Part shown: positions 1 to 64,000 of the stretch, in pieces
How the letters are laid out: every line of letters starts with the position of its first letter
Position numbering within the stretch: position 1 is the first letter of the stretch
NCBI GenBank assembly: GCA_030595125.1
Contig: JAUVDV010000021.1
Coordinates: 5,338-69,337 of the forward strand
Reading direction: 5' to 3'
Length of the DNA stretch: 64,000 bases
Origin: Deltaproteobacteria bacterium
GTDB taxonomy: Bacteria; Myxococcota_A; Polyangia; JAAYKL01
The notes under the pieces: model-generated
Seen by the model: the letters and a program-made list of their open reading frames with translations, nothing else
Database searches by the model: none
What the model was told of the DNA's origin: nothing
Position numbers and translations under genes: made by a program

Positions 1-878
1 TCATCTGTGCCCTTCAGGGCTGTGAGATAGGTTTTGAGGCTGTTGGTGATCGGGCTGTCGCCCTGTGCCGCGTGTATCTCATCGAGGAGGTCCAGCGGCA
101 TCGGAGAGGCGCTGGAGGTCCAGCTTCTGATGACCCACTCGAGTCGGTCGGGCTGTTTCAGCTCCCGCGCCAGCGTTGTGTTGAACCCGCTGATCTCCAG
201 CAGGAGCGCCACGTCCAGGGTGCCCGCCGAGATCTTGAAGTCGAAGTCCTGGATCTTGCCGTCGAGCAAGCTGGCGGCATGCTGGAATTTTTTGGCGGCC
301 AGCGCCTTCTCGATGACCTCGACCACCAGGCTGGATGTCCATCCGGAGGACGCGCCGCCCAGCTCAATGGGAATTGTTGTGTCGTCTTGGGATTTGAGAA
401 CTGCCCCGCATCCGGAGCAGTGAACATCGCCGGATCTTGAGGGTGTCCGGCATTTCCTGCACATGTGACCCGTGCCGATATCGGTGTTGCAATGCGGGCA
501 TTTTGGAGTGCCGGCCGCGATGGGGATTCGACAGGCGGGACAGTTGATCATGGCGCCGGTGGGTCTCATGGGGCGTGACGGAAAACGGCTCTCCTCGAGA
601 AAGACCATCTCGTGACTGCCCACCCGCACCCGGTCCTTGTGTTTGAGCGGCGCGGCGTCGAAGAGAGGCTCGTTGTTTACGAGGGTGCCGTTTCTCGAGC
701 CCAGGTCCTCGATGGTCGCCTCCCTGTCGGCGATGTGTATCTTGATGTGTTGCCTGGAAACCAGTGGGTCTTCCAGTGTCAGGTTGCACGACGGTGAGCG
801 ACCGATCAAGAACATCCCCGGAGCGAGGTCGATCTCCTGAAAAATGAACTTCAGTCGGTACTTCTTCTTCTTTTCCAA
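1..878 (-). CDS. FHA-domain protein with two Cys4 zinc-ribbon motifs (3'-partial, continues beyond window start)
   Basis: Manual minus-strand translation gives YRLKFIFQEIDLAPGMFLIGRSPSCNLTLEDPLVSRQHIKIHIADREATIEDLGSRNGTLVNNEPL (canonical FHA) then CPACRIPIAAGTPKCPHC and CRKCRTPSRSGDVHCSGCG. Probable TTG start at 878-876 (only in-frame start before the FHA core). No stop before position 1. Confidence 0.6.
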   Translation of the reverse strand, partial: MEKKKKYRLKFIFQEIDLAPGMFLIGRSPSCNLTLEDPLVSRQHIKIHIADREATIEDLGSRNGTLVNNEPLFDAAPLKHKDRVRVGSHEMVFLEESRFPSRPMRPTGAMINCPACRIPIAAGTPKCPHCNTDIGTGHMCRKCRTPSRSGDVHCSGCGAVLKSQDDTTIPIELGGASSGWTSSLVVEVIEKALAAKKFQHAASLLDGKIQDFDFKISAGTLDVALLLEISGFNTTLARELKQPDRLEWVIRSWTSSASPMPLDLLDEIHAAQGDSPITNSLKTYLTALKGTD

Positions 879-1007
879 TGCCCACCTGAAAAATATGGAT
901 GCATCGCTATTCTACATAGATGGTTACTGCTCGGATAGGGGGAATGGTTCACGAAGGGCGTTTTTTGTTTTGGCAGGAATCCTGCCGTTTCGTCTTTGAT
1001 GCCGCGC

Positions 1008-1150
1008 CCTGATGAGGGCGCGGTCAGGATGAGCTTGGGTCCAGTGAAGCCAGTGAAGCCACCGCCCAAGCCCGCAGGGCTTGCGAAAGCGCATCGTGGC
1101 CGCGGGTTTTATACCCGCGGGAGAAGGGCGCGGTGAACAGGCATGTCAGC
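1008..1150. repeat. REP-like multi-hairpin intergenic repeat, copy A
   Basis: Three palindromic modules (gcgccctgatgagggcgc; aagcccgcagggctt; ccgcgggttttatacccgcgg) also present at 4600-4760 and 47689-47795. Confidence 0.55.
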
Positions 1151-1171
1151 AGGGCTTGATCTAGGGGGAAT

Positions 1172-2377
1172 CTAGAAAAGGTCGTCGATGTCGTCCTTGG
1201 AGCCCTTATCTTCTTTCTTGGGCGCGGGCTCATCTTTATCTTTCTCTTTTTCTTCGCTTCCCTTCTTTTTCTTGTACTTGCCGGTGACCGAATGAGTTGA
1301 GTCGACCTTGGTTGCGCCCGGCCCCGTCTGCGCCTCACCGGTGTAGCCGTCGATCACCGAGGACTGGTGGTCGGTGAGTCCTTCCCCACCACCGGAGGTC
1401 ACCGAGTCGACCATGCTCGAGATGTCATCCGCAACCGCACCCGTGTCGCGGCCCTTGTTTGCTCGGAGATCGCCCAGGTACGTGGCCGTAATCGCTGCGG
1501 AGAAGCGGAGTCCGTAGGCGCCGAAGAAGGCTGAACGATCAATGCCGTCTGCATAGGTATCCTCGTCGCGCCATGCGACCTTGTCCAGGTCGCCCTTGCT
1601 GTCGAAGGATTCCTGGCCCTCGACCCCGAAGCGTCCCTCCAGGGAGCCGAGGAAATCCATGAAGCTGATGTCGGTCTGGAACGAGTCCTTTCGAAAAGCG
1701 CGCAGGCGCTTCCAGAAGCGACCGTCGATGAAGAAAAGGTACTCCACGTACTTTCCGGCATCCCAGACCAGCATGGATTCGTCGTTGTTATGCGTGAACT
1801 CATCGGAGATCATGTGTGACTCAAAGCCTGTGCGCTGACCCTTGAACTCCACGAAGCTCCTGGTCATCCTGGAGAGTTCCCGGATCATTTTGGTGCGGAT
1901 GGCGTCCTCTGCCAGCGCGTCTCCGGCAGCTGCGGACAGTTCTTCCGAGTAGGTATCCCTTACCCTGAACTCGAAGATGGATACCACCTTCCGGACGGTC
2001 ATGCCCCACATGAGGCCCTCCATCTGATCCGCGATTCCGTCCGTGTAGGGGATCGCCGGCGCGCTGCCGCCCTTTTTCCCCTTTTTCCCCTTCTTTTTCT
2101 TCTTTCCCTTTTTCTTGGCTTGCTTCACCGGTGGGGCCTCACCGTACTGGGAACCCGGGATTATCAGCGCCTCGTCGTCCTCCGTGAGGGCGGAGGTCAA
2201 GCTGCTTCCGCCGCCACCACCGCCGCCGATATTGGGTGCGTCGAACGGTTTGGAGTCCTTCTTGGCGTCGTCTCCCGTTGAGATCTCGACTTTCGCCTTG
2301 CCGCCTCCGCAGCCCACGGAGATGAACAGCGTGGCGATAATGACGATAAATACCTTTAACCCAGTTCTTTCGATCAT
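1172..2377 (-). CDS. hypothetical lipoprotein with Lys-rich tracts
   Basis: 401-aa ORF. Signal peptide plus lipobox (LFISVGC). Gly run and KKKGKKKKKGKKGKK tract. No recognisable catalytic motif. Confidence 0.55.
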   Translation of the reverse strand: MIERTGLKVFIVIIATLFISVGCGGGKAKVEISTGDDAKKDSKPFDAPNIGGGGGGGSSLTSALTEDDEALIIPGSQYGEAPPVKQAKKKGKKKKKGKKGKKGGSAPAIPYTDGIADQMEGLMWGMTVRKVVSIFEFRVRDTYSEELSAAAGDALAEDAIRTKMIRELSRMTRSFVEFKGQRTGFESHMISDEFTHNNDESMLVWDAGKYVEYLFFIDGRFWKRLRAFRKDSFQTDISFMDFLGSLEGRFGVEGQESFDSKGDLDKVAWRDEDTYADGIDRSAFFGAYGLRFSAAITATYLGDLRANKGRDTGAVADDISSMVDSVTSGGGEGLTDHQSSVIDGYTGEAQTGPGATKVDSTHSVTGKYKKKKGSEEKEKDKDEPAPKKEDKGSKDDIDDLF

Positions 2378-2477
2378 TACTTCCTCCTCTTTGCCGGAAG
2401 ATATTGCCTACCTATAACCGGAATGCATTTTGCGCATCTTACCATCTGTCGAGGCGACGCCAAGTGATCTTTGCGCT

Positions 2478-3695
2478 CTAGTTTGACAATGCCGCTCGTT
2501 TCCTGTCGGCCTTTACCGTGGGGAGAAGGACGCGCGCCATCTTAACCGATTGGGATTCGTCCGCGTAAAAGGTGTCCCAGGCATACTGGTACATCTTCTG
2601 GAGCTTGTCCGGCGACATCTTCGCGGGCTGAACGATCACCTCGCCGGCCGTGTAGCGTTTCCAGTCCTTGTGCAGTATCCGTCCCTGGGATTCGTAGTCG
2701 TCGAACGCCTTGGTATGGGGGAAGGGTGTTATCACCGTGAACTCGGCCAGGTCCATTTCGATTTCGAGGAGGAAGTCGACGAGTCGCTTTATGTAATCCT
2801 CATCGTGATCGTCCAGGCCCAGGAGGATTGTCCCCTCCACGAATATGCCGTGATCCTTGAGCCGTCGAATACGCTTTTTGATGAAATCTGAGGTATCGAA
2901 GACTGCCTGGTACACCCACCATTGACCCGCTTTTACGGCGGCCTCGAGCACATCGTCGTCGTCCTCCACCGGGTGCGAGATGATGTGTCGATCGAGGGGA
3001 GCCAGGGCCTCGAAGAGTTCGAGTTCCCACTTCTTGTCCTGGGCCAGGGAATTGTCGACGAAGAAGAGCTTGGAGTTGGGTATGGATTTGACCTCCTCGA
3101 CCACCTTGTCGATCGGGCGGGGGCGAAAGGACCGTCCGCCCAGATACCTGACGCAGCACGGGTAGCAGTTGAACTTGCAACCCCTCGATGCGTGAATCAG
3201 ATCGGGCATCTGCAGGCCGCGGTAGGCGTACTTCTCGCGATCGAGAATAGAGCGGCGCGCCGTCCCGACGGTCTCGATCGGGGCGGGATCGTTGAGGTAG
3301 TTGTAGACCTTGCGGAGTTTTCCGGCCTCCAGGTCGGCCAGGACTTTCTCTGTACGGCCCTCCGCCTCTCCGAGGAAAACCGAGTCCGCGTGTTCTGCGG
3401 TCTCCTCGGGGTGGAGCGCGGTTGAGATGCCTCCGAAAATCACCGGGATGCCTCGCCCTCGAAACTCGTCCGCGATCTCCCATCCTCGGGGCGCCTGGCA
3501 GGTGAGCATCATGGAGATGAACACCACGTCCACGTCCTGAGTGAAATCAATTTTTTCCACGTTCTCGTCGGTGAAGAGCAGCTCGTGCTCGTCGGGAATC
3601 GTGGCGGCAAAAACCACGGGACCGTGCGGGGGGAGGTGGAACTCTCGCTGATTGGGCAGCTTGGGCCATCTGGGGTATATCAGTCGAATCTTCAT
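2478..3695 (-). CDS. B12-binding-domain radical SAM protein
   Basis: N-terminal cobalamin-binding-like region (VVFISMMLTCQAP...GIPVIFGG) followed by a radical-SAM CxxxCxxC-type cluster (CKFNCYPCC). Start taken at MKIRLIYP. Confidence 0.7.
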   Translation of the reverse strand: MKIRLIYPRWPKLPNQREFHLPPHGPVVFAATIPDEHELLFTDENVEKIDFTQDVDVVFISMMLTCQAPRGWEIADEFRGRGIPVIFGGISTALHPEETAEHADSVFLGEAEGRTEKVLADLEAGKLRKVYNYLNDPAPIETVGTARRSILDREKYAYRGLQMPDLIHASRGCKFNCYPCCVRYLGGRSFRPRPIDKVVEEVKSIPNSKLFFVDNSLAQDKKWELELFEALAPLDRHIISHPVEDDDDVLEAAVKAGQWWVYQAVFDTSDFIKKRIRRLKDHGIFVEGTILLGLDDHDEDYIKRLVDFLLEIEMDLAEFTVITPFPHTKAFDDYESQGRILHKDWKRYTAGEVIVQPAKMSPDKLQKMYQYAWDTFYADESQSVKMARVLLPTVKADRKRAALSN

Positions 3696-3836
3696 GCACG
3701 ACTTATAGATCGACGCTTCGGTCCGGGCAATGGAGTCAGTGCGCATTTTTCACCGGAGTCCGTCATGTTTTTTTACTTATTGAACAGTGCATAATCCACA
3801 ATGCAGGTGTAGTATTTTGGCGAAGGAGGACAATAT

Positions 3837-4536
3837 GATTGGAAAAGAATTATTGTGGGGTGCGCTGTTATGCGCGGGTCTGATCGCGGCTGTGCCGTAT
3901 TTCACGGCCTGTGATGGCGGCGATGGTAGAGATAGTTCGGGTGATTCGGACGCCGACGCCGACAGTGGAACTGACACGGATACGGAATCGGATACGGAAT
4001 CGGATACGACACCCGTGTGCCCCGACTACGATTGGGGCCCGGCAAGCGGATTGACCCTCAACGAGAATATTGGGAACTGGACCTTCAACGGATACTTCGA
4101 TGAGAACGCCAACTGGGTGGTCGATCCGGAGGAGGAGGTGGAGAAAACCTTCACGATGGAGGAGATCGCCTGCTATTCTGGCGCCCAGTCGCTGGTCATA
4201 CTGCTGGATGACTTGTCGTGACCATATTGCCCTGATTGGTTCAATCAGTTTGCCCAGGTTTACGCAGAGCTATTCGCCGAAGACAACGGGGTTGTCCTCT
4301 TCGCCGTGACCTCCGGGATCGGCGCCAATTCCCCGGCCATGAACCTTGTAGCCGAGCAGGCGCGCAAGCATTTCCCGGGCGCCTATTTCACAAACACCAG
4401 GCTCCTGACCCTGACCGGCTCGGGCGCAGTTCCTTTCGGCGCCGTCATCGATCTGGAGACTCTCGAGGCCATCGAGATAGGGCCCACCAGCCCGTATAGT
4501 ATTCTCCAGGCGGTCAAGGCGGCCAACGCCAATTAG
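3837..4536 (+). CDS. TlpA/redoxin-like thiol:disulfide oxidoreductase lipoprotein, probable selenoprotein (in-frame UGA at 4219-4221)
   Basis: ORFs 3787..4221 and 4306..4536 are in the same frame, separated by a single TGA. Read-through gives ...SLVILLDDLS-U-PYCPDWFNQFAQVYAELFAEDNGVVLFAV..., matching the redoxin pattern (vvLdFWASWCGPCr..P.l..ly..y...gv.vlgv) with U replacing the first Cys of CxxC. N-terminus is a lipoprotein signal (LLCAGLIAAVPYFTAC) plus a TD-repeat linker. Confidence 0.55.
4229..4253 (+). promoter_or_regulatory. bSECIS-like hairpin downstream of UGA
   Basis: 10 nt after TGA: 6-bp perfect stem ctgatt/aatcag (4232-4237 / 4243-4248) with apical loop GGUUC, plus a 2-bp lower stem. 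Loop G lies ~20 nt from the UGA, within the bacterial SECIS spacing range. Confidence 0.45.
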
Positions 4537-4599
4537 ATAGCTAATCCTCTATCCGCTACACTTTACCTCCAGTAAATCTTTCGACCGACCTCGCACCGC

Positions 4600-4760
4600 G
4601 CCGTGAACGACGCGGCAACGATGCGGCTGCGCCGCAAGGCCGTGCGGCCTCGCGCCCGAAGTAGCCCGCAGGGCTTGCCGATGGATATGGAAGCCCGATT
4701 CAGATCGGCAGGCATCGTTGCCGCGGTGTTTACACCGCGGGCGGAGGCGGGCAGAATGAG
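4600..4760. repeat. REP-like multi-hairpin intergenic repeat, copy B (between convergent genes)
   Basis: Shares the cccgcagggcttgc and ccgcggtgtttacaccgcgg modules with copies at 1008-1150 and 47689-47795. Spurious ORFs overlap it. Confidence 0.5.
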
Positions 4761-4790
4761 TCGTGGATGGACGAGACGCTATTTTGACCC

Positions 4791-5555
4791 CTACAGGCCG
4801 AAGCACTCCCAGTCCGAGCCCATGGATGGGGTTGTCTGGCACTCGTTGTCCGAGTTGCAACCGGTGTACAGGCACTCGTTTGAAACGCAGTTGTAATTGT
4901 CCGCGTCATAGGCAGCGCCGCCGCCGCCACCGCAGTCCGCCGGTGTAGTGCAGGGGGCAGCGCAGTACGCGTAACCCGATCCGCCGGGATCCTGGCAGGT
5001 GTAGCCCGAAACCAGCTGATCGCATTCCGAGTTGTTGTTGCACCCTGTGTAGACGCACCCGTTTGAGTTGCAGTCGTAATTGTCCGCGTCGTAGGCCGCC
5101 GAGCCCAGATCGCAGTCGGCCGAGGTGCTGCAGGGTGGCAGGCAGCCGGGGATTCCCCATCCGGAATCAACGCAGACGTAGTTCATGCTGACAAAGACCA
5201 GATCGCATTCGGCGCTGGAGTTGCATCCGGTGTATTCGCAGAAACCGTCGGAGTTGCAGTTGTAGTTGTCGGCATCGGTTATTGCGTTGGAGGTTGCGGG
5301 GACGCAGTTTGCGGCCGTCAAGCAGGTTTGTGCACAGTAGGGGTTATCGGTGTCGGAGTCGGTGTCCGAGTCTGTGTCCGAGTCTGTGTCCGAGTCCGTG
5401 TCCGAGTCTGTGTCCGAGTCACTGTCGGAATCGCTATCGGAATCGCTATCGGAATCGGAACTGCTGTCTCCGGCGCCGTCGGTCTGACAGCCGAAGAAGA
5501 TCAGAGCCGTGGTCATGGAGAATGCGAGGATTCCCAAGATTGTTATCGTCTTCAT
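4791..5555 (-). CDS. secreted lipoprotein with (S/T-D)n linker and four Cys-rich repeats
   Basis: Signal/lipobox MKTITILGILAFSMTTALIFFGC, then SDSDSD...TDSDTD, then four copies of ~AADC..AYDADNY(N/D)C.SNGC.YTGCN..SEC. Start at MKTIT (5555) avoids overlap with the upstream hydrolase. Confidence 0.6.
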   Translation of the reverse strand: MKTITILGILAFSMTTALIFFGCQTDGAGDSSSDSDSDSDSDSDSDSDTDSDTDSDTDSDTDSDTDSDTDNPYCAQTCLTAANCVPATSNAITDADNYNCNSDGFCEYTGCNSSAECDLVFVSMNYVCVDSGWGIPGCLPPCSTSADCDLGSAAYDADNYDCNSNGCVYTGCNNNSECDQLVSGYTCQDPGGSGYAYCAAPCTTPADCGGGGGAAYDADNYNCVSNECLYTGCNSDNECQTTPSMGSDWECFGL

Positions 5556-5560
5556 TTCGA

Positions 5561-6388
5561 TCACTTCCCTTTCATTTCGTCCAAAAACTTCCATATGATG
5601 CGCGACGCCTCGTCTGGATTCTCTTCGACGGGGGAATGGCCGCAATTATTTATGACATGGAGTTCTCCGCCGGGGATGAGGCTTTCCAATTGCCTGCCCA
5701 CCTCCAGCGGGACCAGCGCGTCTTTCTCGCCCCAGAGGATGAGGGTGGGGCAGCTCACTTTTTCGACAATCTCGCCCACCGGTGACGGATTGGCCGTGGC
5801 CCGCAGAGCCTCGAGGGCGGACGCTCTCTTGTCGGCGAAGGTGTCGAACAGTCGGAGTACCTTGCCCCGGTCCATCCGGGAGGAATCAAAGAAAACGTCG
5901 TTCTCAAAATAGTCGACGAACATCTTGCGACCGTACATCCGAAACAATAGCTCGCCCAGAATCGGCTTGAGGGGCAGGCGTCCCTTGAGCGGGACCGGGT
6001 ACGGAAGACTGATAGCATCCACGAGCACCAGGCGCTTCACCCTGTCGGGGTATGTGGCAGCGAGTGTTATTGAGATACCCCCGCCCATGGAGTGTCCCAG
6101 GAGATCGAACCTGTCCAGGCCGAGGGAATCGGCCGTTCCGATCACCGAACGCGCGTACCCGTCCCAGGTGGGTTTGAACGTGCTGCTCGCGGTGGAGTCT
6201 CCGCAGTTCGGCAGGTCGGGGGCGATGGCGCGAATACCTTTGGGTATGCGTTCGCGCAGCTCATTGAAGGTCTCGCCGGACGCGAACAGGCCGTGGATCA
6301 TCAGGAGAGGGTTGCCCTCGCCGGATTCCGACAGGCCGATTTCTCCGTGTGGGGTGGAGATTGTCTTTTTGCTTGCCATGATGCTCAT
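5561..6388 (-). CDS. alpha/beta-fold hydrolase
   Basis: Nucleophile-elbow motif GHSMGG, catalytic His near the C-terminus (CGHSPVEENPDE). Length typical for the family. Confidence 0.75.
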   Translation of the reverse strand: MSIMASKKTISTPHGEIGLSESGEGNPLLMIHGLFASGETFNELRERIPKGIRAIAPDLPNCGDSTASSTFKPTWDGYARSVIGTADSLGLDRFDLLGHSMGGGISITLAATYPDRVKRLVLVDAISLPYPVPLKGRLPLKPILGELLFRMYGRKMFVDYFENDVFFDSSRMDRGKVLRLFDTFADKRASALEALRATANPSPVGEIVEKVSCPTLILWGEKDALVPLEVGRQLESLIPGGELHVINNCGHSPVEENPDEASRIIWKFLDEMKGK

Positions 6389-6416
6389 TGTATCGCGGTT
6401 GTTGTCTTGTGATGGT

Positions 6417-6902
6417 ATGAAACAAATCATGAGATCGGAAGCATTTAATATAGAGAGCGAGGATCAGACGCGGGAGTTCGGCGAGCGCCTCGCGGCCCTG
6501 CTCGAGCGCGGGGATGTGGTGGGGCTTCGAGGCGATCTCGGAGCGGGCAAGACTTTTCTCGTCGGAGTGGTCGCGCGGGCGGTCGGTGTGCCGGACGACG
6601 TACCGGTCAACAGTCCCACCTTCACGCTGATAAACGAGTACTACGGCGGCCGGTTCCCGCTGTTCCACATGGACCTGTACCGACTCGGGAGTCCATCGGA
6701 GCTGTACGATCTCGGTTTGTGGGAATACTACGATGGGGATGGGGTGTGCATGGTGGAGTGGTGCGATCGTTTTTCGGATCTGTGGCCGGACCAGGCGCTT
6801 GTTCTGACCATCGAACTCGGTGAGGGGGAGAATCGAACGATCCTGGCGACCGGAGAGGGGCGCGGCGCCCGGCTGGCGGAGCAGCTGGGAAAGGCCGGCT
6901 AA
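6417..6902 (+). CDS. tsaE: tRNA threonylcarbamoyladenosine biosynthesis protein TsaE
   Basis: Walker A GDLGAGKT, plus SPTFTL and FHMDLYRL motifs diagnostic of TsaE/YjeE. The long upstream extension of the ORF is antisense to the hydrolase gene. Confidence 0.75.
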   Translation: MKQIMRSEAFNIESEDQTREFGERLAALLERGDVVGLRGDLGAGKTFLVGVVARAVGVPDDVPVNSPTFTLINEYYGGRFPLFHMDLYRLGSPSELYDLGLWEYYDGDGVCMVEWCDRFSDLWPDQALVLTIELGEGENRTILATGEGRGARLAEQLGKAG

Positions 6903-6910
6903 CGTGAACC

Positions 6911-7819
6911 CTAGAGCTTGAAATCGAGATCCTTTAGAAATTCAGCCAGATTCTTCGGCAGTGGTGACTCCGGGTGCAGATCGCGGTTTCGGTCGTTTGG
7001 ATGTCGCATGACGATGGACGTTGCGTGGAGGAACATCCGCCCCGGTTCATTCACCGTTGCGTTGCCGTAGAGCGGATCGTCGACGATGGGAAAGCCCGAA
7101 ATGGCCAGATGAGCGCGGATCTGGTGCCGCAAGCCACGATGGATCGTCGCCTCCACCAGAAGAAATTCGCCGTGCTCCTCGACCGGGCGAACAAGGGTTG
7201 TGGCGGGAGTGCCGGACGGATCGCGGCGGACTTTTCTTCCTCCCCGATCGGTCGGTCCAAGAGGAAAATCGATGACCGGGGGCAGCCGGTCGCCCGTCGG
7301 TTTCACGAGGGCGGCGTAACGCTTCTCGATCTGATCGTTTCGTTGCATTTCCAGCAGGCGCTCGAAGGTCTGAGCATTTCTGGCGGCCACGAGGATCCCG
7401 GAGGTCTCTGTGTCCAGGCGATGGATCAGGCCGCTGTCGCCGGAACTCCTGCCGATGGTAGCGCATTCGGGAAAACGGGACGCGATGGCTCCGGCCAGTG
7501 TTCCCGGTTCGTTAGGGGAAAGGGGCACGGTCGGAACGCCCGGGGGTTTGACAACCGCCGCAAGGTCCGCGTCCACGTAAACTGTTTCGAAATCCAGCTG
7601 CGGATCGGGCAGGGCGGTCCAATTCTTTGGGGCCGGATCCGTGTGGATTTCCACCAGGTCGTCTTCTTTTACCAGGTCGCTCTTGCGCGCGTATCCGCCG
7701 TTCAACGTCACGCTGCCCGAGATGATGAGCCTCTGGGCGCGTCTTCGCGAGAGATCGGAGACGTTGGCCGACAGCCACACATCCAGACGCGTGGGTGAGT
7801 TCTGTCTTTCTGCGGTCAT
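6911..7819 (-). CDS. RluA-family 23S rRNA pseudouridine synthase (RluD-like)
   Basis: S4-like N-terminal domain (RLDVWLS...), catalytic HRLD motif, conserved GRMFLHATSI region. Confidence 0.8.
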   Translation of the reverse strand: MTAERQNSPTRLDVWLSANVSDLSRRRAQRLIISGSVTLNGGYARKSDLVKEDDLVEIHTDPAPKNWTALPDPQLDFETVYVDADLAAVVKPPGVPTVPLSPNEPGTLAGAIASRFPECATIGRSSGDSGLIHRLDTETSGILVAARNAQTFERLLEMQRNDQIEKRYAALVKPTGDRLPPVIDFPLGPTDRGGRKVRRDPSGTPATTLVRPVEEHGEFLLVEATIHRGLRHQIRAHLAISGFPIVDDPLYGNATVNEPGRMFLHATSIVMRHPNDRNRDLHPESPLPKNLAEFLKDLDFKL

Positions 7820-8006
7820 GGCCAGGTGGAAAGGAGGCATCGTTTGGGGAGAGTGAACTTGTGGAGGGGCATAGTCAATGAAGACCTTGTCGTACCAGAT
7901 GCGGAGTATGGTTTACAAAAAACCAATCACGTTGTTTCGAGCTTGGTGATAAAATGTCGTTAGAGAGGATGCAGCTTGTTCGGGTTTGGTTTTTTGGTGG
8001 GAAAAA

Positions 8007-9971
8007 ATGAAGAAGAAAACCCTGTTAATTTTGCTGTTCGTTTGTTCGATGGGCGTTGGGGCCGTTGCTTGCTCGAAGAGTCACGGCAACGACGATCCGG
8101 ACGGCGGAGACGCATCGACGGATACTGACACGGGCACGGATACTGACACGGATACGGGGGAGGAGTGGTGTCCGAAACTGGAGACTTCCTGCGAGGCGCC
8201 GGAAGAACTGGAGGTCTGTGATGTCGTCAAGCTGGGCGCGCCTAGGTTGATCTTCCCGCTGTCGGGCAGGCACATCAGGGATCGACGACCGCAGATTATC
8301 TGGGAGGAGGCTGACGGCGCAACGCAATACCGGCTGGAGATCGCCCGGGACCGCCAGTTTACAGATGTTGTTTATCGCTCTGCCGATAACGAGCCGTACC
8401 CAGGATACGACGACCGGCTGCATCACATCGTGAGCTGCGACCTCGACTGCGGTGTTCACTTCTTTCGCGTCAAGTCTGTGACCTCGCCCGAGTGCGAGTC
8501 GGGAGCGTCATCGTACACGTGGGAGATGTTTGTAGGCATGGCCCCCGGCGACCTCGACCGCGACGGCGTGCCGGACATTATGTACTGGAAGATCATCGAA
8601 CCCGGAGGGGAGATGCAGCCGTACCTTGTTCAGGGCTGGGCATTCTTCGACCTGGACGAGAAAGGCGGGCAGGTTGCTGAAGCGGAGAAGGTCGTGGAGT
8701 TCGAGGTTGAGGGCAGCACAATCGTGCTCAAGGGTTCTACATATCAAGGAGATGTAAACGGAGATGCCTCTACAGATGTTAGCGTGGAAATTATTTTCCT
8801 GGATGCGGCGTATGAATTTGAAACCGCAATAATTGAAACGTATGTGTTTAGCCAATTGCGTTCGGGAGTTTTACAAGGAAAGAATGATGCTATTGGATTG
8901 TTTCAAGGAAGTGTAGGACAACTTTACAATACTTTGTACTCAAACAGATATTCGGACGTCAACGGTGACGGCTATTCAGACATAGCGATTTCATTTTACG
9001 AAGATTATGGAGACACTGGATTCACAGACAAATTGTTGATTTTCTATGGGACTACTGAGACCGTTTCGGTTTTGGACTTGTCAACCGCCGACGTAGTCAT
9101 TCCGTGCCCCATAGGATGCGACTCGGATACAAACTTTGGCAGGCCGGCTAGCCAGGTAGACATCAACGGCGACGGTTTTGCAGACTTGTTCTCAGCATTG
9201 GTGGAATATTCATCCGGTATTTTCGACGCGGGATTATCACACAGCGCGATTATCTTCGGCGATGAGAATTTGCAATCGCAAGTAGATGTGATGACAGAGG
9301 GAGCCATTATTTCATCCCCTCAGTATTCGATCATCTCTGGCGTTTGGGATCTTGGGGATTCTGTATTTCTCGGAAGTGGAGCCGTCAATCCAATGGGTGA
9401 CATTGATTTTGACGGCTATCCTGAGTTGGGCGGGTACCTGCTCGATGCATATGACACAACACAATCTCCACTTGTGGAGACCGGCGGGTGGGTGGTTTTC
9501 GATGACTTTTTCGGATCAGGCCAGCATATGTTACCGGACGTGATGGATACTATTATCGTGGCAGATTTTGACACATACATTGACTATTCAAACACAGAAA
9601 CTATTAGTTTTAATCATCCTTCTGGAGATGTCGATGGGGATGGCATTGATGATTTCATTTTGCTAACAGGACAGGCAAACTCGGGTTCTCCCACTTATCC
9701 GGGACGATATTTCTATCTGTATGGTGAAGAAGACTGGGATGATTTCATCCCTTTGTCTACCATTTCTGCAAATGAGGTTATTATCCCAATCGATGCTTTT
9801 TGCTTGGTAACAACCGACATTGATGGTGACGGAATAGCAGAGTCTATTGGGGCGAGTACATCAGGGAATCACACTGTACAGCTTTCCGCATCTGGGGAAA
9901 CAGTTGAACTTAACTGGGACTGGTCGGATGCCGTCGATTTCTACGGGCCGGTAATTCCAGAAATTTACTAA
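8007..9971 (+). CDS. secreted lipoprotein with TD-repeat linker, FN3-like region and FG-GAP/VCBS-type Asp-rich repeats
   Basis: MKKKTLLILLFVCSMGVGAVAC lipobox; DASTDTDTGTDTDTDTGEE linker; repeated DVNGDGYSDIAI / DINGDGFADLF / DVDGDGIDDFIL / DIDGDGIAESIG calcium-binding-like loops. Confidence 0.7.
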   Translation: MKKKTLLILLFVCSMGVGAVACSKSHGNDDPDGGDASTDTDTGTDTDTDTGEEWCPKLETSCEAPEELEVCDVVKLGAPRLIFPLSGRHIRDRRPQIIWEEADGATQYRLEIARDRQFTDVVYRSADNEPYPGYDDRLHHIVSCDLDCGVHFFRVKSVTSPECESGASSYTWEMFVGMAPGDLDRDGVPDIMYWKIIEPGGEMQPYLVQGWAFFDLDEKGGQVAEAEKVVEFEVEGSTIVLKGSTYQGDVNGDASTDVSVEIIFLDAAYEFETAIIETYVFSQLRSGVLQGKNDAIGLFQGSVGQLYNTLYSNRYSDVNGDGYSDIAISFYEDYGDTGFTDKLLIFYGTTETVSVLDLSTADVVIPCPIGCDSDTNFGRPASQVDINGDGFADLFSALVEYSSGIFDAGLSHSAIIFGDENLQSQVDVMTEGAIISSPQYSIISGVWDLGDSVFLGSGAVNPMGDIDFDGYPELGGYLLDAYDTTQSPLVETGGWVVFDDFFGSGQHMLPDVMDTIIVADFDTYIDYSNTETISFNHPSGDVDGDGIDDFILLTGQANSGSPTYPGRYFYLYGEEDWDDFIPLSTISANEVIIPIDAFCLVTTDIDGDGIAESIGASTSGNHTVQLSASGETVELNWDWSDAVDFYGPVIPEIY

Positions 9972-10062
9972 GATCCTGAAAGAAGAAGGGCGGATGGGGT
10001 CAGTGCAAGACTCTGGTTCCTGGACCGGTTCCTGGATGAAAACGCCTGCGTTGTGATGCCGG

Positions 10063-10195
10063 GTGGACGAGTGGACTGTGGACGGAGTGGACTGTGATGG
10101 ACGGAGTGGACTGTGGACGAAGTGGACTGTTATTTGAGTGATTCGGTCTTGCTTTGAGTGTCCACACCGTCCACACCGTCCATGTTGTCCACTTG
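10063..10195. repeat. tandem 16-bp repeats followed by their inverted complement (long imperfect hairpin)
   Basis: 4x GGACGGAGTGGACTGT-like units (10063-10132), then 4x GTCCACACC-like units (10152-10190). Confidence 0.6.
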
Positions 10196-10419
10196 AGTAG
10201 GATCGAATGTCCTCGCAGTGCCGCGTCCGATCGCCGGTCCATGACATGAATTCCCATGGTCGAGCGTGGTGTATCCCCAGCGCCACAACACAAACCGGCT
10301 CGCGATTGGAAAAATACGCAAAAGAAATCATTGAGTTATTGTTTGCCTCGATGATGGTATGCTTTTTGTAGCAATGGCAGGCATCCGTGCATCTGCGCAA
10401 AGCCTCGGAGGATTTGTCC

Positions 10420-11739
10420 ATGAGGAATATTGATAATACTCGTTACTGGTGTCTTGTTGCGGCAATATCCGTGTTCTTTGTTGTATGGACCGGATGCGGT
10501 CCCAGCAAAGACGAACGCGAGCTGGAGGCGATAAAGCTCCACAGCGCGCCGGTGACCGAGGTGGTGTTCTCTCCGGACGGAATGATCCTGGCCAGCGCGA
10601 GCGAAGACGACACGGTGCGGTTGCTGGATGTGACCGACCTGCATACCAACTTCGATCCGGGATCAACCTCGACGTTCATCCCTCACGAGCTGCCCTCCAG
10701 CCCCTTTATCGGACACGGCGCCGGCTTTCACTCGCTGGACTTTTCCCCGCTTGGAGATCAGATCGCCGCCGGATGCACCGACTTCGCTTTGGGGGAGATC
10801 GTGAAGGTGTGGGATGTCGAGACTGCGGAGCGGCTGGCCGTCCTGACAGGTCATACCGGCCCGGTGCTCTCGCTTGACTACGATCCACTGGCGCAGGTTC
10901 TCGCCGTCGGCGGTGGACGCTTGCTGGAAGCGGGCGAGGTCACCGTGGGGGATTGGTCGGGAACTGCGAGTCCGGTCGAGCTCGGCGATGCCCGGGGACC
11001 GGTCACCGATGTGGCCTTTTCGCCGGACGGATCGTTGCTCGCGACGGCCTGGGGAGACGGCGTGGTGCGCGTGTGGAACGTATCGGACTGGACCCCGGCG
11101 TACGATCTTGCCGTGGATGATCATATCCCTTATTCCGTTGCATTCTCACCCGACGGCGCCCGTCTGGTCTCGGCCGGGGACGATTCCGGACCGGGGTTCA
11201 ACGGCCACGGCGGCGTCATTCGCATATGGGACGCCATCGACGGAGAGTTGCTGTCATCGATGGATCTCGGCACTACACCCATCCATGCCATCTCCTACTC
11301 ACCGGAAGGATCGCTCATCGCCGCAGGTGGAGATGCCCAGAAGATCATTGTCGTGGACGCCTGGAACTCGGAGGTGCAGTTCACTCTGCGGGGGCATACC
11401 GCGCCGGTCAACAGCCTGGATTTTTCATCCAACGGTCAGCTGCTGGCCAGCGGTGCCGACGACAACTTCATCAGGTTCTGGTACATGGGCGACATGATCG
11501 GGGAGACCTGCGATGACGGCATCGACAACGACGGCGACGGCTGGACCGACGCCGACGATCCTAATTGTACACCTGGCGACAGGGAGACCGGTTTCGGGGA
11601 CAGCGAGTGCAACGACAATATTGACAACGATGACGACGGGCTCACCGATTCGGCCGATCCCGACTGCGTGGACGGCTTTGACGACAACGAGAGCGGCGAC
11701 TCCGCAGACGCGGGTCCTGACAGCGGAGACGGTGGATAG
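10420..11739 (+). CDS. WD40-repeat lipoprotein with C-terminal Cys/Asp-rich metal-binding-like repeats
   Basis: Multiple WD40 units (SPDG...LASAS.DDTVRLWD-type); lipobox VVWTGC; C-terminal CDDGIDNDGDGWTDADDPNC and ECNDNIDNDDDGLTDSADPDC motifs. Confidence 0.75.
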   Translation: MRNIDNTRYWCLVAAISVFFVVWTGCGPSKDERELEAIKLHSAPVTEVVFSPDGMILASASEDDTVRLLDVTDLHTNFDPGSTSTFIPHELPSSPFIGHGAGFHSLDFSPLGDQIAAGCTDFALGEIVKVWDVETAERLAVLTGHTGPVLSLDYDPLAQVLAVGGGRLLEAGEVTVGDWSGTASPVELGDARGPVTDVAFSPDGSLLATAWGDGVVRVWNVSDWTPAYDLAVDDHIPYSVAFSPDGARLVSAGDDSGPGFNGHGGVIRIWDAIDGELLSSMDLGTTPIHAISYSPEGSLIAAGGDAQKIIVVDAWNSEVQFTLRGHTAPVNSLDFSSNGQLLASGADDNFIRFWYMGDMIGETCDDGIDNDGDGWTDADDPNCTPGDRETGFGDSECNDNIDNDDDGLTDSADPDCVDGFDDNESGDSADAGPDSGDGG

Positions 11740-11753
11740 AAAGGAGTGAGAGT

Positions 11754-12092
11754 GTGAAGAATTACTATAGAGCGTCTTTTTTGATGATGATGATCGTGTT
11801 GCTTTTCGCAGTGTCTGCCTGCCACGAGGAGGAGGAGGAGAGCATCTGCGATCTGTACTGCTCCGCTTCGGAGGATTGCAGCTACGTGAGCGGCCAGATG
11901 TTCAGCTGGAGTGAGTGCCAGGACCAGTGTAACGAGGCCATGGAGCGCCATGAATCGATAGGCTGCGGGGACAGGATGGCGGACTTGTACTACTGCCTGA
12001 TCGATCTTCCGTGCCCGAGCTGGAACGATTACGGGGCAAGATGCGCCGCAGAGATCGATTACCTGGACCTCTGCGTGGGTGGGACTTCTTGA
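11754..12092 (+). CDS. small Cys-rich lipoprotein
   Basis: Signal/lipobox LLFAVSAC; 12 Cys in 112 aa. Confidence 0.45.
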   Translation: MKNYYRASFLMMMIVLLFAVSACHEEEEESICDLYCSASEDCSYVSGQMFSWSECQDQCNEAMERHESIGCGDRMADLYYCLIDLPCPSWNDYGARCAAEIDYLDLCVGGTS

Positions 12093-13246
12093 CAACGCTC
12101 GCGGCCCTGTTCCGCGCATTCCTCATCGGCCTGGCGGGCATGCTGTTCTTGGCGATCCTCTGGGTTGCGTTCTGGTCCTTTTACAACCCGTTCGTGGACG
12201 TTCCAGCTCCGTTGAAGAAATCCTTTCAATCGGTTCGTGGAGACGAGACGGGGAGGGTGCTCTTTCTGGGTGACTTTGCGCCCACGGATCGCGCGCTCCC
12301 GTATCTCGAGAAGCACGGATACGGATATCCCTACTCCAAAACACTCGCGCTCCTTGCGTCCCACGACGCCGTGCTGGCAAATCTGGAAGCGCCGATCACG
12401 ACCGCGCGGAGGCCCTGGCCGCTCCCCAAAAAATATACCTACAAGATCCATCCGGACGCGGTCCCCGCAATGCAGAGCGCCGGGATCGACGTGGTGACCC
12501 TGGCCAACAACCACTCCCACGACTACGGGCGACGCGGGCTTCACGACACCCTTCGCAACCTGGCCGGGGGAGGCATCGCTCACATCGGCGCGGGCATGTC
12601 GGAAGCGGCGGCGCGGCGGGGAATTGTCATCGAGACTTCCGGCGGGCGACTTGGGGTACTTTCCTACATGCAGGACCAGTTGCAGTGGCGAGTGTGGACA
12701 GGCGCCTTCGCCATGGACGCTCCGTTTCGAAACTGGTCCGGATCCGCCCGACTCGACTATTCCGATCTACTCGAGGATATCGAAAGATTGCGTTCCGCGT
12801 CCGACGTGGTCGCCGTGGTCGTGCACTGGGGCTCGAACTACAAACCGGTGAACGATCGCCAGCGTGCCATCGGGCGGGCCTGTATCGACTTCGGCGCCGA
12901 TGTGGTGATCGGGCACCACCCTCATCAGTATCAACCCGTGGCAATGCACAGGGGACGGCCCATCGTCTACAGCGTCGGCAACTACGCATTCGGAACTATC
13001 GGCAACTCCAAAATGCGGTTCGGCATGGCTGCGGCGCTCCACCTGCGGGATGGTCGGGTCAGGGGAATCGAGTTTACCCCCTTGCTCACACAGAATCGGA
13101 TTGTGAAATATCGCGTTCGCGCGGCCAGAGGTAAATACCTCAGGTCCTTTATGCATGATTTTATTGAAGAATCAGGGGCGGAAGGGGCGACCGTAGAAGA
13201 GCGAAACGAGGTCGCCTGGCTGGAACTCGAGCGACAATTAGAATAA
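12041..13246 (+). CDS. CapA/PGA_cap-family metallophosphatase-like protein
   Basis: N-terminal TM segment then a CapA-like region (VVTLANNHSHDYG, GHHPHQYQP, VYSVGNYAFG). Start uncertain: ATG at 12041 overlaps the upstream gene, TTG at 12089 is an alternative. Confidence 0.65.
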   Translation: MRRRDRLPGPLRGWDFLTTLAALFRAFLIGLAGMLFLAILWVAFWSFYNPFVDVPAPLKKSFQSVRGDETGRVLFLGDFAPTDRALPYLEKHGYGYPYSKTLALLASHDAVLANLEAPITTARRPWPLPKKYTYKIHPDAVPAMQSAGIDVVTLANNHSHDYGRRGLHDTLRNLAGGGIAHIGAGMSEAAARRGIVIETSGGRLGVLSYMQDQLQWRVWTGAFAMDAPFRNWSGSARLDYSDLLEDIERLRSASDVVAVVVHWGSNYKPVNDRQRAIGRACIDFGADVVIGHHPHQYQPVAMHRGRPIVYSVGNYAFGTIGNSKMRFGMAAALHLRDGRVRGIEFTPLLTQNRIVKYRVRAARGKYLRSFMHDFIEESGAEGATVEERNEVAWLELERQLE

Positions 13247-13334
13247 AAAAACGACTTTCGTAGTATTTCCTTGAAAAGGAGTAAAACGAAAGTTGGCGAA
13301 AGCAAATGATTGTGGTAGGTTCCCACCCCGCTAC

Positions 13335-13365
13335 GTTGACTTGGACACGTCAATAAAGACAGTAG
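13335..13365 (+). promoter_or_regulatory. putative promoter/operator palindrome upstream of ACP operon
   Basis: TTGACttggacacGTCAA inverted repeat with a TTGACT -35-like hexamer, in an AT-rich leader ~25 bp upstream of the ACP start. Confidence 0.25.
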
Positions 13366-13387
13366 ACCGTTATAGGACAAGAGCGAG

Positions 13388-13624
13388 ATGAAAAACCGAA
13401 TTGCAGAAATCATCATCAACGAGCTTAAGCTCAAGGACGTCACCGCCGACACATTCGATCCCAACCTGGACCTCATCGAGGACCTGGGGATAGACAGCAT
13501 GGAACTGACCACTATTGTGGTTGTCTTGCAGGATGAGTTCAGCATCAAAATAGATGAGGACGATTTCGGACAACTGACCACTCTGGCCAAGATTACCGAG
13601 TACATCGGGAGCAAGAAGGGCTAG
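13388..13624 (+). CDS. acyl carrier protein
   Basis: 78 aa with phosphopantetheine-attachment motif LGIDSMEL. Confidence 0.8.
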   Translation: MKNRIAEIIINELKLKDVTADTFDPNLDLIEDLGIDSMELTTIVVVLQDEFSIKIDEDDFGQLTTLAKITEYIGSKKG

Positions 13625-13630
13625 CCGATC

Positions 13631-14641
13631 GTGGGCGTTACCTTCAAGCAGATCCTTTCCGATCCTGTAATAGACGAGCGCTGGAATAGGGTAAAAAAGT
13701 ACTTTTTCCTGCGCGAGTCCACTTACGACATGACCTGTCGTTGCAACCTCAAGTGCGAGGGTTGCTATTACTACATCGGCGACAAACAGTACGCTAAGGA
13801 CGAGATGGACACGGGCAAGTGGCGCGCGCTTCTCACTGCGGAGAAAGAGCGGGGAATCACATTCGTCGTCCTCGCCGGCGCGGAGCCGTCTCTCGTGCCC
13901 GAGCTTTGCAAGGTCTGCTACGATGTCATTCCCCTGGGCGCCATCGCCAGCAACGGGTTGAAGCCATTTCCCAAGGATATCGGATATCGGATTCACATCT
14001 CCGTATGGGGCGACGACGAGGAGTCCAAAAAGTTTCGTGGACGGGCCTGCCTCGACCAGCAACTAAAGAGCTACGGTGGTGACGAGCGGGCGGTCTTCGT
14101 CTACACGTTTACAAAGCGAAATATCGACCAGGTCGACTCGGTGGTGGAGCGAATTGCGGCGTGTGGTGGAAAGATTCACTTCAACATGTTCTCGCCGACG
14201 GGCGGCTACACGGGTGAGCTCACCATGGACGCAGACGCTTTTCACCGCACCCGCGACAAGATGCTGGAGATGCTGGATCGGTATCCGGAGACGGTCCTCT
14301 ATTCCGGTTACAACGCCGAGGTTCACACGGATCCGGAGCGCTCGCTGCACGCCCGGTTCAAGTGCCCGTACCCGCGCTGCAACCCCGACACCAGGCTGGG
14401 GCTCGGTCGCAGCTTTCGCCAGTACCGATCGGACCTGACCTGGGATCGTTCCGTGGCCTGTTGTGTGCCGGATACCGATTGCCACGACTGTCGTCACTAC
14501 GCGGCCGGATCGGCCATCGTGACGGCCCGAATGGCGCAACACGTGAGCAGCGAACTAGAATTCAAAAAGTGGCTGGACTATGTGGACACCTACCTGGCCG
14601 TGTGGGTACAGGGCTATGAAAAAGGGACCAATCTGTGCTGA
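13631..14641 (+). CDS. radical SAM protein (paralog 1), C-terminal Cys-rich auxiliary region
   Basis: CNLKCEGCYY (CxxxCxxC); GAEPSL motif; C-terminal CPYPRC...CCVPDTDCHDC cysteines. GTG start 7 nt after the ACP stop. Confidence 0.75.
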   Translation: MGVTFKQILSDPVIDERWNRVKKYFFLRESTYDMTCRCNLKCEGCYYYIGDKQYAKDEMDTGKWRALLTAEKERGITFVVLAGAEPSLVPELCKVCYDVIPLGAIASNGLKPFPKDIGYRIHISVWGDDEESKKFRGRACLDQQLKSYGGDERAVFVYTFTKRNIDQVDSVVERIAACGGKIHFNMFSPTGGYTGELTMDADAFHRTRDKMLEMLDRYPETVLYSGYNAEVHTDPERSLHARFKCPYPRCNPDTRLGLGRSFRQYRSDLTWDRSVACCVPDTDCHDCRHYAAGSAIVTARMAQHVSSELEFKKWLDYVDTYLAVWVQGYEKGTNLC

Positions 14642-15645
14642 CCATAAACAATCTCATCCAGGACGAGGACACGCGTCGCAAGTACCATGATATAAAGACC
14701 ATGGTCGGATCCAGCGGAATGCGCAGTTCCATCTACGACGTCAACAATATCTGCAATCTGCGCTGCAAGGGTTGCTTCTATTTTTCCAGCGACCAGCACA
14801 AACTGGACGACCAGAAAGATCTCGATGTGCTTCAGGCATTCATCGAAAGAGAGAAGGCGCGAGGCGTCAACTACGCCATCCTCATCGGAGGCGAGCCGTC
14901 CCTGACCCTGGATCGCCTCGACGTCTGGTACGCAAATGTAAAATGCTCATCCGCTACCAACGGCATCAAGAAGATCGAACGGGATCGCTATCCTGATATG
15001 CGCGTGGGGATTTCCCTGTGGGGCGACGAGGAAGACGAGATCAGGTTGCGCGGCAAGAACACTTTCCTCATATCCCGGCAAAACTATCGCAACGACCCGA
15101 ACGTCTATTACCTGTACACCGTCACGGCGCAGACCATCGGCCAGATGGAAACCGTAACCAAGAAGATCGAGGAAGCGGGGCTGCGGGTTCACTACCAGCT
15201 GTTTTCCAACGATCAAGGTGAGGAAGGGATGGACTGGACCGAGGATCTTTACAAGGAGGTCCGTGACAACATGGACGCGATGCTCGACAAGTATCCGCAC
15301 GTTGTCATCTCGTCCAAATACTATCACGAGGTTCTCACCACCCAGACAATGTTAGGTCGGCGTTTCGGATGGATGGAGTGCCCGTCAGTTTCTGATGCCG
15401 TGGACAATCGCGATCCTCGACCCAAGAGGCTCGCCGGTTTCAACTCCTACGGATCGGACTACAAAACTGTCCACCGTTGCTGCACCTCTGTCACCCGCGA
15501 CTGCGCCACCTGTCACGACGGCGCCGCCACCATGTCGTGGGTAATGGTCAACAAGCGCGAGCACATGACCGACCCGGTGGACTTCGCCAACTGGGTGGAC
15601 GTCACCCACATGTTTGCAAAGCTCTACGAGTATATTCCCTGGTAG
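14635..15645 (+). CDS. radical SAM protein (paralog 2)
   Basis: CNLRCKGCFY; GGEPSL; C-terminal HRCCTSVTRDCATCHDGAA; clearly paralogous to the upstream gene. GTG start overlaps the upstream stop (GTGCTGA). Confidence 0.75.
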   Translation: MLTINNLIQDEDTRRKYHDIKTMVGSSGMRSSIYDVNNICNLRCKGCFYFSSDQHKLDDQKDLDVLQAFIEREKARGVNYAILIGGEPSLTLDRLDVWYANVKCSSATNGIKKIERDRYPDMRVGISLWGDEEDEIRLRGKNTFLISRQNYRNDPNVYYLYTVTAQTIGQMETVTKKIEEAGLRVHYQLFSNDQGEEGMDWTEDLYKEVRDNMDAMLDKYPHVVISSKYYHEVLTTQTMLGRRFGWMECPSVSDAVDNRDPRPKRLAGFNSYGSDYKTVHRCCTSVTRDCATCHDGAATMSWVMVNKREHMTDPVDFANWVDVTHMFAKLYEYIPW

Positions 15646-15668
15646 TTATCGGCGGCCGCCATCATCTG
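15594..15668 (+). repeat. direct repeat (left copy) = native 3' end of radical SAM gene + 23 bp
   Basis: tgggtggacgtcacccacatgtttgcaaagctctacgagtatattccctggta + ttatcggcggccgccatcatct; near-identical copy at 16437-16511. Confidence 0.7.
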
Positions 15669-16436
15669 AATTGTAAGGTTTACCCACCACCAAACGAGAA
15701 GAGCCCTCAATCTTTATCCCGCCCAAAACCTATAGGTCGCTTGCTTGATTTCTTTGTCGGGCTCACAAGCAGTCCGATGGCCTCGAAAACGACTTTGAAT
15801 TGTTTGTCGTGGTTTTTCATTTTTATATCGATGTCGGCGAGCTTTTTTGCGAGGGCCTTGTTTGTGGACAGGATCTCGCGCAGTCGTACGAAAGTTCGCA
15901 TGATGGCGATATTAACCTGGATGGCTCGTTGGCTGTTCAAGACGCTGGAGAGCATGGCCACGCCCTGCTCTGTGAAGGCGAGGGGATAATAGCGTCTACC
16001 CCCGTGTCCTTTTGAGGTGCCAGATTGGCACCTCAAGAATTCGTCCTTTGTGAGTTGAAACATGAAATCTTCGGGAAATCTGCCGATGTTTCGTCTGACA
16101 GCTCGATTCATGACTTTTGTTTCTACCTCGTAGAGTTGTGCGAGGTCAGAATCCAAAAGGACTTTCTGTCCGCGAACGATGCGGATCAGGCTGCCGACAT
16201 GTTCAATTGGTACTATTTCGCTTTTACTCATTTCACGATTCCTACTGGTTTTTGTGAGCCCGACCAATATGGCCCGGAGACACTTCTATGAAAGTTGAGC
16301 AACATTTATGCCTGCGATGCATCCCGAGTAGAATGCTTCTGTGGAGGGGATATGCAGATCTCAATTGTTGGTCAAAAGCGGCGAAACATACGGCGCCCGC
16401 CGCCACACGCTGCCGGAACCGCCGGGGGATCGAGTG
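15669..16436. mobile_element. 768-bp insertion flanked by ~75-bp direct repeats, carrying an ORF6N-domain gene
   Basis: Bounded by the duplicated 3' end of the radical SAM gene. No integrase or transposase is visible, so this is a possible remnant of an integrative element. Confidence 0.35.
15707..16267 (-). CDS. ORF6N-domain protein (phage antirepressor-like)
   Basis: N-terminal IVPIEHVGSLIRIVRGQKVLLDSDLAQLYEVETKVMNRAVRRNIGRFPEDFMFQLTKDEF matches the ORF6N/KilA-N-like domain fold pattern. Confidence 0.65.
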   Translation of the reverse strand: MVGLTKTSRNREMSKSEIVPIEHVGSLIRIVRGQKVLLDSDLAQLYEVETKVMNRAVRRNIGRFPEDFMFQLTKDEFLRCQSGTSKGHGGRRYYPLAFTEQGVAMLSSVLNSQRAIQVNIAIMRTFVRLREILSTNKALAKKLADIDIKMKNHDKQFKVVFEAIGLLVSPTKKSSKRPIGFGRDKD

Positions 16437-16511
16437 GGTGGACGTCACCCACATGTTTGCAAAGCTCTACGAGTATATTCCCTGGTAATTGACGGCGGTC
16501 GCCATCATCTT
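16437..16511 (+). pseudogene. duplicated 3' fragment of radical SAM gene (right copy of direct repeat)
   Basis: Encodes ...WVDVTHMFAKLYEYIPW*, identical to the C-terminus of the CDS ending at 15645. The upstream part of ORF 16288..16488 is unrelated. Confidence 0.6.
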
Positions 16512-16555
16512 CCCCTTCCCCCTCGCAGGGGAAGGCCGGGATGGGGTTCATCGGC
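16506..16555. terminator. palindromic ~50-bp element (ccccttcccc...ggggaagg) immediately 3' of ABC ATPase gene
   Basis: catcatcttccccttccccctcgcaggggaaggccgggatggggtt: GC-rich hairpin. A second copy lies at 54381-54430. Confidence 0.45.
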
Positions 16556-17294
16556 GTTGGTCCTGCAAGTGACGGCATACCAGCTGTACGAACGGGCTTT
16601 CGTGCTCCGGGTCCAGGTCTCCGGGGTTGCCGGTGAATACAATCCGCCCCCCGTCCATCACGGCGACATTGTCTCCCAGACGTTGGGCCTCCGAGGGGTC
16701 GTGGGTGACGTGAATGACCGTTGACCCATGTTGTTCAAAGAGCGACGCGAAGAGGTCCAGCAAGTCATCACGCAAACCAATATCCAGATTTGACAGAGGC
16801 TCGTCCAGAAGCACGGCGTCTGGTTCGAGCACCAATGCCCTGGCAATGGCAACCCGTTGCTGCTCGCCGCCCGAGAGCCGGGCAGGGTAGCGCCGGGCCA
16901 TGTTCTCGAGATCAACCTCCGCAAGAACGCGGGCGATCCTCTTTTTCTGTTCGTCACGAGCAACGCGTCTGGATTGCAGGCCGAAAGAAAGGTTCTCCTC
17001 GACAGTGAGGTGTGGCCACAGCGCCAGGTCTTGCAAAACCACAGCGAGATTTCTTTCCTCCGGAGGTGTATGGACTCTTCCCTTATCGCTGACCACGTCG
17101 CCCCGCAGCCGTACCAGACCACGGCTCGGAGCTGCGAATCCCATTATAATTCTCAACAGAGTCGACTTGCCCGAACCCGATGGGCCAAGTAACGACAGCA
17201 CTTCGCCCCTGGAGATTTCGAGTGATATGCTATCGAGAATCTGTGTCCGGTTGTAACCAAATGACACGTCTTGCAATGCGATGACGACGCTCAT
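16548..17294 (-). CDS. ABC transporter ATP-binding protein (Fe3+/thiamine-type importer)
   Basis: Walker A GPSGSGKST, signature LSGGEQQRV, Walker B LLDEP, H-loop. Confidence 0.85.
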   Translation of the reverse strand: MSVVIALQDVSFGYNRTQILDSISLEISRGEVLSLLGPSGSGKSTLLRIIMGFAAPSRGLVRLRGDVVSDKGRVHTPPEERNLAVVLQDLALWPHLTVEENLSFGLQSRRVARDEQKKRIARVLAEVDLENMARRYPARLSGGEQQRVAIARALVLEPDAVLLDEPLSNLDIGLRDDLLDLFASLFEQHGSTVIHVTHDPSEAQRLGDNVAVMDGGRIVFTGNPGDLDPEHESPFVQLVCRHLQDQRR

Positions 17295-18874
17295 GTCCGT
17301 CTCCTTGTCCGCAGCAGAAATCCGCCCAACGCCAGCAATACGGCGGTAAGCCCGGCATGTAAGATCGACAGCGCAGCTACAACGTCTTCGGGTCCGTTGG
17401 CCTCCAGAGTGAAGATGCGAATGGGCAGGGTCTCATAGCCTGCGGGATAAAAGACCACAACCGTTTCAAGATCGCGCAGACAAAAGACGGCCGCGATCAA
17501 CCACGCCACGAAGATCCTTCGTGAATGCATGGGTATGATGATCCGTCTCAGACGCCGCAGATAGCTGCCGCCGAATGCGCAAGCGGCGTCCTCGTAATCT
17601 GGTGAACTACTGCTCAACACTGCTGCGATGGTTCGCACGCCGATCACAGAATAGCGGGCAATCATCCCCACCACCATGATCGCCGCCGTGGCGTAGACGA
17701 ATTGTGTGCCAGGGCGGTTCCAGGTCGCCACGAGTCCCACGCCCAGGACAGCAGCAGGGGTAACGAACGCCAGTACCGCAGCGCCGTCGAGAAAGGAGCT
17801 CCCGCGTTTGCGACGCGCCAACCGGTGTCCAATGATTGTTCCGAGCACGGTAATGCCGGTAGCGCCGGCCGAGGCCACGAGGAGGCTGTTGATCAGGCTG
17901 TCACCCATCCATCGGCCCAGCCCTTCGAACCCGCTCAGTCCAGCCCTTGATCCCAGCGCTGCTATCGGAACAAAACCGAGGCCGCATATTATCCATACGG
18001 CAATACTGGCCGGAGCTCTCCACCGGCCAAGGTGGAAAATATTCCCTTGCGCCGAGCGGACGCCCATCGAGGCAAACGAGCGTCGCCCGATGAAGCGGCG
18101 TTCGATGAGGAGCAGGAGCAGCGCTATCCCTAGCAATGGAAGAACCAGCGCGAAGGCCTCTCCGGGCGCATAGTCTATTCCCCCGAGACGTGTGAACACT
18201 GCGGCCGCGTATGTCTTGACACGCAAGAACATTGGCACGCCGATTTCGGAAATGCTGAGTGCAAACACTACCAGAGCCGCAAGGGCGATGACCGGCCACA
18301 TCAGAGGTATGAGGATTCGCGTGATAACCCGCGCCGGGCGTGCGACGGATCGGGCAGCCTCTTCCAGGGATGGATCGATCCCTCGCAGACCAAGCACGGT
18401 CAACCCTGTTACCACCGGAGAAAACGCAAATCCCAGAGTGCCGATGAGTCCCGCCGGGCCAAAAAACAACTGCGAGGTATTTTGCGAACCCATCGCTCCT
18501 TGTTGACCGAACAAATGAAACCAGCCCAGAGCGACGAGGAACGGGGGGATGAAAAGTGGGAAACCATGCACAAGCAGGGCGATGGGGAGTCCCATGACGT
18601 CAGTTTTTCCGAGCAGCACTCCCATGGGAATACCGATGATGAGCGCGACTGCTGTGATCGCCAGTGCCAGACCAATCGTCCTGGCGAGCAGCGTCCACGT
18701 GCGAGAGGTCCCCAGTGTGGAATCGATCAGAGACAGCCAGTCGTCTGAAGCCAGAAACTCAACCATGAGAAGAACAAGAGGCGCAAGGACAAGGGCGAGC
18801 AGACAAACAACCGCAGACGAGGAAATCAACGGCTCTTGCGCCCTTTGCCATCGCGCGCTCAGAGCCCCACCCAC
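17291..18874 (-). CDS. ABC transporter permease (FbpB/ThiP-like, duplicated TMD)
   Basis: 527 aa, ~12 predicted TM helices in two repeated halves. Overlaps the ATPase gene by 4 nt. Confidence 0.8.
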   Translation of the reverse strand: MGGALSARWQRAQEPLISSSAVVCLLALVLAPLVLLMVEFLASDDWLSLIDSTLGTSRTWTLLARTIGLALAITAVALIIGIPMGVLLGKTDVMGLPIALLVHGFPLFIPPFLVALGWFHLFGQQGAMGSQNTSQLFFGPAGLIGTLGFAFSPVVTGLTVLGLRGIDPSLEEAARSVARPARVITRILIPLMWPVIALAALVVFALSISEIGVPMFLRVKTYAAAVFTRLGGIDYAPGEAFALVLPLLGIALLLLLIERRFIGRRSFASMGVRSAQGNIFHLGRWRAPASIAVWIICGLGFVPIAALGSRAGLSGFEGLGRWMGDSLINSLLVASAGATGITVLGTIIGHRLARRKRGSSFLDGAAVLAFVTPAAVLGVGLVATWNRPGTQFVYATAAIMVVGMIARYSVIGVRTIAAVLSSSSPDYEDAACAFGGSYLRRLRRIIIPMHSRRIFVAWLIAAVFCLRDLETVVVFYPAGYETLPIRIFTLEANGPEDVVAALSILHAGLTAVLLALGGFLLRTRRRT

Positions 18875-19902
18875 TCTCGCAACCAGGGCTGTATCCTGTT
18901 CATCGTATTTGCCACTTTTGGATAGTCGACGCTCATTACCCGGATGTCTTGCGCACGCATGACACCGGGCGGTGTGGTGACGCCGCTGCGCAACGGCATA
19001 TGAGCAGCGGATTCTGCCATCTTGTGCTCCACCCGGGCATCGAGCAGGCAGTCGATCAGGAGCCGGCCCGCCTTTGCGTTGGGACCATCCCTGATGAGCA
19101 CTACCGTCGTGGGCATGAACAGGGTCCCCATACCGTCCTGGTCGGGATACACGATCGAAACAGGAACGCCTGATTGCACAGCCTGGTAGGCGTCGTCGGT
19201 GTCGGTCAATCCGAATGCAATCTCGCCTGCGGTTACAAGCCGTTTGACTTCTCCGTTGGAGCTCGCAATGCGCACGTTATTTTCTTTTATTGATTTGAGA
19301 AAGTTGCGCGCCTCATCATCACCCCACTTTGCAAACAGGGATGCCACATGCATGGTCGTCGTGCCGAAAAGCGGGTTGGCGATAGCTGTCTGTCCGCGCC
19401 ATCGGGAGTCGGCCAGATCCCGTATGGACCGGGGCATGGCGTCAGCAGTTACAAGGTTGGTGTTTACCAGCAGAACGCGTGCACGCGCTGCGAAACCGGT
19501 CCAGTTTCCGTCCGGGGATTTGAAGGTTGCGGGAAGCCCCTGAGCCCGGGCCGATGTGTATGGTTCCACCAATTTCTTGTCGATGAGCACAAAGGGGCGC
19601 ACCGGGTCACCGGACCAGAAAACGTCAGCCTGTGGTTGATTGGCCTCGGCGATCAGTCTGTTGAGAACACCGGTACTCTTGGTTTCCTCAGTGTCAAAAA
19701 CCGCTTTCACATGCAGCCCCTCGGTCTCTTCACAGTGACGGAAGATGGGTTCGGAGAACACTTGATCCACTGATGTGTACACAACGACTTGCGCGCCCCT
19801 GCTGTCCTCGCCGCAACGGCAGCCATGCCCGATGACAAGTGCAAGAAATACAAGGAGGAACATGGATGCTCTCGTATTTGGCACCGATTTTTTCATGATC
19901 AT
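18859..19902 (-). CDS. ABC transporter periplasmic substrate-binding protein (FbpA/ThiB-like)
   Basis: Signal peptide; family-1 solute-binding fold features; operon partner of the permease and ATPase. Confidence 0.75.
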   Translation of the reverse strand: MIMKKSVPNTRASMFLLVFLALVIGHGCRCGEDSRGAQVVVYTSVDQVFSEPIFRHCEETEGLHVKAVFDTEETKSTGVLNRLIAEANQPQADVFWSGDPVRPFVLIDKKLVEPYTSARAQGLPATFKSPDGNWTGFAARARVLLVNTNLVTADAMPRSIRDLADSRWRGQTAIANPLFGTTTMHVASLFAKWGDDEARNFLKSIKENNVRIASSNGEVKRLVTAGEIAFGLTDTDDAYQAVQSGVPVSIVYPDQDGMGTLFMPTTVVLIRDGPNAKAGRLLIDCLLDARVEHKMAESAAHMPLRSGVTTPPGVMRAQDIRVMSVDYPKVANTMNRIQPWLREWVGL

Positions 19903-20558
19903 TGCGCCGGAGATGGGGCTTCGCTTACCGAAAGATCATCAAACTGGGTTACTGCGTCTGCCTTTGTCCATAGCCCGATCTTGCCCGCATTGGAGAATGT
20001 AGTGTCGTGAACATCGAGATGTTTTTCGCCGTTGAGATAACACTCGATGTGGTCTTCCCGCATGACAATTTTCAGGACATGCCACGCCTCGTGATCGATG
20101 CGCAATGCAGCGCTTTCCAGTTGTTTTCGTTGGCCATCCACCACCTTGTAGACCCGGAAATTGTCCTCGAGGGGGTTGTAACGCGCGACGTAATAGTTGT
20201 TCACGTCTTGGGCGCGCCAGACAAGCCCACCACCCTGATCGACGCGGCCGGATACGGAGCGCAGCCGGACTGAAATATCAACATCCCGGTAGCTGGAATT
20301 CTCCACCAACGCGACGTTGTAGATATGGTCTTCACTTGCGGCAAGTTGCGCCAGAACATGCGATTTGCTCCGCGCGGATTCATCGGTAGCGATCTGCCAC
20401 TTGCCAATCAAAGAAGTGAACCCGGCCGGCAGTTGTTCTGCAACGTCTTCTTCAAATCCCCATTTGTGGATAGTCGTTTCGTTTTCGCCGCTCCTGTCAC
20501 CACCACATCCACCGCAGACCGACACGGTTGCAAACATTGTCAAAACCAGGACCTTCAT
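19899..20558 (-). CDS. hypothetical lipoprotein (DUF1080/laminin-G-like jelly-roll)
   Basis: MKVLVLTMFATVSVCGGC lipobox. LVWRAQDVNNYYVARYNP...HVLKIVMREDHIECYLNG resembles 3-keto-disaccharide-hydrolase-like domains. Confidence 0.5.
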   Translation of the reverse strand: MKVLVLTMFATVSVCGGCGGDRSGENETTIHKWGFEEDVAEQLPAGFTSLIGKWQIATDESARSKSHVLAQLAASEDHIYNVALVENSSYRDVDISVRLRSVSGRVDQGGGLVWRAQDVNNYYVARYNPLEDNFRVYKVVDGQRKQLESAALRIDHEAWHVLKIVMREDHIECYLNGEKHLDVHDTTFSNAGKIGLWTKADAVTQFDDLSVSEAPSPAQ

Positions 20559-20736
20559 CTTTTTACCCTTCCTTGGCCGAGAATGAAGCAGCCTACCAGT
20601 GATTGTGAAAGGACGCCAAGAGGGTGGATGGAGAGGGTGGATGAAGGATATCTTCCGGATGCTCGACCCGGGTTGCAAATCAGGATAAAAGGCCTATGGA
20701 AACAGCCTGATCGGCTTTGTTATTGGAGTAAATGTT

Positions 20737-22005
20737 TTGAGAGAACGTATGAAGACGGACATCGTTCTTTGCGGCTACGACATGATCACGCCGCTGGGCG
20801 AAGGTCTCGACGATCAGTGGGATGCGTTCGCCGCCGGAAAGTCGGGGATAGACCGGGTGGGTCGATTCGAAGTCTCGGACGACTATCCTGTCAGGGTTTC
20901 CGGCGAGGTGCCAGCGGTCGACTTTTCAAGGTACGATTTCTGGAGCGAGCGCAACGCTGCCAACTGGTTCTCGCCTGTCATTTTTCACTCAATGCTGGTG
21001 GCGCAAAAAGCGCTTTCCCATGCGGGCATGACCATCGACGACGACAACGCCGGGCGCGTGGGCATCACGTTCTCCTCGGCCATCGGCGGTCTGGATGCCA
21101 TGATCAAGGCCGAGTCCAGGCTCCAGGAGGGGCTCACCCCGCACCCGTTCACCAACCCCAACGGATGTCTCAACCTCGTGGGCGGCAAGGTGTCCATCCA
21201 CACCGGCGCCAGGGGGCCGATCTTCAGCCCGGTGGCGGCCTGCGCAACGGGGAGCGCATCGGTGGCGACGGCGGCCATGTTGCTGCAGACCGGCAGGGCG
21301 GACGCGGTGATCGCCGGGGCCTGCGATTTTCCGGTCATCCCTTCGCTCCTGGCTTCCTTCGCGTCCATGAACGGCGCGTTTCAGAGCCGCAAGACAGACG
21401 ATCGCAGTCACGACGAACCCGCCAAAGCATCGCGTCCGTTCTCGGTCGATCGGAAGGGTTTCGTGGTCTCCGAGGGGGCGGCCGCTATCCTTGTCGCCAC
21501 CCGCGGATTCGCCGACTCGAACGGCCTGCCGGTGAGGGCGGTGATAGAGGGCATCGGCATGACGTCAGACGCGAGGCACTACGTTGCGCCGGCACTACCG
21601 ACCATCACCAAGTGTATTGAGGAGGCTATTTCCGACGCGGGTGTCAGGCCTCGGGACATTCAGGCCGTCAACGCCCACGCGGCGTCCACCGGAGTTGGAG
21701 ATGCCACCGAGGTCAAGGCGCTTAAGGCGGTCTTTGGCGATGATTTTCAGCTCCCCGTTTCCGCCAACAAGTCCCAGATCGGACACACAATGGGCGCGTC
21801 GAGCGCCATCGAACTGATCATGACTTCGGAGGGTATCCGAAAATCTGCCCTGCTTCCCACGATCAATCACGAGCCCGATCCAAAGCTGGACATCGACGTT
21901 GTCTCCGAGGGTTCCCGCCCAATGGAACATCACCGAGTGCTCTCCAATTCCTTCGGCTTCGGCGGCTGCAACGTCTGCCTGGTCGTGGGAAAGGGCGACG
22001 TCTGA
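20737..22005 (+). CDS. beta-ketoacyl-ACP synthase II-like (FabF family)
   Basis: Active-site Cys (VAACATGSASV), catalytic His residues (NAHAASTGVGD, IGHTMGASS), C-terminal NSFGFGGCNV. Confidence 0.8.
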   Translation: MRERMKTDIVLCGYDMITPLGEGLDDQWDAFAAGKSGIDRVGRFEVSDDYPVRVSGEVPAVDFSRYDFWSERNAANWFSPVIFHSMLVAQKALSHAGMTIDDDNAGRVGITFSSAIGGLDAMIKAESRLQEGLTPHPFTNPNGCLNLVGGKVSIHTGARGPIFSPVAACATGSASVATAAMLLQTGRADAVIAGACDFPVIPSLLASFASMNGAFQSRKTDDRSHDEPAKASRPFSVDRKGFVVSEGAAAILVATRGFADSNGLPVRAVIEGIGMTSDARHYVAPALPTITKCIEEAISDAGVRPRDIQAVNAHAASTGVGDATEVKALKAVFGDDFQLPVSANKSQIGHTMGASSAIELIMTSEGIRKSALLPTINHEPDPKLDIDVVSEGSRPMEHHRVLSNSFGFGGCNVCLVVGKGDV

Positions 22006-22012
22006 CCGCAAC

Positions 22013-23389
22013 ATGAAAGACAAGAACAACGATCGGCTGGACGAGTTCCTGGAGCGTCCCAAAAGAGCCGTGTGGGTTGTCGCAGCCCCCATGATGGCCG
22101 GTTTCATGGTTCACGCATTCTACGCGATTGTCGACGCCGCGTTCATCGGCCGGTTGGGGCCCGAGGCCCTCGCGGCGGCCACGTACGTCGGGGCGTTCTT
22201 CTTTGCCGCCATAGCGTTCACCAACGGGCTCGCCACCGGGATAACGGCGACGGTCGCGCAGGCCATAGGCAGGAGGGACACGGAGAGAACCCACCGGCTG
22301 GCCTCCAACGGGCTCACCCTGGGGCTGTTGATCGGCGTGTTGTTCGCCGCTTCGGGGCTGCTGTTCGGCCAGGAATTGATCGCGTTGATGGGAGCGACAG
22401 GCAAGAGCGCCGATCTGGCGTGGGACTACCTGACTCCCATCTGCATAGGTATGCCGCTGTTCTTTATCTCCACCGCCGTCCGGGCCGTACTGAATGGAGA
22501 AGGTGACGCCAGGACACCGATGATCATCCTGACCATCGCCACCCTGGTAAACGTGGCCCTGGATCCCATCTTCATTTTTACGCTGGGCTGGGGTATCAGG
22601 GGCGCCGCTTACGCCACCGTGCTCGCCCAGGCCATAGCCCTGTCCTGTTTCGTCTACGTGGTCTTCATTCGCAGGCGTATCAACGCCCGTTTCCGGTTGT
22701 CTCTCATGCCGCCTAAGGCGACGTTCATCAAGGAGATCGCCGCCGTCGGTATTCCCATGACTGCGGGCCACATCATCATGGCGGCGGGGATGGGGCTCAC
22801 CAACAAGGTGGTCTCGAAATTCGGCCAGATTGCGGTCACCGGCTACGGCGCGGGCAGCAAGGTGGACATGCTTGTGGCGCTTCCTGTTCTGGGGCTGGCG
22901 GCCGCATCGGTGACCATCATCGGTATGTTCGCCGGGGCGGGTCGGGCCGACCTTGTGAGATCCACCGCGCTGTACACATTCCGATGGGCCATCACAACGG
23001 CCGTCGTGATGGGCGCTTGCGCCTTCCTCGTCTCCGGGACGCTGATCGGTATATTCACCGATGATCCAACGGCGCTCCAGATAGGCAGGGAATACATCCA
23101 CTTCACGGTGTTCGCCTATCCGTTCATGGCCTTCGGTATGACCTCGGGACGGATCCTCCAGGGGCTCGGCTTTGGAGTGCCCACAATGATCATCACGGCC
23201 CTGCGCGTCATTGTCGTCGGGGTCGGCGGATCGTACATCGCGGTGTACGGGTTCGACGCTCCCATCGAAGCGGTCTGGTTATCCTTCATCTGCGGGGGAT
23301 TCTTCGCCAATGTCCTGGCCCTTTTCTGGGTGCGACTGTACGTGTGGAAGCGCGATCCCTGCGTCCTGGCGGAAAGAGCGAGAATGTAG
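22013..23389 (+). CDS. MATE-family efflux transporter
   Basis: 12-TM protein with two MatE-like halves; starts 8 nt after the KAS stop. Confidence 0.8.
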   Translation: MKDKNNDRLDEFLERPKRAVWVVAAPMMAGFMVHAFYAIVDAAFIGRLGPEALAAATYVGAFFFAAIAFTNGLATGITATVAQAIGRRDTERTHRLASNGLTLGLLIGVLFAASGLLFGQELIALMGATGKSADLAWDYLTPICIGMPLFFISTAVRAVLNGEGDARTPMIILTIATLVNVALDPIFIFTLGWGIRGAAYATVLAQAIALSCFVYVVFIRRRINARFRLSLMPPKATFIKEIAAVGIPMTAGHIIMAAGMGLTNKVVSKFGQIAVTGYGAGSKVDMLVALPVLGLAAASVTIIGMFAGAGRADLVRSTALYTFRWAITTAVVMGACAFLVSGTLIGIFTDDPTALQIGREYIHFTVFAYPFMAFGMTSGRILQGLGFGVPTMIITALRVIVVGVGGSYIAVYGFDAPIEAVWLSFICGGFFANVLALFWVRLYVWKRDPCVLAERARM

Positions 23390-23466
23390 GCAGGACCGAA
23401 TTTTCTTTTTCCGAAATCCCGGCGTGCGATAATGATAGAGTTCAGACGAGAGAAAGAGAGGCCGGG

Positions 23467-23925
23467 ATGTCCAGGGTTCTTGTTGCGTTGCAGCTGTGTG
23501 CGTTGTTGGTTTGCATCTCGTGTGACGACGGCGAAAAAGATCCGGGGCCGTTCGTGGCGCAGGGATGGATCGCGCGGTGCGAGAACCGCTGCGATCAAAT
23601 GGAGAAATGCAATTACGATCAATTTGTTTTTGACCATGGGGATTGGGACAATTGCTACCGGGCTTGCGAATCGAGGTTGACCAGGGATGAGAATGTGCAA
23701 TTCATCGAGCAAACCCCCGATGCCTGTCTACAAGCGCTGTACAGCGATGTGAAATGCGTCTTCGCCCTGAACTGCGAGAACCTGAGCGCGTGGGAGGATA
23801 TGAGTGGCGACAGCTACCCGTGCTCGTCGGATGACAACGCCGCCGACAATGCTTGTGAGGGGATTGTTACCGATGATTTCCTGGAAGATTGTGGGTTTCC
23901 GGTGGAAACCTACACCCCGGAATAG
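23467..23925 (+). CDS. small Cys-rich lipoprotein
   Basis: MSRVLVALQLCALLVCISC lipobox; 14 Cys. Confidence 0.45.
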   Translation: MSRVLVALQLCALLVCISCDDGEKDPGPFVAQGWIARCENRCDQMEKCNYDQFVFDHGDWDNCYRACESRLTRDENVQFIEQTPDACLQALYSDVKCVFALNCENLSAWEDMSGDSYPCSSDDNAADNACEGIVTDDFLEDCGFPVETYTPE

Positions 23926-23941
23926 GGGGCTTTTGTAGGGC

Positions 23942-25048
23942 ATGAAAACAAATGAGGGAATGATGGGGATTAAATCTGAACGCTGTCTTTCAATGTTGAC
24001 CATTTCAATACTGGCAATCGTGGCGTCCTGCGGGGCGAGCGCGCCGACCGATCTCGAGACAGGGCCCACCGGACTCACATGCGAAGAAACACAAGACACG
24101 GTGGAACTAATGATGGCGGGGTGGTCAGCCGCTCACATGTCGATGTTGCAATCCGCCGCCGACAAGAGTGTGCTGGTGGTCAGATACGACGGTTGCGAGC
24201 TGGAGCTGCTGCCGGACTGTCACCTGGAGGGCGGCTACCAGGACAGGGAGACCGCTCGCTCCAACCAGAAAATTATAATCAGAAATGTCGAGGAACTCCA
24301 TGAGGAGCTTCCCCTGAACGCTTCGAGCCTGGAGGACGAGGTTGTCGATGACGCGAGCCTGGTGCTGTCATTTGTGACAGTCGGGACTCGCAGCGCAAGG
24401 ATCAGCCCCAGCAGCAAGGGAATGATCGTGGGCAACTGCGAGAGGGCAACCCATTTCGTCCGCTCCATCGTGGTGGGCGCCTACGAGCTTGGTTCAATCA
24501 GCAGCGGCGGCGACCTGGAGAAGTGTCGAGACGGCGAGGTCGACATGGACGAGATGGACTGCCAGGGGGTGGTGCAGGTGTTGTTGACTCCTCTCTTTGA
24601 AATGTCGTCGGAACGAGACGACCTGTATGGGAACGTCTCGGATACAATGAAGATGGAGGCGGCGGTGAATGCGTTCCAGTCCATGATGAAGCTCAATCTG
24701 GAAAGCGATAAGGATAGAGGTAGTGCGCAGACTGATCTGGGGGCAAAGATCCTCCGGTTGCCGGACGGTGGTTCGGATGGATGGGATGGTCTGGTCAAGA
24801 GAATACTGGTGGAGGAGTTCGACAGGGACAACTCGGGTTCGATAGACACGACAAAAGAGGTGTCGTCCATATCTTGTGACGTGTTCATCTCCCTCGATCG
24901 CTCTATCCGGGCCGGCCGGGGAGAGTCCGCTTCGCTGCGGACCACGTACGGTTTCCCCCAGCGCTTCCGCTGGGTCGGCGGCGTCCTGGGATTTGACGAA
25001 AAAGCGCGAGTCGTTGCGGACGCGCGCCTGGAGAACTGCGGATTGTAA
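23942..25048 (+). CDS. hypothetical lipoprotein with EF-hand-like loop
   Basis: Lipobox LAIVASC; EFDRDNSGSIDTTKE (DxDxSGxI..E) EF-hand-like calcium loop. Confidence 0.5.
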   Translation: MKTNEGMMGIKSERCLSMLTISILAIVASCGASAPTDLETGPTGLTCEETQDTVELMMAGWSAAHMSMLQSAADKSVLVVRYDGCELELLPDCHLEGGYQDRETARSNQKIIIRNVEELHEELPLNASSLEDEVVDDASLVLSFVTVGTRSARISPSSKGMIVGNCERATHFVRSIVVGAYELGSISSGGDLEKCRDGEVDMDEMDCQGVVQVLLTPLFEMSSERDDLYGNVSDTMKMEAAVNAFQSMMKLNLESDKDRGSAQTDLGAKILRLPDGGSDGWDGLVKRILVEEFDRDNSGSIDTTKEVSSISCDVFISLDRSIRAGRGESASLRTTYGFPQRFRWVGGVLGFDEKARVVADARLENCGL

Positions 25049-25067
25049 ATGGCGCAAGAGGTTTGAG

Positions 25068-25931
25068 ATGAAATGTCTTATTATTCTGGTGTTGACGGCT
25101 GTCATTGCAGGTTTGATACCGGCGTGCGGCGGCGGTGATGGGGGTTACGGCGTTACTGACACAGATACGGACACAGATACAGACTCAGATACCGATACCG
25201 ACGCCGACACTGACACTGACACTGATACAGATACTGACACTGACGCAGATACCGACACTGATACTGATGCTGACGCCGGTATGGATGGAAGCACAGACAC
25301 AGATACAGATACGGATACAGACACAGATACAGATACTGGTACCGACACAGGTACCGATACCGGCACGGATACAGGTACCGACACCGGTACTGACACTGGT
25401 ACGGATACGGACACGGGTTCCGACACGGACACGGGTTCCGACACGGGTACTGATCCATCGGAGGCGTGTCACCCGTCGGCGTACGGGTGGGATCCCGCCT
25501 GGGCGGCGCTGGAAGACCAGGTACTGGTTCTGACCAATATCGAGCGTGCGGCGGGGGCGGATTGCGGGACCGAGGGGGTTTTTCCTGCGGCGGGGCCGGT
25601 CACCATGGAGCCCTATCTGCGGTGCGCGGCCAGGGTTCACAGCCTGGATATGGGCACGACCGACTACTTCAGCCATCTCAGCCCGGGTGGGCCCATCGGC
25701 GACGATCCGTGGGCGCGAGGCGCCAACGCCGGATACACGGGCACAATGGTCGGCGAAAACATCTACGCCGGTTCCTCGACGACCCCCGCGAGCGTTGTGG
25801 CCGGCTGGATGGCCTCGGACGGACACTGCGCCAACATCATGAATGGTACGGCCACCGAGATGGGTGTCGGGTACGCCTACGTGGCCGGTAGCACGTGGGG
25901 GCGGTACTGGACTCAAAATTTTGGATACTGA
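25068..25931 (+). CDS. CAP/SCP/PR-1-like domain lipoprotein with long TD/TG-repeat linker
   Basis: MKCLIILVLTAVIAGLIPAC lipobox; ~100 aa (TD)n; C-terminal CAP-domain motifs HCANIMNG, GVGYAY, YWTQNFG. Confidence 0.7.
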   Translation: MKCLIILVLTAVIAGLIPACGGGDGGYGVTDTDTDTDTDSDTDTDADTDTDTDTDTDTDADTDTDTDADAGMDGSTDTDTDTDTDTDTDTGTDTGTDTGTDTGTDTGTDTGTDTDTGSDTDTGSDTGTDPSEACHPSAYGWDPAWAALEDQVLVLTNIERAAGADCGTEGVFPAAGPVTMEPYLRCAARVHSLDMGTTDYFSHLSPGGPIGDDPWARGANAGYTGTMVGENIYAGSSTTPASVVAGWMASDGHCANIMNGTATEMGVGYAYVAGSTWGRYWTQNFGY

Positions 25932-27461
25932 ATGAAAATCACAATGAAAAAAAAGAAATCAGCTCTCTTCCCGTTGACTTGTGCTTTGTTACTCGCGGCC
26001 TTCGCCTGGAACGGGTGTGGCGGTAATGACGACGAGGGGCAAGAGGCGCAGGGCCACTCGGCTTCCATTGCGGACACGGCTGCCGGCGGTGACGCGTCTG
26101 TTTCTGTTAAGCAAAAAGGGACGGTACGCAACGATGCTGATGCGCAACCGAAGAGCGACAAGGTGATCATGGTGGTGGTCGACGCCCTGCGTGCGGACGG
26201 GCTCGGCTGCTACGGGTATTCAAAGGACACATCCCCCACCATCGACAGATTAGCGAAAGAAGGGATCCTGTTCGAGCGAATGCACTCGGCATCTCCGTGG
26301 ACTGCTCCGTCGTTCGGCACTTTCTATACCGGCGTGTCACCGACCGTGCACGGGGCGGGAAGTATGCTCGCCAGGGGATCATCAAAGGGAACGACTCTGT
26401 TCGGCGTGACGGTGGGCGGCATCCGCAAGGACCTTCCAACGTTGCCTAAACTCCTGCCTGCGAAGGTTCGCAAGGGCGCCATTATCAACAACTCGTTCGT
26501 GTCAAAGGAGCTCGGGTTCGCGCGGGGGGTGGATGATTTCAACCACAAGATCGCTCATCTCACCAGGTATCGCACGGCGGACGAGGTGACCGACATAGCG
26601 GTAAAATGGCTGGAGGAGCACAAGGATGGCCCGTTCTTTCTGATGGCTCATTATTTCGATCCGCACATCCAGTACGGTCCTCCGAAGAAGTACCTGGCGC
26701 AGTTCGCGCCGGACAAACCGAGAAGGATTGCGTACCCCTTTGTGGATCACCACCCGGCGCGGGACGGCACGCTGAAGCCCAACGACGCCGAGAAGGCGTA
26801 TATTCGCGGCCTGTACAACGGAGAGGTCAGGTTCACCGACGATCAGATCGGCGTGCTCATCGGGACCATGGAGAAGATGGGGTTGATGGACGATACCTGG
26901 CTCATCATAACTTCTGACCACGGAGAGGAGCACTTCGATCACGGAAGCTTCGAGCATGGCCACCGATACGAGGAGGAGGTGGTTCGCGTTCCGTTCATCG
27001 TGAGGGCTCCGGGCGGCAAGTGGAAGGCGGGCACGCGGATTGCGGACCCGGTCTCACACGTCGATATCCTGCCGACGGTCCTCGATCTCTATTCCGTACC
27101 CTCACTTCCTCACTTCGAGGGCAGCTCCATGCTTCCCCTTGTCGACGGAAAGAAGCGCCCGGATCGCACATCGTACATGGAGTTCAACCTGTTCAAGGGG
27201 CAGCAATGCGCACTGTTCGACGGGCGCTACAAGGTCGTCTGGGATTTTCGCAGAAATCGGGCGTTCATGTACGACCTGAAAGAAGATCCCGGAGAGCTGA
27301 CAAAACTGGGGAAAGAGCACCCCATGTACGAGGGGATGCTGAAGCGCGTAAAGGCCAGGCGGGAAGAACTGACGCGACAGGCCAGGGGCAAGGTGTTCGA
27401 CAAGGGCGAGCTCTCTCAGGAAGCCGCCGATGCCCTGAAATCCCTGGGATATATAAAATAG
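25932..27461 (+). CDS. sulfatase-family (alkaline-phosphatase superfamily) lipoprotein, Thr-nucleophile variant
   Basis: MVVVDALRADGLGCYG...HSASPWTAPSF aligns with the sulfatase signature S-x-P-x-C-x-P-S-R, but has Thr at the fGly position and Phe for Arg. Confidence 0.7.
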   Translation: MKITMKKKKSALFPLTCALLLAAFAWNGCGGNDDEGQEAQGHSASIADTAAGGDASVSVKQKGTVRNDADAQPKSDKVIMVVVDALRADGLGCYGYSKDTSPTIDRLAKEGILFERMHSASPWTAPSFGTFYTGVSPTVHGAGSMLARGSSKGTTLFGVTVGGIRKDLPTLPKLLPAKVRKGAIINNSFVSKELGFARGVDDFNHKIAHLTRYRTADEVTDIAVKWLEEHKDGPFFLMAHYFDPHIQYGPPKKYLAQFAPDKPRRIAYPFVDHHPARDGTLKPNDAEKAYIRGLYNGEVRFTDDQIGVLIGTMEKMGLMDDTWLIITSDHGEEHFDHGSFEHGHRYEEEVVRVPFIVRAPGGKWKAGTRIADPVSHVDILPTVLDLYSVPSLPHFEGSSMLPLVDGKKRPDRTSYMEFNLFKGQQCALFDGRYKVVWDFRRNRAFMYDLKEDPGELTKLGKEHPMYEGMLKRVKARREELTRQARGKVFDKGELSQEAADALKSLGYIK

Positions 27462-27474
27462 GGGAGGCATCACG

Positions 27475-28983
27475 GTGAGCCAGCCGGACGGACGTACAGG
27501 GATCGGGGCAATCGATATAGGAACCACGGGGGTTCGCTTCGTGTTGTACGACGGAGAGGCAAACCCTGTTGCGTCAGCGTATCGCGAGCTGCCGCTGGCA
27601 ACGCCGAAGCCGGGATGGGTCGAGCAGGATCCGGAGGGTTTGTTGGCGGCCACATTTGCTGTGCTAAACGAAGTGCTGGGCCGGGATGATGAACAGGTGA
27701 GCGCTCTCGCCTGCATCGGGGTGACCAATCAACGCGAGACGGTGGTGGCCTGGGACAGGAATACCGGGCGGTCGCTTCACCCCGCAATCGTCTGGCAGGA
27801 TCGGCGCACGGCGAAACGATGCGAGGAGCTTCGTCAACGTGGACAGGAGAGTAAAATCCACGATCGAACCGGCCTGTCTCTCGATCCGTACTTCTCTGCC
27901 ACCAAGATCGAGTGGCTCATGGAGCACGTGCCAGGTTTGCGGAAGAGCGCCGCCGATGGAACCGCTCTGTTCGGCACGGTTGATTCGTGGCTTCTGTGGC
28001 ACCTCACCGGCGAGCACGTTACCGACGACACCAACGCGTCGCGCACGATGCTGTTCAATATCGACAAAACGGACTGGGACGACGAGATCCTTTCGCTGTT
28101 CGGCGTACCGAGATCGGCTCTTCCGAAGGTTCTTCCCAGCTTGTCGGTCTTCGGACGGATAAAGTCCGGGATGGTGGCGGCCGGGGTCCCGATCGCAGGG
28201 GTGCTGGGAGATCAGCAAGGCTCCACGCTCGGCCAGGGTGTTGTCTCACCGGGGCAGGCGCAAGTGACGTGGGGGACCGGCGCGTTTCTGTTGATGAACA
28301 CCGGTGAGCGACGAGCGCGAAGTCAATCAGGTCTCCTGGCGACGATCGCCCGGACGTCTCCGAATGAACCGACGGTCTACGCTCTGGAGGGGTCGATATT
28401 CGTCGCCGGCGCGGCGATACAGTGGCTGCGCGATGGTATGGGCCTGCTGGCCGACGCTGCCGAGTCGCAGGAGATGTCACTCAGTGTCGATTCAACCGAC
28501 GGCGTGGTCTTTGTCCCGGCGCTGACGGGGCTGGGATCTCCGTATTGGGATCCGGACGCGCGCGGTCTCATCATCGGAATCACTCGCGGCACCCGACGTG
28601 AGCACCTGGTTCGTGCTGCGCTGGAGGCCATTGCCTATCAAACCCACGACGTCGTCCGCGCGATGGAAAACGACGCCGGCAGCCCATTGTCAGAGCTGCG
28701 GGTAGGTGGCGGAGCGGCTCGGAACGATTTTCTCTGCCAGTTCCAGAGCGATATTTTGGGAATTCCGGTCATTCGCCCGCGCCACATGGAGACAACCGCG
28801 CAAGGGGTAGCGTTCGCCGCAGGAATAGCCGTCGGCCTGTGGGACGGTGTCGAAGCCGTCGCCGACTTGTGGCAGGAAGATCGCCGGTTCGAACCCACCA
28901 TGCCGCCTGAAGTTGCAAAGACACTACTCAATAACTGGACCCGCGCCGTGGAACGAGCAAAAGGCTGGGGTGGAGGGGAATAG
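27475..28983 (+). CDS. glpK: glycerol kinase
   Basis: FGGY-family N-terminus GAIDIGTTGVRF, WDRNTGRSLHPAIVWQDRRT, C-terminal GGGA...FLCQFQSDILG. Confidence 0.85.
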   Translation: MSQPDGRTGIGAIDIGTTGVRFVLYDGEANPVASAYRELPLATPKPGWVEQDPEGLLAATFAVLNEVLGRDDEQVSALACIGVTNQRETVVAWDRNTGRSLHPAIVWQDRRTAKRCEELRQRGQESKIHDRTGLSLDPYFSATKIEWLMEHVPGLRKSAADGTALFGTVDSWLLWHLTGEHVTDDTNASRTMLFNIDKTDWDDEILSLFGVPRSALPKVLPSLSVFGRIKSGMVAAGVPIAGVLGDQQGSTLGQGVVSPGQAQVTWGTGAFLLMNTGERRARSQSGLLATIARTSPNEPTVYALEGSIFVAGAAIQWLRDGMGLLADAAESQEMSLSVDSTDGVVFVPALTGLGSPYWDPDARGLIIGITRGTRREHLVRAALEAIAYQTHDVVRAMENDAGSPLSELRVGGGAARNDFLCQFQSDILGIPVIRPRHMETTAQGVAFAAGIAVGLWDGVEAVADLWQEDRRFEPTMPPEVAKTLLNNWTRAVERAKGWGGGE

Positions 28984-29016
28984 TGTGGTTGGGGTCATAC
29001 GGACCCCATCCACCAC

Positions 29017-29562
29017 CTACATCAGGCTCTCCCCTTCGGCGCAGTGATACATATCAACATAGATTTCGTATTGCCCCTCGGGACATCTCGCCAGGTACAG
29101 GTCGATGATCCTGCCGCAGCTTCCCCCCGGTCCCATGCTCCCTACCCGTGCATCGCGCGCTTGCTCGACACTCGAGAACGGGTGGAAACCGTCGTCGCAC
29201 GCCAGCTCCGCAATGTACTTGTACGAGTCAGCCGCGCCACAGATCTCCACGGGCACTTCTTTGGAGGACTTCACCATGGAGAACTGGTAAAGGCCGTGCC
29301 CCCAGCGTTGACTCGCCCTTTCGGACGTCCAGGGAATAGTGCCCATTAAACCCAGAGAGTCTGGATCCACCAGGCATGCAAACGGCCGCCCGAGGTCCAC
29401 ATTGCTCGTCGTCACGCCGTCTCTCGGCTGAGCGTCGGTCGCGGGAGGAGTTGTCTGCGAATGGGGAGTGGTCGTCTCTTCCCCTGGCGCGCCGCCGCAT
29501 CCGATGATGATGGTCAGTGTCCCGAGAACCGCCGCCAATTGAATCCGTTTGAAAAAAATCAT
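29017..29562 (-). CDS. hypothetical lipoprotein
   Basis: MIFFKRIQLAAVLGTLTIIIGC lipobox; Cys-containing C-terminal domain. Confidence 0.45.
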   Translation of the reverse strand: MIFFKRIQLAAVLGTLTIIIGCGGAPGEETTTPHSQTTPPATDAQPRDGVTTSNVDLGRPFACLVDPDSLGLMGTIPWTSERASQRWGHGLYQFSMVKSSKEVPVEICGAADSYKYIAELACDDGFHPFSSVEQARDARVGSMGPGGSCGRIIDLYLARCPEGQYEIYVDMYHCAEGESLM

Positions 29563-29584
29563 CTTCTCTGTCCCCTCTTTTTTT

Positions 29585-30538
29585 TCAAGGCCCATCCGGC
29601 CAGTCTCTGGCGCAGCGGAAGCCGGACATTATCATCCTCCACCCACCGGGATGATGAACCCTGTTGGATGCTCGCAATCCCCATGGAAAGTAATTGAAAG
29701 CGCCACCCCTCAGCACGTACTCGCAGTCGGTGGGGATGGGGTTGGAGCCGGTGAAGCCCTGCAGCCCTTCTTTTCGGAGCATGTCCTGGGTGCGTTTGAT
29801 CTCACTACAATCGGCGGGGATTCCCCTGTCGGCGGTCGGTCGCATGTATGCGTGCGGATCGTAGTGATCCGATGTCCACTCCCAGACGTTTCCCGCCAGA
29901 TCCAGATGACCGTACGGGCCGGCGCCCTTCGGTTTACTGCCCACGTTCGCAGTGACGTTTTGCAGGTGTACCGCGTGTCGTCCGGTGGGCTCCTCGTTTC
30001 CCCATGCGTACATGCGGTTGTCCGATCCTCGGGCGGCCCGCTCGAACTCCGCCTCGCGCGGCAGGCGCTTTTCCTTCCACTTGCAATAGGTGGCGGCGTC
30101 TTGTTGGGATACCGAGGATACGGGGCGCTTCGGTGTTCTGAACTCCGATTCCTGTGCGAATTTGGTTTTGGAGTTGTCGACCCTTTTGGGTTTTCGGCAG
30201 ACGCCGGCGTCCACGCACTCCATGTACGCTTTGTTGGTAACTTCGGTCTTGTCCAGGAGGAATGGGGCGACGGTGACCTGGTGCTCGGTGCGTTCGTCTC
30301 TGATGGCGCGTTTGTGGTTGAGGCCCATTGTGAATGTTCCGCCGGGGACGCCGAGCATTCCCTCGGGTGTACTATCGCCCGCCCGCTCGACAGACGCTCC
30401 CTCCAGGCTTTTCGGAACTCTCATACCGACGCGGCCTACTATTCCCTTTTTTTGTGATACGGGCTTGCCCGCCGGTTCGACGTTTTTCTTTTCCTCGGGA
30501 GGTGGCGAACTGCAGGAGACCAGAAGAAAGACACACAT
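29585..30538 (-). CDS. FGE-sulfatase (SUMF1/EgtB/PvdO-like) domain lipoprotein
   Basis: MCVFLLVSCSS lipobox; GTFTMG...VTVAPFLLDKTEVTNKAY...HLDLAGNVWEWTSD...RGGAF motifs of the formylglycine-generating-enzyme fold. The Arg-rich 5' extension of ORF 29585..31384 is out-of-frame overlap with the next gene. Confidence 0.75.
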   Translation of the reverse strand: MCVFLLVSCSSPPPEEKKNVEPAGKPVSQKKGIVGRVGMRVPKSLEGASVERAGDSTPEGMLGVPGGTFTMGLNHKRAIRDERTEHQVTVAPFLLDKTEVTNKAYMECVDAGVCRKPKRVDNSKTKFAQESEFRTPKRPVSSVSQQDAATYCKWKEKRLPREAEFERAARGSDNRMYAWGNEEPTGRHAVHLQNVTANVGSKPKGAGPYGHLDLAGNVWEWTSDHYDPHAYMRPTADRGIPADCSEIKRTQDMLRKEGLQGFTGSNPIPTDCEYVLRGGAFNYFPWGLRASNRVHHPGGWRMIMSGFRCARDWPDGP

Positions 30539-30567
30539 TGCGAATGACAGTCTGGTGAGATGAAAAA

Positions 30568-31743
30568 TCACTTCAGCGCTTCGGTGCCGGCCTTTGAGAA
30601 ATCGCGTCCCCAGCAGATGCGATCGTGGGCCTCTTTTGGAAGCGAAGTCTTGCCGTCGACGGCGAGGGAGGCAACCTCCTGCCCGACCCCGGGGCCGAGC
30701 ATGAACCCCTGACCGCACATCCCGACCGCCAGGGTGAGCCCCTCGATTTGTGGCACGTTGTCGATGATGGGAACCCCGTCCGGGGTCATTGGATAGCACC
30801 CCCGCCAGACGCGCCTGACGAGCAGGTGCCGCATCCTGGGGATCAGGGATATCATACGGGCGGCGAGGATCGGCAAGAACTCCGAGAGGGATTCCCGGTT
30901 GTTGCCGATGAAGAGATCCTTTGGGGTGTAGCAGAAGATGATCTGTCCCTCGTCGTTCTGGCCGAAGTAGAAGTTGACTGTCTTTCCATCCGGACCCGGC
31001 CGCATGTCGACCACCAGGGGTTCGAGAAAACGTTCCACGGGCGCGGTGATCCCCGCCTCGTGGGAGTCGGGTTGAACGGGGATGTCGATACCCAGAAACT
31101 CGCCGTCCTGCCGGGCGTCGGAGCCGGTTGCCACGATAACCATAGGCGCTTCGTAGCTCCCCTTGTCGGTCCTGACGCCGCGAATCTTTTTCCCGTCGAT
31201 GTTGTAGCCGATCACCTTCTCGTTGAACCGGAACTTTGCGTCCAGTTCCATGGCCGCGCGCTGGAACGCCACCGGAACCTTGAGCGGTGAGAGCTGGCCG
31301 TCGTTGGGAGAGTAGGTTCCGCCTCGCAGACCCTTGCGCTCGATCCCCGGGACCAGTTCTGCCATACCGTCCGCGTCCACCCATTTAATTTCCAGGTTGT
31401 ATTTGTGTTGAATGGGGAACAGCCCGCGAAGGGTTTTTTCGAGGGGTTCGTCGTAGACGGGGAATGCGTAGCCGCCGGTCTTCCAGCCCACGTCGCTTCC
31501 GTGGGTCTCCTTCCATGTGGACATCTGGGCGAGACTTCGACTGCAAAGGACTATCTTGGCCGGGTCGGAGTGGGTCGCGCGTATTCCGCCGATGGCTGTT
31601 TTGTTGTCCCCCTGGCCGACGGCGGGACGACGATCCAGGACCAGGACCTTCAGGCCGCGCAGCGCCAGGTTGTATGCGCTCGGGACGCCGACGCTGCCGC
31701 CGCCCACCACGATCGCGTCGTAGGTTTTAGTCGGCATCGCCAT
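30568..31743 (-). CDS. FAD-dependent oxidoreductase, DAO family (OoxB/HcnC/sarcosine-oxidase-beta/proline-DH-beta-like)
   Basis: N-terminal dinucleotide fold YDAIVVGGGSVG; DAO-type architecture; C-terminal GxGxxG...G motif. Start overlaps the upstream gene stop by 17 nt. Confidence 0.75.
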   Translation of the reverse strand: MAMPTKTYDAIVVGGGSVGVPSAYNLALRGLKVLVLDRRPAVGQGDNKTAIGGIRATHSDPAKIVLCSRSLAQMSTWKETHGSDVGWKTGGYAFPVYDEPLEKTLRGLFPIQHKYNLEIKWVDADGMAELVPGIERKGLRGGTYSPNDGQLSPLKVPVAFQRAAMELDAKFRFNEKVIGYNIDGKKIRGVRTDKGSYEAPMVIVATGSDARQDGEFLGIDIPVQPDSHEAGITAPVERFLEPLVVDMRPGPDGKTVNFYFGQNDEGQIIFCYTPKDLFIGNNRESLSEFLPILAARMISLIPRMRHLLVRRVWRGCYPMTPDGVPIIDNVPQIEGLTLAVGMCGQGFMLGPGVGQEVASLAVDGKTSLPKEAHDRICWGRDFSKAGTEALK

Positions 31744-33796
31744 CTTCCTTGTGTGCAAAAGCTCCCAGCGGGATTTCAGCCACCAGGGGTCGGTTGGTTC
31801 CCGGAGTGATTTCGTCGAGGACCACGCCTTCCTCCCTGAAGATGCGGTAGACCAGCTCCGTGCACGTCTTCCCGCCGCAGCCGCCCATGCTCGGTCTGGC
31901 AAGGGCCTTGAGCTGGTTGATGTCCTTCACTCCGGCCCGGATCTCCTTGACGATTTCGCTCTTCTTCACGCGTTCGCAGCGGCAGACTATGGGGTCGTCG
32001 TCGTCGTCCGGGAGCAGCGGATCCACCGGGACGGAGGGCCCACGGATTGTGAAGCCGGCCACTTTGAGGCGCTCCTCGAACGGCACCTCTACCATCAACA
32101 GGCGTCGGCGATCTTGATCGGGACGCTCCCGAACGGCCAACACCTTGCCCTCGCCGATGATGTTGCCGTCGAAATCGACCGTCTTGACGTCGCCGCCAAG
32201 TGGGATCATGTCGTCGCTGTACTCGAAGGGAAGCATCAGCAAGGCTGTTTTCTTTTGTGGATCGTAGTCCTCGCAGACGAGGTTGATCGCCAGCCCCGGG
32301 CACAGGGTCACGCAGTTGCCGCAGCCGAGGCAGCCATCTGTGTAGCGCGGGAGCCCCATGATGCCCTCCATCTCGATGAGGTTTTCGGGGCATGCCTCCG
32401 TGCACGGGTTGCACGGAATCTCCTGGACGCATCGGATGACCGGGTAGACTCGTTCCCCGCCTTTCGGGATCTCCCAGGCTTCGACCTCTCCGGGCTTGCT
32501 GCGCAGCACCTCGGCCAGAGGTTCCCAGTGCTCGGGGATGTCCAGGGGAACCCCCAGATCTCTGGCTATCTTGCGGCCGATTATTCTGCCCGAGAAGATG
32601 GCGGCGGAGGCCTCGGCGACTTCTTCAGAATCTCCCGCGGCGTACACATTGAGGCCATACTCACGTGCCTTGATGAGGATCTCGTCCACCGACGCCAGCC
32701 CCACGGCGATGAGCAGGGTGTCGGCCTCGAAGGTCTTCTCGGTGCCGGCGATGGGTTGGAACCTCTCGTCCACCTGCGCGATGGTGACTTTTTCCAGATG
32801 CGTTTCGCCCCAGGCCTTGACCACCGTGTGGCTGGTCCAGATGGGGACGCCGAATCTCTTGAGCTTGTCCGCGTGAACCTTGTACCCACCGCACTCGGGA
32901 AGACCCTCCACCAGGCCCACCACGTCTATTCCGGCCTGGAGCGCGTGGTAGCCGCCGATGAGCCCCACGTTTCCGCCGCCGAGGATGAACAGCTTTTTGG
33001 ATGCTCCGATCAGGTCGCGATTGACAAGGGTCTGGAACGCGCCGGCGCCGTATATCCCGGGGAGGTCCGCTCCGGGGAATGCCAGTGATTTTTCTCTGGC
33101 GCCCATGGCGATGAGGACGTTTTTCGGGGTGACGAGCTTGTACCCGCCGGGAGTGGAGACCCCGACCTTGCCGTCCCAGAATATTCCCACGGCGGTGGTG
33201 TCGGTCCAGATCTGGATGTCGGGTAGATCGTCCAGCGCGTCGGTCAGAAGGTGACCGATATCAATTCCACGGGTGCCCGCCCAGCAGTCGGCCACGGATC
33301 CGAAGAAACCGTGGGTCTGGAGGGTGAGTTTGCCGCCGAGTTCCGGCTTGTCGTCCACTATCAGAACGTCGATTCCCACTTTGCCCAGCTCCACGGCTGC
33401 GCTCAGGCCCGCAGGTCCGCCGCCGATGATGAGAACATCGACCTCCACGTCCGGGGGGCGATGAAGGGACTTCACCTGATCGTCTGCGGGAAGGGGAGGG
33501 TTCCCCTGCGCGCTTGCGACCTCCATGCCGGGCTTAACCGCGACCATGCACGACTTGACGGCCCGGCCGTCGGCCAGGACCGTGCACTGGGAGCATTGTC
33601 CGTTGGCGCAGAAGATGCCCTGCGGCCCCCCGTCGCGATGGTGGCGCCCGAAAATAGAAATTCCCGAGGCGAACAGCGCCGACGCGATCATCTCGCCGGG
33701 GCGGGCTTTCAAGGATTGCCCGTCGAAGGTGAAATCGACGGTTCCGTCTGGCAACGGCTCCAGAATCGGATGGGATTGGATGCGTCGCTGGGTCAT
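31727..33796 (-). CDS. multidomain FAD/NAD(P)-binding iron-sulfur oxidoreductase (SoxA/OoxA/HcnB-like): [2Fe-2S] + two Rossmann folds + 2x[4Fe-4S] + BFD-like [2Fe-2S]
   Basis: N-terminal Fer2_4-like GIFCANGQCSQC; DVLIIGGGPAGLSAA and LFILGGGNVGLIGG; ferredoxin insert CNPCTEACP...CLGCGNCVTLCP; C-terminal CRCE...CGGKTC. Confidence 0.75.
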   Translation of the reverse strand: MTQRRIQSHPILEPLPDGTVDFTFDGQSLKARPGEMIASALFASGISIFGRHHRDGGPQGIFCANGQCSQCTVLADGRAVKSCMVAVKPGMEVASAQGNPPLPADDQVKSLHRPPDVEVDVLIIGGGPAGLSAAVELGKVGIDVLIVDDKPELGGKLTLQTHGFFGSVADCWAGTRGIDIGHLLTDALDDLPDIQIWTDTTAVGIFWDGKVGVSTPGGYKLVTPKNVLIAMGAREKSLAFPGADLPGIYGAGAFQTLVNRDLIGASKKLFILGGGNVGLIGGYHALQAGIDVVGLVEGLPECGGYKVHADKLKRFGVPIWTSHTVVKAWGETHLEKVTIAQVDERFQPIAGTEKTFEADTLLIAVGLASVDEILIKAREYGLNVYAAGDSEEVAEASAAIFSGRIIGRKIARDLGVPLDIPEHWEPLAEVLRSKPGEVEAWEIPKGGERVYPVIRCVQEIPCNPCTEACPENLIEMEGIMGLPRYTDGCLGCGNCVTLCPGLAINLVCEDYDPQKKTALLMLPFEYSDDMIPLGGDVKTVDFDGNIIGEGKVLAVRERPDQDRRRLLMVEVPFEERLKVAGFTIRGPSVPVDPLLPDDDDDPIVCRCERVKKSEIVKEIRAGVKDINQLKALARPSMGGCGGKTCTELVYRIFREEGVVLDEITPGTNRPLVAEIPLGAFAHKEDGDAD

Positions 33797-35502
33797 CGGT
33801 CCGCCTGCCTTTCCGCATCAGAGGCAGCCGCCGGGTCGGAGGCCAGAACGGGTTGCACGTGAGAGTTTCTCCAGGAGCCTTTGCGCAACAGGAGGAGGTA
33901 CTGGATCAACTCCGAGAGATCGCCCGTCTCGACAATATCGATGTCGTTGTCCTGAGCAGTTGTCAGGCGCTCGCGAAGGATCGCGATCTCTTTTGGGGGA
34001 AGCGCGAGTTGCAGATTGATCTGGGGCATCGGCCCGATGTGAACGCCCCTTGATTTGCTTGCCTCCAGATCTTTGCCGAGTATCGCCGGGAGTCGCGCAG
34101 GCTCAAGCAGGTGCCCCAACAGGATATCGAGATACGGAATGGCGCCTGCGTCGACGGAGCCTTTCGCCGATTTTGCTGCCGGGATCTCGTGGCTGTCGAG
34201 CCAGGCTTTTCCGTCGATGCTCAGCTCGTCGCGTTCGCATAGCCATCGGGTGACGGCCAGGGCGTCGTCCATTCCGTCCAGGGCATGATCGATCGGGAGA
34301 GTGGTTTTCAGGGGTGTTGGATCCGTGGCTTTTAAAAAATCCGCGATGGCGATGGTCGGCCCCTGCAGTCCGGGCAATGGCTCCACGAATTGCACACGTC
34401 CCTCGCCGAGGCCCACAAGACGGGCCAGGCGCTCCATCTGCTTGACTGTGTAACGCGCGTGTTTTTCCGATCCGTCCAGTTTGCATGTGGACTCGTGTCT
34501 CCCCATGACCAGTACCCCGTCATGACCTCTGGCGAGGGCGCCGATGAGCATTGCCGGGGTCACGCCCCCCACGCAGGGAAGCTCCATCACGTGTGCTCCG
34601 TCGGGGATAGTGGGCGAGGTCGGGATTTTGAGGGCAGACCTGCCGCACGCGATAACAAGGATACCCCCTGAGTTTTTGGGAAGATCCCTTGATGCGCGCG
34701 GTTGGGCTATTGCGCCGGTCGGGCACGCGGCCACGCAGACACCGCAGCCCCGGCACGCCTCCCGATCGATCGTGGAGACCGGCATTGCTCCTTTTTGCAG
34801 GACCACACGGGGAACTCGAAAGGGGCACGCCTCTTCGCAGGCGCCGCAACCCCGGCATTTTTCTGTCTCCACGCCGCAGACCGCGACGGGGAACTCCCGC
34901 TCCCAGATCTCGTAGACGCCGCCCTCGCGCCGATCCTTTATGTGCCCGGTGGGACACACGGAGGCACAGGATCCGCACCCGACGCAATCCTCGGGGGGCT
35001 TGTTGTCGAAGGTTCCGACCACCTTGTCGGAGCCCCGGTTAAGGGTTGAGATCGCGCTGGTGGCGTAGGTTTCGCAGACCCGGGTGCACATCCCGCACAG
35101 GATGCAGGTTTCGTCGCCCTCGGTGAAACGGGACTCGACGACGCCGAGCTTGAGCGCGAGCTTGCGAATCTCGGGGACGTTCGGGCAGCGGGCGAGCAGG
35201 GCCTCCATGGTCATGCGGCGGTATTGCACGACCTCCTGTGAGGCGGTGCGAAAGACCATCCCCTCGTTCACCGGGTAGTTGCACGCCGTGACAAATTTAC
35301 TCCATCCGTCGCGAACGTGCTCCACGATGCAAAGCCTGCAGGCGCCCGCCGGTTCGAGGGCGTCGTGATGGCAGAGGGTGGGGATGGAGATTCCCATGCG
35401 AGACGCCACGCTCAACAGGGAGGCGCGGTACGGAGCGGATATTTTGTGACCGTCGATGGTTATGGAAACAAGCTTTGTGGATTTATTGTCCATCGTGTTC
35501 AT
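33793..35502 (-). CDS. NuoG/HndD-like [2Fe-2S]/[4Fe-4S] protein fused to an MvhD/FlpD-like domain
   Basis: N-terminal ISIPTLCHHDALEPAGACRLCIV (NuoG-type 2Fe-2S); several CxxCxxCxxxCP clusters; ILVIACGRSAL...ELPCVGGVTPAMLIGALARGHDGVLVMGRHESTC matches the MvhD fold pattern. ATG at 35502 overlaps the nuoF-like TGA (ATGA). Confidence 0.7.
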   Translation of the reverse strand: MNTMDNKSTKLVSITIDGHKISAPYRASLLSVASRMGISIPTLCHHDALEPAGACRLCIVEHVRDGWSKFVTACNYPVNEGMVFRTASQEVVQYRRMTMEALLARCPNVPEIRKLALKLGVVESRFTEGDETCILCGMCTRVCETYATSAISTLNRGSDKVVGTFDNKPPEDCVGCGSCASVCPTGHIKDRREGGVYEIWEREFPVAVCGVETEKCRGCGACEEACPFRVPRVVLQKGAMPVSTIDREACRGCGVCVAACPTGAIAQPRASRDLPKNSGGILVIACGRSALKIPTSPTIPDGAHVMELPCVGGVTPAMLIGALARGHDGVLVMGRHESTCKLDGSEKHARYTVKQMERLARLVGLGEGRVQFVEPLPGLQGPTIAIADFLKATDPTPLKTTLPIDHALDGMDDALAVTRWLCERDELSIDGKAWLDSHEIPAAKSAKGSVDAGAIPYLDILLGHLLEPARLPAILGKDLEASKSRGVHIGPMPQINLQLALPPKEIAILRERLTTAQDNDIDIVETGDLSELIQYLLLLRKGSWRNSHVQPVLASDPAAASDAERQADR

Positions 35503-37355
35503 TTTCTGCTGATCGCGTCCCTGGTACAGGCGGACAGGCATGCTCCGCATTTGATACAGCCTGTCGTGTCGATAGTGTGAGTCTGTTTCTTGTCGCCCGC
35601 GATCACGTCTTTTGGGCAGACCTTGACGCAGGCGTGACAGCCGTCGCACAGCTCGGGATCGATGGAGTAGGTTATGAGCTCCACGCAGATGCCGCCCGGG
35701 CAACGGCGCTCCACGATGTGCGCCTCGTACTCGTCCCGAAAGTGGAGAATTGTGCTCAGAACCGGATTCGCGGCGGATCCGCCGAGGGCGCAAAGGGATG
35801 AGGTGGACATCCACTCTCCCAGCTCCTCGAGGATCTCGATGTCCTTCATTTCACCCTTGCCTTGAGTGATGCGGTCGAGTGTATCGAGAGCTGTTTTCAA
35901 CCCTTCCCTGCAGGGCACGCACTTGCCGCAGGACTCCTCCTTGAGAAAGTGGATGAAGTACCTGGCCACGTCCACCATGCAGGTGTCCTCGTCCATGACG
36001 ATCATGCCGCCGGAGCCCATCATGGAGCCGACCTCGGTCAGCTTCTGAAAATCCACCTGGAGATCGAGCATGCTCTGGGGGATACAGCCGCCGGAGGGCC
36101 CGCCGGTTTGCACCGCCTTGAACTTCTTGCCTTTCGGGATTCCGCCGCCGATCTCGTAGACGATGTCGCGCACGGAGATGCCCATTGGCACCTCCACGAG
36201 GCCCGTGTTGTTAATCTTTCCCACCAGCGAGAAGATCTTTGTGCCCTTGCTCTGTTCCGTTCCCACCGAGGCGAACTTGTCCGCTCCGTTCTCGATGATC
36301 TCCGGGACGTTTGCCCAGGTTTCGACGTTGTTGAGCGTGGTGGGAAAATCGAACAGGCCGTGCTCCACCGTGTGAACATACTTTGCCCTCGGTTCGCCGG
36401 AACGACCTTCGAGGGAAGCCATCAGGGCGGTGGACTCGCCGCAGACAAAAGCTCCGCCGCCCCGACTGATCCTGATATCGAACGAGAAGTCCGATCCGAG
36501 AATATCATCGCCGAGGAGCCCCGCGTGGCGCGCTTCATCGAGGGCGTCGATCAGTCGCTCAACTGCCAGGGGGTATTCGTGGCGCACGTATACGATGCCC
36601 TCTTTCGAGCCGACAGCGCGCGCGCCGATGAGCATTCCCTCGATGACCGCGTGGGGGTTGCCCTCGAGGAGACTCCGGTCCATGAAGGCGCCGGGATCCC
36701 CCTCGTCGGCGTTGCAGATCACGAACTTGCGCTCGCCGAGCGCATCGAGGCACGACCGCCATTTCCGGCCTGTGAGGAACCCGCCTCCACCGCGTCCCCG
36801 GAGCCCCGATCGGGTAACCTCCTCGATAATCTCGTCGGGTTTCATCTTGAACAGGGCCTTCTCGATGGCCGCATATCCGCCAATCGAGAGGTAATCGGTG
36901 ATGTCCGTCGGATCAATGTACCCGTTGTGAGCGAAGACCAGACGATGCTGCCTGGCGTAAAATGGGATGTCTTGCTCGTGGGCGATTCGATCGCCGCTCA
37001 CAGGTTCCTTGTACAAAAGTTCATCGATGATCTCGCCTGCGGCCACGGTTCGTTCGATGATCTTCTTGACGTTGCGGATCTTGACCTTTGGGTAGAACAC
37101 ATTGCTCGGCCTTACCACCACGATGGGGCCCTGCTCGCAAAAACCATGGCAGCCTGTCACCACAAGCTTGAACTCCGAAGCGAGGCCCTGGGCTTTTAGC
37201 TCCTCGCGCACCTTGTCGGCGACCTCCTTGCATCCTGCGGCCTGGCAACCGGTTCCGCCGCAGACGGTCACACTCTTGCGCATGGATGGATGGGTGACGG
37301 ACACTTTTTCCCTGATCTCCACGAGGGCTTTCGCGGTGGGGATCCTCTCGATCAT
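35499..37355 (-). CDS. NuoF-like NADH-binding FMN/[4Fe-4S] flavoprotein with N-terminal thioredoxin-like [2Fe-2S] and C-terminal 2x[4Fe-4S] domains (HndC/HydB-type)
   Basis: GRGGGGF NADH/FMN motifs, SLCALG-type cluster, N-terminal CGGTGCQAAGC, C-terminal CDGCHACVKVCP...CIKCGACLSAC. Confidence 0.85.
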   Translation of the reverse strand: MIERIPTAKALVEIREKVSVTHPSMRKSVTVCGGTGCQAAGCKEVADKVREELKAQGLASEFKLVVTGCHGFCEQGPIVVVRPSNVFYPKVKIRNVKKIIERTVAAGEIIDELLYKEPVSGDRIAHEQDIPFYARQHRLVFAHNGYIDPTDITDYLSIGGYAAIEKALFKMKPDEIIEEVTRSGLRGRGGGGFLTGRKWRSCLDALGERKFVICNADEGDPGAFMDRSLLEGNPHAVIEGMLIGARAVGSKEGIVYVRHEYPLAVERLIDALDEARHAGLLGDDILGSDFSFDIRISRGGGAFVCGESTALMASLEGRSGEPRAKYVHTVEHGLFDFPTTLNNVETWANVPEIIENGADKFASVGTEQSKGTKIFSLVGKINNTGLVEVPMGISVRDIVYEIGGGIPKGKKFKAVQTGGPSGGCIPQSMLDLQVDFQKLTEVGSMMGSGGMIVMDEDTCMVDVARYFIHFLKEESCGKCVPCREGLKTALDTLDRITQGKGEMKDIEILEELGEWMSTSSLCALGGSAANPVLSTILHFRDEYEAHIVERRCPGGICVELITYSIDPELCDGCHACVKVCPKDVIAGDKKQTHTIDTTGCIKCGACLSACTRDAISRK

Positions 37356-37903
37356 GACTGCCCCTCGTCTTTTGCGGACTGCTCGAGCTTATCCAGCAGC
37401 TTTTTCATCTTGTTGACGTTCATGTGACCGTGATGAATGTCGTTGACCTCCACCACCGGACCGATGGCGCAGGCTCCCACGCAGCCGACGCTCTGGAAGG
37501 TGAACTCACCGTCCACCGTGGTGTCCCCGGGTTCTATGTCCAGCTCGCGTTTGACAGTTTCGAGGATGAGCGGAGCCTGACGAACATGGCAGGCGGTTCC
37601 CATGCAAACGCGAACCAGATTGCGTCCGCGGGGCACGAGGCTCAACACGTTGTAGAAGGTGGCCACCGAGTAGACCTGTGCGGCGGGGATCTGAAGCCGG
37701 GCGGAGACCTCTTTCAGCGCGTCCGTCGGCAGGTAACCGAACTCGGTCTGTACGTCCTGGAGAATCATGACCAGGCTGGTTCGGTCGACAGGGTATCTCG
37801 AGAAAATCCGTTCGAGCATCTGGTATTCCTTGCTCTTTGAATGCCAGCCGTATGTAGGGTCGTATATCAGATCGGACGCACGCTTGTCGTGATCATTTGA
37901 CAC
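37352..37903 (-). CDS. NuoE-like (24-kDa, HndA-type) thioredoxin-like [2Fe-2S] ferredoxin
   Basis: CMGTACH...CVGACAIGPVVEV four-Cys motif; ATGA overlap with the nuoF-like start. Confidence 0.8.
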   Translation of the reverse strand: MSNDHDKRASDLIYDPTYGWHSKSKEYQMLERIFSRYPVDRTSLVMILQDVQTEFGYLPTDALKEVSARLQIPAAQVYSVATFYNVLSLVPRGRNLVRVCMGTACHVRQAPLILETVKRELDIEPGDTTVDGEFTFQSVGCVGACAIGPVVEVNDIHHGHMNVNKMKKLLDKLEQSAKDEGQS

Positions 37904-38057
37904 AGGGGAAAAACATATCTGCTCGGTGATAATTGTATAAAACTTTGTGACTCTGTATCATTATTTACGCGTCCAATAGACAACTAATGTCCAGTGCTCA
38001 ATTTGTGTTGGGAAATGGGTCGAGTCGCTTCCCGAATGGGAGCTCAAGGAGAAAATC

Positions 38058-40478
38058 ATGTATCTGCGTGTTTTTATTCCGGTATTTCTGGGGATTATCG
38101 TCGGATGGATGGGGTGTTCGGACGGTGGTGGAGGGTTCGATTTCGACCTGGATGGCGGCGGTGATACAGACACCGACGGAGATACCGACGGAGATACCGA
38201 CGGCGACACCGACGGCGACACCGACGGTGATACCGACACGGACACCGACACGGACACCGACACGGACACGGATACCGACACGGATACCGACACAGATACC
38301 GACACGGATACCGGCACAGATACCGGCACGGACACGGGCACCAGCACCGGATTCGACCCCACGGCTGATACAGACGGAGACGGAATCTCGGATGTGGACG
38401 AGGGGATAGCGGTGTTGCTCGACACAGACTCCGACGGAACTCCGGACTACCTGGACACGGACTCGGACGGTGACGGCATCCTGGACGTCGACGAGGCGGG
38501 CGACGGAGATGTGAGCACGGCGCCACTCGACAGCGATTCGGACGGCACGCCTGATTTCCAGGACACGGACTCGGACGGTGATGGCATCCTGGATTCCGTC
38601 GAGGGCAGCGGCGATAGCGATTCGGACGGAACTCCGGATTACCTGGACCTGGACTCGGACGGTGACGGCATCCTGGATTCGGTGGAGACCGATGGCGACG
38701 CTGACAGTGACGGCACGCCGAACTACCTGGACGACGATTCGGACGGAGACGGTATTCCGGATTCGGTGGAGACCGACGCCGATGCGGATTCGGACGGTAC
38801 GGCCAATTACCTGGATCTGGATTCGGATGGCGACGGTCTGTGGGACATTGTTGAGGCGGGTTCGAATCCGCTCATCCCGCAGGATACGGACGGCGACGGC
38901 ACGGCCAATTACCTGGACACGGATTCGGACGGAGACGGGTTGTCGGACAGCCTGGAGGTGATGTACGGCCTGAATCATCTGTCGATAGACACGGACGGAG
39001 ATACCATCTCCGACACGTACGATGGTTTCATGGACACTGACAGCGACGGCACAATCGACGGCCTGGACATGGACACTGACGGCGACGGGATCCCCGATTC
39101 GGTCGAGGCGGGGGACTCGATCCTCTCGACCCCGCCGGTTGATTCGGATGGTGACGGCCTGCCGGACTTCCAGGATCTGGACTCGGACGGGGATCTCCTG
39201 CCTGACGCGGCCGAGCTTGCTGCGGGCACGGATCCCACCGACCCCGACACGGACGGCGACGGCGCCAGCGATTTTGTGGAGGTGGCCGCCGGGACGGATC
39301 CCCTGGACGACGCCGACAATCCTGCCGCCAGCGGGGACTTCGTGTTCATAATGCCATACAACGGCACCGCAACCCCGGCGTACGACACGCTGGACTTCTC
39401 CTCAGATTTGCAAAAAGCGGATCTCTACTTCCTGGTGGATGTGTCCGGCTCCATGGTCAGCATCCTTGACAACATCAAGACCAACATGGCCACGGTCATC
39501 ACCGATGCCACCGCGACGATTCCGGACCTGCAGACCGGAATTGGATCCTTCCTTTACGCTGAATGCGCGAGCTACAAGGTCTACGATCATCGGCTGGACA
39601 TTCAGGCGAGCCCGGCAGTGGCGGCGTCAACCTTCCCCTCGTATAGCACGACCTACGAGTCATGCGGTGGATGCTGCTCCGAGCCACCCCGTTCCGCAAT
39701 GTACTGCGCGGCGACCGGGTTCGGCACCAGTGAGGCCGCTTCGGCGGGAGTTTCAGTTCCATCTGGAATTCCCAACGAAGTGAGTTGCGCCAACGAGCCG
39801 GGAGCGTGCGGGACAGGATACCTTGGCTATCCATGCTTCCGTCCCGGCGCGCGTCCCATCATTGCGGTTGTGACTGACGAGGGCTTCACCCAGTACACCG
39901 GAACCACCCAGGCGGCCACTATCGCCGCCCTCAATGCCATTGGAGCCAAGACCCTGGGGCTCTACGGCGTGGGTTCCTGGGGATATGCCGGGCGCGACGC
40001 CATGGAGATCTTCATGCTGGCTCAGGGGTCGGTGGACTCCTTCGGCAACCCACTGGTTTTTGATGCAACGTCTTCAGCTTCTTCGGTCATTGTAAACGCC
40101 ATCGAGGCGCTCGCCGAGGTCCCGATGGATCTCTGGGCTTACGGGACCGACAATTACGACGGGATAGATAGCTACGGTCTGAACGACACGGTGGACACGG
40201 TCTCCGAGTTCATCGACTACCTGGAGACCACCGATACCGGTGTTATCTGCACTACCTGGCCCACGTACGATGATGACGGCGACAGTCACGATGACACGCA
40301 CCTGCAGGTGGATCCGGGCAACAGGGTCTGCTGGGACATCCACGTCAAGGACAACGTGACGGTTCCCGCAACCACGTACCCGCAGATCTTTACCGCAACC
40401 ATCCATGTGTGGGGAGACGGCGTCACCGAGGTGGACACGCGCACGGTCTTCTTCCTGGTGCCCCCGACTATCGGGTAG
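38058..40478 (+). CDS. secreted lipoprotein: (TD/GD)n linker, ~20 thrombospondin-type-3 calcium-binding repeats, C-terminal vWA-like domain
   Basis: VGWMGCSDGG lipobox; DTDSDGDGILDSVE-type TSP3 repeats; vWA MIDAS start YFLVDVSGSM. Confidence 0.7.
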   Translation: MYLRVFIPVFLGIIVGWMGCSDGGGGFDFDLDGGGDTDTDGDTDGDTDGDTDGDTDGDTDTDTDTDTDTDTDTDTDTDTDTDTDTGTDTGTDTGTSTGFDPTADTDGDGISDVDEGIAVLLDTDSDGTPDYLDTDSDGDGILDVDEAGDGDVSTAPLDSDSDGTPDFQDTDSDGDGILDSVEGSGDSDSDGTPDYLDLDSDGDGILDSVETDGDADSDGTPNYLDDDSDGDGIPDSVETDADADSDGTANYLDLDSDGDGLWDIVEAGSNPLIPQDTDGDGTANYLDTDSDGDGLSDSLEVMYGLNHLSIDTDGDTISDTYDGFMDTDSDGTIDGLDMDTDGDGIPDSVEAGDSILSTPPVDSDGDGLPDFQDLDSDGDLLPDAAELAAGTDPTDPDTDGDGASDFVEVAAGTDPLDDADNPAASGDFVFIMPYNGTATPAYDTLDFSSDLQKADLYFLVDVSGSMVSILDNIKTNMATVITDATATIPDLQTGIGSFLYAECASYKVYDHRLDIQASPAVAASTFPSYSTTYESCGGCCSEPPRSAMYCAATGFGTSEAASAGVSVPSGIPNEVSCANEPGACGTGYLGYPCFRPGARPIIAVVTDEGFTQYTGTTQAATIAALNAIGAKTLGLYGVGSWGYAGRDAMEIFMLAQGSVDSFGNPLVFDATSSASSVIVNAIEALAEVPMDLWAYGTDNYDGIDSYGLNDTVDTVSEFIDYLETTDTGVICTTWPTYDDDGDSHDDTHLQVDPGNRVCWDIHVKDNVTVPATTYPQIFTATIHVWGDGVTEVDTRTVFFLVPPTIG

Positions 40479-40691
40479 AGGATCCCGCACGCTTCAGTCG
40501 ATAGATGCCCCAGATAACGAGGATTCCCCCCGGAATAGCCAGGAACACTCCGTTATTGGTTCCGATGAGCGCGAGCTTCCCGGACAGGCCGCCCACGATG
40601 AACACCAGGCCGATGATGATGTTGAGGATGCCGCCGATCTTCATGTTCTCAAGCTATAGGATTTTGGACGGGGCTACAATATGAGGCGGTT

Positions 40692-42341
40692 CTATTCCAG
40701 GTACCCCAGCGCCCGCAGGGCCTCCACCTCGTCTTCGTTGAGTTTTGCCCTGATGGGAGAGGGGGCGTCTTTCGCCGTTCTGGAGGCGCGTTCGGTTTTA
40801 ATTATTCTGCTGAGCATGGTCTCGACGACGGCGAATCTGTTGGGACTTTTTCCCTTCGCGAAGGTGTGACTGATCAGGTTTTTGGCCTCCAGGGGGTCCT
40901 TTTTTATGTTGTACAGCTCTTTCTTTTTTGTGCGCTCATCTCGAATGAGCTTGAAGTCGCCGTGCCGCACGGAGACGCGATTGGACTTGGCCTGGGGGCG
41001 GTAGGTCTCCGACACCGCCGGGCGCATGCCGATGTCCCCCAACGGCCACAGATTTTTGCCCCGGATGTCGGGGGGCGACCCAAAACCGAAAAAGTGGCCT
41101 ATGGTCGGAAGTAGATCGATGTGCCTCACGGGTTCCGAGATCCGCCTGCCGGCATTTGTTTTATTCGGGAGGGCAATGATCAAGGGAACGTGGACGAGGC
41201 TTTCGTAGAGACGCTGGACGTGCTCGAAAACACCGTTGCGTTCGCCGAGTTCCTCTCCGTGATCCGATGTGAGCACGACCATGGTGTTGTTCCACAGGCC
41301 CAGAGTGGTCATACGCTCGAAAAGCGCGCCGATCTGCTCGTCCACGTAGGCGGTTTCTTCCGCGTAGCCCTGTCGTTTTTGCTCCACGGAAAGCATGAAG
41401 TGACTCTTGACGCGGATGGTGTGGGTTGCGGGTTTTTGCCCGTTGGTAACTATAATGGCAGCGCTTGAACGGGCCTCGAGAATCCTGCCGTCACCAGGTT
41501 TCTTTGCCTCGCGTCCCCATTCGTCGCTGAATTTTAGCGAGAGGCTCTTTGGGAACTTCCAGCGGGACAAGTGTATCCTGTGATCTCCCTTCGACGTGAA
41601 CACCACCGTGTTTTCGCCGGGGCGAAGAGCGAGCTCGATGTGGTGGTATCTGCCGTCGATGAGAATCGGTTTGATCGGATTTTCGTTGAGGGTGATCTCC
41701 GCGTTCTGGTACCAGCTCGGCGGAACGTACGGGCCATGGGGATCGGAGTAGTGAGCGAGGAGGAAGAACGGCCTGGATGAATTGTCGTCGAGCCACGGGA
41801 GCATCTCCGCGTTCATCTCACCGGCGGTCTTCCACCAGTAATGGGGAAACTCCTCGTGTATCGTGTCGAAACCCTGGAGAACCTTGTACTTGCTCTTCAA
41901 TGCTTCGAGGCTGATGAACGCGGTGGTTGCGCAGGAGCGACCTTTGAGGATCTCCGCCAGGGTATCGTATTTCTGTCGCAGTACGTCGGCGTTGTTGTGC
42001 ACCCCGTGTTGCGACGGCAGCATTGATGTGAACATGGATGCGTGGCTCGGTCCCGTGATGGGTGCGTGGGCGTACGCCTGTTCGAACAGAACACCCCGCT
42101 TCGCGAGGGCCTCCATGTTGGGGGTCGCGGTGGGTCCGCCGTGAAGCGCGATCTGGTCCGCGCGCAGGGTGTCGACGACAATGAGGAGGAGGTTTGCGGG
42201 GCCGTTCTTGGGAGGAAGGTGGTTTTCACCGCCACCGCATGACGCAAGGGCCGAAGCGGTCAGCATTACCATGGCCGTAAGCAGCTTTGCACCGACATGT
42301 GTGCGAGCGGGACAAGAGCGTTCGTTCCGGGTAGTCATCAT
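40692..42341 (-). CDS. sulfatase-family (AP superfamily) lipoprotein, Thr-nucleophile variant
   Basis: LLLIVVDTLRADQ...HAPITGPSHASMFTS: Thr at the fGly position and His for Arg; lipobox LASC. Confidence 0.7.
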   Translation of the reverse strand: MMTTRNERSCPARTHVGAKLLTAMVMLTASALASCGGGENHLPPKNGPANLLLIVVDTLRADQIALHGGPTATPNMEALAKRGVLFEQAYAHAPITGPSHASMFTSMLPSQHGVHNNADVLRQKYDTLAEILKGRSCATTAFISLEALKSKYKVLQGFDTIHEEFPHYWWKTAGEMNAEMLPWLDDNSSRPFFLLAHYSDPHGPYVPPSWYQNAEITLNENPIKPILIDGRYHHIELALRPGENTVVFTSKGDHRIHLSRWKFPKSLSLKFSDEWGREAKKPGDGRILEARSSAAIIVTNGQKPATHTIRVKSHFMLSVEQKRQGYAEETAYVDEQIGALFERMTTLGLWNNTMVVLTSDHGEELGERNGVFEHVQRLYESLVHVPLIIALPNKTNAGRRISEPVRHIDLLPTIGHFFGFGSPPDIRGKNLWPLGDIGMRPAVSETYRPQAKSNRVSVRHGDFKLIRDERTKKKELYNIKKDPLEAKNLISHTFAKGKSPNRFAVVETMLSRIIKTERASRTAKDAPSPIRAKLNEDEVEALRALGYLE

Positions 42342-42402
42342 TGAAGTAGGTGTATCTTACCGCCGCTTCGGATTCCACTTCTTTGGAGGGGCCGGCGTTT
42401 TA

Positions 42403-43479
42403 CTAGATCTCGGTGAAGGTGACGCTGAGGGCATTCACGGTGTTTGCCGCGGCCTCGCTTACCACCAGGTAGGCGTAGGAATCCGAGCTGCTAGTTCCGA
42501 GGATCTGCAGCAATTCGGGATTCTCGGCCGATTGTACGCAGGAATTGGCATTGCAGGAATCGACCTCTCGCAGGGTCACGTTGGAGGAAGTGGTCTCGGC
42601 CACACCGACTGATAATCCGGCCGGAATGCGCACCAAGAACCAGATGTCCTCGCCGCCGCCGCCATCGCCGCAGTTGGTCCCTCCCGAGAACGTTCCCGTG
42701 AAGTCGGTCCAGAGACCGCTCCATGTGAGTGGATACGTGCCCACGTAGATGATCTGCTCACATCCCTCGGACAGACAATACATGTAGTTGCTTGACGAGA
42801 CGTATCCGCAGGTGCCGCTGCAACTGAGAACTGACAGCGAACTCGTGGTGCTGTTGCACCAGATCGTCTGGCTCAGATCCTGGGTGCAGCAGCCGTAGTA
42901 CCAGGGGTTGGGAGAGATGGGCGAGAACGCCCAGGCCGCAGCGTCGCAGGCGGATGGGGGCGGTTCGGGACAGCACACGACCTCGGTCTCCACCAATGCA
43001 GTCATTTCACACTGTGACAGCGTCGTATCCGTATCTGTATCTGTATCGGTGTCCGTGCCTGTGTCCGTGCCTGTGTCCGTGTCGGTGTCTGTGTCGGTGC
43101 CTGTGTCGGTGCCTGTATCGGTTCCGGTGTCTGTTCCGGTGTCCGTGCCGGTATCTGTGCCTGTATCCGTGCCGGTGTCCGTGCCGGTATCCGTGCCGGT
43201 GTCTGTTCCGGTATCCGTGCCGGTGTCCGTGCCGGTATCCGTGCCGGTATTTGTGCCCGTGTCGGTATCGGTGTCCGTGTCGGTATCTGTATCGGTGTCC
43301 GCGTCGGTATCCGTATCGGTGTCCGTATCGGTGTCCGCGTCGGTGTCCGTGTCGCCGTCCGTATCGGTGTCTGTGTCGGTTGCTCCTGCATCCATTTTGA
43401 ACGACGGGAGCTCCCCACTACATCCGATCACCAGGAGCCAGACAAAGAAGATGGTGAAAATACGAAAAAAAGCTTTCAT
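42403..43479 (-). CDS. lipoprotein with ~130-aa (TD/TG)n linker and Cys-rich C-terminal domain
   Basis: FFVWLLVIGCSG lipobox; long TDTDTD/TGTDTG run; CCPEPPPSAC...YYGCC. Confidence 0.55.
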   Translation of the reverse strand: MKAFFRIFTIFFVWLLVIGCSGELPSFKMDAGATDTDTDTDGDTDTDADTDTDTDTDTDADTDTDTDTDTDTDTGTNTGTDTGTDTGTDTGTDTGTDTGTDTGTDTGTDTGTDTGTDTGTDTGTDTGTDTDTDTDTGTDTGTDTDTDTDTDTTLSQCEMTALVETEVVCCPEPPPSACDAAAWAFSPISPNPWYYGCCTQDLSQTIWCNSTTSSLSVLSCSGTCGYVSSSNYMYCLSEGCEQIIYVGTYPLTWSGLWTDFTGTFSGGTNCGDGGGGEDIWFLVRIPAGLSVGVAETTSSNVTLREVDSCNANSCVQSAENPELLQILGTSSSDSYAYLVVSEAAANTVNALSVTFTEI

Positions 43480-43637
43480 TGCACTCCTCCTGGCGCCGGC
43501 CTCACGCGAGGCTTATAGAAATTCCATTTCAATGATAACACAATATTTCAACGCCGTATCCACATAGCGAGCTGGAAATGGCAGGCCTCTCATGATATCC
43601 ATCGAGCAACAGCCCTACAAAACAGAAGAAGCGGTAA

Positions 43638-45026
43638 ATGGAAAAACGGGAACACGATTTGCTGGTAATCGGTGCGGGGCCTGGTGGTTATGTCGCCGCC
43701 ATTCGCGCCGCTCAACTCGGAATGGATGTGGCCTGCACGGAGAAATACGAGCGCCTCGGGGGAACGTGCCTCAATGTGGGGTGCATACCGTCAAAGGCGC
43801 TCCTCGAATCCAGTGAGCGGTATCAAGAAGCGACCGCGGGCATGGATGCTCACGGGGTGGTGATCGAGGGAGTTCGCCTCGATCTGGCCGCGATGATGAA
43901 GCGGAAGGAAACGATCATCGCCAACTTGACCAAGGGCGTGGCGTTCCTGTTCAAGAAAAACAAGGTGAGTCGCTATATCGGCAGGGCGCGACTGACCGCC
44001 GATCGCGCCGTGATCGTCGATGGAGAAACCCCCGTGGAGATCCGCGCCAGGAACATCATTATCGCGTCCGGAAGCATGGCGTCGACAATACCCGGGGTGG
44101 ATCTCGACGACGATCTCATCGGCACGAGCACCGAGGCGCTGTCCTATTCGAGCGTTCCCAAGCGGTTGGTGGTAATCGGTGCGGGAGTCATTGGGCTGGA
44201 GTTGGGTTCCGTATGGAATCGCCTCGGTTCGAATGTGACCGTAGTGGAGTACATGGATCGCGTGCTGCCCGAGATGGATGCGGAGATCTCCAGACACGCC
44301 CACCGATTGCTCAAGAGGCAGAAGATCAATTTCCTTCTGGGCGCGCGGGTCACCGGGGCAAAAACGAGTGGGGACGAATGTGTGGTGGATATCGAGGGTG
44401 CGGAGCCCCTGCGCGCCGACCGGGTACTGGTTGCGACGGGACGGTCGCCTCGCACGGAAGGTCTCGGGTTGGACGAGGCCGGAGTGAAGCTGACCGACAA
44501 TGGCCGTATAAAGGTGGACGGTGATTTCGCAACGAGCGTGCCGGGTGTTTTTGCGATAGGTGATGTCATCGGGGGAGCGATGCTGGCCCACAAGGCGTCC
44601 GTCGAGGGCGTCGCGTGCGTGGAGCTGCTTGCGGGAAGAAAAGGACATCTGGACTACGGTGTGATCCCTTCGGTGGTGTACACGCGGCCGGAGATCGCGT
44701 CGGTGGGAAGCACCGAGGGACGCCTGGAGGAGGAGAGGATCCCGTTCAAGAAGGGGGTTTTCTCGTTCAAGGGGAATGGCCGGGCCATGGCCCACGGCTT
44801 GAATGATGGTCTGGTAAAGGTGCTCGCTCACGGTGAAACCGGCGCGCTGCTGGGCGTACATGTTATCGGTCCATGGGCCGGAGAGTTGATCACCCAGGCT
44901 GCTGTGGCCATGTGCGGGGGAATGACGGCAGCGCAGCTGGCGGGTATCTGCACCGCTCACCCGACCCTGTCGGAGGCGATTAAAGAAGCCGCGCTTGACG
45001 TGGACGGCGAGGCTATTCACGCGTAG
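43638..45026 (+). CDS. lpdA: dihydrolipoyl dehydrogenase
   Basis: VIGAGPGGYVAAIRAAQLG, redox-active GGTCLNVGCIPSK, second Rossmann VIGAGVIGLE, C-terminal HAHPTLSE. Confidence 0.85.
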   Translation: MEKREHDLLVIGAGPGGYVAAIRAAQLGMDVACTEKYERLGGTCLNVGCIPSKALLESSERYQEATAGMDAHGVVIEGVRLDLAAMMKRKETIIANLTKGVAFLFKKNKVSRYIGRARLTADRAVIVDGETPVEIRARNIIIASGSMASTIPGVDLDDDLIGTSTEALSYSSVPKRLVVIGAGVIGLELGSVWNRLGSNVTVVEYMDRVLPEMDAEISRHAHRLLKRQKINFLLGARVTGAKTSGDECVVDIEGAEPLRADRVLVATGRSPRTEGLGLDEAGVKLTDNGRIKVDGDFATSVPGVFAIGDVIGGAMLAHKASVEGVACVELLAGRKGHLDYGVIPSVVYTRPEIASVGSTEGRLEEERIPFKKGVFSFKGNGRAMAHGLNDGLVKVLAHGETGALLGVHVIGPWAGELITQAAVAMCGGMTAAQLAGICTAHPTLSEAIKEAALDVDGEAIHA

Positions 45027-45056
45027 ACTGCCGGGGCGAAACAAAAGGAGTGAACG

Positions 45057-45251
45057 ATGAGCAATCTTGCAAAGGTTTCGATTGTGATGCTGGTGGGAGC
45101 CCTCTTTGCGATTTTTTTCGGGTGTATGTCGAGTGGAACCCGCGATGACATAGAGTGGGAGGATGCGGCCGTCGACAGCGGATCCGATATCGATACTGAT
45201 ACTGATACTGATACGGACACGGATGCCGATGCGGGACCGGATGCCGGGTGA
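45057..45251 (+). CDS. small lipoprotein with TD repeat (possibly N-terminal module of the adjacent same-frame ORF)
   Basis: Lipobox FFGC then DIDTDTDTDTDTDAD; ends at TGA, in frame with ORF 45264..45632. Confidence 0.3.
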   Translation: MSNLAKVSIVMLVGALFAIFFGCMSSGTRDDIEWEDAAVDSGSDIDTDTDTDTDTDADAGPDAG

Positions 45252-45263
45252 TATGGGGGCTAC

Positions 45264-45632
45264 GTGAACGATTTCCAGCCTATCGTACCCGGTATTGTGG
45301 AAAGCCCAGGAGACAGTTCAGCATCAGCGCAGCCCCCGTACAATCCCTGGAAGCGCCCGCGCCCCTACGTGGTGTTCGGTCTCGGAATGGGCGCCGCCTC
45401 TATGCTTTTTCTGTGCATATTGCCCCACGCAGTGATTGCGGGCTGGTTCGCGCTGGCGTTGGGGATCCCGGCCGTGCTGGTTGCAAAAGAGGAAATTCGG
45501 CGACATCCGGAGGCGCAGAGTGTGCCGTTCATTGTCTGGGGAAAGCGCACGGGCAAGGCGGGTATCATCATCGGGCCGGCGACCGCACTGATATGGATAC
45601 TGATCATCGCGGTGGCGGGCATTAATTTCTGA
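45264..45632 (+). CDS. small membrane protein (DUF4190-like)
   Basis: Two or three TM helices; no catalytic motif. Confidence 0.45.
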   Translation: MNDFQPIVPGIVESPGDSSASAQPPYNPWKRPRPYVVFGLGMGAASMLFLCILPHAVIAGWFALALGIPAVLVAKEEIRRHPEAQSVPFIVWGKRTGKAGIIIGPATALIWILIIAVAGINF

Positions 45633-45643
45633 GAGGTTTTTTT

Positions 45644-46198
45644 ATGGATGTATTCGAAGCCATGGCGGATCGCCGCAGCGTTCGTAAGTTTACATCGGCG
45701 CAGGTGGACCAGGCAGATCTGGACAGGATCCTGGAGGCGGGGCGGATGTCCGCTTCATGGGCCAATACCCAGTGCTGGGAGATCGTCCTGGTGCGAGATT
45801 CAAAGATGAAAGAGAAACTCGCCGACACTCTGTCGGAGCACAACCCGGCGAGGAAAGCGGTGGTCCAGGCCCCTGTCGTGATCGTGGCTTGCGGCAAAAA
45901 AGGAAAGTCCGGATGCAAGAAGGGCGAGCACACAACCGTGCTGGGTGACTGGCTCATGTTCGACGTGGCCTTGTTCCTGAGCAATGTGACTCACGCGGCC
46001 CACGCTCTTCGGTACGGCACAGTTCACGTTGGTTTATTCGATCAAGATGAGGTGGCTCGATTGCTGAGCGTCCCGGACTATGTGCAGGTTGTAGAGATCG
46101 TTCCCCTGGGCAGGCCACAAGATCCTTCAAAGAATGCGCCGCCTCGAAAAGACATCCGTGAGTTTTGCCGCGAGGAGAATTTCCAGGGAAGCTCATAA
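45644..46198 (+). CDS. nitroreductase-family protein
   Basis: RRSVRKF and SASWANTQCWE motifs typical of the NfsB/Frp fold. Confidence 0.8.
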   Translation: MDVFEAMADRRSVRKFTSAQVDQADLDRILEAGRMSASWANTQCWEIVLVRDSKMKEKLADTLSEHNPARKAVVQAPVVIVACGKKGKSGCKKGEHTTVLGDWLMFDVALFLSNVTHAAHALRYGTVHVGLFDQDEVARLLSVPDYVQVVEIVPLGRPQDPSKNAPPRKDIREFCREENFQGSS

Positions 46199-46203
46199 GC
46201 GCC

Positions 46204-47673
46204 ATGATGAAACTACGCAGACTGGCCCCGGCATTTATTGCACTCTCTTTGGCGGTGTTTGCCTTCGCGACCCCCGCATCGCGAGCGCAGAATCTACCGG
46301 CGGGTTCGCGAAACACGGATGCGCTGCGACAGACCCTGTCCAGGATCGCGCAGAGAGTTCCGGGAAACGGTGTGGTTGGCGTGGCGGTGATGGATGTAAC
46401 GACCGGCGCGGAGATCTTTGCCAGGAACGGCGACGAGTTGCTCAACCCGGCGTCCAATGCCAAGATCGTCACCGCGGCGTGTGCGCTGAAGATCCTCGGT
46501 CCCGAGTATCGGTTTGAAACGAGCCTTCACGGAAAGAGAGACGGGGCAGCTATTCGCGGGGCGATTTACATCAAGGGCCACGCGGATCCCACCCTGTCCA
46601 CCCTGGATCTGCGCAAGATGGTCGACGTCTTGCGGGAGATGGGAGTCCGGCGGGTTGAGGGCGGTGTGGTGGTGGACGACACTTACTTCGACGGTGAGAA
46701 TCTACCGTACGCGTTTGACCAGCAGCCCAGGGAGGACAACAAATTCCGGTCTCCGGTGGGCGCGGTCTCGCTGAACCATAACGCATTGAGTGTTGTCATT
46801 CGTCCCGGTCCGACCGGAATGGTCAAGGCGCGGGTCAAGCTGGATCCGCCCGGGTACGCCGTTCTGACCAACGACACAATCACGGTGGGGCAGGGTGCGC
46901 ACAATCCCAAGATATCGGCGATTTCTTTCGAGGGGCGCACCCGGGTGCGCGTGTGGGGTTCGGTTCCCCTGGGCGCCAGGCCGGTAACCTATTTTCGGAG
47001 AATCGACAATCCGTCCCTGTTTACCGGGCATGGATTGAGGAATGTGCTCGAGAAGGCGGGGATCTCGGTAGGCGGCGACGTTCGCGTGGGACCTCTTCCC
47101 CCGGGGACGCCTCGGCTTGCATCAAATTTGTCGGAACCCCTGTCCTCGATCCTGTTGGAGACGGGCAAGATGTCCAACAACTTCGTCACCGAGATGGTGC
47201 TCAAGACCATCGGCGCGCAGACCGGGGAGATGCCCGCCACCTGGGACGCCGCCACGTCGGCGGTCGAAAAGGTGCTCGAGGAGTGGGGTCTTCCCGCCGG
47301 CAGCTACACCTACCGAAACGGCTCGGGACTATTCGACGCAAATCTGTTTTCCGCGCGGCAATTCGTCAAGGTGTTGAGGAGTGTTTATCTGGACAGCGGG
47401 GTGAGGCCGGAGTTCTTGTCGCAGCTCGCCACCGGCGGTGTGGACGGGACCATCAAGTCCCGGTATCGCAAGGAGTCAGTCAAGCGACGTGTGCGGGCAA
47501 AGACGGGAACCCTCTCTGATGTCGCGGCCCTGTCGGGTTATGTGATGGATCACCAGGGGCGCAACCCCATCGCCTTCTCCATTCTGGTCAACAAGGCTCC
47601 TGGGTACGTCTCGGCATCGCGTGGCTACCAGGAAGATATCGTCACCGCGATTGCAGAATATCTGAATCCTTGA
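46204..47673 (+). CDS. dacB: D-alanyl-D-alanine carboxypeptidase/endopeptidase (PBP4, peptidase S13)
   Basis: Signal peptide; active-site PASNAK(I/L) motif (S-x-x-K); SGLFD/SNN-like and KTG motifs. Confidence 0.8.
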   Translation: MMKLRRLAPAFIALSLAVFAFATPASRAQNLPAGSRNTDALRQTLSRIAQRVPGNGVVGVAVMDVTTGAEIFARNGDELLNPASNAKIVTAACALKILGPEYRFETSLHGKRDGAAIRGAIYIKGHADPTLSTLDLRKMVDVLREMGVRRVEGGVVVDDTYFDGENLPYAFDQQPREDNKFRSPVGAVSLNHNALSVVIRPGPTGMVKARVKLDPPGYAVLTNDTITVGQGAHNPKISAISFEGRTRVRVWGSVPLGARPVTYFRRIDNPSLFTGHGLRNVLEKAGISVGGDVRVGPLPPGTPRLASNLSEPLSSILLETGKMSNNFVTEMVLKTIGAQTGEMPATWDAATSAVEKVLEEWGLPAGSYTYRNGSGLFDANLFSARQFVKVLRSVYLDSGVRPEFLSQLATGGVDGTIKSRYRKESVKRRVRAKTGTLSDVAALSGYVMDHQGRNPIAFSILVNKAPGYVSASRGYQEDIVTAIAEYLNP

Positions 47674-47688
47674 GGCAACTCCGGTCTT

Positions 47689-47795
47689 TATGCCGCGCCC
47701 TGAATAGGGCGCGGTCAGGATGACTGAAGCCCGGTGGGCTTGCGCGGAGCGCATCCTGACCGCAGCATTCATGCTGCGGGAGAAGGGCTTGGTAC
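47689..47795. repeat. REP-like multi-hairpin intergenic repeat, copy C (between convergent dacB and dipeptidase genes)
   Basis: gccgcgccctgaatagggcgcggtcaggatga...aagcccggtgggctt...ccgcagcattcatgctgcgg gagaagggc; third hairpin shows compensatory changes relative to copy A. Confidence 0.55.
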
Positions 47796-47807
47796 GCTTC
47801 CTCCGTC

Positions 47808-49457
47808 TCAGTGATCGTCTTCCGGTTCGCCCGGTAGCTTTATTGACTTGTAGAATCCGCCGCGCTCCTTGACGATACGTTTTCGCCAGTGCTCGGGATA
47901 CGGGGGATGAGTGGCCTTGCCGTTCGCGTCTTTAACGTTTCCGTCGAGGTACTTGTAAAGGAGAAATTCTCCGAGCTTCCTCCACTTCGACAAGGTCTTC
48001 TCGGATTGTTTTCTGGAGTACCTGGTGAGGTAGTTTCGCGCCGCGTCGGGCGCGTTTTTGAACATGCCGACGGCGGTTCTGTCCACGCGGGGTATATCGG
48101 ATAAGAAACCGCCCTCCAGTTCGCGCTGCACTTTTTGGATGTCAACGATCATGTCGCTGTATCGCAAGTACGCGAAGTTGGAGACGAAGTTGAACACCCA
48201 GAACGCCGAGTCCCAGGTGAAGTGATGGAAATCACCGTTGCCCACGGCGAAGGGTTTGGGGGCCTCCTTGATGCCGCAGTACATGGGGACGTAGACTGTG
48301 CTGTAAGTGTCATCCACGCTGAACCACAGGATCCCGCCGATGGGATCCGGAAGCCACGATCGCGCCTGGGCGATAAAGGAGAACCCGGTTTGCTGGGTGG
48401 ATGTGGCCCGCTCGTTGAAGTACTCCTCACCTTCGTGCTCCCAGAAGAGCGGTCGCCATCGGTAAGGAAGGCTGTACGGTCCCGCGCCGACGCCCTTTGT
48501 GAGATCCAGATCCGTTCCCTCGAAATGATCCCTCATCAGCTCCATCACATCCCTGGCGGACAATTTCTTGTCGGGAGTGATCCATAGCGGCAGCGGCCTG
48601 GCGCCCTTCTTTCCCTTGACGTAGTTGGAGGAGAAGTTCTTTGACGGCGCGATCCTCTTGAAAAACGCCCACACCCTTGCTTCGCAGATTCGCAGTTTCC
48701 TGAAGGTCATGGGCGAGTAGGCGTCCATGAAGCTGAAGTCCTTGTCTACTCCGTCAAACCAGCCCATGTCCCGGGCGAAGGAGATCACGTCTCGCGCGTA
48801 CAGGGTGTTCTTGTTGTTGAGCGGGAACTTCCCGATGCGCGCCTGGTTGGCGTGGGCGCTCACGTATCCGTCCGGAATCCTGCGGGCGACCCACACGGCT
48901 CCCCTGTCCTTTTCGCCCTTGCCGATCATGTCCATTATCCAGACCTCGTCGGGGTCCGAGATGGAGAACGACTCCCCCGAGCTGGCGTAGCCGTACTTCT
49001 CCACGAGGCCTGTCATGATCTTGATCGCCTCGCGGGCGGTTTTGGCCCGCTGCAGGGTGATGTACATGAGGCTCCCGTAGTCGACGATCGCGTCCGGGTG
49101 GATGTGCTCCTTGAGCTCCTTGCGCCCGCCCCAGGTGGTTTCCCCAATAGCGACCTGGTGCTCGTTGATGTTGCCCACCACCGAGTAGGTTTGCGGGATC
49201 TGGTCGATCACCCCCAGAAACTTGCCCGTGTCCCACTCGTAAACCTCGAGCTTTTCGCCCGGAAGGTGCAGGGCGGCGGGGGTGTAATAGAGTTCTCCGT
49301 ACATCGAGTGGGAGTCCGCGGCGTAGGAGATCATCGTGGATCCGTCGGTGGAGGCCTTTTTTGAAATGAGGAAGTTGGTGCACGCCCGGGCGTCGTTCGT
49401 CCAGAGGGTGGCCAGGAGGAGAACGCCAATAATTGTGGATATGGTGATGTTCTTCAT
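47808..49457 (-). CDS. peptidase C69-family dipeptidase
   Basis: Signal peptide ending ARA immediately followed by nucleophile Cys (CTNFL); conserved C69 blocks. Confidence 0.8.
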   Translation of the reverse strand: MKNITISTIIGVLLLATLWTNDARACTNFLISKKASTDGSTMISYAADSHSMYGELYYTPAALHLPGEKLEVYEWDTGKFLGVIDQIPQTYSVVGNINEHQVAIGETTWGGRKELKEHIHPDAIVDYGSLMYITLQRAKTAREAIKIMTGLVEKYGYASSGESFSISDPDEVWIMDMIGKGEKDRGAVWVARRIPDGYVSAHANQARIGKFPLNNKNTLYARDVISFARDMGWFDGVDKDFSFMDAYSPMTFRKLRICEARVWAFFKRIAPSKNFSSNYVKGKKGARPLPLWITPDKKLSARDVMELMRDHFEGTDLDLTKGVGAGPYSLPYRWRPLFWEHEGEEYFNERATSTQQTGFSFIAQARSWLPDPIGGILWFSVDDTYSTVYVPMYCGIKEAPKPFAVGNGDFHHFTWDSAFWVFNFVSNFAYLRYSDMIVDIQKVQRELEGGFLSDIPRVDRTAVGMFKNAPDAARNYLTRYSRKQSEKTLSKWRKLGEFLLYKYLDGNVKDANGKATHPPYPEHWRKRIVKERGGFYKSIKLPGEPEDDH

Positions 49458-49569
49458 GGGGCAGACCTTAACTTGGGGGAAGGATGCTTTTCAAGGCCTG
49501 GTAAGCACAAAGGCGCTTGAATACTGCCTGCTCCCCGGCGTCCAAATTATTGAACGCACAAGGCGGGAA

Positions 49570-50271
49570 ATGAAAGGGATTGCCATGAAAACCGGTCGAA
49601 TGGAGGTCTTTGCCAGGGGGTTGAAACGAGCGGGGACGCTGGGAACTTTCGGGGTCTTTTTCGCGTTGCTTTGTGGTGCCCTGCTTGTAAGCGGTCAGGT
49701 TTCCGCCAATGGTCACGCGATCATCGGTAGAGATGCGGTTCTCGATGACCTCGACGACGCGCTTGCGATCATAGGCCAGCTGGAGTTTCAGTCGCAGGCT
49801 TGTCACGGTGGCTCTTGCGTGCGCATGAACAAGAATATTTCAAAGCTCGAGCGCAAACTTCGAAGACTCAAAAAGCACATTCGCCGTGCCCCGTCTCGTC
49901 GACACAATGCCAATGTCGATCTTCGCCACGACGTTTTTCCATATGGCCAGCCTGCCGCCGGGCCGGTGCATCGTGTTATCGACAGGGCCTCGTTTTCTGC
50001 CCTCCTCGCAGTCATGCGTGACGAAAGTTTTGCCGACGACAAGCTGCGTGTTGTCAGGCAAGCGGCCCGCGACTCCTACTTTATGGTGGACCACGTTCTT
50101 CGCATTCTCGACCTCTTCTCTTTTGGAGATGACAAGCTCAAGGCGCTGAAGATGTTGGCGCCACGCATCTACAACCCCGCGCAGAGTTTTCGTGTTTACG
50201 AGGCTTTTGATTTCGACAGCGACCGCGACAGGGCCGCCGAGATTCTCGGGCGCAACGCCCATCGACATTAG
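49570..50271 (+). CDS. DUF4476-domain protein (secreted)
   Basis: C-terminal FADDKLRVVRQAARDSYFMVDHVLRILDLFSFGDDKLKALKMLAPRIYNP pattern; N-terminal signal/TM segment. Confidence 0.55.
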   Translation: MKGIAMKTGRMEVFARGLKRAGTLGTFGVFFALLCGALLVSGQVSANGHAIIGRDAVLDDLDDALAIIGQLEFQSQACHGGSCVRMNKNISKLERKLRRLKKHIRRAPSRRHNANVDLRHDVFPYGQPAAGPVHRVIDRASFSALLAVMRDESFADDKLRVVRQAARDSYFMVDHVLRILDLFSFGDDKLKALKMLAPRIYNPAQSFRVYEAFDFDSDRDRAAEILGRNAHRH

Positions 50272-50280
50272 CGCGTTGCT

Positions 50281-50505
50281 CGAAAAATGGGGTCACGAAA
50301 AATGGGGTCACGAAAACGAAAAATGGGGTCAAAACCCTCCACTTGACATATAGGTTTTGAGAACCTACCCATCTAACCGATTGGTCATTCTTAAGTGTCT
50401 GTGTTCATACACTAAACAAACGTTTAGCTCGGATTCTTGGAAATTTTGACCATGAAGATCTACGGTTAATGCCACTTTATATGTCAAGTGGAGGGTTTTG
50501 ACCCC
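50281..50505. repeat. AT-rich island with three ~15-bp direct repeats (gaaaaatggggtca) and 28-bp perfect terminal inverted repeats
   Basis: IR arms 50333-50360 (ggggtcaaaaccctccacttgacatata) and 50478-50505 (exact reverse complement), enclosing 117 bp at ~35% GC in a ~62% GC background. Confidence 0.6.
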
Positions 50506-50522
50506 CCCCTGGCGAATAGCTC

Positions 50523-51737
50523 CTACGGACAATTAGCCGGAACCGGCGTGCATGTGTCGTTGCGGTTGTCGTGGATATTTATCGTATTGGGCACGTAATC
50601 GAGCTGGTCCAGCAGGTCGCACGTTTCGCAGTCGAAAAGGTTATCGTTGTGCCGGATCCAGATCTCCTTACCCACCGAGGTGATCCCGCCAAGACCATCC
50701 AGGTTGGTAATGGCGGGGCTGCTTGAAATTTCCAACGCCCAACCCACCGAGGTGATCTCGCTCAGGCCGTCAATGTCGGTCAGGGCGTAGTTGTCATCCA
50801 TCCGCAAGCTCCCGGCCACCGAGGTGATCCCGCTCAGCCCGTCAATGTTTTCGAGAACTTCGTTGAAATAGAATTCCAGGCGCCCGACCACCGAGCCGGT
50901 AATGCCGCTCAGCCCGTCAATGTTTGTGAGGGCAAAATTATACCAAATACTCATGTCTCCATCCAGCGAGCCTGTGATGTTGCTCAGGCCGTCAAGGTTG
51001 GTGAGGGCGTAGTTGCATTCAATCCACAAGCCCCCGCCTACCGAGGTGATCCCGCTCAGGCCGTCGAGGTTTGCAAGGACCGGGTTGCCGCCGTCCGGAC
51101 TCATTTCGCCGCTGCTGCCGGAAAAACAGAATCCAATTGTCAAGTTCCCACCCACTGAGGTGATGCCGCTCAGGCCGTCCAGGTTTGTGAGGGCGTCGTT
51201 GCCATCGATGCTCAGGCCCCCTCCAATCGAGCCGGTGATCCCGCTCAGGCCGTCCAGATTGGTGAGGAATCTGTTGTCGCCGATGCTCAGGCCCCCGCCC
51301 ACCGAGGTGATGCCACTCAGACCGTCCAGGCTTGTGAGGGCGTTGTTCCTTGAGATATACAAGCCGCCCACCGAGGTGATGCCACTCAGATCGTCAAGGT
51401 TTGTAAGGCCTGGGTTGCCGCCGCTATAATAACCATCAATTACCAGGCCCCCGCCCACCGAGGTGAGGCAAATCAACTCGCTCAATTCGGTGCACGAAGG
51501 GCACTCGATTGTAAGGTTTCCCGAGATCGATGTGTATCCCGCGAGGGTTGCGACATCAGAATAATTGATTATCTCAAAATCGCCGCTGTACTCTCCCAGG
51601 TTGCACTCGATCGGGCCGGTATCGGTATCGGAGTCGGAGTCAGTGTCGGTCGTCCCACTGTCTCCGATGGACGAAACGTGCGAACAGCCGGCGAAAACCA
51701 GCGCCAGGATCAACAAGAGATATTTGATATCGATCAT
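50523..51737 (-). CDS. secreted lipoprotein with ~12 leucine-rich-like 22-aa repeats (LTNLDGLSGITSVGGxLxIxxN)
   Basis: LALVFAGC lipobox; TDTDSDSDTDTG linker; periodic L..L..L.GL..I..V.G.L.I repeats (receptor-L/LRR_5-like). Confidence 0.65.
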   Translation of the reverse strand: MIDIKYLLLILALVFAGCSHVSSIGDSGTTDTDSDSDTDTGPIECNLGEYSGDFEIINYSDVATLAGYTSISGNLTIECPSCTELSELICLTSVGGGLVIDGYYSGGNPGLTNLDDLSGITSVGGLYISRNNALTSLDGLSGITSVGGGLSIGDNRFLTNLDGLSGITGSIGGGLSIDGNDALTNLDGLSGITSVGGNLTIGFCFSGSSGEMSPDGGNPVLANLDGLSGITSVGGGLWIECNYALTNLDGLSNITGSLDGDMSIWYNFALTNIDGLSGITGSVVGRLEFYFNEVLENIDGLSGITSVAGSLRMDDNYALTDIDGLSEITSVGWALEISSSPAITNLDGLGGITSVGKEIWIRHNDNLFDCETCDLLDQLDYVPNTINIHDNRNDTCTPVPANCP

Positions 51738-52060
51738 CACGGCCCGCCTCCATCTGTCGGGATGATCATATCATTTTTGGGACACAAAAAACTGATTACA
51801 CGCCGATGACGGCAAGTCCCATGGCTCGTGCGGCGCTTGCGAGCATCTTGTCGTGGGTGGCCATGGTCAGCTTGATGCCTCTAATATCGCGATAGGCGAG
51901 CGCAGTTGAAAGATGGATGGCATCCAGAGTGCCCAGGGGCGTGGGAAAAGACGACGAGGCTCTGGAGAAGAATCGAGATAGACCTTCATCGATCAGAACG
52001 TTCTTTCATGAGCGCCTGCAGGCTGCGAGGGGAGGACATCGTTCTGGTCGGAATGCGGTA

Positions 52061-54715
52061 TCAACCTGGCCACCACAGGTCAATAACGGTCTCGATCAGG
52101 CCGGGATCTTTCGAAGGCCGGTCGCCGACGGTATCGCATCCGCAGCCGTCATCGCCGCTGCCGGGGGGACTCTCGATGACGGAGATGTGCGCCAACGCTT
52201 CGGCGAAGAGGCCCGTGTCATCCCGAACCCTGGCCTTCAGGATATACTCGCCGATCTCTTCGAAGGTCACCTCTCTGTTGGAGGCGGCGGTGTAGTCGTC
52301 ATCCCAGGTGCCGTCGTAGTCGTCATCCCACTTGATCTGGAGCTGGCTCTCATCGCTGTCTTCGTCCTGGACCACAACTTCAATTACCATTGGCTTTCCT
52401 GCAAAGGCTTCCCCCGGGACCAGGCTGACGGTGGGCGCCACGCCGTCATTTGATACGCCCAGCGCGCCGGCGGCGTTCAGTCTCCCCCAGCCGTAGGCAT
52501 AGTTGGGAACATCGCCCACCATGTCGTCCACGTGCGCGCCGTCCCTGATGGCCTGCGTTGCGTCGTCGCCTACGATTCCGATCTGTGCCAGCATCGCCGT
52601 GACGCCGGTTACGTGGGGACCGGCGCCGGACGTTCCACCGAACGGAGCTACCGCGCCGTGCGGGACGACGTCACCGCCGGAGGCCTGTCCGTGGGCGGTG
52701 GCTGCCCATGGGTTGTCAGGGGCGGTGATGTCCGGCTTTTGTCGTCCGTCGATGGTCGGCCCCTGGCCGGAGTAGTAACGCACTTCACCGGGATCACCCT
52801 CCGCGTAGAACCACGGTTCTTCCGGTGTGGTGGGGTGTCCGGTATGCGCGCCGATGGCGATGCAGGTCTCCGAGGTCGCGGGCCAGCCGATGGTCCTGTC
52901 ATCTGTGGCGATGCTCTCGTCCCATGCCACGCCTACTCCCCAACTGGAAGTGTTGTCCGACAGATATGCATCGATATTCAGATCGCCAGCGCCCTGTTCG
53001 ACTGCGCTCAGCAACCAATCGCCCAGGGGGATTTCACTGGCAGAGCTATCCGCATACAAGATGACCTCATGAAAACGGGTCCCCTTCACCGTCTCCAGAT
53101 AGCTATGATAATACTGCGCGCCGCCGCTCAGCGGGCCGGTCTCCATGGTCGTTGTCAGGACGATGGGATCGCCGACGGGCGGAGTCAGGGTCAGGAGTGC
53201 GTCACCTATCCCTCGGAGGTTGATCGAGAGGTTGATGTAGTAGAGTCCTTGAAGGTTTGAAACTTCGAAGGCCGCCTGCTGCGAACCTCCCGATGGGAGT
53301 TCCATGCGCGTATGCTTGCGACCGCCGCCGGTGTTTCCGACGGGGCAGGTGTGCGTCACCCCGTCTGATACGGTGGATTCATCGACCATCACGGAGGTGA
53401 TGTCCGTTCCGTCGAGTGGCTCGCCGTACCAGTTGGCCCGCTCGTGCAGAACCACGTCGGCGCCCTCCGAGAGCACCCATGTGAGTCCCGTGCCGCCGTA
53501 TCCGGCGTCCATGTCAACTGCGAGCATGAGATCCACGCCCGGCGCCACGCCGACCCATCGCCGGCCTGCCAGGGGAACATCGCCCGCGATGATGGACATC
53601 ACTCCGGTGGCGTGCCCTGCCGCAGAGAAGACATCCGATTCGTTCAGGAAGTTGGTATCAAACTCCGCCAGATCCACACCCCGTTCGTAGACGCGATCAA
53701 TCGTCTCGTAACCGGAGTAGTTGAAGAAATGGAAAACCTTTGCGATCTTCGAGGTGCCCAGCCGCGCAACCCGCTCGCCCTTGTCGAGGATCCCGTTCGC
53801 GTTGAGATCATCGGGTACGAAGAGCGGTTCTCCCAGTGCAGGGGTTTCGTCGTCAAATCCGTTGGCTGCGCCGTAGTCGCGCTCGCCGTTGGCGTTCTCG
53901 TCAATGTAAAGCCAATCGATGGCGGGTTCAAAGCCGTCCTCCCGCGCATCGACAGGGTAACCGTATTGGAGCATGACCGTCTCCGAGCGCAGCAGCAGGC
54001 CGGTTTCGTTCAGCGCGACGCCGTCGCCGTCAAGGTCGATCGCGTCGATACCGGGGGTAAACGCCTCGTCGCCGTCCACGTCGATCCAATCGAAATACCC
54101 CGCGTCGGCGCGGAAGAACTGGGGGTGAAAGATATCGGCGTTCGTATCTATGTTCGCCACGAGGATTCCTTCTCCGGTGAGCAAGTCCATGGTCGGTTGG
54201 CTTCCCCAGGCGGCCTTCAATCCTATCAAATCCGCGCTGTGATCCATCGGAGCAGGCCCCCGTGCCGGCGCGGACACTATTTGTTGCACGTGGGATAATC
54301 GGGACAGCGCCTGCAGGGCGTCGCGGTCCACTGTCGCCGGGACGAACTGCCTGTAATGTAAAATGCCTTTAAAGCGGTCTCCATCATCTTCCCCTTCCCC
54401 TACCTCAGGGGAAGGCCGGGATGGGGTTAGTTTTCGGAGGTGCGCGCCGGCCGCCTCCAGTGAACAGAGAATTTCACTAGTGGCCGGTGTGTCCAGACGG
54501 ATCACCACCGGTACCAGGTTCGCGTAACGCACACATGCAGCTTCGTCTATGGACGGACCGTGCACCATCCGGGGCACAGCGTGCTCGATTTCGAGCAGAA
54601 CCCTCGAATCCACCTTTGTCTGGATCAGATTCTCGGCGTCGGACTGTGCCCATGCTGTGTTTGCGGCAAGTAGCAAAATGGCTGATAAAGCTAGGTTTTT
54701 GTGCATCGCTGACAA
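52061..54715 (-). CDS. subtilisin-like serine protease (peptidase S8) with I9-like propeptide and inserted TSP3-like Asp loops
   Basis: Signal peptide; Asp region VANIDTN; His region AGHATGVMSIIAG; Ser motif GTSGAGPHVTGVTAML. Confidence 0.8.
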   Translation of the reverse strand: MSAMHKNLALSAILLLAANTAWAQSDAENLIQTKVDSRVLLEIEHAVPRMVHGPSIDEAACVRYANLVPVVIRLDTPATSEILCSLEAAGAHLRKLTPSRPSPEVGEGEDDGDRFKGILHYRQFVPATVDRDALQALSRLSHVQQIVSAPARGPAPMDHSADLIGLKAAWGSQPTMDLLTGEGILVANIDTNADIFHPQFFRADAGYFDWIDVDGDEAFTPGIDAIDLDGDGVALNETGLLLRSETVMLQYGYPVDAREDGFEPAIDWLYIDENANGERDYGAANGFDDETPALGEPLFVPDDLNANGILDKGERVARLGTSKIAKVFHFFNYSGYETIDRVYERGVDLAEFDTNFLNESDVFSAAGHATGVMSIIAGDVPLAGRRWVGVAPGVDLMLAVDMDAGYGGTGLTWVLSEGADVVLHERANWYGEPLDGTDITSVMVDESTVSDGVTHTCPVGNTGGGRKHTRMELPSGGSQQAAFEVSNLQGLYYINLSINLRGIGDALLTLTPPVGDPIVLTTTMETGPLSGGAQYYHSYLETVKGTRFHEVILYADSSASEIPLGDWLLSAVEQGAGDLNIDAYLSDNTSSWGVGVAWDESIATDDRTIGWPATSETCIAIGAHTGHPTTPEEPWFYAEGDPGEVRYYSGQGPTIDGRQKPDITAPDNPWAATAHGQASGGDVVPHGAVAPFGGTSGAGPHVTGVTAMLAQIGIVGDDATQAIRDGAHVDDMVGDVPNYAYGWGRLNAAGALGVSNDGVAPTVSLVPGEAFAGKPMVIEVVVQDEDSDESQLQIKWDDDYDGTWDDDYTAASNREVTFEEIGEYILKARVRDDTGLFAEALAHISVIESPPGSGDDGCGCDTVGDRPSKDPGLIETVIDLWWPG
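54381..54430. repeat. second copy of the ~50-bp ccccttcccc/ggggaagg palindromic element, lying in-frame inside the S8 protease propeptide-linker coding region
   Basis: ccatcatcttccccttcccctacctcaggggaaggccgggatggggtt; translated in the gene frame as SRPSPEVGEGEDDGDRFKG. Confidence 0.55.
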
Positions 54716-54888
54716 CGCGTTCTGCCAATGTGGGGCGAAAATGCCCCAATGTTTGGCTTTAATTCAACATTTGCATAAACCGTTCCACGGGCATTTAGAT
54801 TCTTCGATACACTTGGTTTACCATTAGGGTTTAAAATGCTGGTATCGATGTTGGTGCGAACAATGCAATTTTGGGGAAGGTAGCAATT

Positions 54889-55707
54889 ATGAAAATACTG
54901 TTTTTGCATTTGTGTCTGGTTGTTCTCGTGACCCTGTCTGTTTCCTGCGCTAAAAGCGTGCTTGAGCCTGGATCGGGCAGCTCCGATTCCGATTCGGACA
55001 GCGATTCCGATTCTGACACCGACACCGACACCGACTCTGACTCCGACACGGACACGGATTCGGACACGGACAGCGACACGGACACCGACACCGACTCCGA
55101 TACGGACACGGACACAGACACCGACACGGATACCGACACAGACACCGATACCGATACCGACACGGGTACGGATACCGGCACCGACACCGGTACGGATACC
55201 GGCACCGACACGGGTACGGATACCGGCACGGGAACGCTGGTCTGCATAGATTTCGATGGTTCATCCGCCCCGAGCACATTCTCTTCGACAACCGCTCTGA
55301 GTACGGCTTATTCGGGCCTCGGTGTGACCTTTTCGGGGCCATCCGTCGGAAGTGGCGGGGCCATTTTGAATGAAGCAGGAGGTTTTGGCGTTTCCGGACA
55401 CAGTTCGCCAAACTTCGTGGCTTTCAATTCGGGCGCGCCTCTTTCGGGCGGAGGAATTCCCATTGGGCCCGAGACGATTCAGTTCACTACACCCGCAACT
55501 TCAGTCAGTGTCTGGGTGGCTGCCAGTAGTGGAGGTACAGTTACGATGACGGCATACAATGGTGTCGGCGGCGTTGTGGACACCGATACAGGCTCGCTTT
55601 CATCCAGCGTAACCGAGTACCAGACGGCCGGAGCAGGAATCGACCATGTTGTTCTTCAGACTACTGTTGCAGTCTGGGTTTTTGACGACCTGTGTTTTGT
55701 CAATTAG
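54889..55707 (+). CDS. lipoprotein with ~100-aa (SD/TD/TG)n linker and C-terminal beta-rich domain
   Basis: MKILFLHLCLVVLVTLSVSC lipobox; SDSDSD...TDTDTD...TGTDTG. Confidence 0.55.
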   Translation: MKILFLHLCLVVLVTLSVSCAKSVLEPGSGSSDSDSDSDSDSDTDTDTDSDSDTDTDSDTDSDTDTDTDSDTDTDTDTDTDTDTDTDTDTDTGTDTGTDTGTDTGTDTGTDTGTGTLVCIDFDGSSAPSTFSSTTALSTAYSGLGVTFSGPSVGSGGAILNEAGGFGVSGHSSPNFVAFNSGAPLSGGGIPIGPETIQFTTPATSVSVWVAASSGGTVTMTAYNGVGGVVDTDTGSLSSSVTEYQTAGAGIDHVVLQTTVAVWVFDDLCFVN

Positions 55708-55790
55708 TTGTTCGGTTACTTTAAATAAAAGTAAGGCACGTTTTGGTTGGGGCGAGGGGAAAGTAGCTGTACACTTTCCCGACGGTAAGA

Positions 55791-56345
55791 ATGCTGAGAG
55801 CTGTTACTTTGGAAGCAGACTCAAAAAACGAGGCCCGCAAAGATCCCAATGAAAAGGGGCTCCTGCGTCGCATCGTGTCGAAGCTCCTGGATATCGTCAG
55901 GCAGAAGGATCCTCCACACAAGATTGCGCTGGGCCTGGCCCTTGGCATCTTTGTGGGGTTCCTTCCGATCATGGGGATCCAGATGGTGGTTGTGTCCCTC
56001 ATCGCGATCCCGCTCCGGGCCAACCTCAAGGGCGCCCTGGTGGGCGTATGGATGAGTAACCCTCTCACGTTCATTCCTCTGTACTACGGCAACTACCTCT
56101 TTGGTCGAATATTCGTTTCAACCCAGGCGGTGGGGTGGAAGGAGTTCGCCGGGACTATCACCCACGCCTCCGACTGGAGCTGGACGACCATCCGATCGAG
56201 TCTTGCAAATCTGGTGGACATGGGCTCCGATATTCTATTGCCCTTGTGGGTGGGCTCCGCCATCCTGGCCGTGCTCTTCAGCATTCCCGTTTACTTTTTT
56301 ACATACCGTTTTGTAGTCACGTATCGCGCACGCAGGGCGATTTAG
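55791..56345 (+). CDS. DUF2062-domain membrane protein
   Basis: ALGLALGIFVGFLPIMGIQMVVVSLIAIPLRANLKGALVGVWMSNPLTFIPLYYGNY pattern characteristic of DUF2062. Confidence 0.55.
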   Translation: MLRAVTLEADSKNEARKDPNEKGLLRRIVSKLLDIVRQKDPPHKIALGLALGIFVGFLPIMGIQMVVVSLIAIPLRANLKGALVGVWMSNPLTFIPLYYGNYLFGRIFVSTQAVGWKEFAGTITHASDWSWTTIRSSLANLVDMGSDILLPLWVGSAILAVLFSIPVYFFTYRFVVTYRARRAI

Positions 56346-56366
56346 AACGAGGAGGGATACCAAGAC

Positions 56367-56924
56367 ATGCTGCCCACGAAAAAGGAAATCACCATCGACG
56401 CGGACAAGTGCACCGGCTGTCACGGTTGCGAGATGGCATGCTCCATCAAGCATTTTCTGGTGTGCGGAACGCACTACTCCCGGATTCGCATCCAGGAGTT
56501 TCGCGAGGTCAACACTTTCGTCCCAATCAAGTGTCAGGCATGTGAGGACGCGGCGTGTATGGAGGTCTGTCCGATGACAGCGCGCGTTCGACAGGAGAAC
56601 GGCGCCGTGGTGACCGATCCGCTCAAGTGCATCAGTTGTCACGTGTGTATCCAGGCCTGCCCGTTCGGAGCGGTGGTCGTGAATCCCACCGACGGCAAGA
56701 CCATGAGCTGCGATCTCTGTGACGACGACCCCATGGGACCCTGGTGTGTCAAGGCGTGCACCATGCAGAAGGCGTTGCGGTTCGTGGACGCAAGGGACGC
56801 GGCCCGGGGCAGAGCCAGGGAATGGGCTTCAAAGTTGAAGGTCGAGTTCCAGCCGCCGGGATCCGCGCAGGAGGAGACGGAGTTCGAGTTTAGTTTCTGC
56901 ACGGATGGGGGGAAGGAGCAATGA
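56367..56924 (+). CDS. 4Fe-4S dicluster ferredoxin (AOR electron-transfer partner)
   Basis: CTGCHGCEMAC, CQACEDAACMEVCP, CISCHVCIQACP, CDLCDD...C motifs; stop overlaps the AOR start (ATGA). Confidence 0.75.
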   Translation: MLPTKKEITIDADKCTGCHGCEMACSIKHFLVCGTHYSRIRIQEFREVNTFVPIKCQACEDAACMEVCPMTARVRQENGAVVTDPLKCISCHVCIQACPFGAVVVNPTDGKTMSCDLCDDDPMGPWCVKACTMQKALRFVDARDAARGRAREWASKLKVEFQPPGSAQEETEFEFSFCTDGGKEQ

Positions 56925-58975
56925 TGCACGGATTTATGGGACGCAGACTCAGGCTGGATATGACCAGGCTAACATACGAGATCGAAGATCTCCCCTCCGA
57001 CTATTACCAAAAATGGATCGGTGGGCGCGGCATGAACTCGGAGGTTGTGTACAACGAGACGTGGCAGGGCATGGATCCGTACGATCCGGCCAACCCGCTG
57101 TGCTTTGTGTGCGGTGCCCTCGGAGGAACCTTCGCGCCGTTGTCGGGCAGGGTAACGGTGAGTACGCGCTCGCCCATGACATGCTCCGTCATGGGGACCG
57201 ATATTCACGGGCACGGCGACACCAACATGGGCGGTTCGTTCGGGCCAATGATGAAGTACGCCGGCTACGATCAGATCATCGTCAAGGGGCGGGCGGACAG
57301 GCCCACATGGGTAGTCGTCAACGACGACAAGGTCGAGTTCCGCAGCGCTCACGGTCTGTGGGGAATGGAGGTCAAGAAGGCCACCCTCAAGATCATGAAA
57401 GAGCTGGACGATCCGGACGTCCGCGTCTCCATTATCGGCCCCGCCGGGGAGAAGATGGTGCGATTCGCGTGCGTCATGAACTCCTTCAGCGCTTCCGGCG
57501 GAAGGACCGGGATGGGTGCGGTGATGGGGTCCAAGAATCTCAAGGCCATCGCGGTCAAGGGTTCGAAACCGGTGACCATCGCGCAGCCCGATGAGTTTAT
57601 CAAGGCGGCCTGGGCGTTGCGCGAGAAAGTTCACGTGTCGCCGTCGGCCATCCGCAGGCGTTACGAGGGGACCATGGACCTGTTCGACGCGGGCAACGAC
57701 ATCGGTATCAGCGCCCACAAGAATTGCTCCACGGGCTACATGAAGGACATCGAGAAGATATTCGGCGGGGTCCAGTGGGCCGATGAGTTCCTGTTTCGGC
57801 GCAAGGCGTGCTGGTCGTGCCCGGTGGCGTGCGGCAGGTACACCTACATAAAGGAAGGCAAGTGGGCGGGCTTCCATTGTGGTGGCCCCGAGATGGAGAG
57901 CGTATGCGCTTTCGGACCGAGAATCGACTCCACGGACGTGGCGGGGGTAAACGTGCTGTGCGGTCAGGCAAACGAGCTGGGCATGGACAGCATCTCTGCG
58001 GGCGCGGCTCTCTCGTGGACCATGGAGGCGTTTGAGAAGGGCTACATCACAGAGAAGGATACGGGTGGAATCAGGCTGGAGTGGGGGGACATCGAGACCT
58101 CCATGAAGGTGCTCGATATGATAGCCCGCAGGGAGGGTTACGGCGATCTACTGGCCGAGGGCAACATTCGCGTGGCCGAGAAGCTCGGCGTGGGCATGGA
58201 TATCGTGCCCCACTGTCGCGGTCTCGAGCATATCAGCGTCGATCCGAGGATCGCGCTGGGGTTCAGCCTGGGATACGCCATGTCCACCCGCGGATCGGAC
58301 CACCTCAAGAACTACTCCTGCCTGGAGTTTCCCGGTTGTGCCCAGAGCCGCGCGTACCAGATCGATGAGATCTTCGACGCCGACGGGGCAAAGAAGTTCT
58401 GGGACAACTTCCCTTCCCAGATGTACGAGATCGACACCAAGCCCGAGTTGTGCACCTGGTCCGAAAAGAACAAGTGCGTGTCCGATCTCGTGGGATGCTG
58501 CTGCCAGGCCATCGGATCGTGGGGAGGCGCCGGAGATTGGAAGGAGGCGTACACCCCCATGTTCCGTTACGCCACGGGTCTCGATCTGAGCGACGAGGAG
58601 ATCTTCCTGGGCGCGGAACGGGTGATCAACATCGAGCGCGCTCACTGGTGCAGGGACGGAAGCGCCCGGCAGGACGACACCCATATCGACCGCTATTTCG
58701 ACGAGGGCGTGGCGGATGGTCCGTACAAGGGGATGAAGCTCGATCGCGATGAATGGGCGTGGGCACAAACCGAGTACTACAAGTTCCACGGATGGGACAG
58801 GGACGGGTTCATCAGTCCTCAGAAGGCCACAGAACTCGGCATCGAGAACATCATTCCCGACATGGAGGTCGGCAAGAAGATCTACAACGCCTGGCTGGAC
58901 GAACACGGCCTTCGGCCCAAACCCAAACCCAAACCCAAGGCCAAACCCAAAGCCAAAAAACGTACCCGCAAGTAG
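56921..58975 (+). CDS. aldehyde:ferredoxin oxidoreductase (tungsten/molybdopterin AOR family) with Lys/Pro-rich C-terminal tail
   Basis: AOR N-terminal domain (YYQKWIGGRGMNSEVVY...GALGGTF), pterin-binding E..H and C-ligand regions, ending RPKPKPKPKAKPKAKKRTRK. Confidence 0.85.
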   Translation: MMHGFMGRRLRLDMTRLTYEIEDLPSDYYQKWIGGRGMNSEVVYNETWQGMDPYDPANPLCFVCGALGGTFAPLSGRVTVSTRSPMTCSVMGTDIHGHGDTNMGGSFGPMMKYAGYDQIIVKGRADRPTWVVVNDDKVEFRSAHGLWGMEVKKATLKIMKELDDPDVRVSIIGPAGEKMVRFACVMNSFSASGGRTGMGAVMGSKNLKAIAVKGSKPVTIAQPDEFIKAAWALREKVHVSPSAIRRRYEGTMDLFDAGNDIGISAHKNCSTGYMKDIEKIFGGVQWADEFLFRRKACWSCPVACGRYTYIKEGKWAGFHCGGPEMESVCAFGPRIDSTDVAGVNVLCGQANELGMDSISAGAALSWTMEAFEKGYITEKDTGGIRLEWGDIETSMKVLDMIARREGYGDLLAEGNIRVAEKLGVGMDIVPHCRGLEHISVDPRIALGFSLGYAMSTRGSDHLKNYSCLEFPGCAQSRAYQIDEIFDADGAKKFWDNFPSQMYEIDTKPELCTWSEKNKCVSDLVGCCCQAIGSWGGAGDWKEAYTPMFRYATGLDLSDEEIFLGAERVINIERAHWCRDGSARQDDTHIDRYFDEGVADGPYKGMKLDRDEWAWAQTEYYKFHGWDRDGFISPQKATELGIENIIPDMEVGKKIYNAWLDEHGLRPKPKPKPKAKPKAKKRTRK

Positions 58976-59094
58976 GGGCGATGCCGGCAAACATATTCCC
59001 AATTCGTGCCCCCCTGAATGTGTTAATATCGTCAAATACAAAAACAAAGATGGTGGCGACAGGAATTCGCCGCGCTTCATGGGGAGGAAATCTC

Positions 59095-62000
59095 ATGTCT
59101 TCGATTTTCCGAAACACGATGGTCCGGTTGTCCGTGCTCGGGTTGGTGTTGGCGATGGTGGGATGCGCGGACGAAGAGGATGACGGCTCCACTGGCGGCG
59201 GTGCCGTCGGGGGCAGCGCGGTAGTCGACGACCAGGCGCTCGCGGATGCGCCGGACGTGTCGGCGCCGTTCGACATCTCGGCGGTGATCCGCCAGGTGCA
59301 CTTCGCGTTTCGACCCGACGGCGACGGGTTCAAGGGTGGGCACGACACCTACTCGGTACGAGTGGATCGGAAGGGCGCGATCACGGTGACACCGTACATC
59401 GCACAGGAGAACATCGTCGCGGGTGCCCCGGCCACCTTCGAGACCGTGTCCGTGGAACGGCGCCAGGGTCGGCTCGACTTCGTCGCCGCCTCGCCGACGG
59501 GTCGACAGGACGGCGGGCTGGAGATGCCACGCGGCCCGGCGCGGGAGATGCTCAAGAACTCCGAAGAAGGCGTCGAACAGAGCTGGAGCTTCGAGAGCGA
59601 GCCGGCAGGGGACGGCGATCTGACGATACGGGTTCGCGTCACCGGCATGGATTACTCCGACCGAACCGAGCACGGACTTCATTTTCAGGACAGCGGGACC
59701 GGTCTGGGATTCAGGTACGGCAACGCGACCTGGATCGATGCCGAGGGAAACGAAACCCGTGTGATACCGGGGTATCGAAACGGTGAGGTCGTGATGTCGG
59801 TGCCGGCGGAGGTGCTCGCTGTCTCGAGCTATCCGGCAGTGCTGGATCCCGTGATCGGTCCAGAGTTCGGGATGGACCAACCGGTTTATACTCCTACGTA
59901 CTACGATCAAGACTTTCCCAAAATCGGGTCGGACGGGAGCGATTATTTCGTCGTTTGGCGGGACAACCGTGCCAACGACAGGTCGATTATAGGGACGCGA
60001 GTTACTCCGGCGGGAGTGGTTCTCGATCCGTACGGAATCGATATATCGCTGAGCACCCAAGGCCAGAATTCCCCTGCCGTCGCCTTCGGCGGAACTCACT
60101 ACCTGGTGGTCTGGAGGGATTCGCGCAATCCGAGTTATGACATCTACGGCGCCCGGGTCGATACCAACGGTGTCGTGCTCGACGAGGAAGGTATTCCGAT
60201 CTCGACGGCGCCGGGCCATCAGGACTTACCTCGTATCGCCTACGACGGCTCCAGGTTCCTGGTGGTCTGGGAAGACCAGCGAGACTACGCGACTACCCAG
60301 GATGACATCTACGGCGCCCGGGTCGATAATGCCGGTGTCGTGCTGGACACCGGCGGGATCGCCATATCGACGGACACAGACTATCAGCGGTCCCCGGCAG
60401 TCTCGTGCGGCGGGACCAGCTGCCTGGTCGTCTGGAATGACAACCGCGCCGACTCCAATTCGAGCTGGGATATCTATGGGGCCAGGGTGACCACCACTGG
60501 AACCGTCCTCGACCCCGCAGCCTTCTCCATCTGCGAGCATGTGCACGACCAAGACAGCCCAACCGTTGCGTTCGACGGGACCAACTACCTGGTGGTGTGG
60601 AGGAGAAACAGCACCGTGTATGGGGCCAGGGTGGCCCCGGACGCCAGCGTGTTGGATAGCGATGGTTTCGTCATCTCGACGCTGTCGACCGGCTATTATC
60701 CAGCCGTCGCGTTCTCAGGAGTTGTCTATCTGGTGGTCTGGGTTTGGGGCGGTGATATTCGCGGAGTCCGGGTCAGCACCGGCGGCAGCGTGCTCGACGC
60801 GGCAGATATCGTCATCTCTGCGGCGCCCAGCACCGAGCTATATCCGGAGGTCGCGTCGGCCGGAGGCGGTTTCCTGGTGGTCTGGCAAGACGACGACGGC
60901 TTCTGGCCCACCGGGCTCGACATTTTTGGAGCGCGGGTCGGCGCCGACGGCGCCGTCCTCGATCCGACGCCGATCGAGATCGCACAGGGTGCCAACGACC
61001 AGGAGAGCCATGCGGTGGCCTACGGCAGCGACATGTATCTGGTCGTCTGGAGGGACAACCGTAACTACCCGGTCACCGACGACGATATCTACGGCGTTCG
61101 CGTCGACAGCTCCGGGACCGTGCTCGATCCCACGGGAATCGCGATCTCGACTGCGGCCGACGAGCAGGACAGTCCTGCGGTGGCCTTCGACGGGGTAAAC
61201 TTCCTGGTCGTCTGGGACGACAATCGGGTCGGATACCAGGTCAAGATATACGGGACCCTGGTCGGCACTGACGGGGTCGTCGACGAGGTGGACGGCTTCT
61301 ACATTGCACACTACAGCAGCGTCTTTGATGCCGACTGTTTCAACCCTGACGTGGCGTTCGACGGAAACGTTTACCTGGCTGTCTGGCAGGTAGAGAGTGC
61401 TCTAGTGTATGGCAGGACGATCAGCACCGAAGGCGCGCTTCTCGGAGAGCATTTCCCTATCAGCGATAGCAGCGGCGACGACCAGTGCAATCCCAGGGTC
61501 GCGGCCAACGGCGCGCAGTTCCTGGTCGTCTGGGATGACGAGCGCAACTTCTCGACCAACGGCTGGGACATATACGGCGCCAGGGTGAGTTCGATCGGCG
61601 GCGTCCTCGACACCGTCCCGATTCAGATCTCGGACGTCATGAGCGATCAACTGTCACCATCGATCGCCGCCGACGGAACCAACTACATGGTCGTCTGGGA
61701 CGACAAGCGCTTCTCGGCCAACCCCGACATCTACGCCGGCAGGCTCGACACCAGCGGCAACGTTCTGGACGGTATCGGGGTCGCCATCGCGGCCACCGTC
61801 GGATCACAGACGTCGCCCACCGTCGCATTCGACGGGACGGATTTTGTCATCGCCTGGCAGGACGGACGCAACTACAATACCACCGGGTACGATATCTGGG
61901 GGGCCCGAGTCGATTCGTCGCTGACGGTCCTCGATCCGGCGGGGATCGAGCTCTCGGCGGAGAACTTCATGGAGTACCATCCCGAGCTCGCCTCCAACGG

Positions 62001-63993
62001 GGCGGGCACCTCGCTGCTCACATACAAACGCCATCTGGCGGACCTATTCAACCAACGCGTCAGGGCCAGGTTCTTCGACAACCAGAGCAACCTTCCCAAC
62101 GGCGATTCGTGCTCGGGCGACGGGATGTGCCTCAACGCCCACTGCGTCGACGGGGTCTGCTGCGACATCGAGTGCGGGGGCAACGATTTCACCGACTGCC
62201 AGGCGTGTTCGATCGCGACTGGAGCGGCGGTCGACGGCGTCTGCGCCACCCTGGCGATCACGCACGAATGCCGTCCCTCCACCGGAGACTGCGATGTAGC
62301 AGACTATTGCGACGGGACGAACACGGACTGCCCGGCCGATGCGATCCTGGAAAGCGGAGAGAGTTGCGACGATAGCGACGATTGCACCCACACCGACGGC
62401 TGCCAGTCCGGGGGCGTCTGCCAGGGGACGGCGTACACCTGCACCTCCGAGGATTGCCTGGCGCGCGCCTGCGATGGTGTCGGTGGCTGCAACGATACGC
62501 CGCTACCCGATACCACTATTTGCGGCACCGCGGCCTGCACGGCGGATTACTGCGTCGGTTTGACGTGGCATGATTATGGCGCCACCTGCGACCTGTACTG
62601 CGACGGGTTCGGAGCATGCGAATCCACCTGCACCTGCACGCCTGCAGACACGGTCTGTGACGTGGGATCGAGCAACGAGTGTTGCGCTGCCCAGTGCGAC
62701 GACGTGGCCGGCTGCTCGACAACGGCCGGGGCATGCGCCGACACCTGCGGCACCACGCTGCTCGCGGTCGGACGCACCTGCGCGGGGTGCGGCGCCAATA
62801 ACGCCGACGGCACGTGCGGCGGCGGCACGGCGTACGACTGCAACGGTACCGTTCACTCTCTGTGTCAGGAGATCTCGTGCGGCGGCACGACCTACTACTG
62901 CACCGAGGTGGGGAGCGTCTGGCAGTGGCGCACGGCAACAGCGTGCGACGACGGCGACGATTGCACGTTCACCGATATCTGCAGCGCAAGCGCCTGTAGC
63001 GGCACCGCGTACACCTGCACCTCCGAGGACTGCCTGACGCGGACCTGCGATGGCGTCGGCGGCTGCAACGTGACGCCGCTACCCGATACCACCATCTGCG
63101 GCACTGCGGCCTGTACGGCGGATTACTGCGTCGGTTTGACGTGGCACGACTATGGCGCCACCTGCGACCTGTACTGCGATGGGTTCGGCACATGCGAATC
63201 CACCTGTACCTGCACACCGGCAGACACGATCTGCGACGTGGGATCGAGCAACGAATGTTGCACGGCCCAGTGCGACGACGTGGCCGGTTGTTCGACAGCG
63301 GCCGGGGCCTGCGCTGACACCTGCGACCCCGCGCAGCTCTCGGTCGGAAGCACCTGCGCGGGGTGCGGCGCCAACAACGCCGACGGCACCTGCGGCAGCG
63401 GCGCGGTGCTGGAGTGCAGCGGAACAACCCACACCGAGTGCGAGTCGGCATCGTGTGACTCCACGACCTACTACTGCACCAACCTTGTATCCACCTGGGA
63501 GTGGCGCGATGCGCCGGACTGTGACGATGGCGATCCGTTTACCTACGACGACGTCTGCGGCGACGGAGGTGTCTGCGCGGGTGAGGTGGACGCCGGGACG
63601 GACACAGACACGGACACGGACACAGACACGGATACAGACACCGATACAGATACGGACACTGACACCGACACAGACACCGATTCCGACACAGATACCGATT
63701 CCGATACGGACACCGATTCCGATACAGATTCCGACGGCTGCACCAATGGCGCCACCCGGTGCGCCGAGGACATCGTCCAGCATTGTGAGAACGGAACCTG
63801 GAACGACTGGAGCGACTGCGTCGTCCAGGGGATGACCTGTGTCATGATCGATGGTGTGGCCCAGTGTGTAGGCGACGACGGCAGCGGCAAGGACTCGGAC
63901 TCCTGCGGATGCCGTGCGATCGGTGGTGGTTCTTGGGAAGGCAAGAGCTTCAACCTGATTACCTTACTGCTGCTGGTGTTGTTAGGAAACTGA
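59095..63993 (+). CDS. giant (1632-aa) secreted lipoprotein: >=13 copies of a ~47-aa DIYGARVD...VLD...PAVAFDG.NYLVVW repeat, two tandem ~195-aa Cys-rich modules, TD linker, MYXO-CTERM-like tail
   Basis: MSSIFRNTMVRLSVLGLVLAMVGC lipobox with SD ggagg upstream; periodic repeat; Cys-rich CDDxDDCT.TD.C...TAYTCTSEDC modules; C-terminal ...CGCRAIGGGSWEGKSFNLITLLLLVLLGN. Confidence 0.7.
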   Translation: MSSIFRNTMVRLSVLGLVLAMVGCADEEDDGSTGGGAVGGSAVVDDQALADAPDVSAPFDISAVIRQVHFAFRPDGDGFKGGHDTYSVRVDRKGAITVTPYIAQENIVAGAPATFETVSVERRQGRLDFVAASPTGRQDGGLEMPRGPAREMLKNSEEGVEQSWSFESEPAGDGDLTIRVRVTGMDYSDRTEHGLHFQDSGTGLGFRYGNATWIDAEGNETRVIPGYRNGEVVMSVPAEVLAVSSYPAVLDPVIGPEFGMDQPVYTPTYYDQDFPKIGSDGSDYFVVWRDNRANDRSIIGTRVTPAGVVLDPYGIDISLSTQGQNSPAVAFGGTHYLVVWRDSRNPSYDIYGARVDTNGVVLDEEGIPISTAPGHQDLPRIAYDGSRFLVVWEDQRDYATTQDDIYGARVDNAGVVLDTGGIAISTDTDYQRSPAVSCGGTSCLVVWNDNRADSNSSWDIYGARVTTTGTVLDPAAFSICEHVHDQDSPTVAFDGTNYLVVWRRNSTVYGARVAPDASVLDSDGFVISTLSTGYYPAVAFSGVVYLVVWVWGGDIRGVRVSTGGSVLDAADIVISAAPSTELYPEVASAGGGFLVVWQDDDGFWPTGLDIFGARVGADGAVLDPTPIEIAQGANDQESHAVAYGSDMYLVVWRDNRNYPVTDDDIYGVRVDSSGTVLDPTGIAISTAADEQDSPAVAFDGVNFLVVWDDNRVGYQVKIYGTLVGTDGVVDEVDGFYIAHYSSVFDADCFNPDVAFDGNVYLAVWQVESALVYGRTISTEGALLGEHFPISDSSGDDQCNPRVAANGAQFLVVWDDERNFSTNGWDIYGARVSSIGGVLDTVPIQISDVMSDQLSPSIAADGTNYMVVWDDKRFSANPDIYAGRLDTSGNVLDGIGVAIAATVGSQTSPTVAFDGTDFVIAWQDGRNYNTTGYDIWGARVDSSLTVLDPAGIELSAENFMEYHPELASNGAGTSLLTYKRHLADLFNQRVRARFFDNQSNLPNGDSCSGDGMCLNAHCVDGVCCDIECGGNDFTDCQACSIATGAAVDGVCATLAITHECRPSTGDCDVADYCDGTNTDCPADAILESGESCDDSDDCTHTDGCQSGGVCQGTAYTCTSEDCLARACDGVGGCNDTPLPDTTICGTAACTADYCVGLTWHDYGATCDLYCDGFGACESTCTCTPADTVCDVGSSNECCAAQCDDVAGCSTTAGACADTCGTTLLAVGRTCAGCGANNADGTCGGGTAYDCNGTVHSLCQEISCGGTTYYCTEVGSVWQWRTATACDDGDDCTFTDICSASACSGTAYTCTSEDCLTRTCDGVGGCNVTPLPDTTICGTAACTADYCVGLTWHDYGATCDLYCDGFGTCESTCTCTPADTICDVGSSNECCTAQCDDVAGCSTAAGACADTCDPAQLSVGSTCAGCGANNADGTCGSGAVLECSGTTHTECESASCDSTTYYCTNLVSTWEWRDAPDCDDGDPFTYDDVCGDGGVCAGEVDAGTDTDTDTDTDTDTDTDTDTDTDTDTDTDSDTDTDSDTDTDSDTDSDGCTNGATRCAEDIVQHCENGTWNDWSDCVVQGMTCVMIDGVAQCVGDDGSGKDSDSCGCRAIGGGSWEGKSFNLITLLLLVLLGN

Positions 63994-64000
63994 CAAGGCC

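What the first reader, a model, noticed from the sequence alone, without database searches (positions are those of the whole stretch)
50281..50505. AT-rich 225-bp island with iteron-like direct repeats and 28-bp perfect terminal inverted repeats between convergent genes
In a ~62% GC region, a ~35% GC segment carries three copies of gaaaaatggggtca and is bounded by a perfect 28-bp inverted repeat (ggggtcaaaaccctccacttgacatata ... tatatgtcaagtggagggttttgacccc) with a 117-nt spacer. This is far longer and more perfect than an intrinsic terminator. Options: a MITE-like non-autonomous transposable element, an ori/iteron remnant of an integrated replicon, a protein-binding site (the IR half-sites contain TTGACA/TATA-like hexamers), or a structured sRNA with a long closing helix.
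Basis: seen in the sequence. Interest (0 to 1): 0.6.

Follow-up and report, generated by a model that had tools for sequence, protein, structure and literature searches.

The report
Miniature transposon made of tyrosine-transposase end repeats
The AT-rich island is a gene-less pair of inverted 29-base end repeats belonging to a known but little-studied family of small mobile elements, "TIRtrons", which encode a RAYT-like tyrosine transposase; it is not a replication origin, and the "iteron-like" repeats are stuttered copies of the element's own tip.

Summary
A perfect 28-nt inverted repeat lies at 50325-50352 / 50478-50505. The arms are 125 nt apart, not 117. GAAAAATGGGGTCA occurs three times. 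The island is 41% GC in a 59% GC window and sits between convergent genes.

The 29-mer GGGGTCAAAACCCTCCACTTGACATATAG is an interspersed repeat. It was found in one Deltaproteobacteria MAG and 20 metagenome contigs as solo copies, tandem copies and inverted pairs. In five loci, two inverted copies flank a ~985-bp unit encoding a ~300-aa IS200-like Y1/HUH transposase. Seven more distant homologues carry their own inverted repeats, six beginning GGGGTCA and one GGGTGTCA.

This matches the published TIRtron/TIRYT class (terminal motif GGGGWSAS; TnpA-REP subclass 2.1). The island is therefore a gene-less TIR doublet. One doublet elsewhere (L021) is clearly an internally deleted TIRtron and occurs in two genomic contexts. 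The origin of the window's own interior is unresolved.

The direct repeats are reiterations of the element's terminal 15 nt. This footprint recurs at paired TIR ends (8 of 28, versus 0 of 15 solo ends) and is polymorphic between strains.

No cognate transposase lies in the window, and mobility and mechanism are inferred. Verdict: a new member of a known kind, of modest interest.

The parts
50281..50324 (+). Reiterated element terminus: CGAAAAATGGGGTCA (50281-50295), CGAAAAATGGGGTCA (50296-50310), CGAAAA (50311-50316), then the purine-rich leader CGAAAAAT (50317-50324) of the complete TIR. Each unit is the leader plus the first 7 nt of the TIR.
   Evidence: The same kind of terminal reiteration occurs at 7 other TIR ends in the set scored, and at both ends of L037 outside that set. 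The purine-rich leader with T at -1 is seen across 43 copies.
50325..50353 (+). Left terminal inverted repeat (TIR), GGGGTCAAAACCCTCCACTTGACATATAG. Its outer end carries the GGGGTCA tag.
   Evidence: Identical 29-mers occur in MAG CSMAG_220 and in metagenome contigs.
50354..50476 (.). 123-nt interior, 39% GC, not conserved in other doublets, origin unresolved. Read on the minus strand, an ATG lies 23 nt from the right TIR, the same spacing as the transposase start codon in full-length elements. This is suggestive only.
   Evidence: (no significant similarity to the ends of full-length elements; lowest p values 0.056 and 0.078).
50477..50505 (-). Right TIR, read on the minus strand: GGGGTCAAAACCCTCCACTTGACATATAA (one mismatch to the consensus, at position 29).
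49336..50271 (+). Upstream convergent gene (context only): DUF4476-domain protein, stop codon TAG at 50269-50271.
50523..51740 (-). Downstream convergent gene (context only): 405-aa protein with at least two copies of a 72-nt (24-aa) repeat unit and no Pfam match. Its stop codon lies 17 nt beyond the right TIR.
   Evidence: (family D1).

Best explanation
The island is a non-autonomous 'TIR doublet'. Two copies of a 29-nt terminal inverted repeat (plus a weakly conserved ~8-11-nt purine-rich leader) face each other across 123 nt of non-coding DNA. These TIRs are the ends of ~985-bp TIRtrons, which encode a TIRYT. A TIRYT is a RAYT-like Y1/HUH tyrosine transposase of the IS200/IS605 superfamily with a C-terminal DnaA-domain-IV-like helix-turn-helix.

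Shown: the family relationship; that the same TIR exists as solo, tandem, doublet and gene-flanking copies; that one doublet elsewhere (L021) is an internal-deletion derivative of a TIRtron; and that the L021-type element end (interior, TIR and 11 nt of leader) occurs in two different genomic contexts.

Inferred: the window copy arose in the same way, or by insertion of such a derivative. It is or was mobilised in trans by a TIRYT encoded elsewhere in the source genome. Mobilisation would be single-strand cleavage and rejoining without target-site duplication, with the conserved GGGGTCA tag playing the recognition or guide role that GTAG plays in classical REPs.

The three direct repeats are reiterations of the element's first 15 nt. 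They are a recurrent, strain-polymorphic footprint confined to paired TIR ends. I attribute it, tentatively, either to transposase cleavage and rejoining at the terminus and just after GGGGTCA(A), or to replication template-switching provoked by the long palindrome.
For: 1. The 20-mer core occurs 8 times in one MAG and in 20 metagenome contigs. Positions 1-4 and 25-29, which lie outside the searched core, are also near-invariant across 43 copies.
2. In L003, L008, L013, L024 and L025, inverted copies flank a 979-987-bp unit. The encoded protein matches Pfam Y1_Tnp (31-37 bits, cutoff 23). Its best NCBIfam match is the REP-associated tyrosine transposase model.
3. The HUH triad and the catalytic-Tyr motif AYIHLNP are invariant in 14 homologues. 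The profile's best solved-structure hit is E. coli TnpA-REP, 4ER8 (E=9e-5), and the C-terminus weakly hits DnaA (E=0.04).
4. Seven more distant homologues (47-68% identity) are each flanked by their own inverted repeats. Six begin GGGGTCA and one, L032, begins GGGTGTCA.
5. This matches the published description: TIRYT/TIRtron, GGGGWSAS motif, TIRs found single, dimeric or grouped (PMC3733652); and subclass 2.1 with Bac_DnaA_C/HTH C-termini (PMC6006769).
6. The L021 doublet interior equals the TIRtron 5'UTR plus ATG joined to the last ~80 nt of the gene (alignment scores 88-91 against a null maximum of 21-28).
7. L015 and L023 share an identical interior, TIR and 11 nt of leader, but have unrelated flanks.
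8. Strong terminal reiterations occur at 8 of 28 paired ends, 0 of 15 solo ends (p=0.02), 0 of 43 inner boundaries and 0.7% of random positions (p=2e-9). L017 carries the reiteration and L021, the same locus, does not.
Against: - No TIRYT gene lies in the 64-kb window (tblastn), and the rest of the source genome could not be reached. A cognate transposase in this organism is therefore assumed.
- Only one TIR locus exists in the window.
- The window's interior shows no significant similarity to TIRtron ends, so its origin by internal deletion is not shown.
- No empty site or syntenic relative was found, so insertion at this locus is not demonstrated.
- No biochemical work on any TIRYT turned up in the paper searches, so the cleavage chemistry and strand specificity are extrapolated from IS608 and TnpA-REP.
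- The TIRYT proteins fall just below NCBIfam's RAYT cutoff (62-74 bits against 80).
- Conservation of positions 5-24 across the collected copies is forced by the exact-match search used to collect them.
Confidence: 0.8

Rival explanations
1. The doublet was not inserted as a unit. Two solo TIRs arrived independently in opposite orientation, as in REP/BIME clusters. The 123-nt AT-rich interior is then the original intergenic DNA of the two convergent genes.
For: Solo TIRs are common (L001, L006, L010-L012, L014, L022). Doublet interiors differ in length and sequence: 24, 38, 48, 87, 106 and 123 nt. The window interior is not significantly similar to TIRtron ends, and at 39% GC it looks like intergenic DNA rather than the transposase gene.
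Against: At least one doublet (L021) is demonstrably a deletion derivative, and the L019 interior looks like one by eye. The window arms are perfect over 28 nt, which suggests a single recent origin. An ATG sits 23 nt from the right TIR, the same spacing as in TIRtrons. The interior contains no recognisable terminator for either gene.
Confidence: 0.2
2. Whatever its origin, the element is now mainly a host-exapted structure. On this reading it is a long hairpin acting as a terminator or mRNA-stabilising element for the convergent genes, or a protein-binding palindrome.
For: The island fills the whole space between two convergent stop codons, where no other terminator-like site is found. The RNA fold has a 28-bp closing helix with z = -7.0 on the plus strand and -5.5 on the minus strand. 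On the minus-strand transcript the helix is followed by AUUUUUCGUUUUCG. The leader outside the TIRs is A-rich, which reads as a U-tract on the opposite strand. REPs and MITEs are known to act this way (PMC3733652).
Against: The loop is 125 nt, far from an intrinsic terminator, and the scan does not call one. The plus-strand side has no U-tract (CCCCCCCC follows the helix). The interior is not conserved. No expression data are available.
Confidence: 0.15
3. A classical DDE-transposon MITE, for example a Tn3-family derived TIME, since Tn3-family inverted repeats also begin GGGG (my own recollection, not tested).
For: The element has perfect TIRs beginning GGGGTC, is 181 bp long, and is intergenic.
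Against: There is no target-site duplication of any length at the window doublet or at the other doublets. In the five TIRtrons carrying this 29-mer, the only gene between the TIRs is a Y1/HUH transposase, not a DDE enzyme.
Confidence: 0.03
4. Remnant of a replication origin (iterons plus an inverted repeat) from an integrated plasmid or phage.
For: There are three direct 14-15-nt repeats next to an AT-rich segment.
Against: There is no blastn match to 72,556 plasmids or 50,697 phages, and no exact match to the core in viral contigs. The four nearest neighbouring genes are chromosomal-type: three peptidases (C69, S8 and S13 families) and a DUF4476 protein. The 'iterons' are locus-specific terminal reiterations that recur with different sequences at other TIR ends.
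Confidence: 0.02

Closest known systems
TIRtrons / TIRYT-associated TIR repeat families (Di Nocera, De Gregorio & Rocco 2013, PMC3733652); TnpA-REP subclass 2.1 of Quentin et al. 2018 (PMC6006769)
   Same: The transposase is a RAYT-like Y1/HUH enzyme of ~300 aa with a C-terminal HTH/DnaA_C-like region. The gene is bounded by non-palindromic terminal inverted repeats at fixed short distances. The outer TIR end fits GGGGWSAS: GGGGTCAA here (7 of 8), and GGGGTCAG in relatives. TIR copies are dispersed at moderate number as singles, dimers and groups.
   Different: The particular 29-mer and its hosts (uncultured Deltaproteobacteria/Myxococcota-type MAGs) are not among the published examples I could read. 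Three things here were not found in the passages of those two papers retrieved by term search (I did not read either paper in full): that doublets can arise by internal deletion of a TIRtron, that the element terminus lies ~8-11 nt outside GGGG, and the recurrent terminal reiterations.
REP / REPIN-RAYT systems (REPtrons) of Gammaproteobacteria (Nunvar 2010; Bertels & Rainey 2011; Ton-Hoang 2012; Corneloup 2021, PMC8266576)
   Same: A single Y1/HUH transposase gene is flanked by inverted copies of a short repeat that is also scattered in intergenic DNA. Inverted doublets form long hairpins. A conserved 5' tag sits next to the repeat. No target-site duplication is made.
   Different: There is no GTAG tag. 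The single unit is not a palindrome (DNA fold z about -0.4 to -0.8). Known copy number is low to moderate. The proteins score below NCBIfam's RAYT cutoff and carry an extra C-terminal domain. The doublet spacer is not conserved.
IS200/IS605-family insertion sequences (IS608, ISDra2)
   Same: The catalytic domain is homologous (Pfam Y1_Tnp; weak profile hits to ISDra2 and other IS200-type transposase structures 2XM3 and 2F4F). The expected mechanism is single-strand 'peel and paste' without target duplication.
   Different: IS200/IS605 ends are subterminal hairpins, not inverted repeats. Here the ends are 29-nt TIRs with no significant self-folding.
Bacterial MITEs (Correia/NEMIS, RUP, ERIC, Nezha)
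   Same: A 70-300-bp gene-less element with 15-30-bp TIRs. It is intergenic, can fold into a long hairpin, and is derived from an autonomous element by internal deletion (shown for L021).
   Different: Classical MITEs are mobilised by DDE transposases and carry target-site duplications. Neither applies here.

Membership tests
TIRtron / TIRYT TIR-repeat family | The repeat is the terminal inverted repeat of a gene encoding a RAYT-like Y1/HUH transposase. | tested here: met
   Five loci have the same 29-mer in inverted orientation around a 979-987-bp unit encoding a Pfam Y1_Tnp protein. Seven more distant homologues have their own TIRs. This was met in related loci, not in the window itself.
TIRtron / TIRYT TIR-repeat family | The outer TIR end fits the GGGGWSAS motif. 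| tested here: met
   GGGGTCAA here fits 7 of 8 positions (the last is A instead of S). L028, L033 and L035 variants read GGG(G)TCAG. The GGGGTCA heptamer is present in six of the seven divergent TIR pairs, and L032 has GGGTGTCA. Motif as given in PMC3733652 and PMC6006769.
TIRtron / TIRYT TIR-repeat family | The transposase carries HUH and catalytic Tyr motifs plus a C-terminal HTH / Bac_DnaA_C-like domain (subclass 2.1). | tested here: met
   H60-Y61-H62 and Y119-x-H-L-N-P are invariant in 14 sequences, and a conserved C-terminal NPxRRFA...EIG...M...QV motif is present. The best PDB hit is 4ER8 TnpA-REP, with a weak DnaA domain hit at E=0.038. Precomputed PF08299 appears on some homologues. 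The DnaA-like assignment itself is weak.
TIRtron / TIRYT TIR-repeat family | TIR copies are dispersed in the genome as single, dimeric or grouped units. | tested here: met
   MAG CSMAG_220 has 8 exact-core copies on 5 contigs, as solo, tandem and inverted-pair arrangements, plus a diverged ninth copy that forms the second TIR of the TIRtron in L003. The same arrangements occur in metagenome contigs.
TIRtron / TIRYT TIR-repeat family | A cognate TIRYT gene is present in the same genome as the window copy. | not testable with these tools
   None lies in the 64-kb window. The source contig is known only as a 71,140-nt NCBI contig and could not be retrieved.
Classical REP / REPIN-RAYT | A conserved GTAG (or CGTC) tetranucleotide at one end of the repeat. 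| tested here: not met
   The unit begins GGGGTCA and contains no GTAG.
Classical REP / REPIN-RAYT | Each repeat unit is itself an (imperfect) palindrome forming a stem-loop. | tested here: not met
   Single units fold at only -3.0 kcal/mol or weaker, no better than shuffles (z -0.4 to -0.8, and +0.4 for the L028 variant). Variants do not covary to keep GTCAA/TTGAC.
Classical REP / REPIN-RAYT | The transposase passes the curated RAYT model. | tested here: not met
   NCBIfam NF047646 gives 62-74 bits against a cutoff of 80. JGI nevertheless labels homologues 'REP element-mobilizing transposase RayT'.
Classical REP / REPIN-RAYT | High copy number (>100 per genome). | tested here: inconclusive
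   There is one locus in 64 kb and 8 exact-core copies in a fragmentary MAG. Diverged copies would have been missed, and no complete genome was available.
DDE-type MITE | Target-site duplication flanking the TIRs. | tested here: not met
   The window flanks are AAAAT|GGGG and CCCC|CCCCT. The other doublets also lack direct repeats across the element.
DDE-type MITE | Derived from an autonomous element that shares the TIRs. | tested here: inconclusive
   This is shown for the L021 doublet, and suggested by eye for L019. It is not shown for the window interior (lowest p values 0.056 and 0.078). The autonomous partner encodes a Y1, not a DDE, enzyme.
Iteron-type replication origin | Iterons next to an initiator gene, and/or similarity to known replicons. 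| tested here: not met
   There is no plasmid, phage or viral match. The four nearest neighbouring genes are three peptidases (C69, S8 and S13 families) and a DUF4476 protein. The repeats are explained as terminal reiterations.
Known structured RNA | A match to an Rfam covariance model. | tested here: not met
   There are no matches at gathering score in the window, and none at E<=10 in 50100-50700. No tRNA or tmRNA was found.

The most novel reading that the evidence does not exclude
The terminal reiterations (leader plus GGGGTCA(A), with a fixed outer boundary and a variable inner boundary) may be direct in-vivo footprints of TIRYT catalysis. On this reading they mark one cleavage site at the true element terminus ~8-11 nt outside GGGG and a second just after GGGGTCA(A). 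They would be the first mechanistic handle on an uncharacterised subclass of HUH enzymes that acts on non-hairpin TIRs. They would also show that these 'domesticated-looking' transposases are currently active, since unit number differs between strains.
Probability: 0.25. Interest if true: 0.55.

Novelty: new member of a known kind. Interest (0 to 1): 0.35.

Why it matters
TIRYTs (TnpA-REP subclass 2.1) are a very large protein family; this search found 963 homologues at E<=1e-5. Their DNA substrates and activity have been described in only two papers in the searched library, and I found no biochemical work on them.

This locus and its relatives add four things. They give a clean, well-conserved TIR sequence. 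They show that gene-less doublets can arise by internal deletion of a TIRtron and can then appear at new sites. They place the element terminus about 10 nt outside the GGGG tag. They also provide a recurrent, strain-polymorphic terminal reiteration that could guide cleavage-site mapping.

For annotating this genome, the practical message is that the island is a small mobile-element relic, not an origin, an sRNA gene or a regulatory operator.

Tried and rejected
- **Rfam and tRNA.** Rfam at gathering score over the whole window and at E<=10 over the locus gave nothing. The tRNA/tmRNA scan gave nothing.
- **Plasmids, phages, viruses.** blastn of the island against plasmids and phages gave nothing. 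An exact-core scan of viral contigs gave nothing.
- **Promoter and terminator.** The sigma-70 promoter scan found none in the island, and TTGACA in the arms has no suitable -10 at 16-18 nt. The intrinsic-terminator scan found none in the island.
- **Target-site duplications.** None at the 28-nt arm boundaries or at shifted boundaries.
- **Single-unit hairpin (REP-like).** Not better than shuffles.
- **Window interior as a decayed TIRtron remnant.** My by-eye resemblances to the 5'UTR/ATG and the stop-codon region did not survive a shuffle test (lowest p values 0.056 and 0.078). I therefore do not claim this.
- **Synteny or an empty site.** The DUF4476 neighbour has no close relatives (next best 32% identity) and its contig could not be fetched. 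L017 shares 77% identity with the 3' end of the downstream gene but is not collinear.
- **A single cleavage dinucleotide (CT/CA, as for TnpA-REP).** This fits the window and several other loci, but not L017, L025- or L024-, where the boundary cannot fall after TCA. I rejected it as a general rule.
- **Other possibilities.** CRISPR repeat was rejected because the spacing is wrong (11-nt 'spacer' in L004). Resemblance to a T3/T7-like promoter (…TATAG) was noted and set aside as untestable and unsupported.

Full report
**1. Observation**

- Arms 50325-50352 and 50478-50505 are a perfect 28-nt inverted repeat. It is unique in the window and never seen in shuffles.
- The arms are 125 nt apart, not 117.
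- GAAAAATGGGGTCA occurs at 50282, 50297 and 50318.
- Read exactly, the left side is [CGAAAAATGGGGTCA]x2 + CGAAAA + CGAAAAAT, followed by the arm.
- The island is 41% GC and its interior 39%. The flanking genes are 56-57% and the window is 58.9%.
- It occupies 225 of the 251 bases between the stop codons of two convergent ORFs. One is a DUF4476 protein. The other is a 405-aa repeat-containing protein with no Pfam match.

**2. What the arms are**

An exact scan for the 20-nt core of the arm gave two sets of hits.
- In one genome per species (GTDB collection) it found 8 matches, all in a single MAG, Deltaproteobacteria bacterium CSMAG_220.
- In JGI metagenomes it found 20 further contigs.

In these loci the unit GGGGTCAAAACCCTCCACTTGACATATAG occurs in four arrangements:
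- solo copies;
- tandem direct copies;
- inverted pairs with interiors of 24-123 nt;
- inverted pairs about 950 nt apart.

Positions 5-24 are conserved by construction of the search. Positions 1-4 (GGGG) and 25-29 ([T/C][A/T]TAG) are not constrained by the search and are nearly invariant in 43 distinct copies.

The ~950-nt interiors (L003, L008, L013, L024, L025; whole units 979-987 bp) each encode a ~300-aa protein.
- The three that were scanned (L008, L013, L025) match Pfam Y1_Tnp, the IS200-like transposase family.
- The best NCBIfam match is 'REP-associated tyrosine transposase', at 62-74 bits, just under the 80-bit cutoff.
- An alignment of 14 family members shows an invariant H-Y-H triad, an invariant AYIHLNP tyrosine motif and a conserved C-terminal helix-turn-helix-like segment.
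- The alignment profile's best solved structure is E. coli TnpA-REP, 4ER8 (E=9e-5). There is a weak hit of the C-terminus to DnaA.
- The family is large: 963 hits at E<=1e-5. JGI names many of them 'REP element-mobilizing transposase RayT', and NCBI records come from Deltaproteobacteria and Myxococcota MAGs.
- Many hits lie on contigs about as long as the element. L029 (982 nt) begins and ends at its inverted repeats.

**3. Generality**

Seven more distant homologues (47-68% identity) are each bounded by their own inverted repeats:
- GGGGTCAAGACCCGCCAGTTGACACATAG (L027)
- GGGTCAGGACCCACCAGTTGACATATA (L033)
- GGGGTCAGGACCCATCAATTGTCATATGG (L035)
- GGGTGTCAGGACCCTCCACTTGACATATAG (L032)
- GGGGTCAAACCTTGACGATTGACATT (L031)
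- GGGGTCAAACCTACTCACTTCTCACTTT (L030)
- GGGGTCAGGTATTCACATTTCACATTTT (L028)

The body of the repeat changes with the protein, while the outer GGGGTCA tag stays. L032 has a variant form of the tag. The upstream repeat ends 16-27 nt before the ATG in five of these seven loci (74 and 118 nt in L033 and L030). The downstream repeat abuts or overlaps the stop codon.

**4. Comparison with the literature**

This is the arrangement that Di Nocera et al. (2013, PMC3733652) called a TIRtron. They described RAYT-like 'TIRYT' genes flanked by terminal inverted repeats that share the motif GGGGWSAS. They also reported moderately abundant TIR families occurring as single, dimeric or grouped copies.

Quentin et al. 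(2018, PMC6006769) place most TIRYTs in TnpA-REP subclass 2.1, characterised by C-terminal Bac_DnaA_C or HTH domains.

The classical REP criteria are not met:
- there is no GTAG tag;
- single units do not fold better than shuffles;
- the RAYT equivalog score is below cutoff.

The arms are therefore TIRs of a TIRYT family, and the island is a TIR dimer. No biochemical work on a TIRYT turned up in my searches.

**5. How doublets arise and move**

The L021 doublet has a 106-nt interior. This consists of the TIRtron 5'UTR and ATG joined to the last ~80 nt of the gene (alignment scores 88-91, null maximum 21-28). It is an internally deleted TIRtron, in other words a MITE-like derivative.

L015/L021 and L023 carry the identical interior, TIR and 11 nt of leader (AAGACGGAAAT), followed by unrelated flanks. 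So the derivative exists in two genomic contexts, and the element terminus lies about 11 nt outside GGGG.

Three further observations fit this:
- The two ends of L028, L032 and L037 share 4-10 nt outside the tag.
- Across 43 copies, positions -11 to -2 are purine-rich and position -1 is T in 26 of 43.
- Whole TIRtrons also change context. L008 and L024 are 88% identical only between the TIR ends. L025 and L003 are 90% identical but inverted relative to a conserved flank.

For the window itself the interior shows no significant similarity to TIRtron ends (lowest p values 0.056 and 0.078). An ATG lies 23 nt from the right TIR, which matches TIRtron spacing but is only a hint. No TIRYT gene is in the window. 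The rest of the source genome and close relatives were unreachable. Origin by deletion, insertion as a unit, and current mobility are therefore inferences for this copy.

**6. The 'iteron-like' repeats**

The repeats are reiterations of the element's first 15 nt (8-nt leader plus GGGGTCA). Equivalent reiterations occur at other loci:
- Units are 12-20 nt.
- The outer boundary is fixed and the inner boundary varies (after GGG, GGGGTCA or GGGGTCAA).
- They are seen at L016-, L017-, L019-, L023-, L024+, L024- and L025-, and at both ends of L037.

By a uniform test, strong cases number 8 of 28 paired TIR ends. The comparisons are 0 of 15 solo ends (p=0.02), 0 of 43 inner TIR boundaries, and 0.7% of random positions (p=2e-9).

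L017 and L021 are the same locus from two assemblies (96.8% identity) and differ by one such unit. The events are therefore recent.

Joints show only 0-2 nt of microhomology. In L023 the unit's outer boundary coincides with the mapped element terminus.

I cannot decide between two mechanisms. One is transposase-mediated cleavage and rejoining at the terminus and after GGGGTCA(A). The other is template switching at a palindrome-stalled fork. A single CT/CA cleavage rule, as known for TnpA-REP (PMC8266576), fits some loci but not all.

**7. Possible host effects**

If transcribed, the island folds with a 28-bp closing helix (z = -7.0 and -5.5). On the minus strand the helix is followed by a U-rich tract. 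No other terminator-like site lies between the two genes. A secondary role in 3'-end formation or mRNA stability is therefore possible but untested.

**8. Verdict**

The ori/iteron, sRNA and promoter options are not supported.
- The element belongs to a known but sparsely studied class (TIRtron/TIRYT). This is a new member, and it carries an unexplained terminal-reiteration footprint that is worth a biochemical follow-up.

Noticed in passing
window 16497-16553 and 54367-54429 (+): A second interspersed repeat...CATCATCTTCCCCTTCCCC-N7/8-AGGGGAAGGCCGGGATGGGGTT. It contains a CCTTCCCC/GGGGAAGG hairpin and lies within ~10-20 nt downstream of an in-frame-looking TAA triplet (gene frames were not checked). 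Copies that are 86-100% identical lie in metagenome contigs L015, L021 and L023, which also carry the TIR. It may be a separate REP-like or terminator family.
   Followed up: partly
window 5345-5460, 25147-25453, 38181-38349, 43043-43380, 54981-55231, 63598-63736: Repetitive stretches, some overlapping large ORFs, that cross-match each other and similar stretches in L003, L010, L024 and L026 at 70-83% identity. They are probably short tandem peptide repeats in large secreted proteins. I did not examine them.
   Followed up: no
L025 209-1203 and 1700-2821 vs L003 5874-6874 and 6878-8000: The same TIRtron (90% identity) sits next to the same flank (85% identity) in two related genomes, but in opposite orientation and with ~500 nt extra in L025. 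This suggests inversion between the TIRs, or re-insertion.
   Followed up: no
L013 321-1333: This TIRtron copy has an in-frame TAG near the N-terminus of the transposase gene, so it is probably a pseudogene. It also carries an extra, more diverged TIR copy just outside the TIR on the 5' (ATG) side of the gene.
   Followed up: no
L027, L031, L035 (assembly GCA_028713995.1): One MAG carries three TIRYT paralogues (P0022, P0098, P0027; 50-61% identical to the query). Each has its own TIR variant, as reported for Koribacter in PMC3733652.
   Followed up: partly
L030 2850-3000: Three direct copies of the cognate TIR (GGGGTCAAACCTACTCACTTCTCA...) lie upstream of the TIRYT gene, with one inverted copy downstream. 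This is a 'grouped' TIR arrangement.
   Followed up: no
L008 1214-1247: The transposase reading frame runs into the downstream TIR: the C-terminus ...QVSSGGF is encoded by the TIR itself.
   Followed up: no
L038 2496-3909: A DDE transposase gene (DUF772/DDE_Tnp_1_6) lies immediately downstream of a TIRYT gene. Here the downstream TIR seen in the otherwise identical L037 locus is missing, so an IS may have inserted at or near the TIR.
   Followed up: no

What the first reader, a model, noticed from the sequence alone, without database searches (positions are those of the whole stretch)
54381..54430. Intergenic-type palindromic element (also the terminator at 16506-16555) embedded in-frame inside the S8 protease coding sequence
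The ~50-bp element catcatcttccccttcccc-N5/6-ggggaaggccgggatggggtt occurs immediately 3' of the ABC ATPase gene, where it looks like a terminator. It occurs again inside the 884-aa S8 protease ORF, where it is translated without stops as SRPSPEVGEGEDDGDRFKG in the linker between the I9-like propeptide and the catalytic domain. In-frame domestication of a palindromic repeat into a coding linker is unusual. It could attenuate transcription or translation within the gene, or mark a recent insertion.
Basis: seen in the sequence. Interest (0 to 1): 0.55.

Follow-up and report, generated by a model that had tools for sequence, protein, structure and literature searches.

The report
Mobile hairpin repeat inside protease gene
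A roughly 58-base copy of a multi-copy palindromic mobile repeat has landed in frame inside a secreted protease gene, adding an 18-residue floppy loop to its removable pro-domain; such events are known from other bacteria, so this is a well-documented new example, not a new phenomenon.

Summary
The window holds two copies of a 58-61 nt imperfect palindrome: 16489-16548, between convergent genes, and 54369-54429, inside the S8 protease ORF.

The element belongs to an undescribed family. I found over 200 copies in two sister MAGs (CSMAG_2956, CSMAG_220) and in sediment metagenome contigs. Most copies sit at gene 3' ends, with their T-T-R-A termini overlapping stop codons.

The S8 copy is a lineage-specific insertion of net +54 nt (18 codons). 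It is absent from 86 aligned homologues plus two more orthologues, from the sister MAGs, that are 91% identical in DNA. It lies in the beta2-beta3 hairpin turn inside the subtilisin-type pro-domain, not in a linker after that domain, and it is modelled as a disordered loop. The gene is intact, with dN/dS about 0.17.

The element has no T-run, so it is not a canonical intrinsic terminator. I found no evidence for domestication or attenuation.

About 5% of family copies are in frame inside other real genes (ComF, a kinase-AAA_16 protein, FHA, response regulator, patatin, PMT_2). These use both orientations and at least five reading frames, which argues for tolerated selfish insertions, as with Rickettsia RPEs and intragenic REPs.

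The integration mechanism and the mobilising enzyme are unresolved. Verdict: new member of a known kind, of moderate interest.

The parts
54369..54429 (-). Element copy B (long-loop subtype), inside the S8 ORF. On the gene strand it reads TAA-CCCCATCCCGGCCTTCCCC-TGAGGTA-GGGGAAGGGGAAGATGATGGAGACCGC-TTTAA.
   Evidence: nhmmer score 65.3 bits, E 1.4e-18. 96.7-98.3% identical to copies L044, L009 and L023.
54393..54401 (.). Copy B, left arm of the inner 9-bp stem (CCTTCCCCT on the + strand).
   Evidence: strand folding.
54407..54415 (.). Copy B, right arm of the inner stem (AGGGGAAGG on the + strand).
   Evidence: strand folding.
54365..54427 (-). The 21 codons (TPSRPSPEVGEGEDDGDRFKG) that stand where orthologues have 3 codons (EAN / ETR / KNR). 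Net gain is 54 nt, or 18 aa.
   Evidence: DNA alignments. Protein alignment of 87 sequences. Sequences P0228 and P0229.
52061..54706 (-). S8 subtilase gene (881 aa from the ATG; signal peptide, pro-domain, large catalytic domain, PKD-like C-terminal domain). Intact.
   Evidence: Pfam PF00082. 107 homologues. AF2 model with pLDDT 87.6. Foldseek hits to CspB and Tk-SP. dN/dS 0.17.
54263..54523 (-). Subtilisin-type pro-domain (beta-alpha-beta-beta-alpha-beta) that hosts the insert in its beta2-beta3 turn.
   Evidence: Secondary structure and pLDDT. Foldseek top hits are pro-subtilisin E, the subtilisin BPN' prosegment and the Tk-subtilisin propeptide (TMt 0.63-0.70, rmsd 2.3-2.8 for the best).
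16489..16548 (-). Element copy A (short-loop type with one extra loop base), exactly filling the gap between convergent stop codons.
   Evidence: nhmmer score 60.2 bits.
16514..16521 (.). Copy A, left arm of the inner stem.
16528..16535 (.). Copy A, right arm of the inner stem.
16548..17294 (-). ABC transporter ATPase gene. Its TGA stop codon (16548-16550) overlaps the end of copy A by one base.
   Evidence: PF00005.
16435..16488 (+). Duplicated last 54 nt, including the TAA stop, of the radical-SAM gene 14635-15645. It abuts the other end of copy A.
   Evidence: Repeat family D19.

Best explanation
Copy B is a recent, lineage-specific insertion of a small non-autonomous mobile palindromic element into the S8 protease gene. 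The element is of the REP/MITE kind. Its unit is 52-54 nt, plus a T-T-R-A-type terminal repeat.

The family normally sits immediately after genes. Its T-T-R-A ends overlap stop codons, probably because that target is found mostly at stop codons in this GC-rich genome. There it is transcribed as a 3'-UTR or intercistronic hairpin.

In the S8 gene it hit a CTT-GAA (TTGA) site in the beta2-beta3 turn of the cleavable subtilisin-type pro-domain. The copy survives for three reasons. The net change is in frame (+54 nt). This particular copy is stop-free in the frame that is read. The encoded Pro/Gly/Asp/Glu-rich 18 residues form a disordered surface loop in a domain that is discarded after folding.

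Shown: repeat-family membership, absence from all orthologues, position in the fold, an intact gene under purifying selection, and recurrence of in-frame copies in other genes.

Inferred: transposition with a 3-5 nt target duplication plus loss of 4 target bases, neutrality of the loop, and no terminator or attenuator role.
For: Family: 42 full copies in the window plus two sister MAGs, and 173 more in metagenome loci.

Insertion: only P0001 among 87 aligned homologues has the segment. CSMAG_2956 and CSMAG_220 orthologues, 91.4% identical in DNA, lack it, as does L001.

Position: the pro-domain fold and the low-confidence loop (pLDDT 54-57, against about 93 for the flanking strands) come.

Gene alive: the ORF is intact, the alignment-invariant columns include H365 and S693, and dN/dS is 0.17 overall and 0.21-0.23 for the N-terminal 160 codons.

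Usual niche: 82 of 154 copies have a coding-like ORF ending within 30 nt of an element end, with offsets peaking at +1 to +4. Convergent genes bracket 23 of them.

Target duplication: the flanking and terminal 3-, 4- and 5-mers match more often than in shuffles over 167 de-replicated loci (38 vs 20.7, 22 vs 10.7, 15 vs 4.2). Clean filled/empty pairs are L121/L060 and L172/L036. The empty S8 sites carry TTGA (L072, L001) or TTGG (L071).

Recurrence in genes: ComF carries a copy that is present in two independent assemblies and absent in 7 close and all distant orthologues. Pfam-supported hosts in metagenome loci are Pkinase+AAA_16, FHA, Response_reg, PMT_2 and Patatin.

Frame logic: three of the six frames of the short form are fully open and two more are closed only by the terminal TAA. 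The S8 copy is open only in the frame actually used.
Against: The filled S8 allele is seen in a single assembly.

The junction is not clean. Element (53 nt) plus TTTAA (5 nt) gives 58 nt, but the net gain is 54 nt, so an accompanying 4-nt loss must be assumed.

Many copies show no matching flanks. The ComF insertion is instead flanked by a 9-11 nt repeat of the element's own end motif, which already exists once in the empty alleles.

No transposase was found. A RAYT motif search and a DUF559 HMM search over 1.5 Mb of fetched loci were both negative.

No expression data exist, so an RNA-level effect inside the gene cannot be excluded.
Confidence: 0.8

Rival explanations
1. The copy reached S8, and the family spreads in general, not by transposase-mediated cut/copy-and-paste but by microhomology-mediated copying. 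This would be template switching or gene-conversion-like repair from another copy, or from a tandem or circular intermediate, seeded by short homology between the target and an element end.
For: The ComF empty alleles already contain CGGGATGGGGTT, which equals the element's end motif, and the filled allele is motif-57 nt-motif. The L054 copy is flanked by a 13-nt repeat GGATGGGGTTGCC. L060 and L105 carry an extra 'tail' ahead of the unit. The empty S8 site in L072 has GAAACCCGC, identical to the tail of element variants (TTGGAAACCCGC in L105/L059). Tandem arrays of 57 nt are common.
Against: Most copies lack such flank homology. The significant T-T-R-A flank/terminus correlation and the clean small duplications fit transposition better. 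The S8 tail match (9 nt) has roughly a few-percent chance expectation once family variants are allowed for.
Confidence: 0.25
2. The insert has been domesticated. It would act as an intragenic RNA hairpin that attenuates transcription or translation of the protease, or as a functional peptide such as a new processing or regulatory loop in the pro-domain.
For: The hairpin is stable (-22.8 kcal/mol in the mRNA sense, -28.9 in the antisense). The gene remains under purifying selection.
Against: There is no T-run or terminator-like site. The mRNA-sense fold is no better than shuffles (z = -0.9). The insert is confined to one lineage and is 96.7-98.3% identical to other copies, hence young. Other intragenic copies are read in at least five frames and both orientations in unrelated proteins. 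The loop is modelled as disordered.
Confidence: 0.07
3. The segment is ancestral to the S8 family and was deleted in relatives, or its similarity to the intergenic element is coincidental.
For: Element copies do get deleted. Hairpin-less remnants and precise losses are seen at three other loci.
Against: All 86 aligned homologues, down to 28% identity, lack it, and two further orthologues at 91% DNA identity also lack it. All keep a constant 3-4-residue turn at that point. The 41 specified bases of the two arms match copy A exactly, with about 0 expected by chance. Copy B is 96.7-98.3% identical to copies in a sister genome.
Confidence: 0.02
4. Assembly or binning artefact: the repeat was spliced into the S8 contig by the assembler.
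For: The filled allele occurs in only one assembly. Contigs of this lineage often break at tandem copies of the element.
Against: The element (58 nt) is shorter than the k-mers named in the sister assemblies' contig names (k119, k127), so it should not create graph ambiguity. The result is exactly in frame and stop-free. An analogous intragenic copy (ComF) is seen in two independent assemblies.
Confidence: 0.03

Closest known systems
Rickettsia palindromic elements (RPEs; Ogata et al. 2000, as summarised in PMC10969869 and PMC3733652)
   Same: A multi-copy palindromic selfish repeat found both between genes and in frame inside unrelated, still-functional genes. Insertions add short peptide segments that appear compatible with the fold.
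   Different: RPEs are about 100-150 bp, AT-rich, and live in reduced obligate-intracellular Alphaproteobacteria. Nearly half of RPEs are intragenic. Here the unit is 57-59 nt, GC-rich, and in a large-genome free-living sediment lineage (Myxococcota-like 'Deltaproteobacteria' MAGs), and only about 5% of copies are intragenic. Sequence relatedness to RPEs was not tested.
REP / REPIN elements with RAYT transposases (GTAG- and CGTC-tagged families; PMC3733652, PMC3116915)
   Same: Short imperfect GC-rich palindromes, dozens to hundreds of copies, located mainly downstream of genes between unidirectional or convergent ORFs. Occasional intragenic in-frame copies occur in known proteins.
   Different: The consensus has no GTAG or CGTC tag. 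The unit is longer (58-61 nt against 20-40). Head-to-tail 57-nt tandems occur instead of the typical inverted dimers. There is evidence for short T-T-R-A flank duplications. No RAYT-like ORF was found in 1.5 Mb of fetched loci (a weak test).
Bacterial MITEs (ERIC, Correia/NEMIS, QMITE of Coxiella and others; PMC10969869, PMC5896051, PMC3184786)
   Same: Small non-autonomous elements with inverted termini and short target duplications. They can form in-frame fusions with host ORFs and are co-transcribed as hairpins.
   Different: This element is smaller than most MITEs (70-300 bp). The whole element is one hairpin. No parent IS has been identified. A TNA / T-T-R-A duplication would resemble the IS5-family (IS1031 group) or PIF/Harbinger; that comparison rests on my recollection and was not tested.
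Rho-independent (intrinsic) terminators
   Same: A GC-rich hairpin placed directly after stop codons, often between convergent genes.
   Different: No U/T tract follows the stem on either strand. The scan finds no terminator-like site at either copy.

Membership tests
Intrinsic terminator | GC-rich stem-loop immediately followed by a run of T/U | tested here: not met
   A stem-loop is present, but neither strand has a T-run. scan_promoters_terminators finds nothing at 16489-16548 or 54369-54429.
REP (GTAG/CGTC super-families) | Short extragenic imperfect palindrome in many copies, mostly downstream of ORFs | tested here: met
   More than 200 copies. 82 of 154 abut a gene 3' end.
REP (GTAG/CGTC super-families) | Conserved GTAG or CGTC tetranucleotide tag at one end | tested here: not met
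   The family consensus TAACCCCATCCCGGCC...GGCCGGCTTTAA contains neither tag. CGTC occurs only in copy A's variant tail.
REP (GTAG/CGTC super-families) | Association with a RAYT (IS200/IS605-like Y1 transposase) gene flanked by the repeats | tested here: inconclusive
   A regex for RAYT C-terminal motifs found nothing in 1.54 Mb of loci plus the window. Whole genomes were not scanned and the test is crude.
MITE | Terminal inverted repeats | tested here: met
   The termini TTAAC..CCGGCC and GGCCGG..CTTTAA are inverted, and the whole unit folds as one long imperfect hairpin.
MITE | Target-site duplication of fixed length | tested here: inconclusive
   Flank and terminus k-mers match significantly more often than in shuffles, and two filled/empty pairs are clean. 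Many copies do not match, and the ComF and S8 junctions do not fit a simple TSD.
MITE | A related autonomous IS with the same ends | not tested
RPE-like 'coding-compatible' palindromic repeats (a functional class, not a sequence family) | The same repeat inserted in frame in several unrelated, otherwise conserved genes | tested here: met
   S8. ComF. Pkinase+AAA_16 with a tandem dimer inside the AAA_16 match, FHA, Response_reg, PMT_2 and Patatin.
RPE-like 'coding-compatible' palindromic repeats (a functional class, not a sequence family) | Insertions fall in loops or linkers and leave the fold intact | tested here: met
   For S8 only: the insert is in the beta2-beta3 turn with pLDDT 54-57, while the flanking strands are at about 93. 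The other hosts were not modelled.
Peptidase S8 with subtilisin-type (I9-like) pro-peptide | Subtilase catalytic domain with conserved catalytic residues | tested here: met
   PF00082 at E 8e-15. Columns invariant across 87 sequences include H365 and S693 within GTSG. Foldseek hits to CspB at E 1e-23. The catalytic Asp was not singled out.
Peptidase S8 with subtilisin-type (I9-like) pro-peptide | N-terminal beta-alpha-beta-beta-alpha-beta pro-domain | tested here: met
   Topology. The top Foldseek hits are subtilisin prosegments (3whi, 1spb_P, 3cnq_P, 1scj_B; probability 0.99-1.0, but E only 0.03-0.3). Pfam I9 itself did not hit.

The most novel reading that the evidence does not exclude
The element is one branch of a cross-phylum super-family of G-rich hairpin repeats, with core CTTCCCCTTCCCC..GGGGAAGGCCGGGATGGGG. 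Its autonomous partner would be a small DUF559 (Vsr-like) endonuclease gene bracketed by the hairpins, a 'REPtron'-like arrangement with a different enzyme. In this lineage the 57-nt (19-codon) unit, mostly stop-free, would have become a systematic source of new surface loops in proteins of a free-living bacterium, an RPE-like process outside intracellular parasites.
Probability: 0.15. Interest if true: 0.7.

Novelty: new member of a known kind. Interest (0 to 1): 0.4.

Why it matters
It gives a cleanly dated natural experiment. The same protease gene exists with and without an 18-residue repeat-encoded loop in genomes about 9% apart, and there are at least six further host genes. This shows how selfish palindromic repeats add peptide segments to working proteins in a large-genome, free-living lineage, not only in Rickettsia.

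It also matters for annotation. The element ends supply or overlap stop codons, and tandem copies break assemblies.

Finally, it offers filled, empty and decayed alleles from which the still-unknown integration mechanism could be worked out.

Tried and rejected
- **Rfam.** The whole window at gathering threshold, the site at E<=10, and 18 loci from other phyla gave no RNA family at the element.
- **Literature search for the element's sequence strings.** Nothing relevant turned up.
- **Terminator hypothesis.** Rejected, because there is no T-run.
- **Small ORF within the element, or the element's ATGATG serving as a start for downstream genes.** The ATG frame is in phase with the next gene in about a third of copies, which is the chance level.
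- **Other apparent through-reading ORFs in MAG loci.** Those at L003, L010, L020, L031, L053 and others have junk-like translations or lie opposite real genes, and were discarded.
- **RAYT motif search and DUF559 HMM search in lineage loci.** Both negative.
- **A simple TSD model for the S8 and ComF junctions.** It does not fit.
- **Covariation test of the hairpin.** Not attempted, because copies were collected with an exact-match pattern that fixes the stem.
- **The look-up of encoding contigs for P0001.** It found no record, so the source assembly of the window was not identified. It is neither CSMAG_2956 nor CSMAG_220, because each of those carries its own empty-site orthologue.
Full report
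**1. The observation**

They lie at 16503-16521/16527-16548 and at 54382-54400/54407-54428, with 0.07 and 0.00 matches expected from shuffles. Alignment with related copies and an nhmmer profile extend the unit to 16489-16548 (copy A) and 54369-54429 (copy B). Both are in the same orientation on the - strand, and the window holds no further copies, even diverged ones.

Copy B lies inside the 884-codon ORF 52061-54715 (-). This ORF has an ATG at 54706 and a clear signal peptide, and it is read through without stops as ..KL-TPSRPSPEVGEGEDDGDRFKG-ILHY...

Copy A fills the gap between two convergent stop codons. One is the TGA of an ABC ATPase gene (16548-16550). The other is the TAA of a duplicated 3' end of a radical-SAM gene (16486-16488).

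**2. What the element is**

A pattern scan of one genome per species found dozens of copies in two MAGs labelled 'Deltaproteobacteria bacterium' CSMAG_2956 (JAUXHN01) and CSMAG_220 (JAUVAN01). A scan of metagenome contigs found 120 more loci, mostly SDBV01/SDBT01, holding 173 profile matches.

On the strand that is the sense strand in S8, the consensus is [T-(A/G)-A]CCCCATCCCGGCCTTCCCCTG-(CG or ARRT)-AGGGGAAGGGGAAG(A/T)TGATGGNGGCCGGCTTTAA. There are two length classes that differ by 2 nt in the loop. The whole unit is one long imperfect hairpin with an inner 8-10 bp G/C stem. Rfam has no matching family, and the held literature does not contain the sequence.

**3. Where the family normally sits**

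Of 154 distinct copies with enough flank, 82 have a long, coding-like ORF ending within 30 nt of one element end. The offsets peak at +1 to +4, meaning the stop codon lies in the element's terminal TAA/TTAA. In 23 cases convergent genes bracket the element, as at copy A. Many copies are followed within 10-25 nt by a Shine-Dalgarno sequence and the ATG of the next gene.

The tetranucleotide preceding CCCC is mostly TTGA, TTAA or NTAA. It matches the element's terminal tetranucleotide more often than in shuffles, after de-replication to 167 loci:

| k-mer | matches observed | shuffle mean ± sd | shuffles reaching observed (of 5000) |
|---|---|---|---|
| triplet | 38 | 20.7 ± 3.7 | 0 |
| 4-mer | 22 | 10.7 ± 2.8 | 1 |
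| 5-mer | 15 | 4.2 ± 1.8 | 0 |

 Two filled/empty orthologous pairs show clean small duplications: TTTA in L121/L060, and TTTGA on both sides in L172/L036. I infer a 3-5 nt duplication at T-T-R-A targets. In a GC-rich genome such targets are mostly stop codons, which would explain the position of the copies.

Neither window copy has a T-run, and the terminator scan finds nothing at either site, so these are not canonical intrinsic terminators. Copies also decay. Three loci carry hairpin-less remnants (5' motif joined to tail), and one spacer shows full, half-deleted, remnant and empty states in five related genomes.

**4. The S8 copy is an insertion**

The ORF is a subtilase. The evidence is Pfam S8, 107 homologues mostly from Polyangia/Myxococcota-type MAGs, an AlphaFold model at pLDDT 87.6, and Foldseek hits to CspB and Tk-SP.

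In an alignment of 87 homologues only the window protein has residues in the 18 inserted columns. All others have a 3-4-residue turn such as DGR, NGR or KNR. The 90%-identity cluster of the window protein contains the orthologues of CSMAG_2956 (L071) and CSMAG_220 (L072). Both are 91.4% identical in DNA over the gene and both are empty at the site. This also shows that the window comes from a third, related genome.

Copy B is 96.7-98.3% identical to copies elsewhere in CSMAG_2956 and CSMAG_220. The insertion is therefore young and lineage-specific.

The net gain is 54 nt: 63 nt (54365-54427) stand where relatives have 9 nt. The empty sites read CTT-GAA (L072), TTG-AAA (L001) and TTG-GAA (L071), that is TTGA or TTGG, which fits the family's target. 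The element (53 nt) plus a TTTAA duplication would add 58 nt, so I infer that 4 target bases (AACC in L072) were lost, restoring the frame. This step is inferred, not shown.

**5. Where it sits in the protein**

The full-length model and a separate model of residues 58-150 both show a beta-alpha-beta-beta-alpha-beta domain. The best structural matches for this domain are subtilisin pro-segments: 3whi, 1spb_P, 3cnq_P, 1scj_B and the Tk-subtilisin propeptide. Their TM-scores normalised to the target are 0.63-0.70 and rmsd 2.3-2.8 for the best, with probability near 1 although E-values are only 0.03-0.3.

The insert is the turn between strands 2 and 3 of this domain. It is modelled as coil with pLDDT 54-57, while the flanking strands are at about 93. 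It is therefore inside the pro-domain, not in a linker between the pro-domain and the catalytic domain.

The gene looks alive. The ORF is intact, the invariant columns include H365 and S693, and dN/dS against the two sister orthologues is 0.17 (0.21-0.23 for the first 160 codons).

**6. It is not a one-off**

In CSMAG_2956 a ComF-family gene (L008 5185-6039) carries a copy in the opposite orientation, read as SEGGLHQLPLPLAGEGRDG (57 nt). The same insertion is present in an independent ENA assembly (L069). It is absent from seven orthologues of 85-89% identity, including the CSMAG_220 gene, and from all distant ComF proteins.

In the metagenome loci, in-frame copies lie in genes whose flanks carry Pfam domains:
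- a Ser/Thr kinase-AAA_16 protein, with a tandem dimer inside the AAA_16 match;
- a double-FHA protein;
- a response-regulator protein;
- a PMT_2 membrane protein;
- a patatin-like lipase.

Two further cases are probable. That is about 5% of roughly 205 copies.

These intragenic copies use both orientations and at least five reading frames (PIPAFPCEGKGK.., PHPGLPLRGEGEDDGG.., KAGRHHLPLPLAGEGRDGV, ..IIFPFPSQGKAGMG, and the S8 frame). This argues against selection for a particular peptide and for simple tolerance.

In the short form (57 nt per unit including the duplicated end), three of the six frames are fully open and two more are closed only by the terminal TAA. The long form is open in a single frame, and there it is closed only by the terminal TAA. 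The S8 copy, a long-form variant with a 1-nt-shorter tail, avoids that stop and is read in exactly that frame. This is what survivorship would leave.

**7. Mechanism of spread: unresolved**

Transposition with a small duplication is supported by section 3, but some junctions do not fit:
- The ComF empty alleles already contain CGGGATGGGGTT, which is identical to the element's end. The filled allele is that motif, 57 nt, and the motif again.
- A copy just downstream of ComF in CSMAG_220 is flanked by a 13-nt repeat.
- L060 and L105 carry an extra element 'tail' in front of the unit.
- Tandem repeats of 57 nt are frequent.
- The empty S8 site in L072 contains GAAACCCGC, a 9-nt match to the tail of some family variants.

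Circular or tandem intermediates, or microhomology-mediated copying, remain possible.

No transposase was found near copies. A RAYT motif search and a DUF559 HMM search were both negative in 1.5 Mb. Whole genomes could not be scanned.

**8. Comparison with known systems**

In-frame insertion of palindromic repeats into working genes is established for Rickettsia RPEs, and it has been catalogued for REPs in several species, where insertions were argued to sit in loops or linkers (PMC10969869; PMC3733652). MITEs such as ERIC and Coxiella QMITE also make in-frame fusions (PMC10969869, PMC5896051).

The present family works like these but is not a member of the GTAG/CGTC REP super-families, because it lacks the tag. 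It is not a canonical terminator, because it lacks a T-run. It has no identified parent IS.

I therefore file it as a new member of a known kind.

**9. Verdict**

Interest is moderate at 0.4. It is a tidy, datable example with a useful set of filled, empty and decayed alleles and a hint of a wider hairpin super-family, but conceptually it is already known.

Noticed in passing
window 15592-16510: A 76-nt direct repeat (95% identical; 15592-15667 and 16435-16510) brackets a 767-nt segment that carries only an ORF6N-domain gene (15707-16267, - strand). The repeat consists of the last 54 nt of the radical-SAM gene plus the first ~22 nt of element copy A. The left copy breaks off exactly where the element's inner hairpin would start. 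This looks like a small cassette integrated into or beside the element, duplicating the gene end.
   Followed up: partly
L005 3544-4094; L062 195-722; L017 6579-7138; L046 5-531: In unrelated bacteria (Dongia, a Rhodospirillales MAG, candidate division FCPU426, Magnetovibrio) the same hairpin core lies within about 50-200 nt of a small DUF559 (PF04480, Vsr-like endonuclease) gene. In L005 and L062 the gene is bracketed by hairpins, reminiscent of a REPtron but with a different enzyme. No DUF559 gene was found in the window or in 1.3 Mb of loci from the window's lineage.
   Followed up: partly
L005, L007, L011, L015-L017, L021, L025, L033, L034, L038, L042, L046, L047, L049, L050, L052, L055, L057, L058, L062, L064, L066: The pattern CTTCCCCTTCCCC..GGGGAAGGCCGG (25 specified bases), usually continuing GATGGGG, occurs in Alpha-, Beta- and Gammaproteobacteria, Bdellovibrionota, Planctomycetota, Bacteroidota and FCPU426 genomes. 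About 0.01 chance matches are expected in the collection. In these genomes it has different outer flanks. This suggests a widely spread hairpin super-family.
   Followed up: partly
L058 2142-4801: Two copies of the related hairpin, with conserved 15-nt flanks. The first lies directly upstream of a DDE transposase gene (DUF772 + DDE_Tnp_1; 2262-3722). The second lies about 2.6 kb further on, ahead of another large ORF.
   Followed up: no
window 49500-52060: About 2.5 kb between the S8 gene and the C69 peptidase gene, including a gene made of 72-nt leucine-rich-repeat-like units (50522-51740, - strand), is absent from the syntenic contig L001. The two sister MAGs have a PIN-domain gene downstream of S8 instead. 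This is a variable spot.
   Followed up: no
L013 5719-5744; L036 7422-7456; L008 6040-6069 and L070 967-1001: Hairpin-less remnants of the element, with the 5' motif CCCCATCCCGG joined directly to the tail GCTTT(A/G)A, at positions where relatives have a full copy or nothing. The palindrome is apparently excised between short GGCC/CCGGC direct repeats.
   Followed up: partly
L073, L077, L100, L127, L131, L151 (contig ends); L105 3116-3231: Head-to-tail dimers of the element with a 57-nt period are common and often sit at the very ends of metagenome contigs, so they probably break assemblies. One dimer is translated inside an AAA_16 domain.
   Followed up: partly
window 5335-5454, 25112-25447, 38081-38386, 42989-43420, 54915-55268: Long 12-nt-period (Thr/Ser/Gly-Asp)n low-complexity tracts occur in several ORFs on both strands. 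One is the 278-aa ORF (54871-55707) divergent from the S8 gene, whose N-terminus looks like a lipoprotein signal.
   Followed up: no
window 38418-39280 and 60057-61857: Arrays of 84-108-nt Asp-rich units (thrombospondin-type-3-like calcium-binding repeats) and of about 165-nt units ending in ..YLVVW.. lie within large ORFs.
   Followed up: no

Follow-up and report, generated by a model that had tools for sequence, protein, structure and literature searches.

The long open reading frame at 58753..63993 (+) of the 64-kb stretch of DNA analyzed here (the window) raises the question of what kind of protein combines a lipoprotein signal, many repeats, cysteine-rich modules and a C-terminus reminiscent of a sorting signal. 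The credible start codon is the ATG at 59095, directly preceded by a GGAGGA ribosome binding site, and the stop codon of the upstream AOR gene lies at 58975. The resulting gene, 59095..63993 (+), is genuine and intact and encodes 1632 amino acids. Its N-terminus reads MSSIFRNTMVRLSVLGLVLAMVGC followed by ADEE, compatible with a lipobox.

We favor, with somewhat more confidence than doubt, a large cell-envelope or surface protein of five parts that ends in a truncated MYXO-CTERM-type sorting tag. The first part would be a Sec/lipoprotein signal peptide, and the second a putative ligand-binding head made of a conserved beta domain and 14 blades, probably arranged in two seven-bladed propellers. 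A rigid disulfide-rich stalk would follow, consisting of one disintegrin-like unit and two 192-aa modules with 30 Cys each, and then an acidic (TD)n spacer with a 6-Cys mini-domain. The fifth part, a C-terminal GCGC tag, would represent the MYXO-CTERM sorting signal of myxobacteria in truncated form. The most unusual part of the protein is this shortened tag, while the propeller family itself is already widespread.

The signal peptide and lipobox (MSSIFRNTMVRLSVLGLVLAMVG followed by C24; 59095..59166, +) were read directly from the sequence. The protein has the n-region, h-region and lipobox ([LVI..][ASTVI][GAS]C) of a bacterial lipoprotein (SPII substrate); R6, R11 and then LSVLGLVLAMVG-C24 match a PROSITE PS51257-type pattern, as judged by eye. 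Lipoboxes of the same type occur in many homologues, e.g., LLSGC, AAAC and VSSGC.

A short GCGC tag at the C-terminus

Direct translation and comparison with sister tails place the tag at 63901..63993 (+), where SCGC is followed by RAIGGGSWEGKSF, NLITLLLLVLLGN and a stop codon. The tag thus occupies the extreme C-terminus (last 30 residues) of a protein with an N-terminal signal peptide and lipobox. SCGC corresponds to residues 1603-1606; RAIGGG comes next, similar to the canonical GCGCRTVGEG tails, and 26 residues lie between SCGC and the stop codon. The hydrophobic run NLITLLLLVLLG is uncharged and, at ∼12 residues, too short for a bilayer-spanning helix. The protein ends in ...VLLGN, with no basic residue among the last 12 and no Arg cluster, while canonical homologues have 3-7. 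The tail had been quoted exactly in the preliminary description, and its TGA lies 7 nt before the window end. The TIGR03901.2 HMM (cut-off 20 bits) gave no match with the 40- or the 87-residue tail even at E<=10, while the positive controls scored 32.8 bits (P0178 tail) and 22.4 bits (P0065 tail). Likewise, no NCBIfam match to PEP-CTERM, GlyGly-CTERM, JDVT, Synerg, CGP, LPXTG or T9SS signals was obtained on the tail at E<=10. The resemblance to MYXO-CTERM that had been suggested holds for the SCGC signature, the Gly-rich spacer and the sub-threshold TIGR03901 matches of sister tails, but does not extend to membership by HMM.

The preliminary description had considered that no other proteins might share the tail, yet at least seven others do, one of them in the window. 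These include at least six unrelated metagenomic proteins (P0226, P0245/P0302, P0262, P0227, P0232, and P0269), in which the Cys motif (GCGC or SCGC, with SCDC in P0269 and GFGC, which has one Cys only, in P0232) is followed by 16-25 residues with no basic cluster. The hydrophobic part of these tails is 3-12 residues long, and E, D or K occur in some of them (LGLLLEAIF, LIETVIDLWW). Partial TIGR03901 matches to profile positions 1-23 of 34 were found for the tails of P0226, P0227, and P0245 (7.8-13.4 bits). In four of the sister-tail genes the stop codon is real and lies within the contig, and for several contig-internal tagged genes the stop is clean, with neither TM nor RRR encoded downstream in any frame. 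Within the 64-kb window two proteins are tagged, the second being a secreted S8 subtilase (52061..54700, -; Pfam Peptidase_S8, ORF scan and translation) located 4.4 kb from the propeller gene. It ends in ...GSGDDGCGCDTVGDRPSKDPGLIETVIDLWWPG, and its tail consists of DDGCGC and 24 residues. Adjacent genes in L012 encode an S8 protease and a propeller homologue that both end in DGCGCSL[VL]F; on comparison, this S8 protease is not orthologous to the one in the window. The last domains that precede the tag are unrelated and comprise an S8 protease, a beta-helix protein and a 152-aa mini-protein.

If the tag acts by analogy with MYXO-CTERM, its cysteine(s) would be lipid-modified, a CPBP/Rce1-type protease would remove the short hydrophobic peptide after the Cys, and the protein would be left tethered via its C-terminus on the outer surface. 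The processing model that serves as the source of this analogy assigns the myxosortases to the Rce1 superfamily, and the published MYXO-CTERM TM segments are devoid of charged residues (PMC11980579; doi 10.1101/2023.06.07.544157). Several observations speak against a truncated MYXO-CTERM, namely the absence of any HMM score, the missing Arg cluster, the short hydrophobic run, the charged sister tails, the N-terminal lipobox, with which a second anchor is not strictly needed, and the fact that no processing gene was found in the window or beside tagged genes elsewhere. A cognate sortase for the tail, which the preliminary description had proposed to look for, was not found within the window: none of the about 45 window ORFs scanned with Pfam or NCBIfam matches CPBP/myxosortase (NF040914), Lgt-like or T2SS genes. 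A search beside the tagged genes in L006, L007, L009, and L012 likewise returned no sorting enzyme. A scan of all window ORFs for hydrophobic tails picked up two unrelated proteins, an ABC permease and a small membrane protein, and no others; scans for Rfam families and tRNAs gave no match in the window.

Relatives of the 1632-aa protein that end in ...GCGC, ...GCGCL or ...GCGCSL[LV]F allow a more far-reaching reading, which we regard as tentative and less probable than a truncated MYXO-CTERM. GCGC C-termini with neither TM helix nor Arg cluster may represent an undescribed, CaaX-like minimal lipidation or sorting signal on exported proteins of uncultured Myxococcota-related bacteria. The C-termini that would be covered range from the bare ...GCGC over ...GCGCSL[LV]F to tails of 16-26 residues. 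If this were true, CxC alone would be the essential determinant of MYXO-CTERM-type anchoring, with TM and RRR dispensable or replaced by other machinery.

It is unlikely that the tail is instead a decayed or truncated, functionless MYXO-CTERM, cut short by a 3' frameshift or mutation that cost it the Arg cluster and the last part of the helix, with the N-terminal lipid anchor sufficing. In favor of decay, the tail has no TIGR03901 score. An alternative 3' frame reads ...VVRKLTR and would bring back basic residues; since the stop is only 7 nt from the window end, a 3' sequencing frameshift is possible for the propeller gene, and its closest look-alike, P0226, is likewise located at a contig end. 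However, the same short design is found in independent genes on contigs with a GC content of 0.49-0.69, several of which are contig-internal with clean stops, and a second, unrelated protein carries the tag in the same window. Repeated independent decay to one form is unlikely.

A beta-propeller head of 14 blades

A conserved N-terminal all-beta domain (residues ∼57-258, APFDISAVIRQVHFAFRP...VLDPVIGPEF; 59263..59868, +) was delineated from 59 aligned homologues and the AlphaFold model, which predicts beta strands with a pLDDT of mostly 80-96. It precedes 14 four-stranded beta-propeller blades (residues ∼271-994; 59905..62076, +), which were defined by repeat register, AlphaFold and Foldseek. 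The blade consensus is DIYGARVxxxGxVLDxxGIxISxxxxxQxxPAVAxDGxNYLVVWxDxR, with [YF]LVVW-type anchors at residues 284, 336, 388, 443, 498, 545, 593, 648, 703, 760, 809, 864, 917, and ∼972. The blades follow each other with a period of 47-57 residues, most commonly 55. The preliminary description had counted at least 13 copies, in agreement with the 14 units found here; its length of ∼47 residues fits the conserved core only and not the real period.

The AlphaFold model (pLDDT 87, pTM 0.74) shows four strands per repeat. A Foldseek search of the PDB with the propeller model returned 745 matches at E<=1e-3; the top 50 were all beta-propeller proteins, and propellers were matched with probability 1.0. 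The best superpositions were obtained with the tandem propellers Utp21 (4nsx, TMt 0.48) and GH74 (6p2k, TMt 0.52) at ∼10% identity, and LRP6 and TolB were also among the matches. According to the model, the 14-repeat region has a beta-propeller fold, an assignment that had been suggested as a possibility and is borne out by the pLDDT of 87 and by the tandem propellers among the best PDB matches. A new fold was rejected on account of the AlphaFold model together with these propeller matches. The blades are likely arranged 7+7, i.e., as two seven-bladed propellers.

No named propeller family (WD40, Kelch, YWTD/LDL-B, NHL, PD40/TolB, SBBP, FG-GAP, DUF3659, beta_prop_Msarc) scored above its curated Pfam/NCBIfam cut-off, consistent with the earlier statement that the repeat cannot be assigned to a known family. 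The best sub-threshold matches were DUF3659 (20.7 bits, cut-off 24.8) and beta_prop_Msarc (16.1 bits, cut-off 85), and PF27743, which appears in precomputed matches of homologues, was absent from the Pfam scan of the 1632-aa protein. Contrary to what had been assumed, the repeat is not novel: there are more than 3,355 homologues of the propeller family with 37-46% identity, in Myxococcota and other phyla, known only as unnamed, uncharacterized proteins. Their C-termini vary and carry a T9SS tail, a canonical MYXO-CTERM or no tail, a mix that is expected for surface-displayed cargo. A search of genome and metagenome contigs with the full protein recovered only distant propeller relatives with 29-41% identity and no orthologue. 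Neither the exact protein, with two alternative starts, nor the upstream AOR has an entry in the assembly index, and an exact 45-mer was without match in the GTDB representative genomes.

The putative role of the head is binding or adhesion. That it is instead an enzyme, e.g., a glycoside hydrolase or lyase like GH74 or GH43 propellers, seems to us improbable. The GH74 double propeller 6p2k is among the best structural matches (TMt 0.52), faint precomputed GH43 matches exist on some homologues, and sulfatases and secreted hydrolases are abundant in the window. Against these observations stand the identity of only ∼10% to any enzyme propeller, the lack of a Pfam enzyme family at threshold, and the pattern of conservation, with the same residues (W, D, R, Q, P, G) in every blade, a sign of structural rather than catalytic roles.

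The proposed Cys-rich stalk and its internal duplication

The head is followed by a disintegrin-like Cys-rich segment with 13 Cys (...CVDGVCC...CQACS...GDCDVADYCDGTNTDCPAD; 62098..62364, +), and the same segment is present in homologues with longer C-termini. A profile of homologues (A1) matched ADAM22 and snake-venom disintegrin/Cys-rich domains weakly (E 2e-4), and the Pfam scan of the 1632-aa protein gave no PF00200 (Disintegrin) match at E<=1. Two copies of a 192-aa Cys-rich module with 30 Cys each come next, copy 1 at 62365..62940 (+; module-profile hmmsearch match to residues 1092-1282) and copy 2 at 62941..63516 (+; unit alignment and module profile). Both are predicted by AlphaFold with a pLDDT >90 throughout. 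Only the start of a third module (DCDDGDPFTYDDVCGDGGVCAGE; 63517..63588, +) follows, where the unit alignment extends 10 codons past copy 2; P0226 has the same ending. The module has no significant sequence or fold match in the PDB; the best fold match, to a Cys-rich region in the Gal/GalNAc lectin of Entamoeba, has E 9e-3 and probability 0.15.

The two copies are offset by 576 nt (192 aa) and share 80% nucleotide and 76% amino acid identity over the whole unit. Their core (62422-62841 vs 62998-63417) is 88% identical at the nucleotide level, while the last 42 codons are 61% identical; dS is 0.33-0.41 and dN 0.05-0.07 in the core, as compared to a dS of 1.39 in the last 42 codons. The tandem duplication described earlier is real, but at 80-88% nucleotide identity and a dS of about 0.35 it is neither ∼95% identical nor very recent. 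In 99 homologues of the module region, each has 1-3 tandem modules with a period of ∼192 aa (190-196), so that tandem arrays of the module are a family trait. In the comparison with modules of other proteins, copy 2 is 78% identical in amino acids to copy 1 and at most 59% to any of the others, and copies within homologues are 32-59% identical to each other. As part of the favored explanation, which we hold as a whole to be fairly probable, the second module would have arisen by a lineage-specific tandem duplication and would since have diverged under purifying selection. Gene conversion of the module core is possible and compatible with this explanation. The stalk is built differently in the closest relatives: the 192-aa module is missing in P0245, where there are at least 10 disintegrin-like units, and is present once in P0226, together with at least four such units. 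The module is absent from all 120 best propeller homologues.

An acidic (TD/SD)n low-complexity spacer (63589..63738, +) with a TRF repeat at 63598-63735 leads from the modules to the last domain, and its DNA is composed of a hexamer and a 36-nt tandem repeat. The preliminary description did not mention the acidic tract at 63598-63735. Its sole NCBIfam matches are SD-repeat regions of MSCRAMMs with 16-25 bits (cut-offs 999-2500), but the similarity to MSCRAMM Sdr/Clf adhesins is confined to this low-complexity tract and does not take in the full length with A domain and LPXTG signal. The 44-aa 6-Cys mini-domain (CTNGATRCAEDIVQHCENGTWNDWSDCVVQGMTCVMIDGVAQCV; 63739..63870, +) was defined by its phmmer relatives, 81 proteins at E<=1e-3 among 1.84 billion representatives. 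In these it is mostly placed just after the lipoprotein signal and, in a few, just before a GCGC tag. The last 87 residues had no match in a word-indexed homology search; relatives were obtained from the exhaustive phmmer search only.

In a protein so extremely rich in cysteine, the CxC near the C-terminus could be part of the last small domain, where it would form a structural disulfide or bind a metal, with the hydrophobic end serving as a membrane- or protein-interaction peptide rather than a processed signal. Many proteins of the module family indeed end in ...C.{3,4}CxC(P) within a folded C-terminal domain (P0125, P0138, P0151). We nevertheless consider such a structural role quite improbable. 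The acidic/Gly linker GDDGSGKDSDS separates CGC from the 6-Cys domain, and CGC is followed by R-x-[VI]-G-x-G, which is typical of canonical MYXO-CTERM (GCGCRTVGEGEG in P0065, GCGCRVAGEPGG in P0069). In addition, the proteins that carry the tag have last domains as different as an S8 protease, a beta-helix protein and a 152-aa mini-protein.

An assembly artefact behind the module pair is unlikely, and the wider proposal, in which an artefact such as a mis-joined repeat or a strain chimera, or else recent gene conversion, takes the place of a duplication, is hardly credible. The mosaic of an 88% identical core and 61% identical last 42 codons (dS 0.33-0.41 vs 1.39) would be expected from partial conversion or a chimera. 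However, both copies are in frame and have kept their 30 Cys, and 2-3 tandem modules with a period of 190-196 aa are regular in homologues. The differences between the copies, at 12-39% of positions, exclude collapse or expansion of an identical assembly repeat, a point raised in the preliminary description, and indicate a true duplication.

Significance and comparison with known systems

MYXO-CTERM is a surface-sorting signal with experimental support whose lipid-transferring enzyme is yet to be found, and its minimal determinants have so far been defined on the canonical three-part tag only. The natural tag series, which keeps GCGC and loses the Arg cluster, the helix and then everything after the Cys, offers a handle on the essential parts and directs attention to lineages whose processing machinery may be different. 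Two very common, unnamed building blocks of surface proteins, the 14-blade propeller (>3,000 homologues) and the 192-aa 30-Cys module, merit family models, and the length of the stalk is seen to evolve through tandem duplication of Cys-rich units.

The closest known relatives form an uncharacterized family of lipoprotein double propellers, annotated as "hypothetical protein" or "TolB family protein" in Archangium, Stigmatella, Melittangium, and Cystobacter, which share the N-terminal domain and the 14 repeats with the 1632-aa protein (37-46% identity over 70-98% of the first 1010 residues of the query). T9SS-tailed versions occur in TA06 and other FCB-type lineages. The relatives differ in that the 120 best are devoid of the 192-aa Cys module and end in a T9SS tail, a canonical MYXO-CTERM or no tail. 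Utp21 (tandem WD40, 4nsx), the GH74 xyloglucanase (6p2k), LRP6 (YWTD) and TolB resemble the head in their four-stranded blades in tandem propellers, whereas identity is ∼10%, the blade motif is another one, and the head has no WD40, YWTD, Kelch, NHL or PD40 HMM match. ADAM disintegrin/Cys-rich domains and bacterial "slime-mould repeat" (Dicty_CTDC)-like repeats resemble residues 1002-1090 and the module starts CDDGDxCTxxDxC; in contrast to these, the 192-aa module itself is without PDB sequence match and without significant fold match.

Eukaryotic CaaX and CXC boxes are sites of C-terminal lipidation and are processed by Rce1. The GCGC-ending relatives may be compared to them by analogy, as their Cys residues also lie close to the C-terminal end, with a few, mostly aliphatic residues behind. 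Unlike proteins with CaaX/CXC boxes, GCGC proteins are exported and would have to be modified, if at all, outside the cytoplasm; no prenyl- or acyl-transferase was identified.

As compared to MYXO-CTERM (TIGR03901; myxosortases MrtX/MrtC/MrtP, CPBP/Rce1-like intramembrane proteases), the tag has no Arg-rich cluster, a shorter hydrophobic run (∼12 residues, and 3-12 in sister tails, as against about 15-20), charged residues in some sister tails, and an HMM score that is below the cut-off or absent. Both are nevertheless found at the C-terminus of secreted proteins after a disordered acidic/Gly linker, and both consist of [GS]CGC followed by R-x-[VI]-G, a Gly-rich stretch and Leu-rich hydrophobic residues. 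The canonical MYXO-CTERM signal is, moreover, present on close homologues of the same propeller family.

The gene and its propeller region

The frame of the giant lipoprotein gene is open from position 58753, and the aldehyde:ferredoxin oxidoreductase (AOR) gene upstream stops at 58975. Translation from the ATG at 59095, which GGAGGA precedes, begins with a signal of the usual lipoprotein type (MSSIFRNTMVRLSVLGLVLAMVG-C24), and the resulting 1632-aa product ends with the TGA at 63991-63993, 7 nt from the end of the window. The gene has a GC content of 63% and a GC3 of 79%. Both this gene and that of its closest look-alike, P0226, stop about 10 nt or less from the sequence end (63993-64000 in the window and 12529-12540 on contig L006), and assembly breaks just downstream of such repeat-rich genes may be a tendency.

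DNA and protein scans identified 14 repeat units, anchored on [YF]LVVW-type strands, between residues 284 and 972. Their spacing is 47-57 aa, most commonly 55, so that the length of ~47 aa given in the preliminary description holds for the conserved core but not for the full period, as it leaves out the variable loop. No model of Pfam-A or NCBIfam matched the repeat region of the protein above threshold, the best sub-threshold matches being DUF3659 (20.7 bits, cut-off 24.8) and beta_prop_Msarc (16 bits, cut-off 85). The repeat had also been called novel, but it is not new: more than 3,355 significant homologues of residues 1-1010 (a lower bound) were found with 37-46% identity across most of the length. 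Nearly all are labelled hypothetical; their sources are Archangium, Stigmatella, Melittangium, Cystobacter, Anaeromyxobacter MAGs, candidate division TA06 and Verrucomicrobia, as well as many metagenomes. The N-terminal domain and the 14 repeats are common to the 60 aligned homologues, which gave the repeat consensus DIYGARVSxxGxVLDxxGIxISTAxxxQxxPAVAxDGTNYLVVWxDxR.

The AlphaFold2 model built from the homologue alignment is all-beta and of high confidence (pLDDT 87, pTM 0.74), each repeat contributing four strands. A Foldseek search of the PDB with this model gave 745 matches at E ≤ 1e-3, the best 50 of which are beta-propeller proteins. Among the matches listed, the best superpositions are with tandem propellers, i.e. 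Utp21 (4nsx, TMt 0.48), a GH74 protein (6p2k, TMt 0.52) and WD proteins of the SSU processome; LRP6 and TolB also occur, and sequence identity to the PDB matches is ~10%. A PDB sequence search found no relative of the propeller region. Each repeat is thus one blade of a beta-propeller, in agreement with the initial guess, and the family, though very large, has no name. The blade count and the best structural matches suggest that the 14 blades are arranged as 7+7.

The cysteine-rich stalk and its duplicated module

The propeller region is followed by a disintegrin-like unit (residues 1002-1090; 62098-62364), which is found in many homologues, and by two copies of a 192-aa module. Self-comparison showed a single strong diagonal with an offset of 576 nt (192 aa), corresponding to copy 1 at ~62365-62940 (+) and copy 2 at 62941-63516 (+), with 30 Cys each; of a third module, just the initial ~24 residues are present after copy 2. 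The tandem pair proposed previously is therefore real, but it is neither ~95% identical nor very recent: over the whole unit, the copies share 80% of nucleotides and 76% of amino acids, and the core (62422-62841 vs 62998-63417) shares 88% and 86%, respectively, with a dN of 0.05-0.07 and a dS of 0.33-0.41. A collapsed or expanded assembly repeat is excluded, because the copies are too divergent. Over the last 42 codons (62842-62967 vs 63418-63543), nucleotide identity falls abruptly from 88 to 61%, with 55% amino acid identity, a dN of 0.42 and a dS of 1.39. This mosaic suggests that gene conversion affected part of the module or that the duplicated unit was shorter than the module; either purifying selection has preserved the core or conversion has homogenised it.

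For the module region, 99 homologues were detected, none of them annotated; most belong to Myxococcota or 'Deltaproteobacteria' MAGs and metagenomes. In these proteins, between one and three modules stand in tandem with a period of 190-196 aa; modules of the same homologue share 32-59% identity and have counterparts at corresponding positions of other proteins. In this comparison, the two modules of the window protein share 78% of their amino acids with each other and no more than 59% with any other protein's module. Because the period is shared and the two copies are closest to each other, the tandem array is a family trait and the pair a lineage-specific, moderately old duplication, that is, ordinary domain-array evolution. 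Many module homologues, among them P0125, P0127, P0138, P0139, P0143, P0146, P0151 and P0157, terminate in a folded domain (...DGW..VV.DGSS.FDDEG.Y.L...L.C) that finishes with C-x(3,4)-C-[GES]-C-(P); this CxC may be either structural or akin to the GCGC tags.

In the AlphaFold prediction (pLDDT >90), short beta-hairpins stack on one another to form the modules. The PDB held no relative of the module by sequence and no significant one by fold, the best fold match being the Cys-rich part of the Entamoeba Gal/GalNAc lectin (E 9e-3, probability 0.15, below significance). The module was absent from all of the best 120 of the >3,355 propeller homologues. The closest architectural relatives differ in their stalk units: P0245 has at least ten disintegrin-like units and no module, P0226 at least four and one module, and the window protein one and two modules. 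The plastic part of these proteins is therefore the stalk. Taken as a whole, the window protein joins known-unknown parts in a new combination of domains.

The C-terminal tag and its relatives

The last 30 residues (63901-63993) are SCGC-RAIGGGSWEGKSF-NLITLLLLVLLGN. By published definition (doi 10.1101/2023.06.07.544157; PMC11980579), MYXO-CTERM signals consist of an invariant-Cys signature (often GCGC), a transmembrane (TM) helix that contains neither charged residues nor Pro, and a cluster rich in Arg. The proposed likeness to MYXO-CTERM holds for the Cys signature; however, the Arg cluster is missing, the hydrophobic run of only ~12 residues is predicted to be too short for a TM helix, and TIGR03901.2 gave no score whatever on the tail, as opposed to 32.8 bits for the control tail of P0178. 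None of the other C-terminal sorting models scored it.

A word-indexed homology search with the last 87 residues found nothing, while exhaustive phmmer against 1.84 billion representatives identified at least 81 proteins (P0220-P0300) sharing the 44-aa, 6-Cys mini-domain before the tail (63739-63870; C.DG.TRC....VQHC..G.W.DW.DC..QG..C....G.AQC). No Pfam or NCBIfam model matches this mini-domain, which immediately follows the lipoprotein signal in most of the 81 and is repeated four to nine times in some proteins. The TD/SD spacer preceding it (63598-63735) consists of imperfect hexamer and 36-nt tandem repeat DNA (GACACC/GATACA...); the tract is likely slippage-prone, and its length may differ among strains.

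Six of the 81 have the entire cassette, in which a (TD)n spacer is followed by the mini-domain and a tail with the Cys motif: P0226 (1666 aa, overall architecture as in the window protein; ...SCGCSHVGAGRSGLLALLLGYLFQ), P0245 (1798 aa, with the cluster mate MFO8070518.1 from a Polyangia MAG; ...GCGCRSVGETGRGGPLGLLLEAIF), the beta-helix/PKD protein P0262 (MBN2717650.1; ...GCGCNLHGSPTAGGPFPNLLTLLFD), P0227 (152 aa, little more than the cassette; ...GCGCAAVGNSTNATGFTLLKLIFALLGIR), P0232 (132 aa; GFGC, with one Cys, followed by 21 residues that end in LSALLLDALV) and P0269 (439 aa; ...SCDCQTAGRASTTGLLLRIL), each sequence being followed by a stop codon. An Arg cluster is missing from all six. Three (P0226, P0227 and P0245) gave partial, sub-threshold matches to TIGR03901 (7.8-13.4 bits) at profile positions 1-23 of 34, i.e. 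the signature and the first part of the helix.

A 3' frameshift in the window gene that alters the tail as read is possible, and the alternate frame there reads ...VVRKLTR. The stops of P0245, P0262 and P0269 are genuine and well inside contigs, and downstream of that of P0245, no TM segment or RRR was present in any frame. A tag of the same kind ends the window's S8 subtilase (52061-54700 (-); Sec signal ...NTAWA/Q), encoded 4.4 kb from the giant-protein gene: its C-terminus, ...GSGDDGCGCDTVGDRPSKDPGLIETVIDLWWPG, comprises DDGCGC and 24 residues without an Arg cluster. The possibility that no other protein shares the tail, raised in the preliminary description, can thus be dismissed, since the S8 subtilase and the six cassette proteins carry such tags and the tag recurs on unrelated cargo. 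The tail is best read as a new form of a sorting signal of known sort.

When 66 CxC-tailed proteins were sorted by the length of the segment after CxC, they fell into a canonical class (24-44 residues, at least three basic, except for two odd cases), a short class that includes the window protein (16-26 residues, 0-2 basic) and a minimal class (0-4 residues). Minimal ends occur in the propeller homologues P0016 (exactly ...CCGC), P0113 (exactly ...GGGCGC), P0107 (...GCGCL) and P0095 (...DGCGCSLLF), all encoded by complete, contig-internal genes. The S8 protease adjoining P0095 on contig L012 ends in ...DDGCGCSLVF and is not orthologous to the window S8 protease. The minimal-tailed propeller and S8 genes lie at L009 3001-7185, L010 2045-6424, L013 44-4459 and L012 2877-5435 and 6001-10050; an acidic linker always precedes the ends ...CCGC, ...GGGCGC, ...GCGCL and ...DGCGCSL[LV]F.

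Among the best 120 of the >3,355 propeller homologues, three C-terminal types were found: a T9SS Por_Secre_tail (...GVYFxRL...K.LLLK), a canonical MYXO-CTERM (GCGC/GCSC, hydrophobic helix, then RRRR) and a stop directly after the last blade. Many of these 120 start with a lipobox. Such mixed tails and lipoboxes are the pattern expected for cargo that would be surface-displayed by whichever system the host has.

Genomic surroundings and a proposed model of surface display

The window represents chromosomal DNA from an organism of anaerobe type. Its genes encode AOR with ferredoxin, NuoF/MvhD-like iron-sulfur flavoproteins, radical-SAM enzymes and several secreted proteins, besides sulfatases and their FGE-type maturase; among labelled relatives, Polyangia or 'Deltaproteobacteria' MAGs are the nearest. 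A cluster at 31730-37903 (-) comprises genes for NuoF-like (Complex1_51K), 2Fe-2S thioredoxin-like, MvhD/FlpD-containing polyferredoxin and Fer2/pyridine-nucleotide oxidoreductase proteins. It resembles electron-bifurcating/confurcating complexes and, like AOR with its ferredoxin (56367-58975), fits an anaerobic lifestyle. Two lipoprotein-type sulfatases and one FGE-sulfatase (formylglycine-generating) domain protein (25932-27461 (+), 29585-31384 (-), 40692-42341 (-)) suggest that the organism degrades sulfated polysaccharides. The window's only low-GC stretch (8001-10000; GC 0.50 vs ~0.59) holds an FG-GAP repeat lipoprotein gene (7986-9971 (+)), adjoined by that of a secreted WD40 propeller protein (10387-11739), and may mark horizontally acquired DNA.

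Four other predicted lipoproteins of the window (38058-40478 (+), 42403-43479 (-), 50523-51740 (-), 54871-55707 (+)) have a lipobox Cys followed within ~10-20 residues by an acidic (TD)n, (SD)n or (GD)n low-complexity linker, as do the module homologues P0121, P0123, P0128 and P0129; this combination looks like a lineage hallmark. The 64 kb window gives a count of two tagged proteins for this genome. No CPBP protease, exosortase, rhombosortase or T2SS gene was present among the window ORFs scanned, and no sorting enzyme was found beside the tagged genes in other loci.

We give the following mechanism somewhat better than an even chance. The protein would be exported by Sec, and a disulfide-rich stalk, whose length would change in evolution through duplication of Cys-rich units, would keep the double-propeller head, with a putative role in binding or adhesion, off the membrane. 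The membrane-proximal end would consist of the GCGC tag together with the mini-domain and the (TD)n spacer, a mirror image of the N-termini of the 'lipidated Cys + (TD)n' kind that at least four other window lipoproteins have. By analogy with the processing model for MYXO-CTERM (PMC11980579; doi 10.1101/2023.06.07.544157), a lipid would be attached to CxC, a CPBP/Rce1-type protease would cut off the short peptide that follows it, and the protein would end up displayed on the surface. The mechanism is weakened chiefly by the lack of an HMM score for this tail, its short hydrophobic run, the failure to find a processing enzyme among the ORFs scanned, the low count of tagged proteins visible for this genome and the possible 3' frameshift. 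The literature searched held no description of a graded tag series down to a bare C-terminal GCGC; at that extreme, the minimal C-termini of these exported proteins resemble CaaX/CXC boxes.
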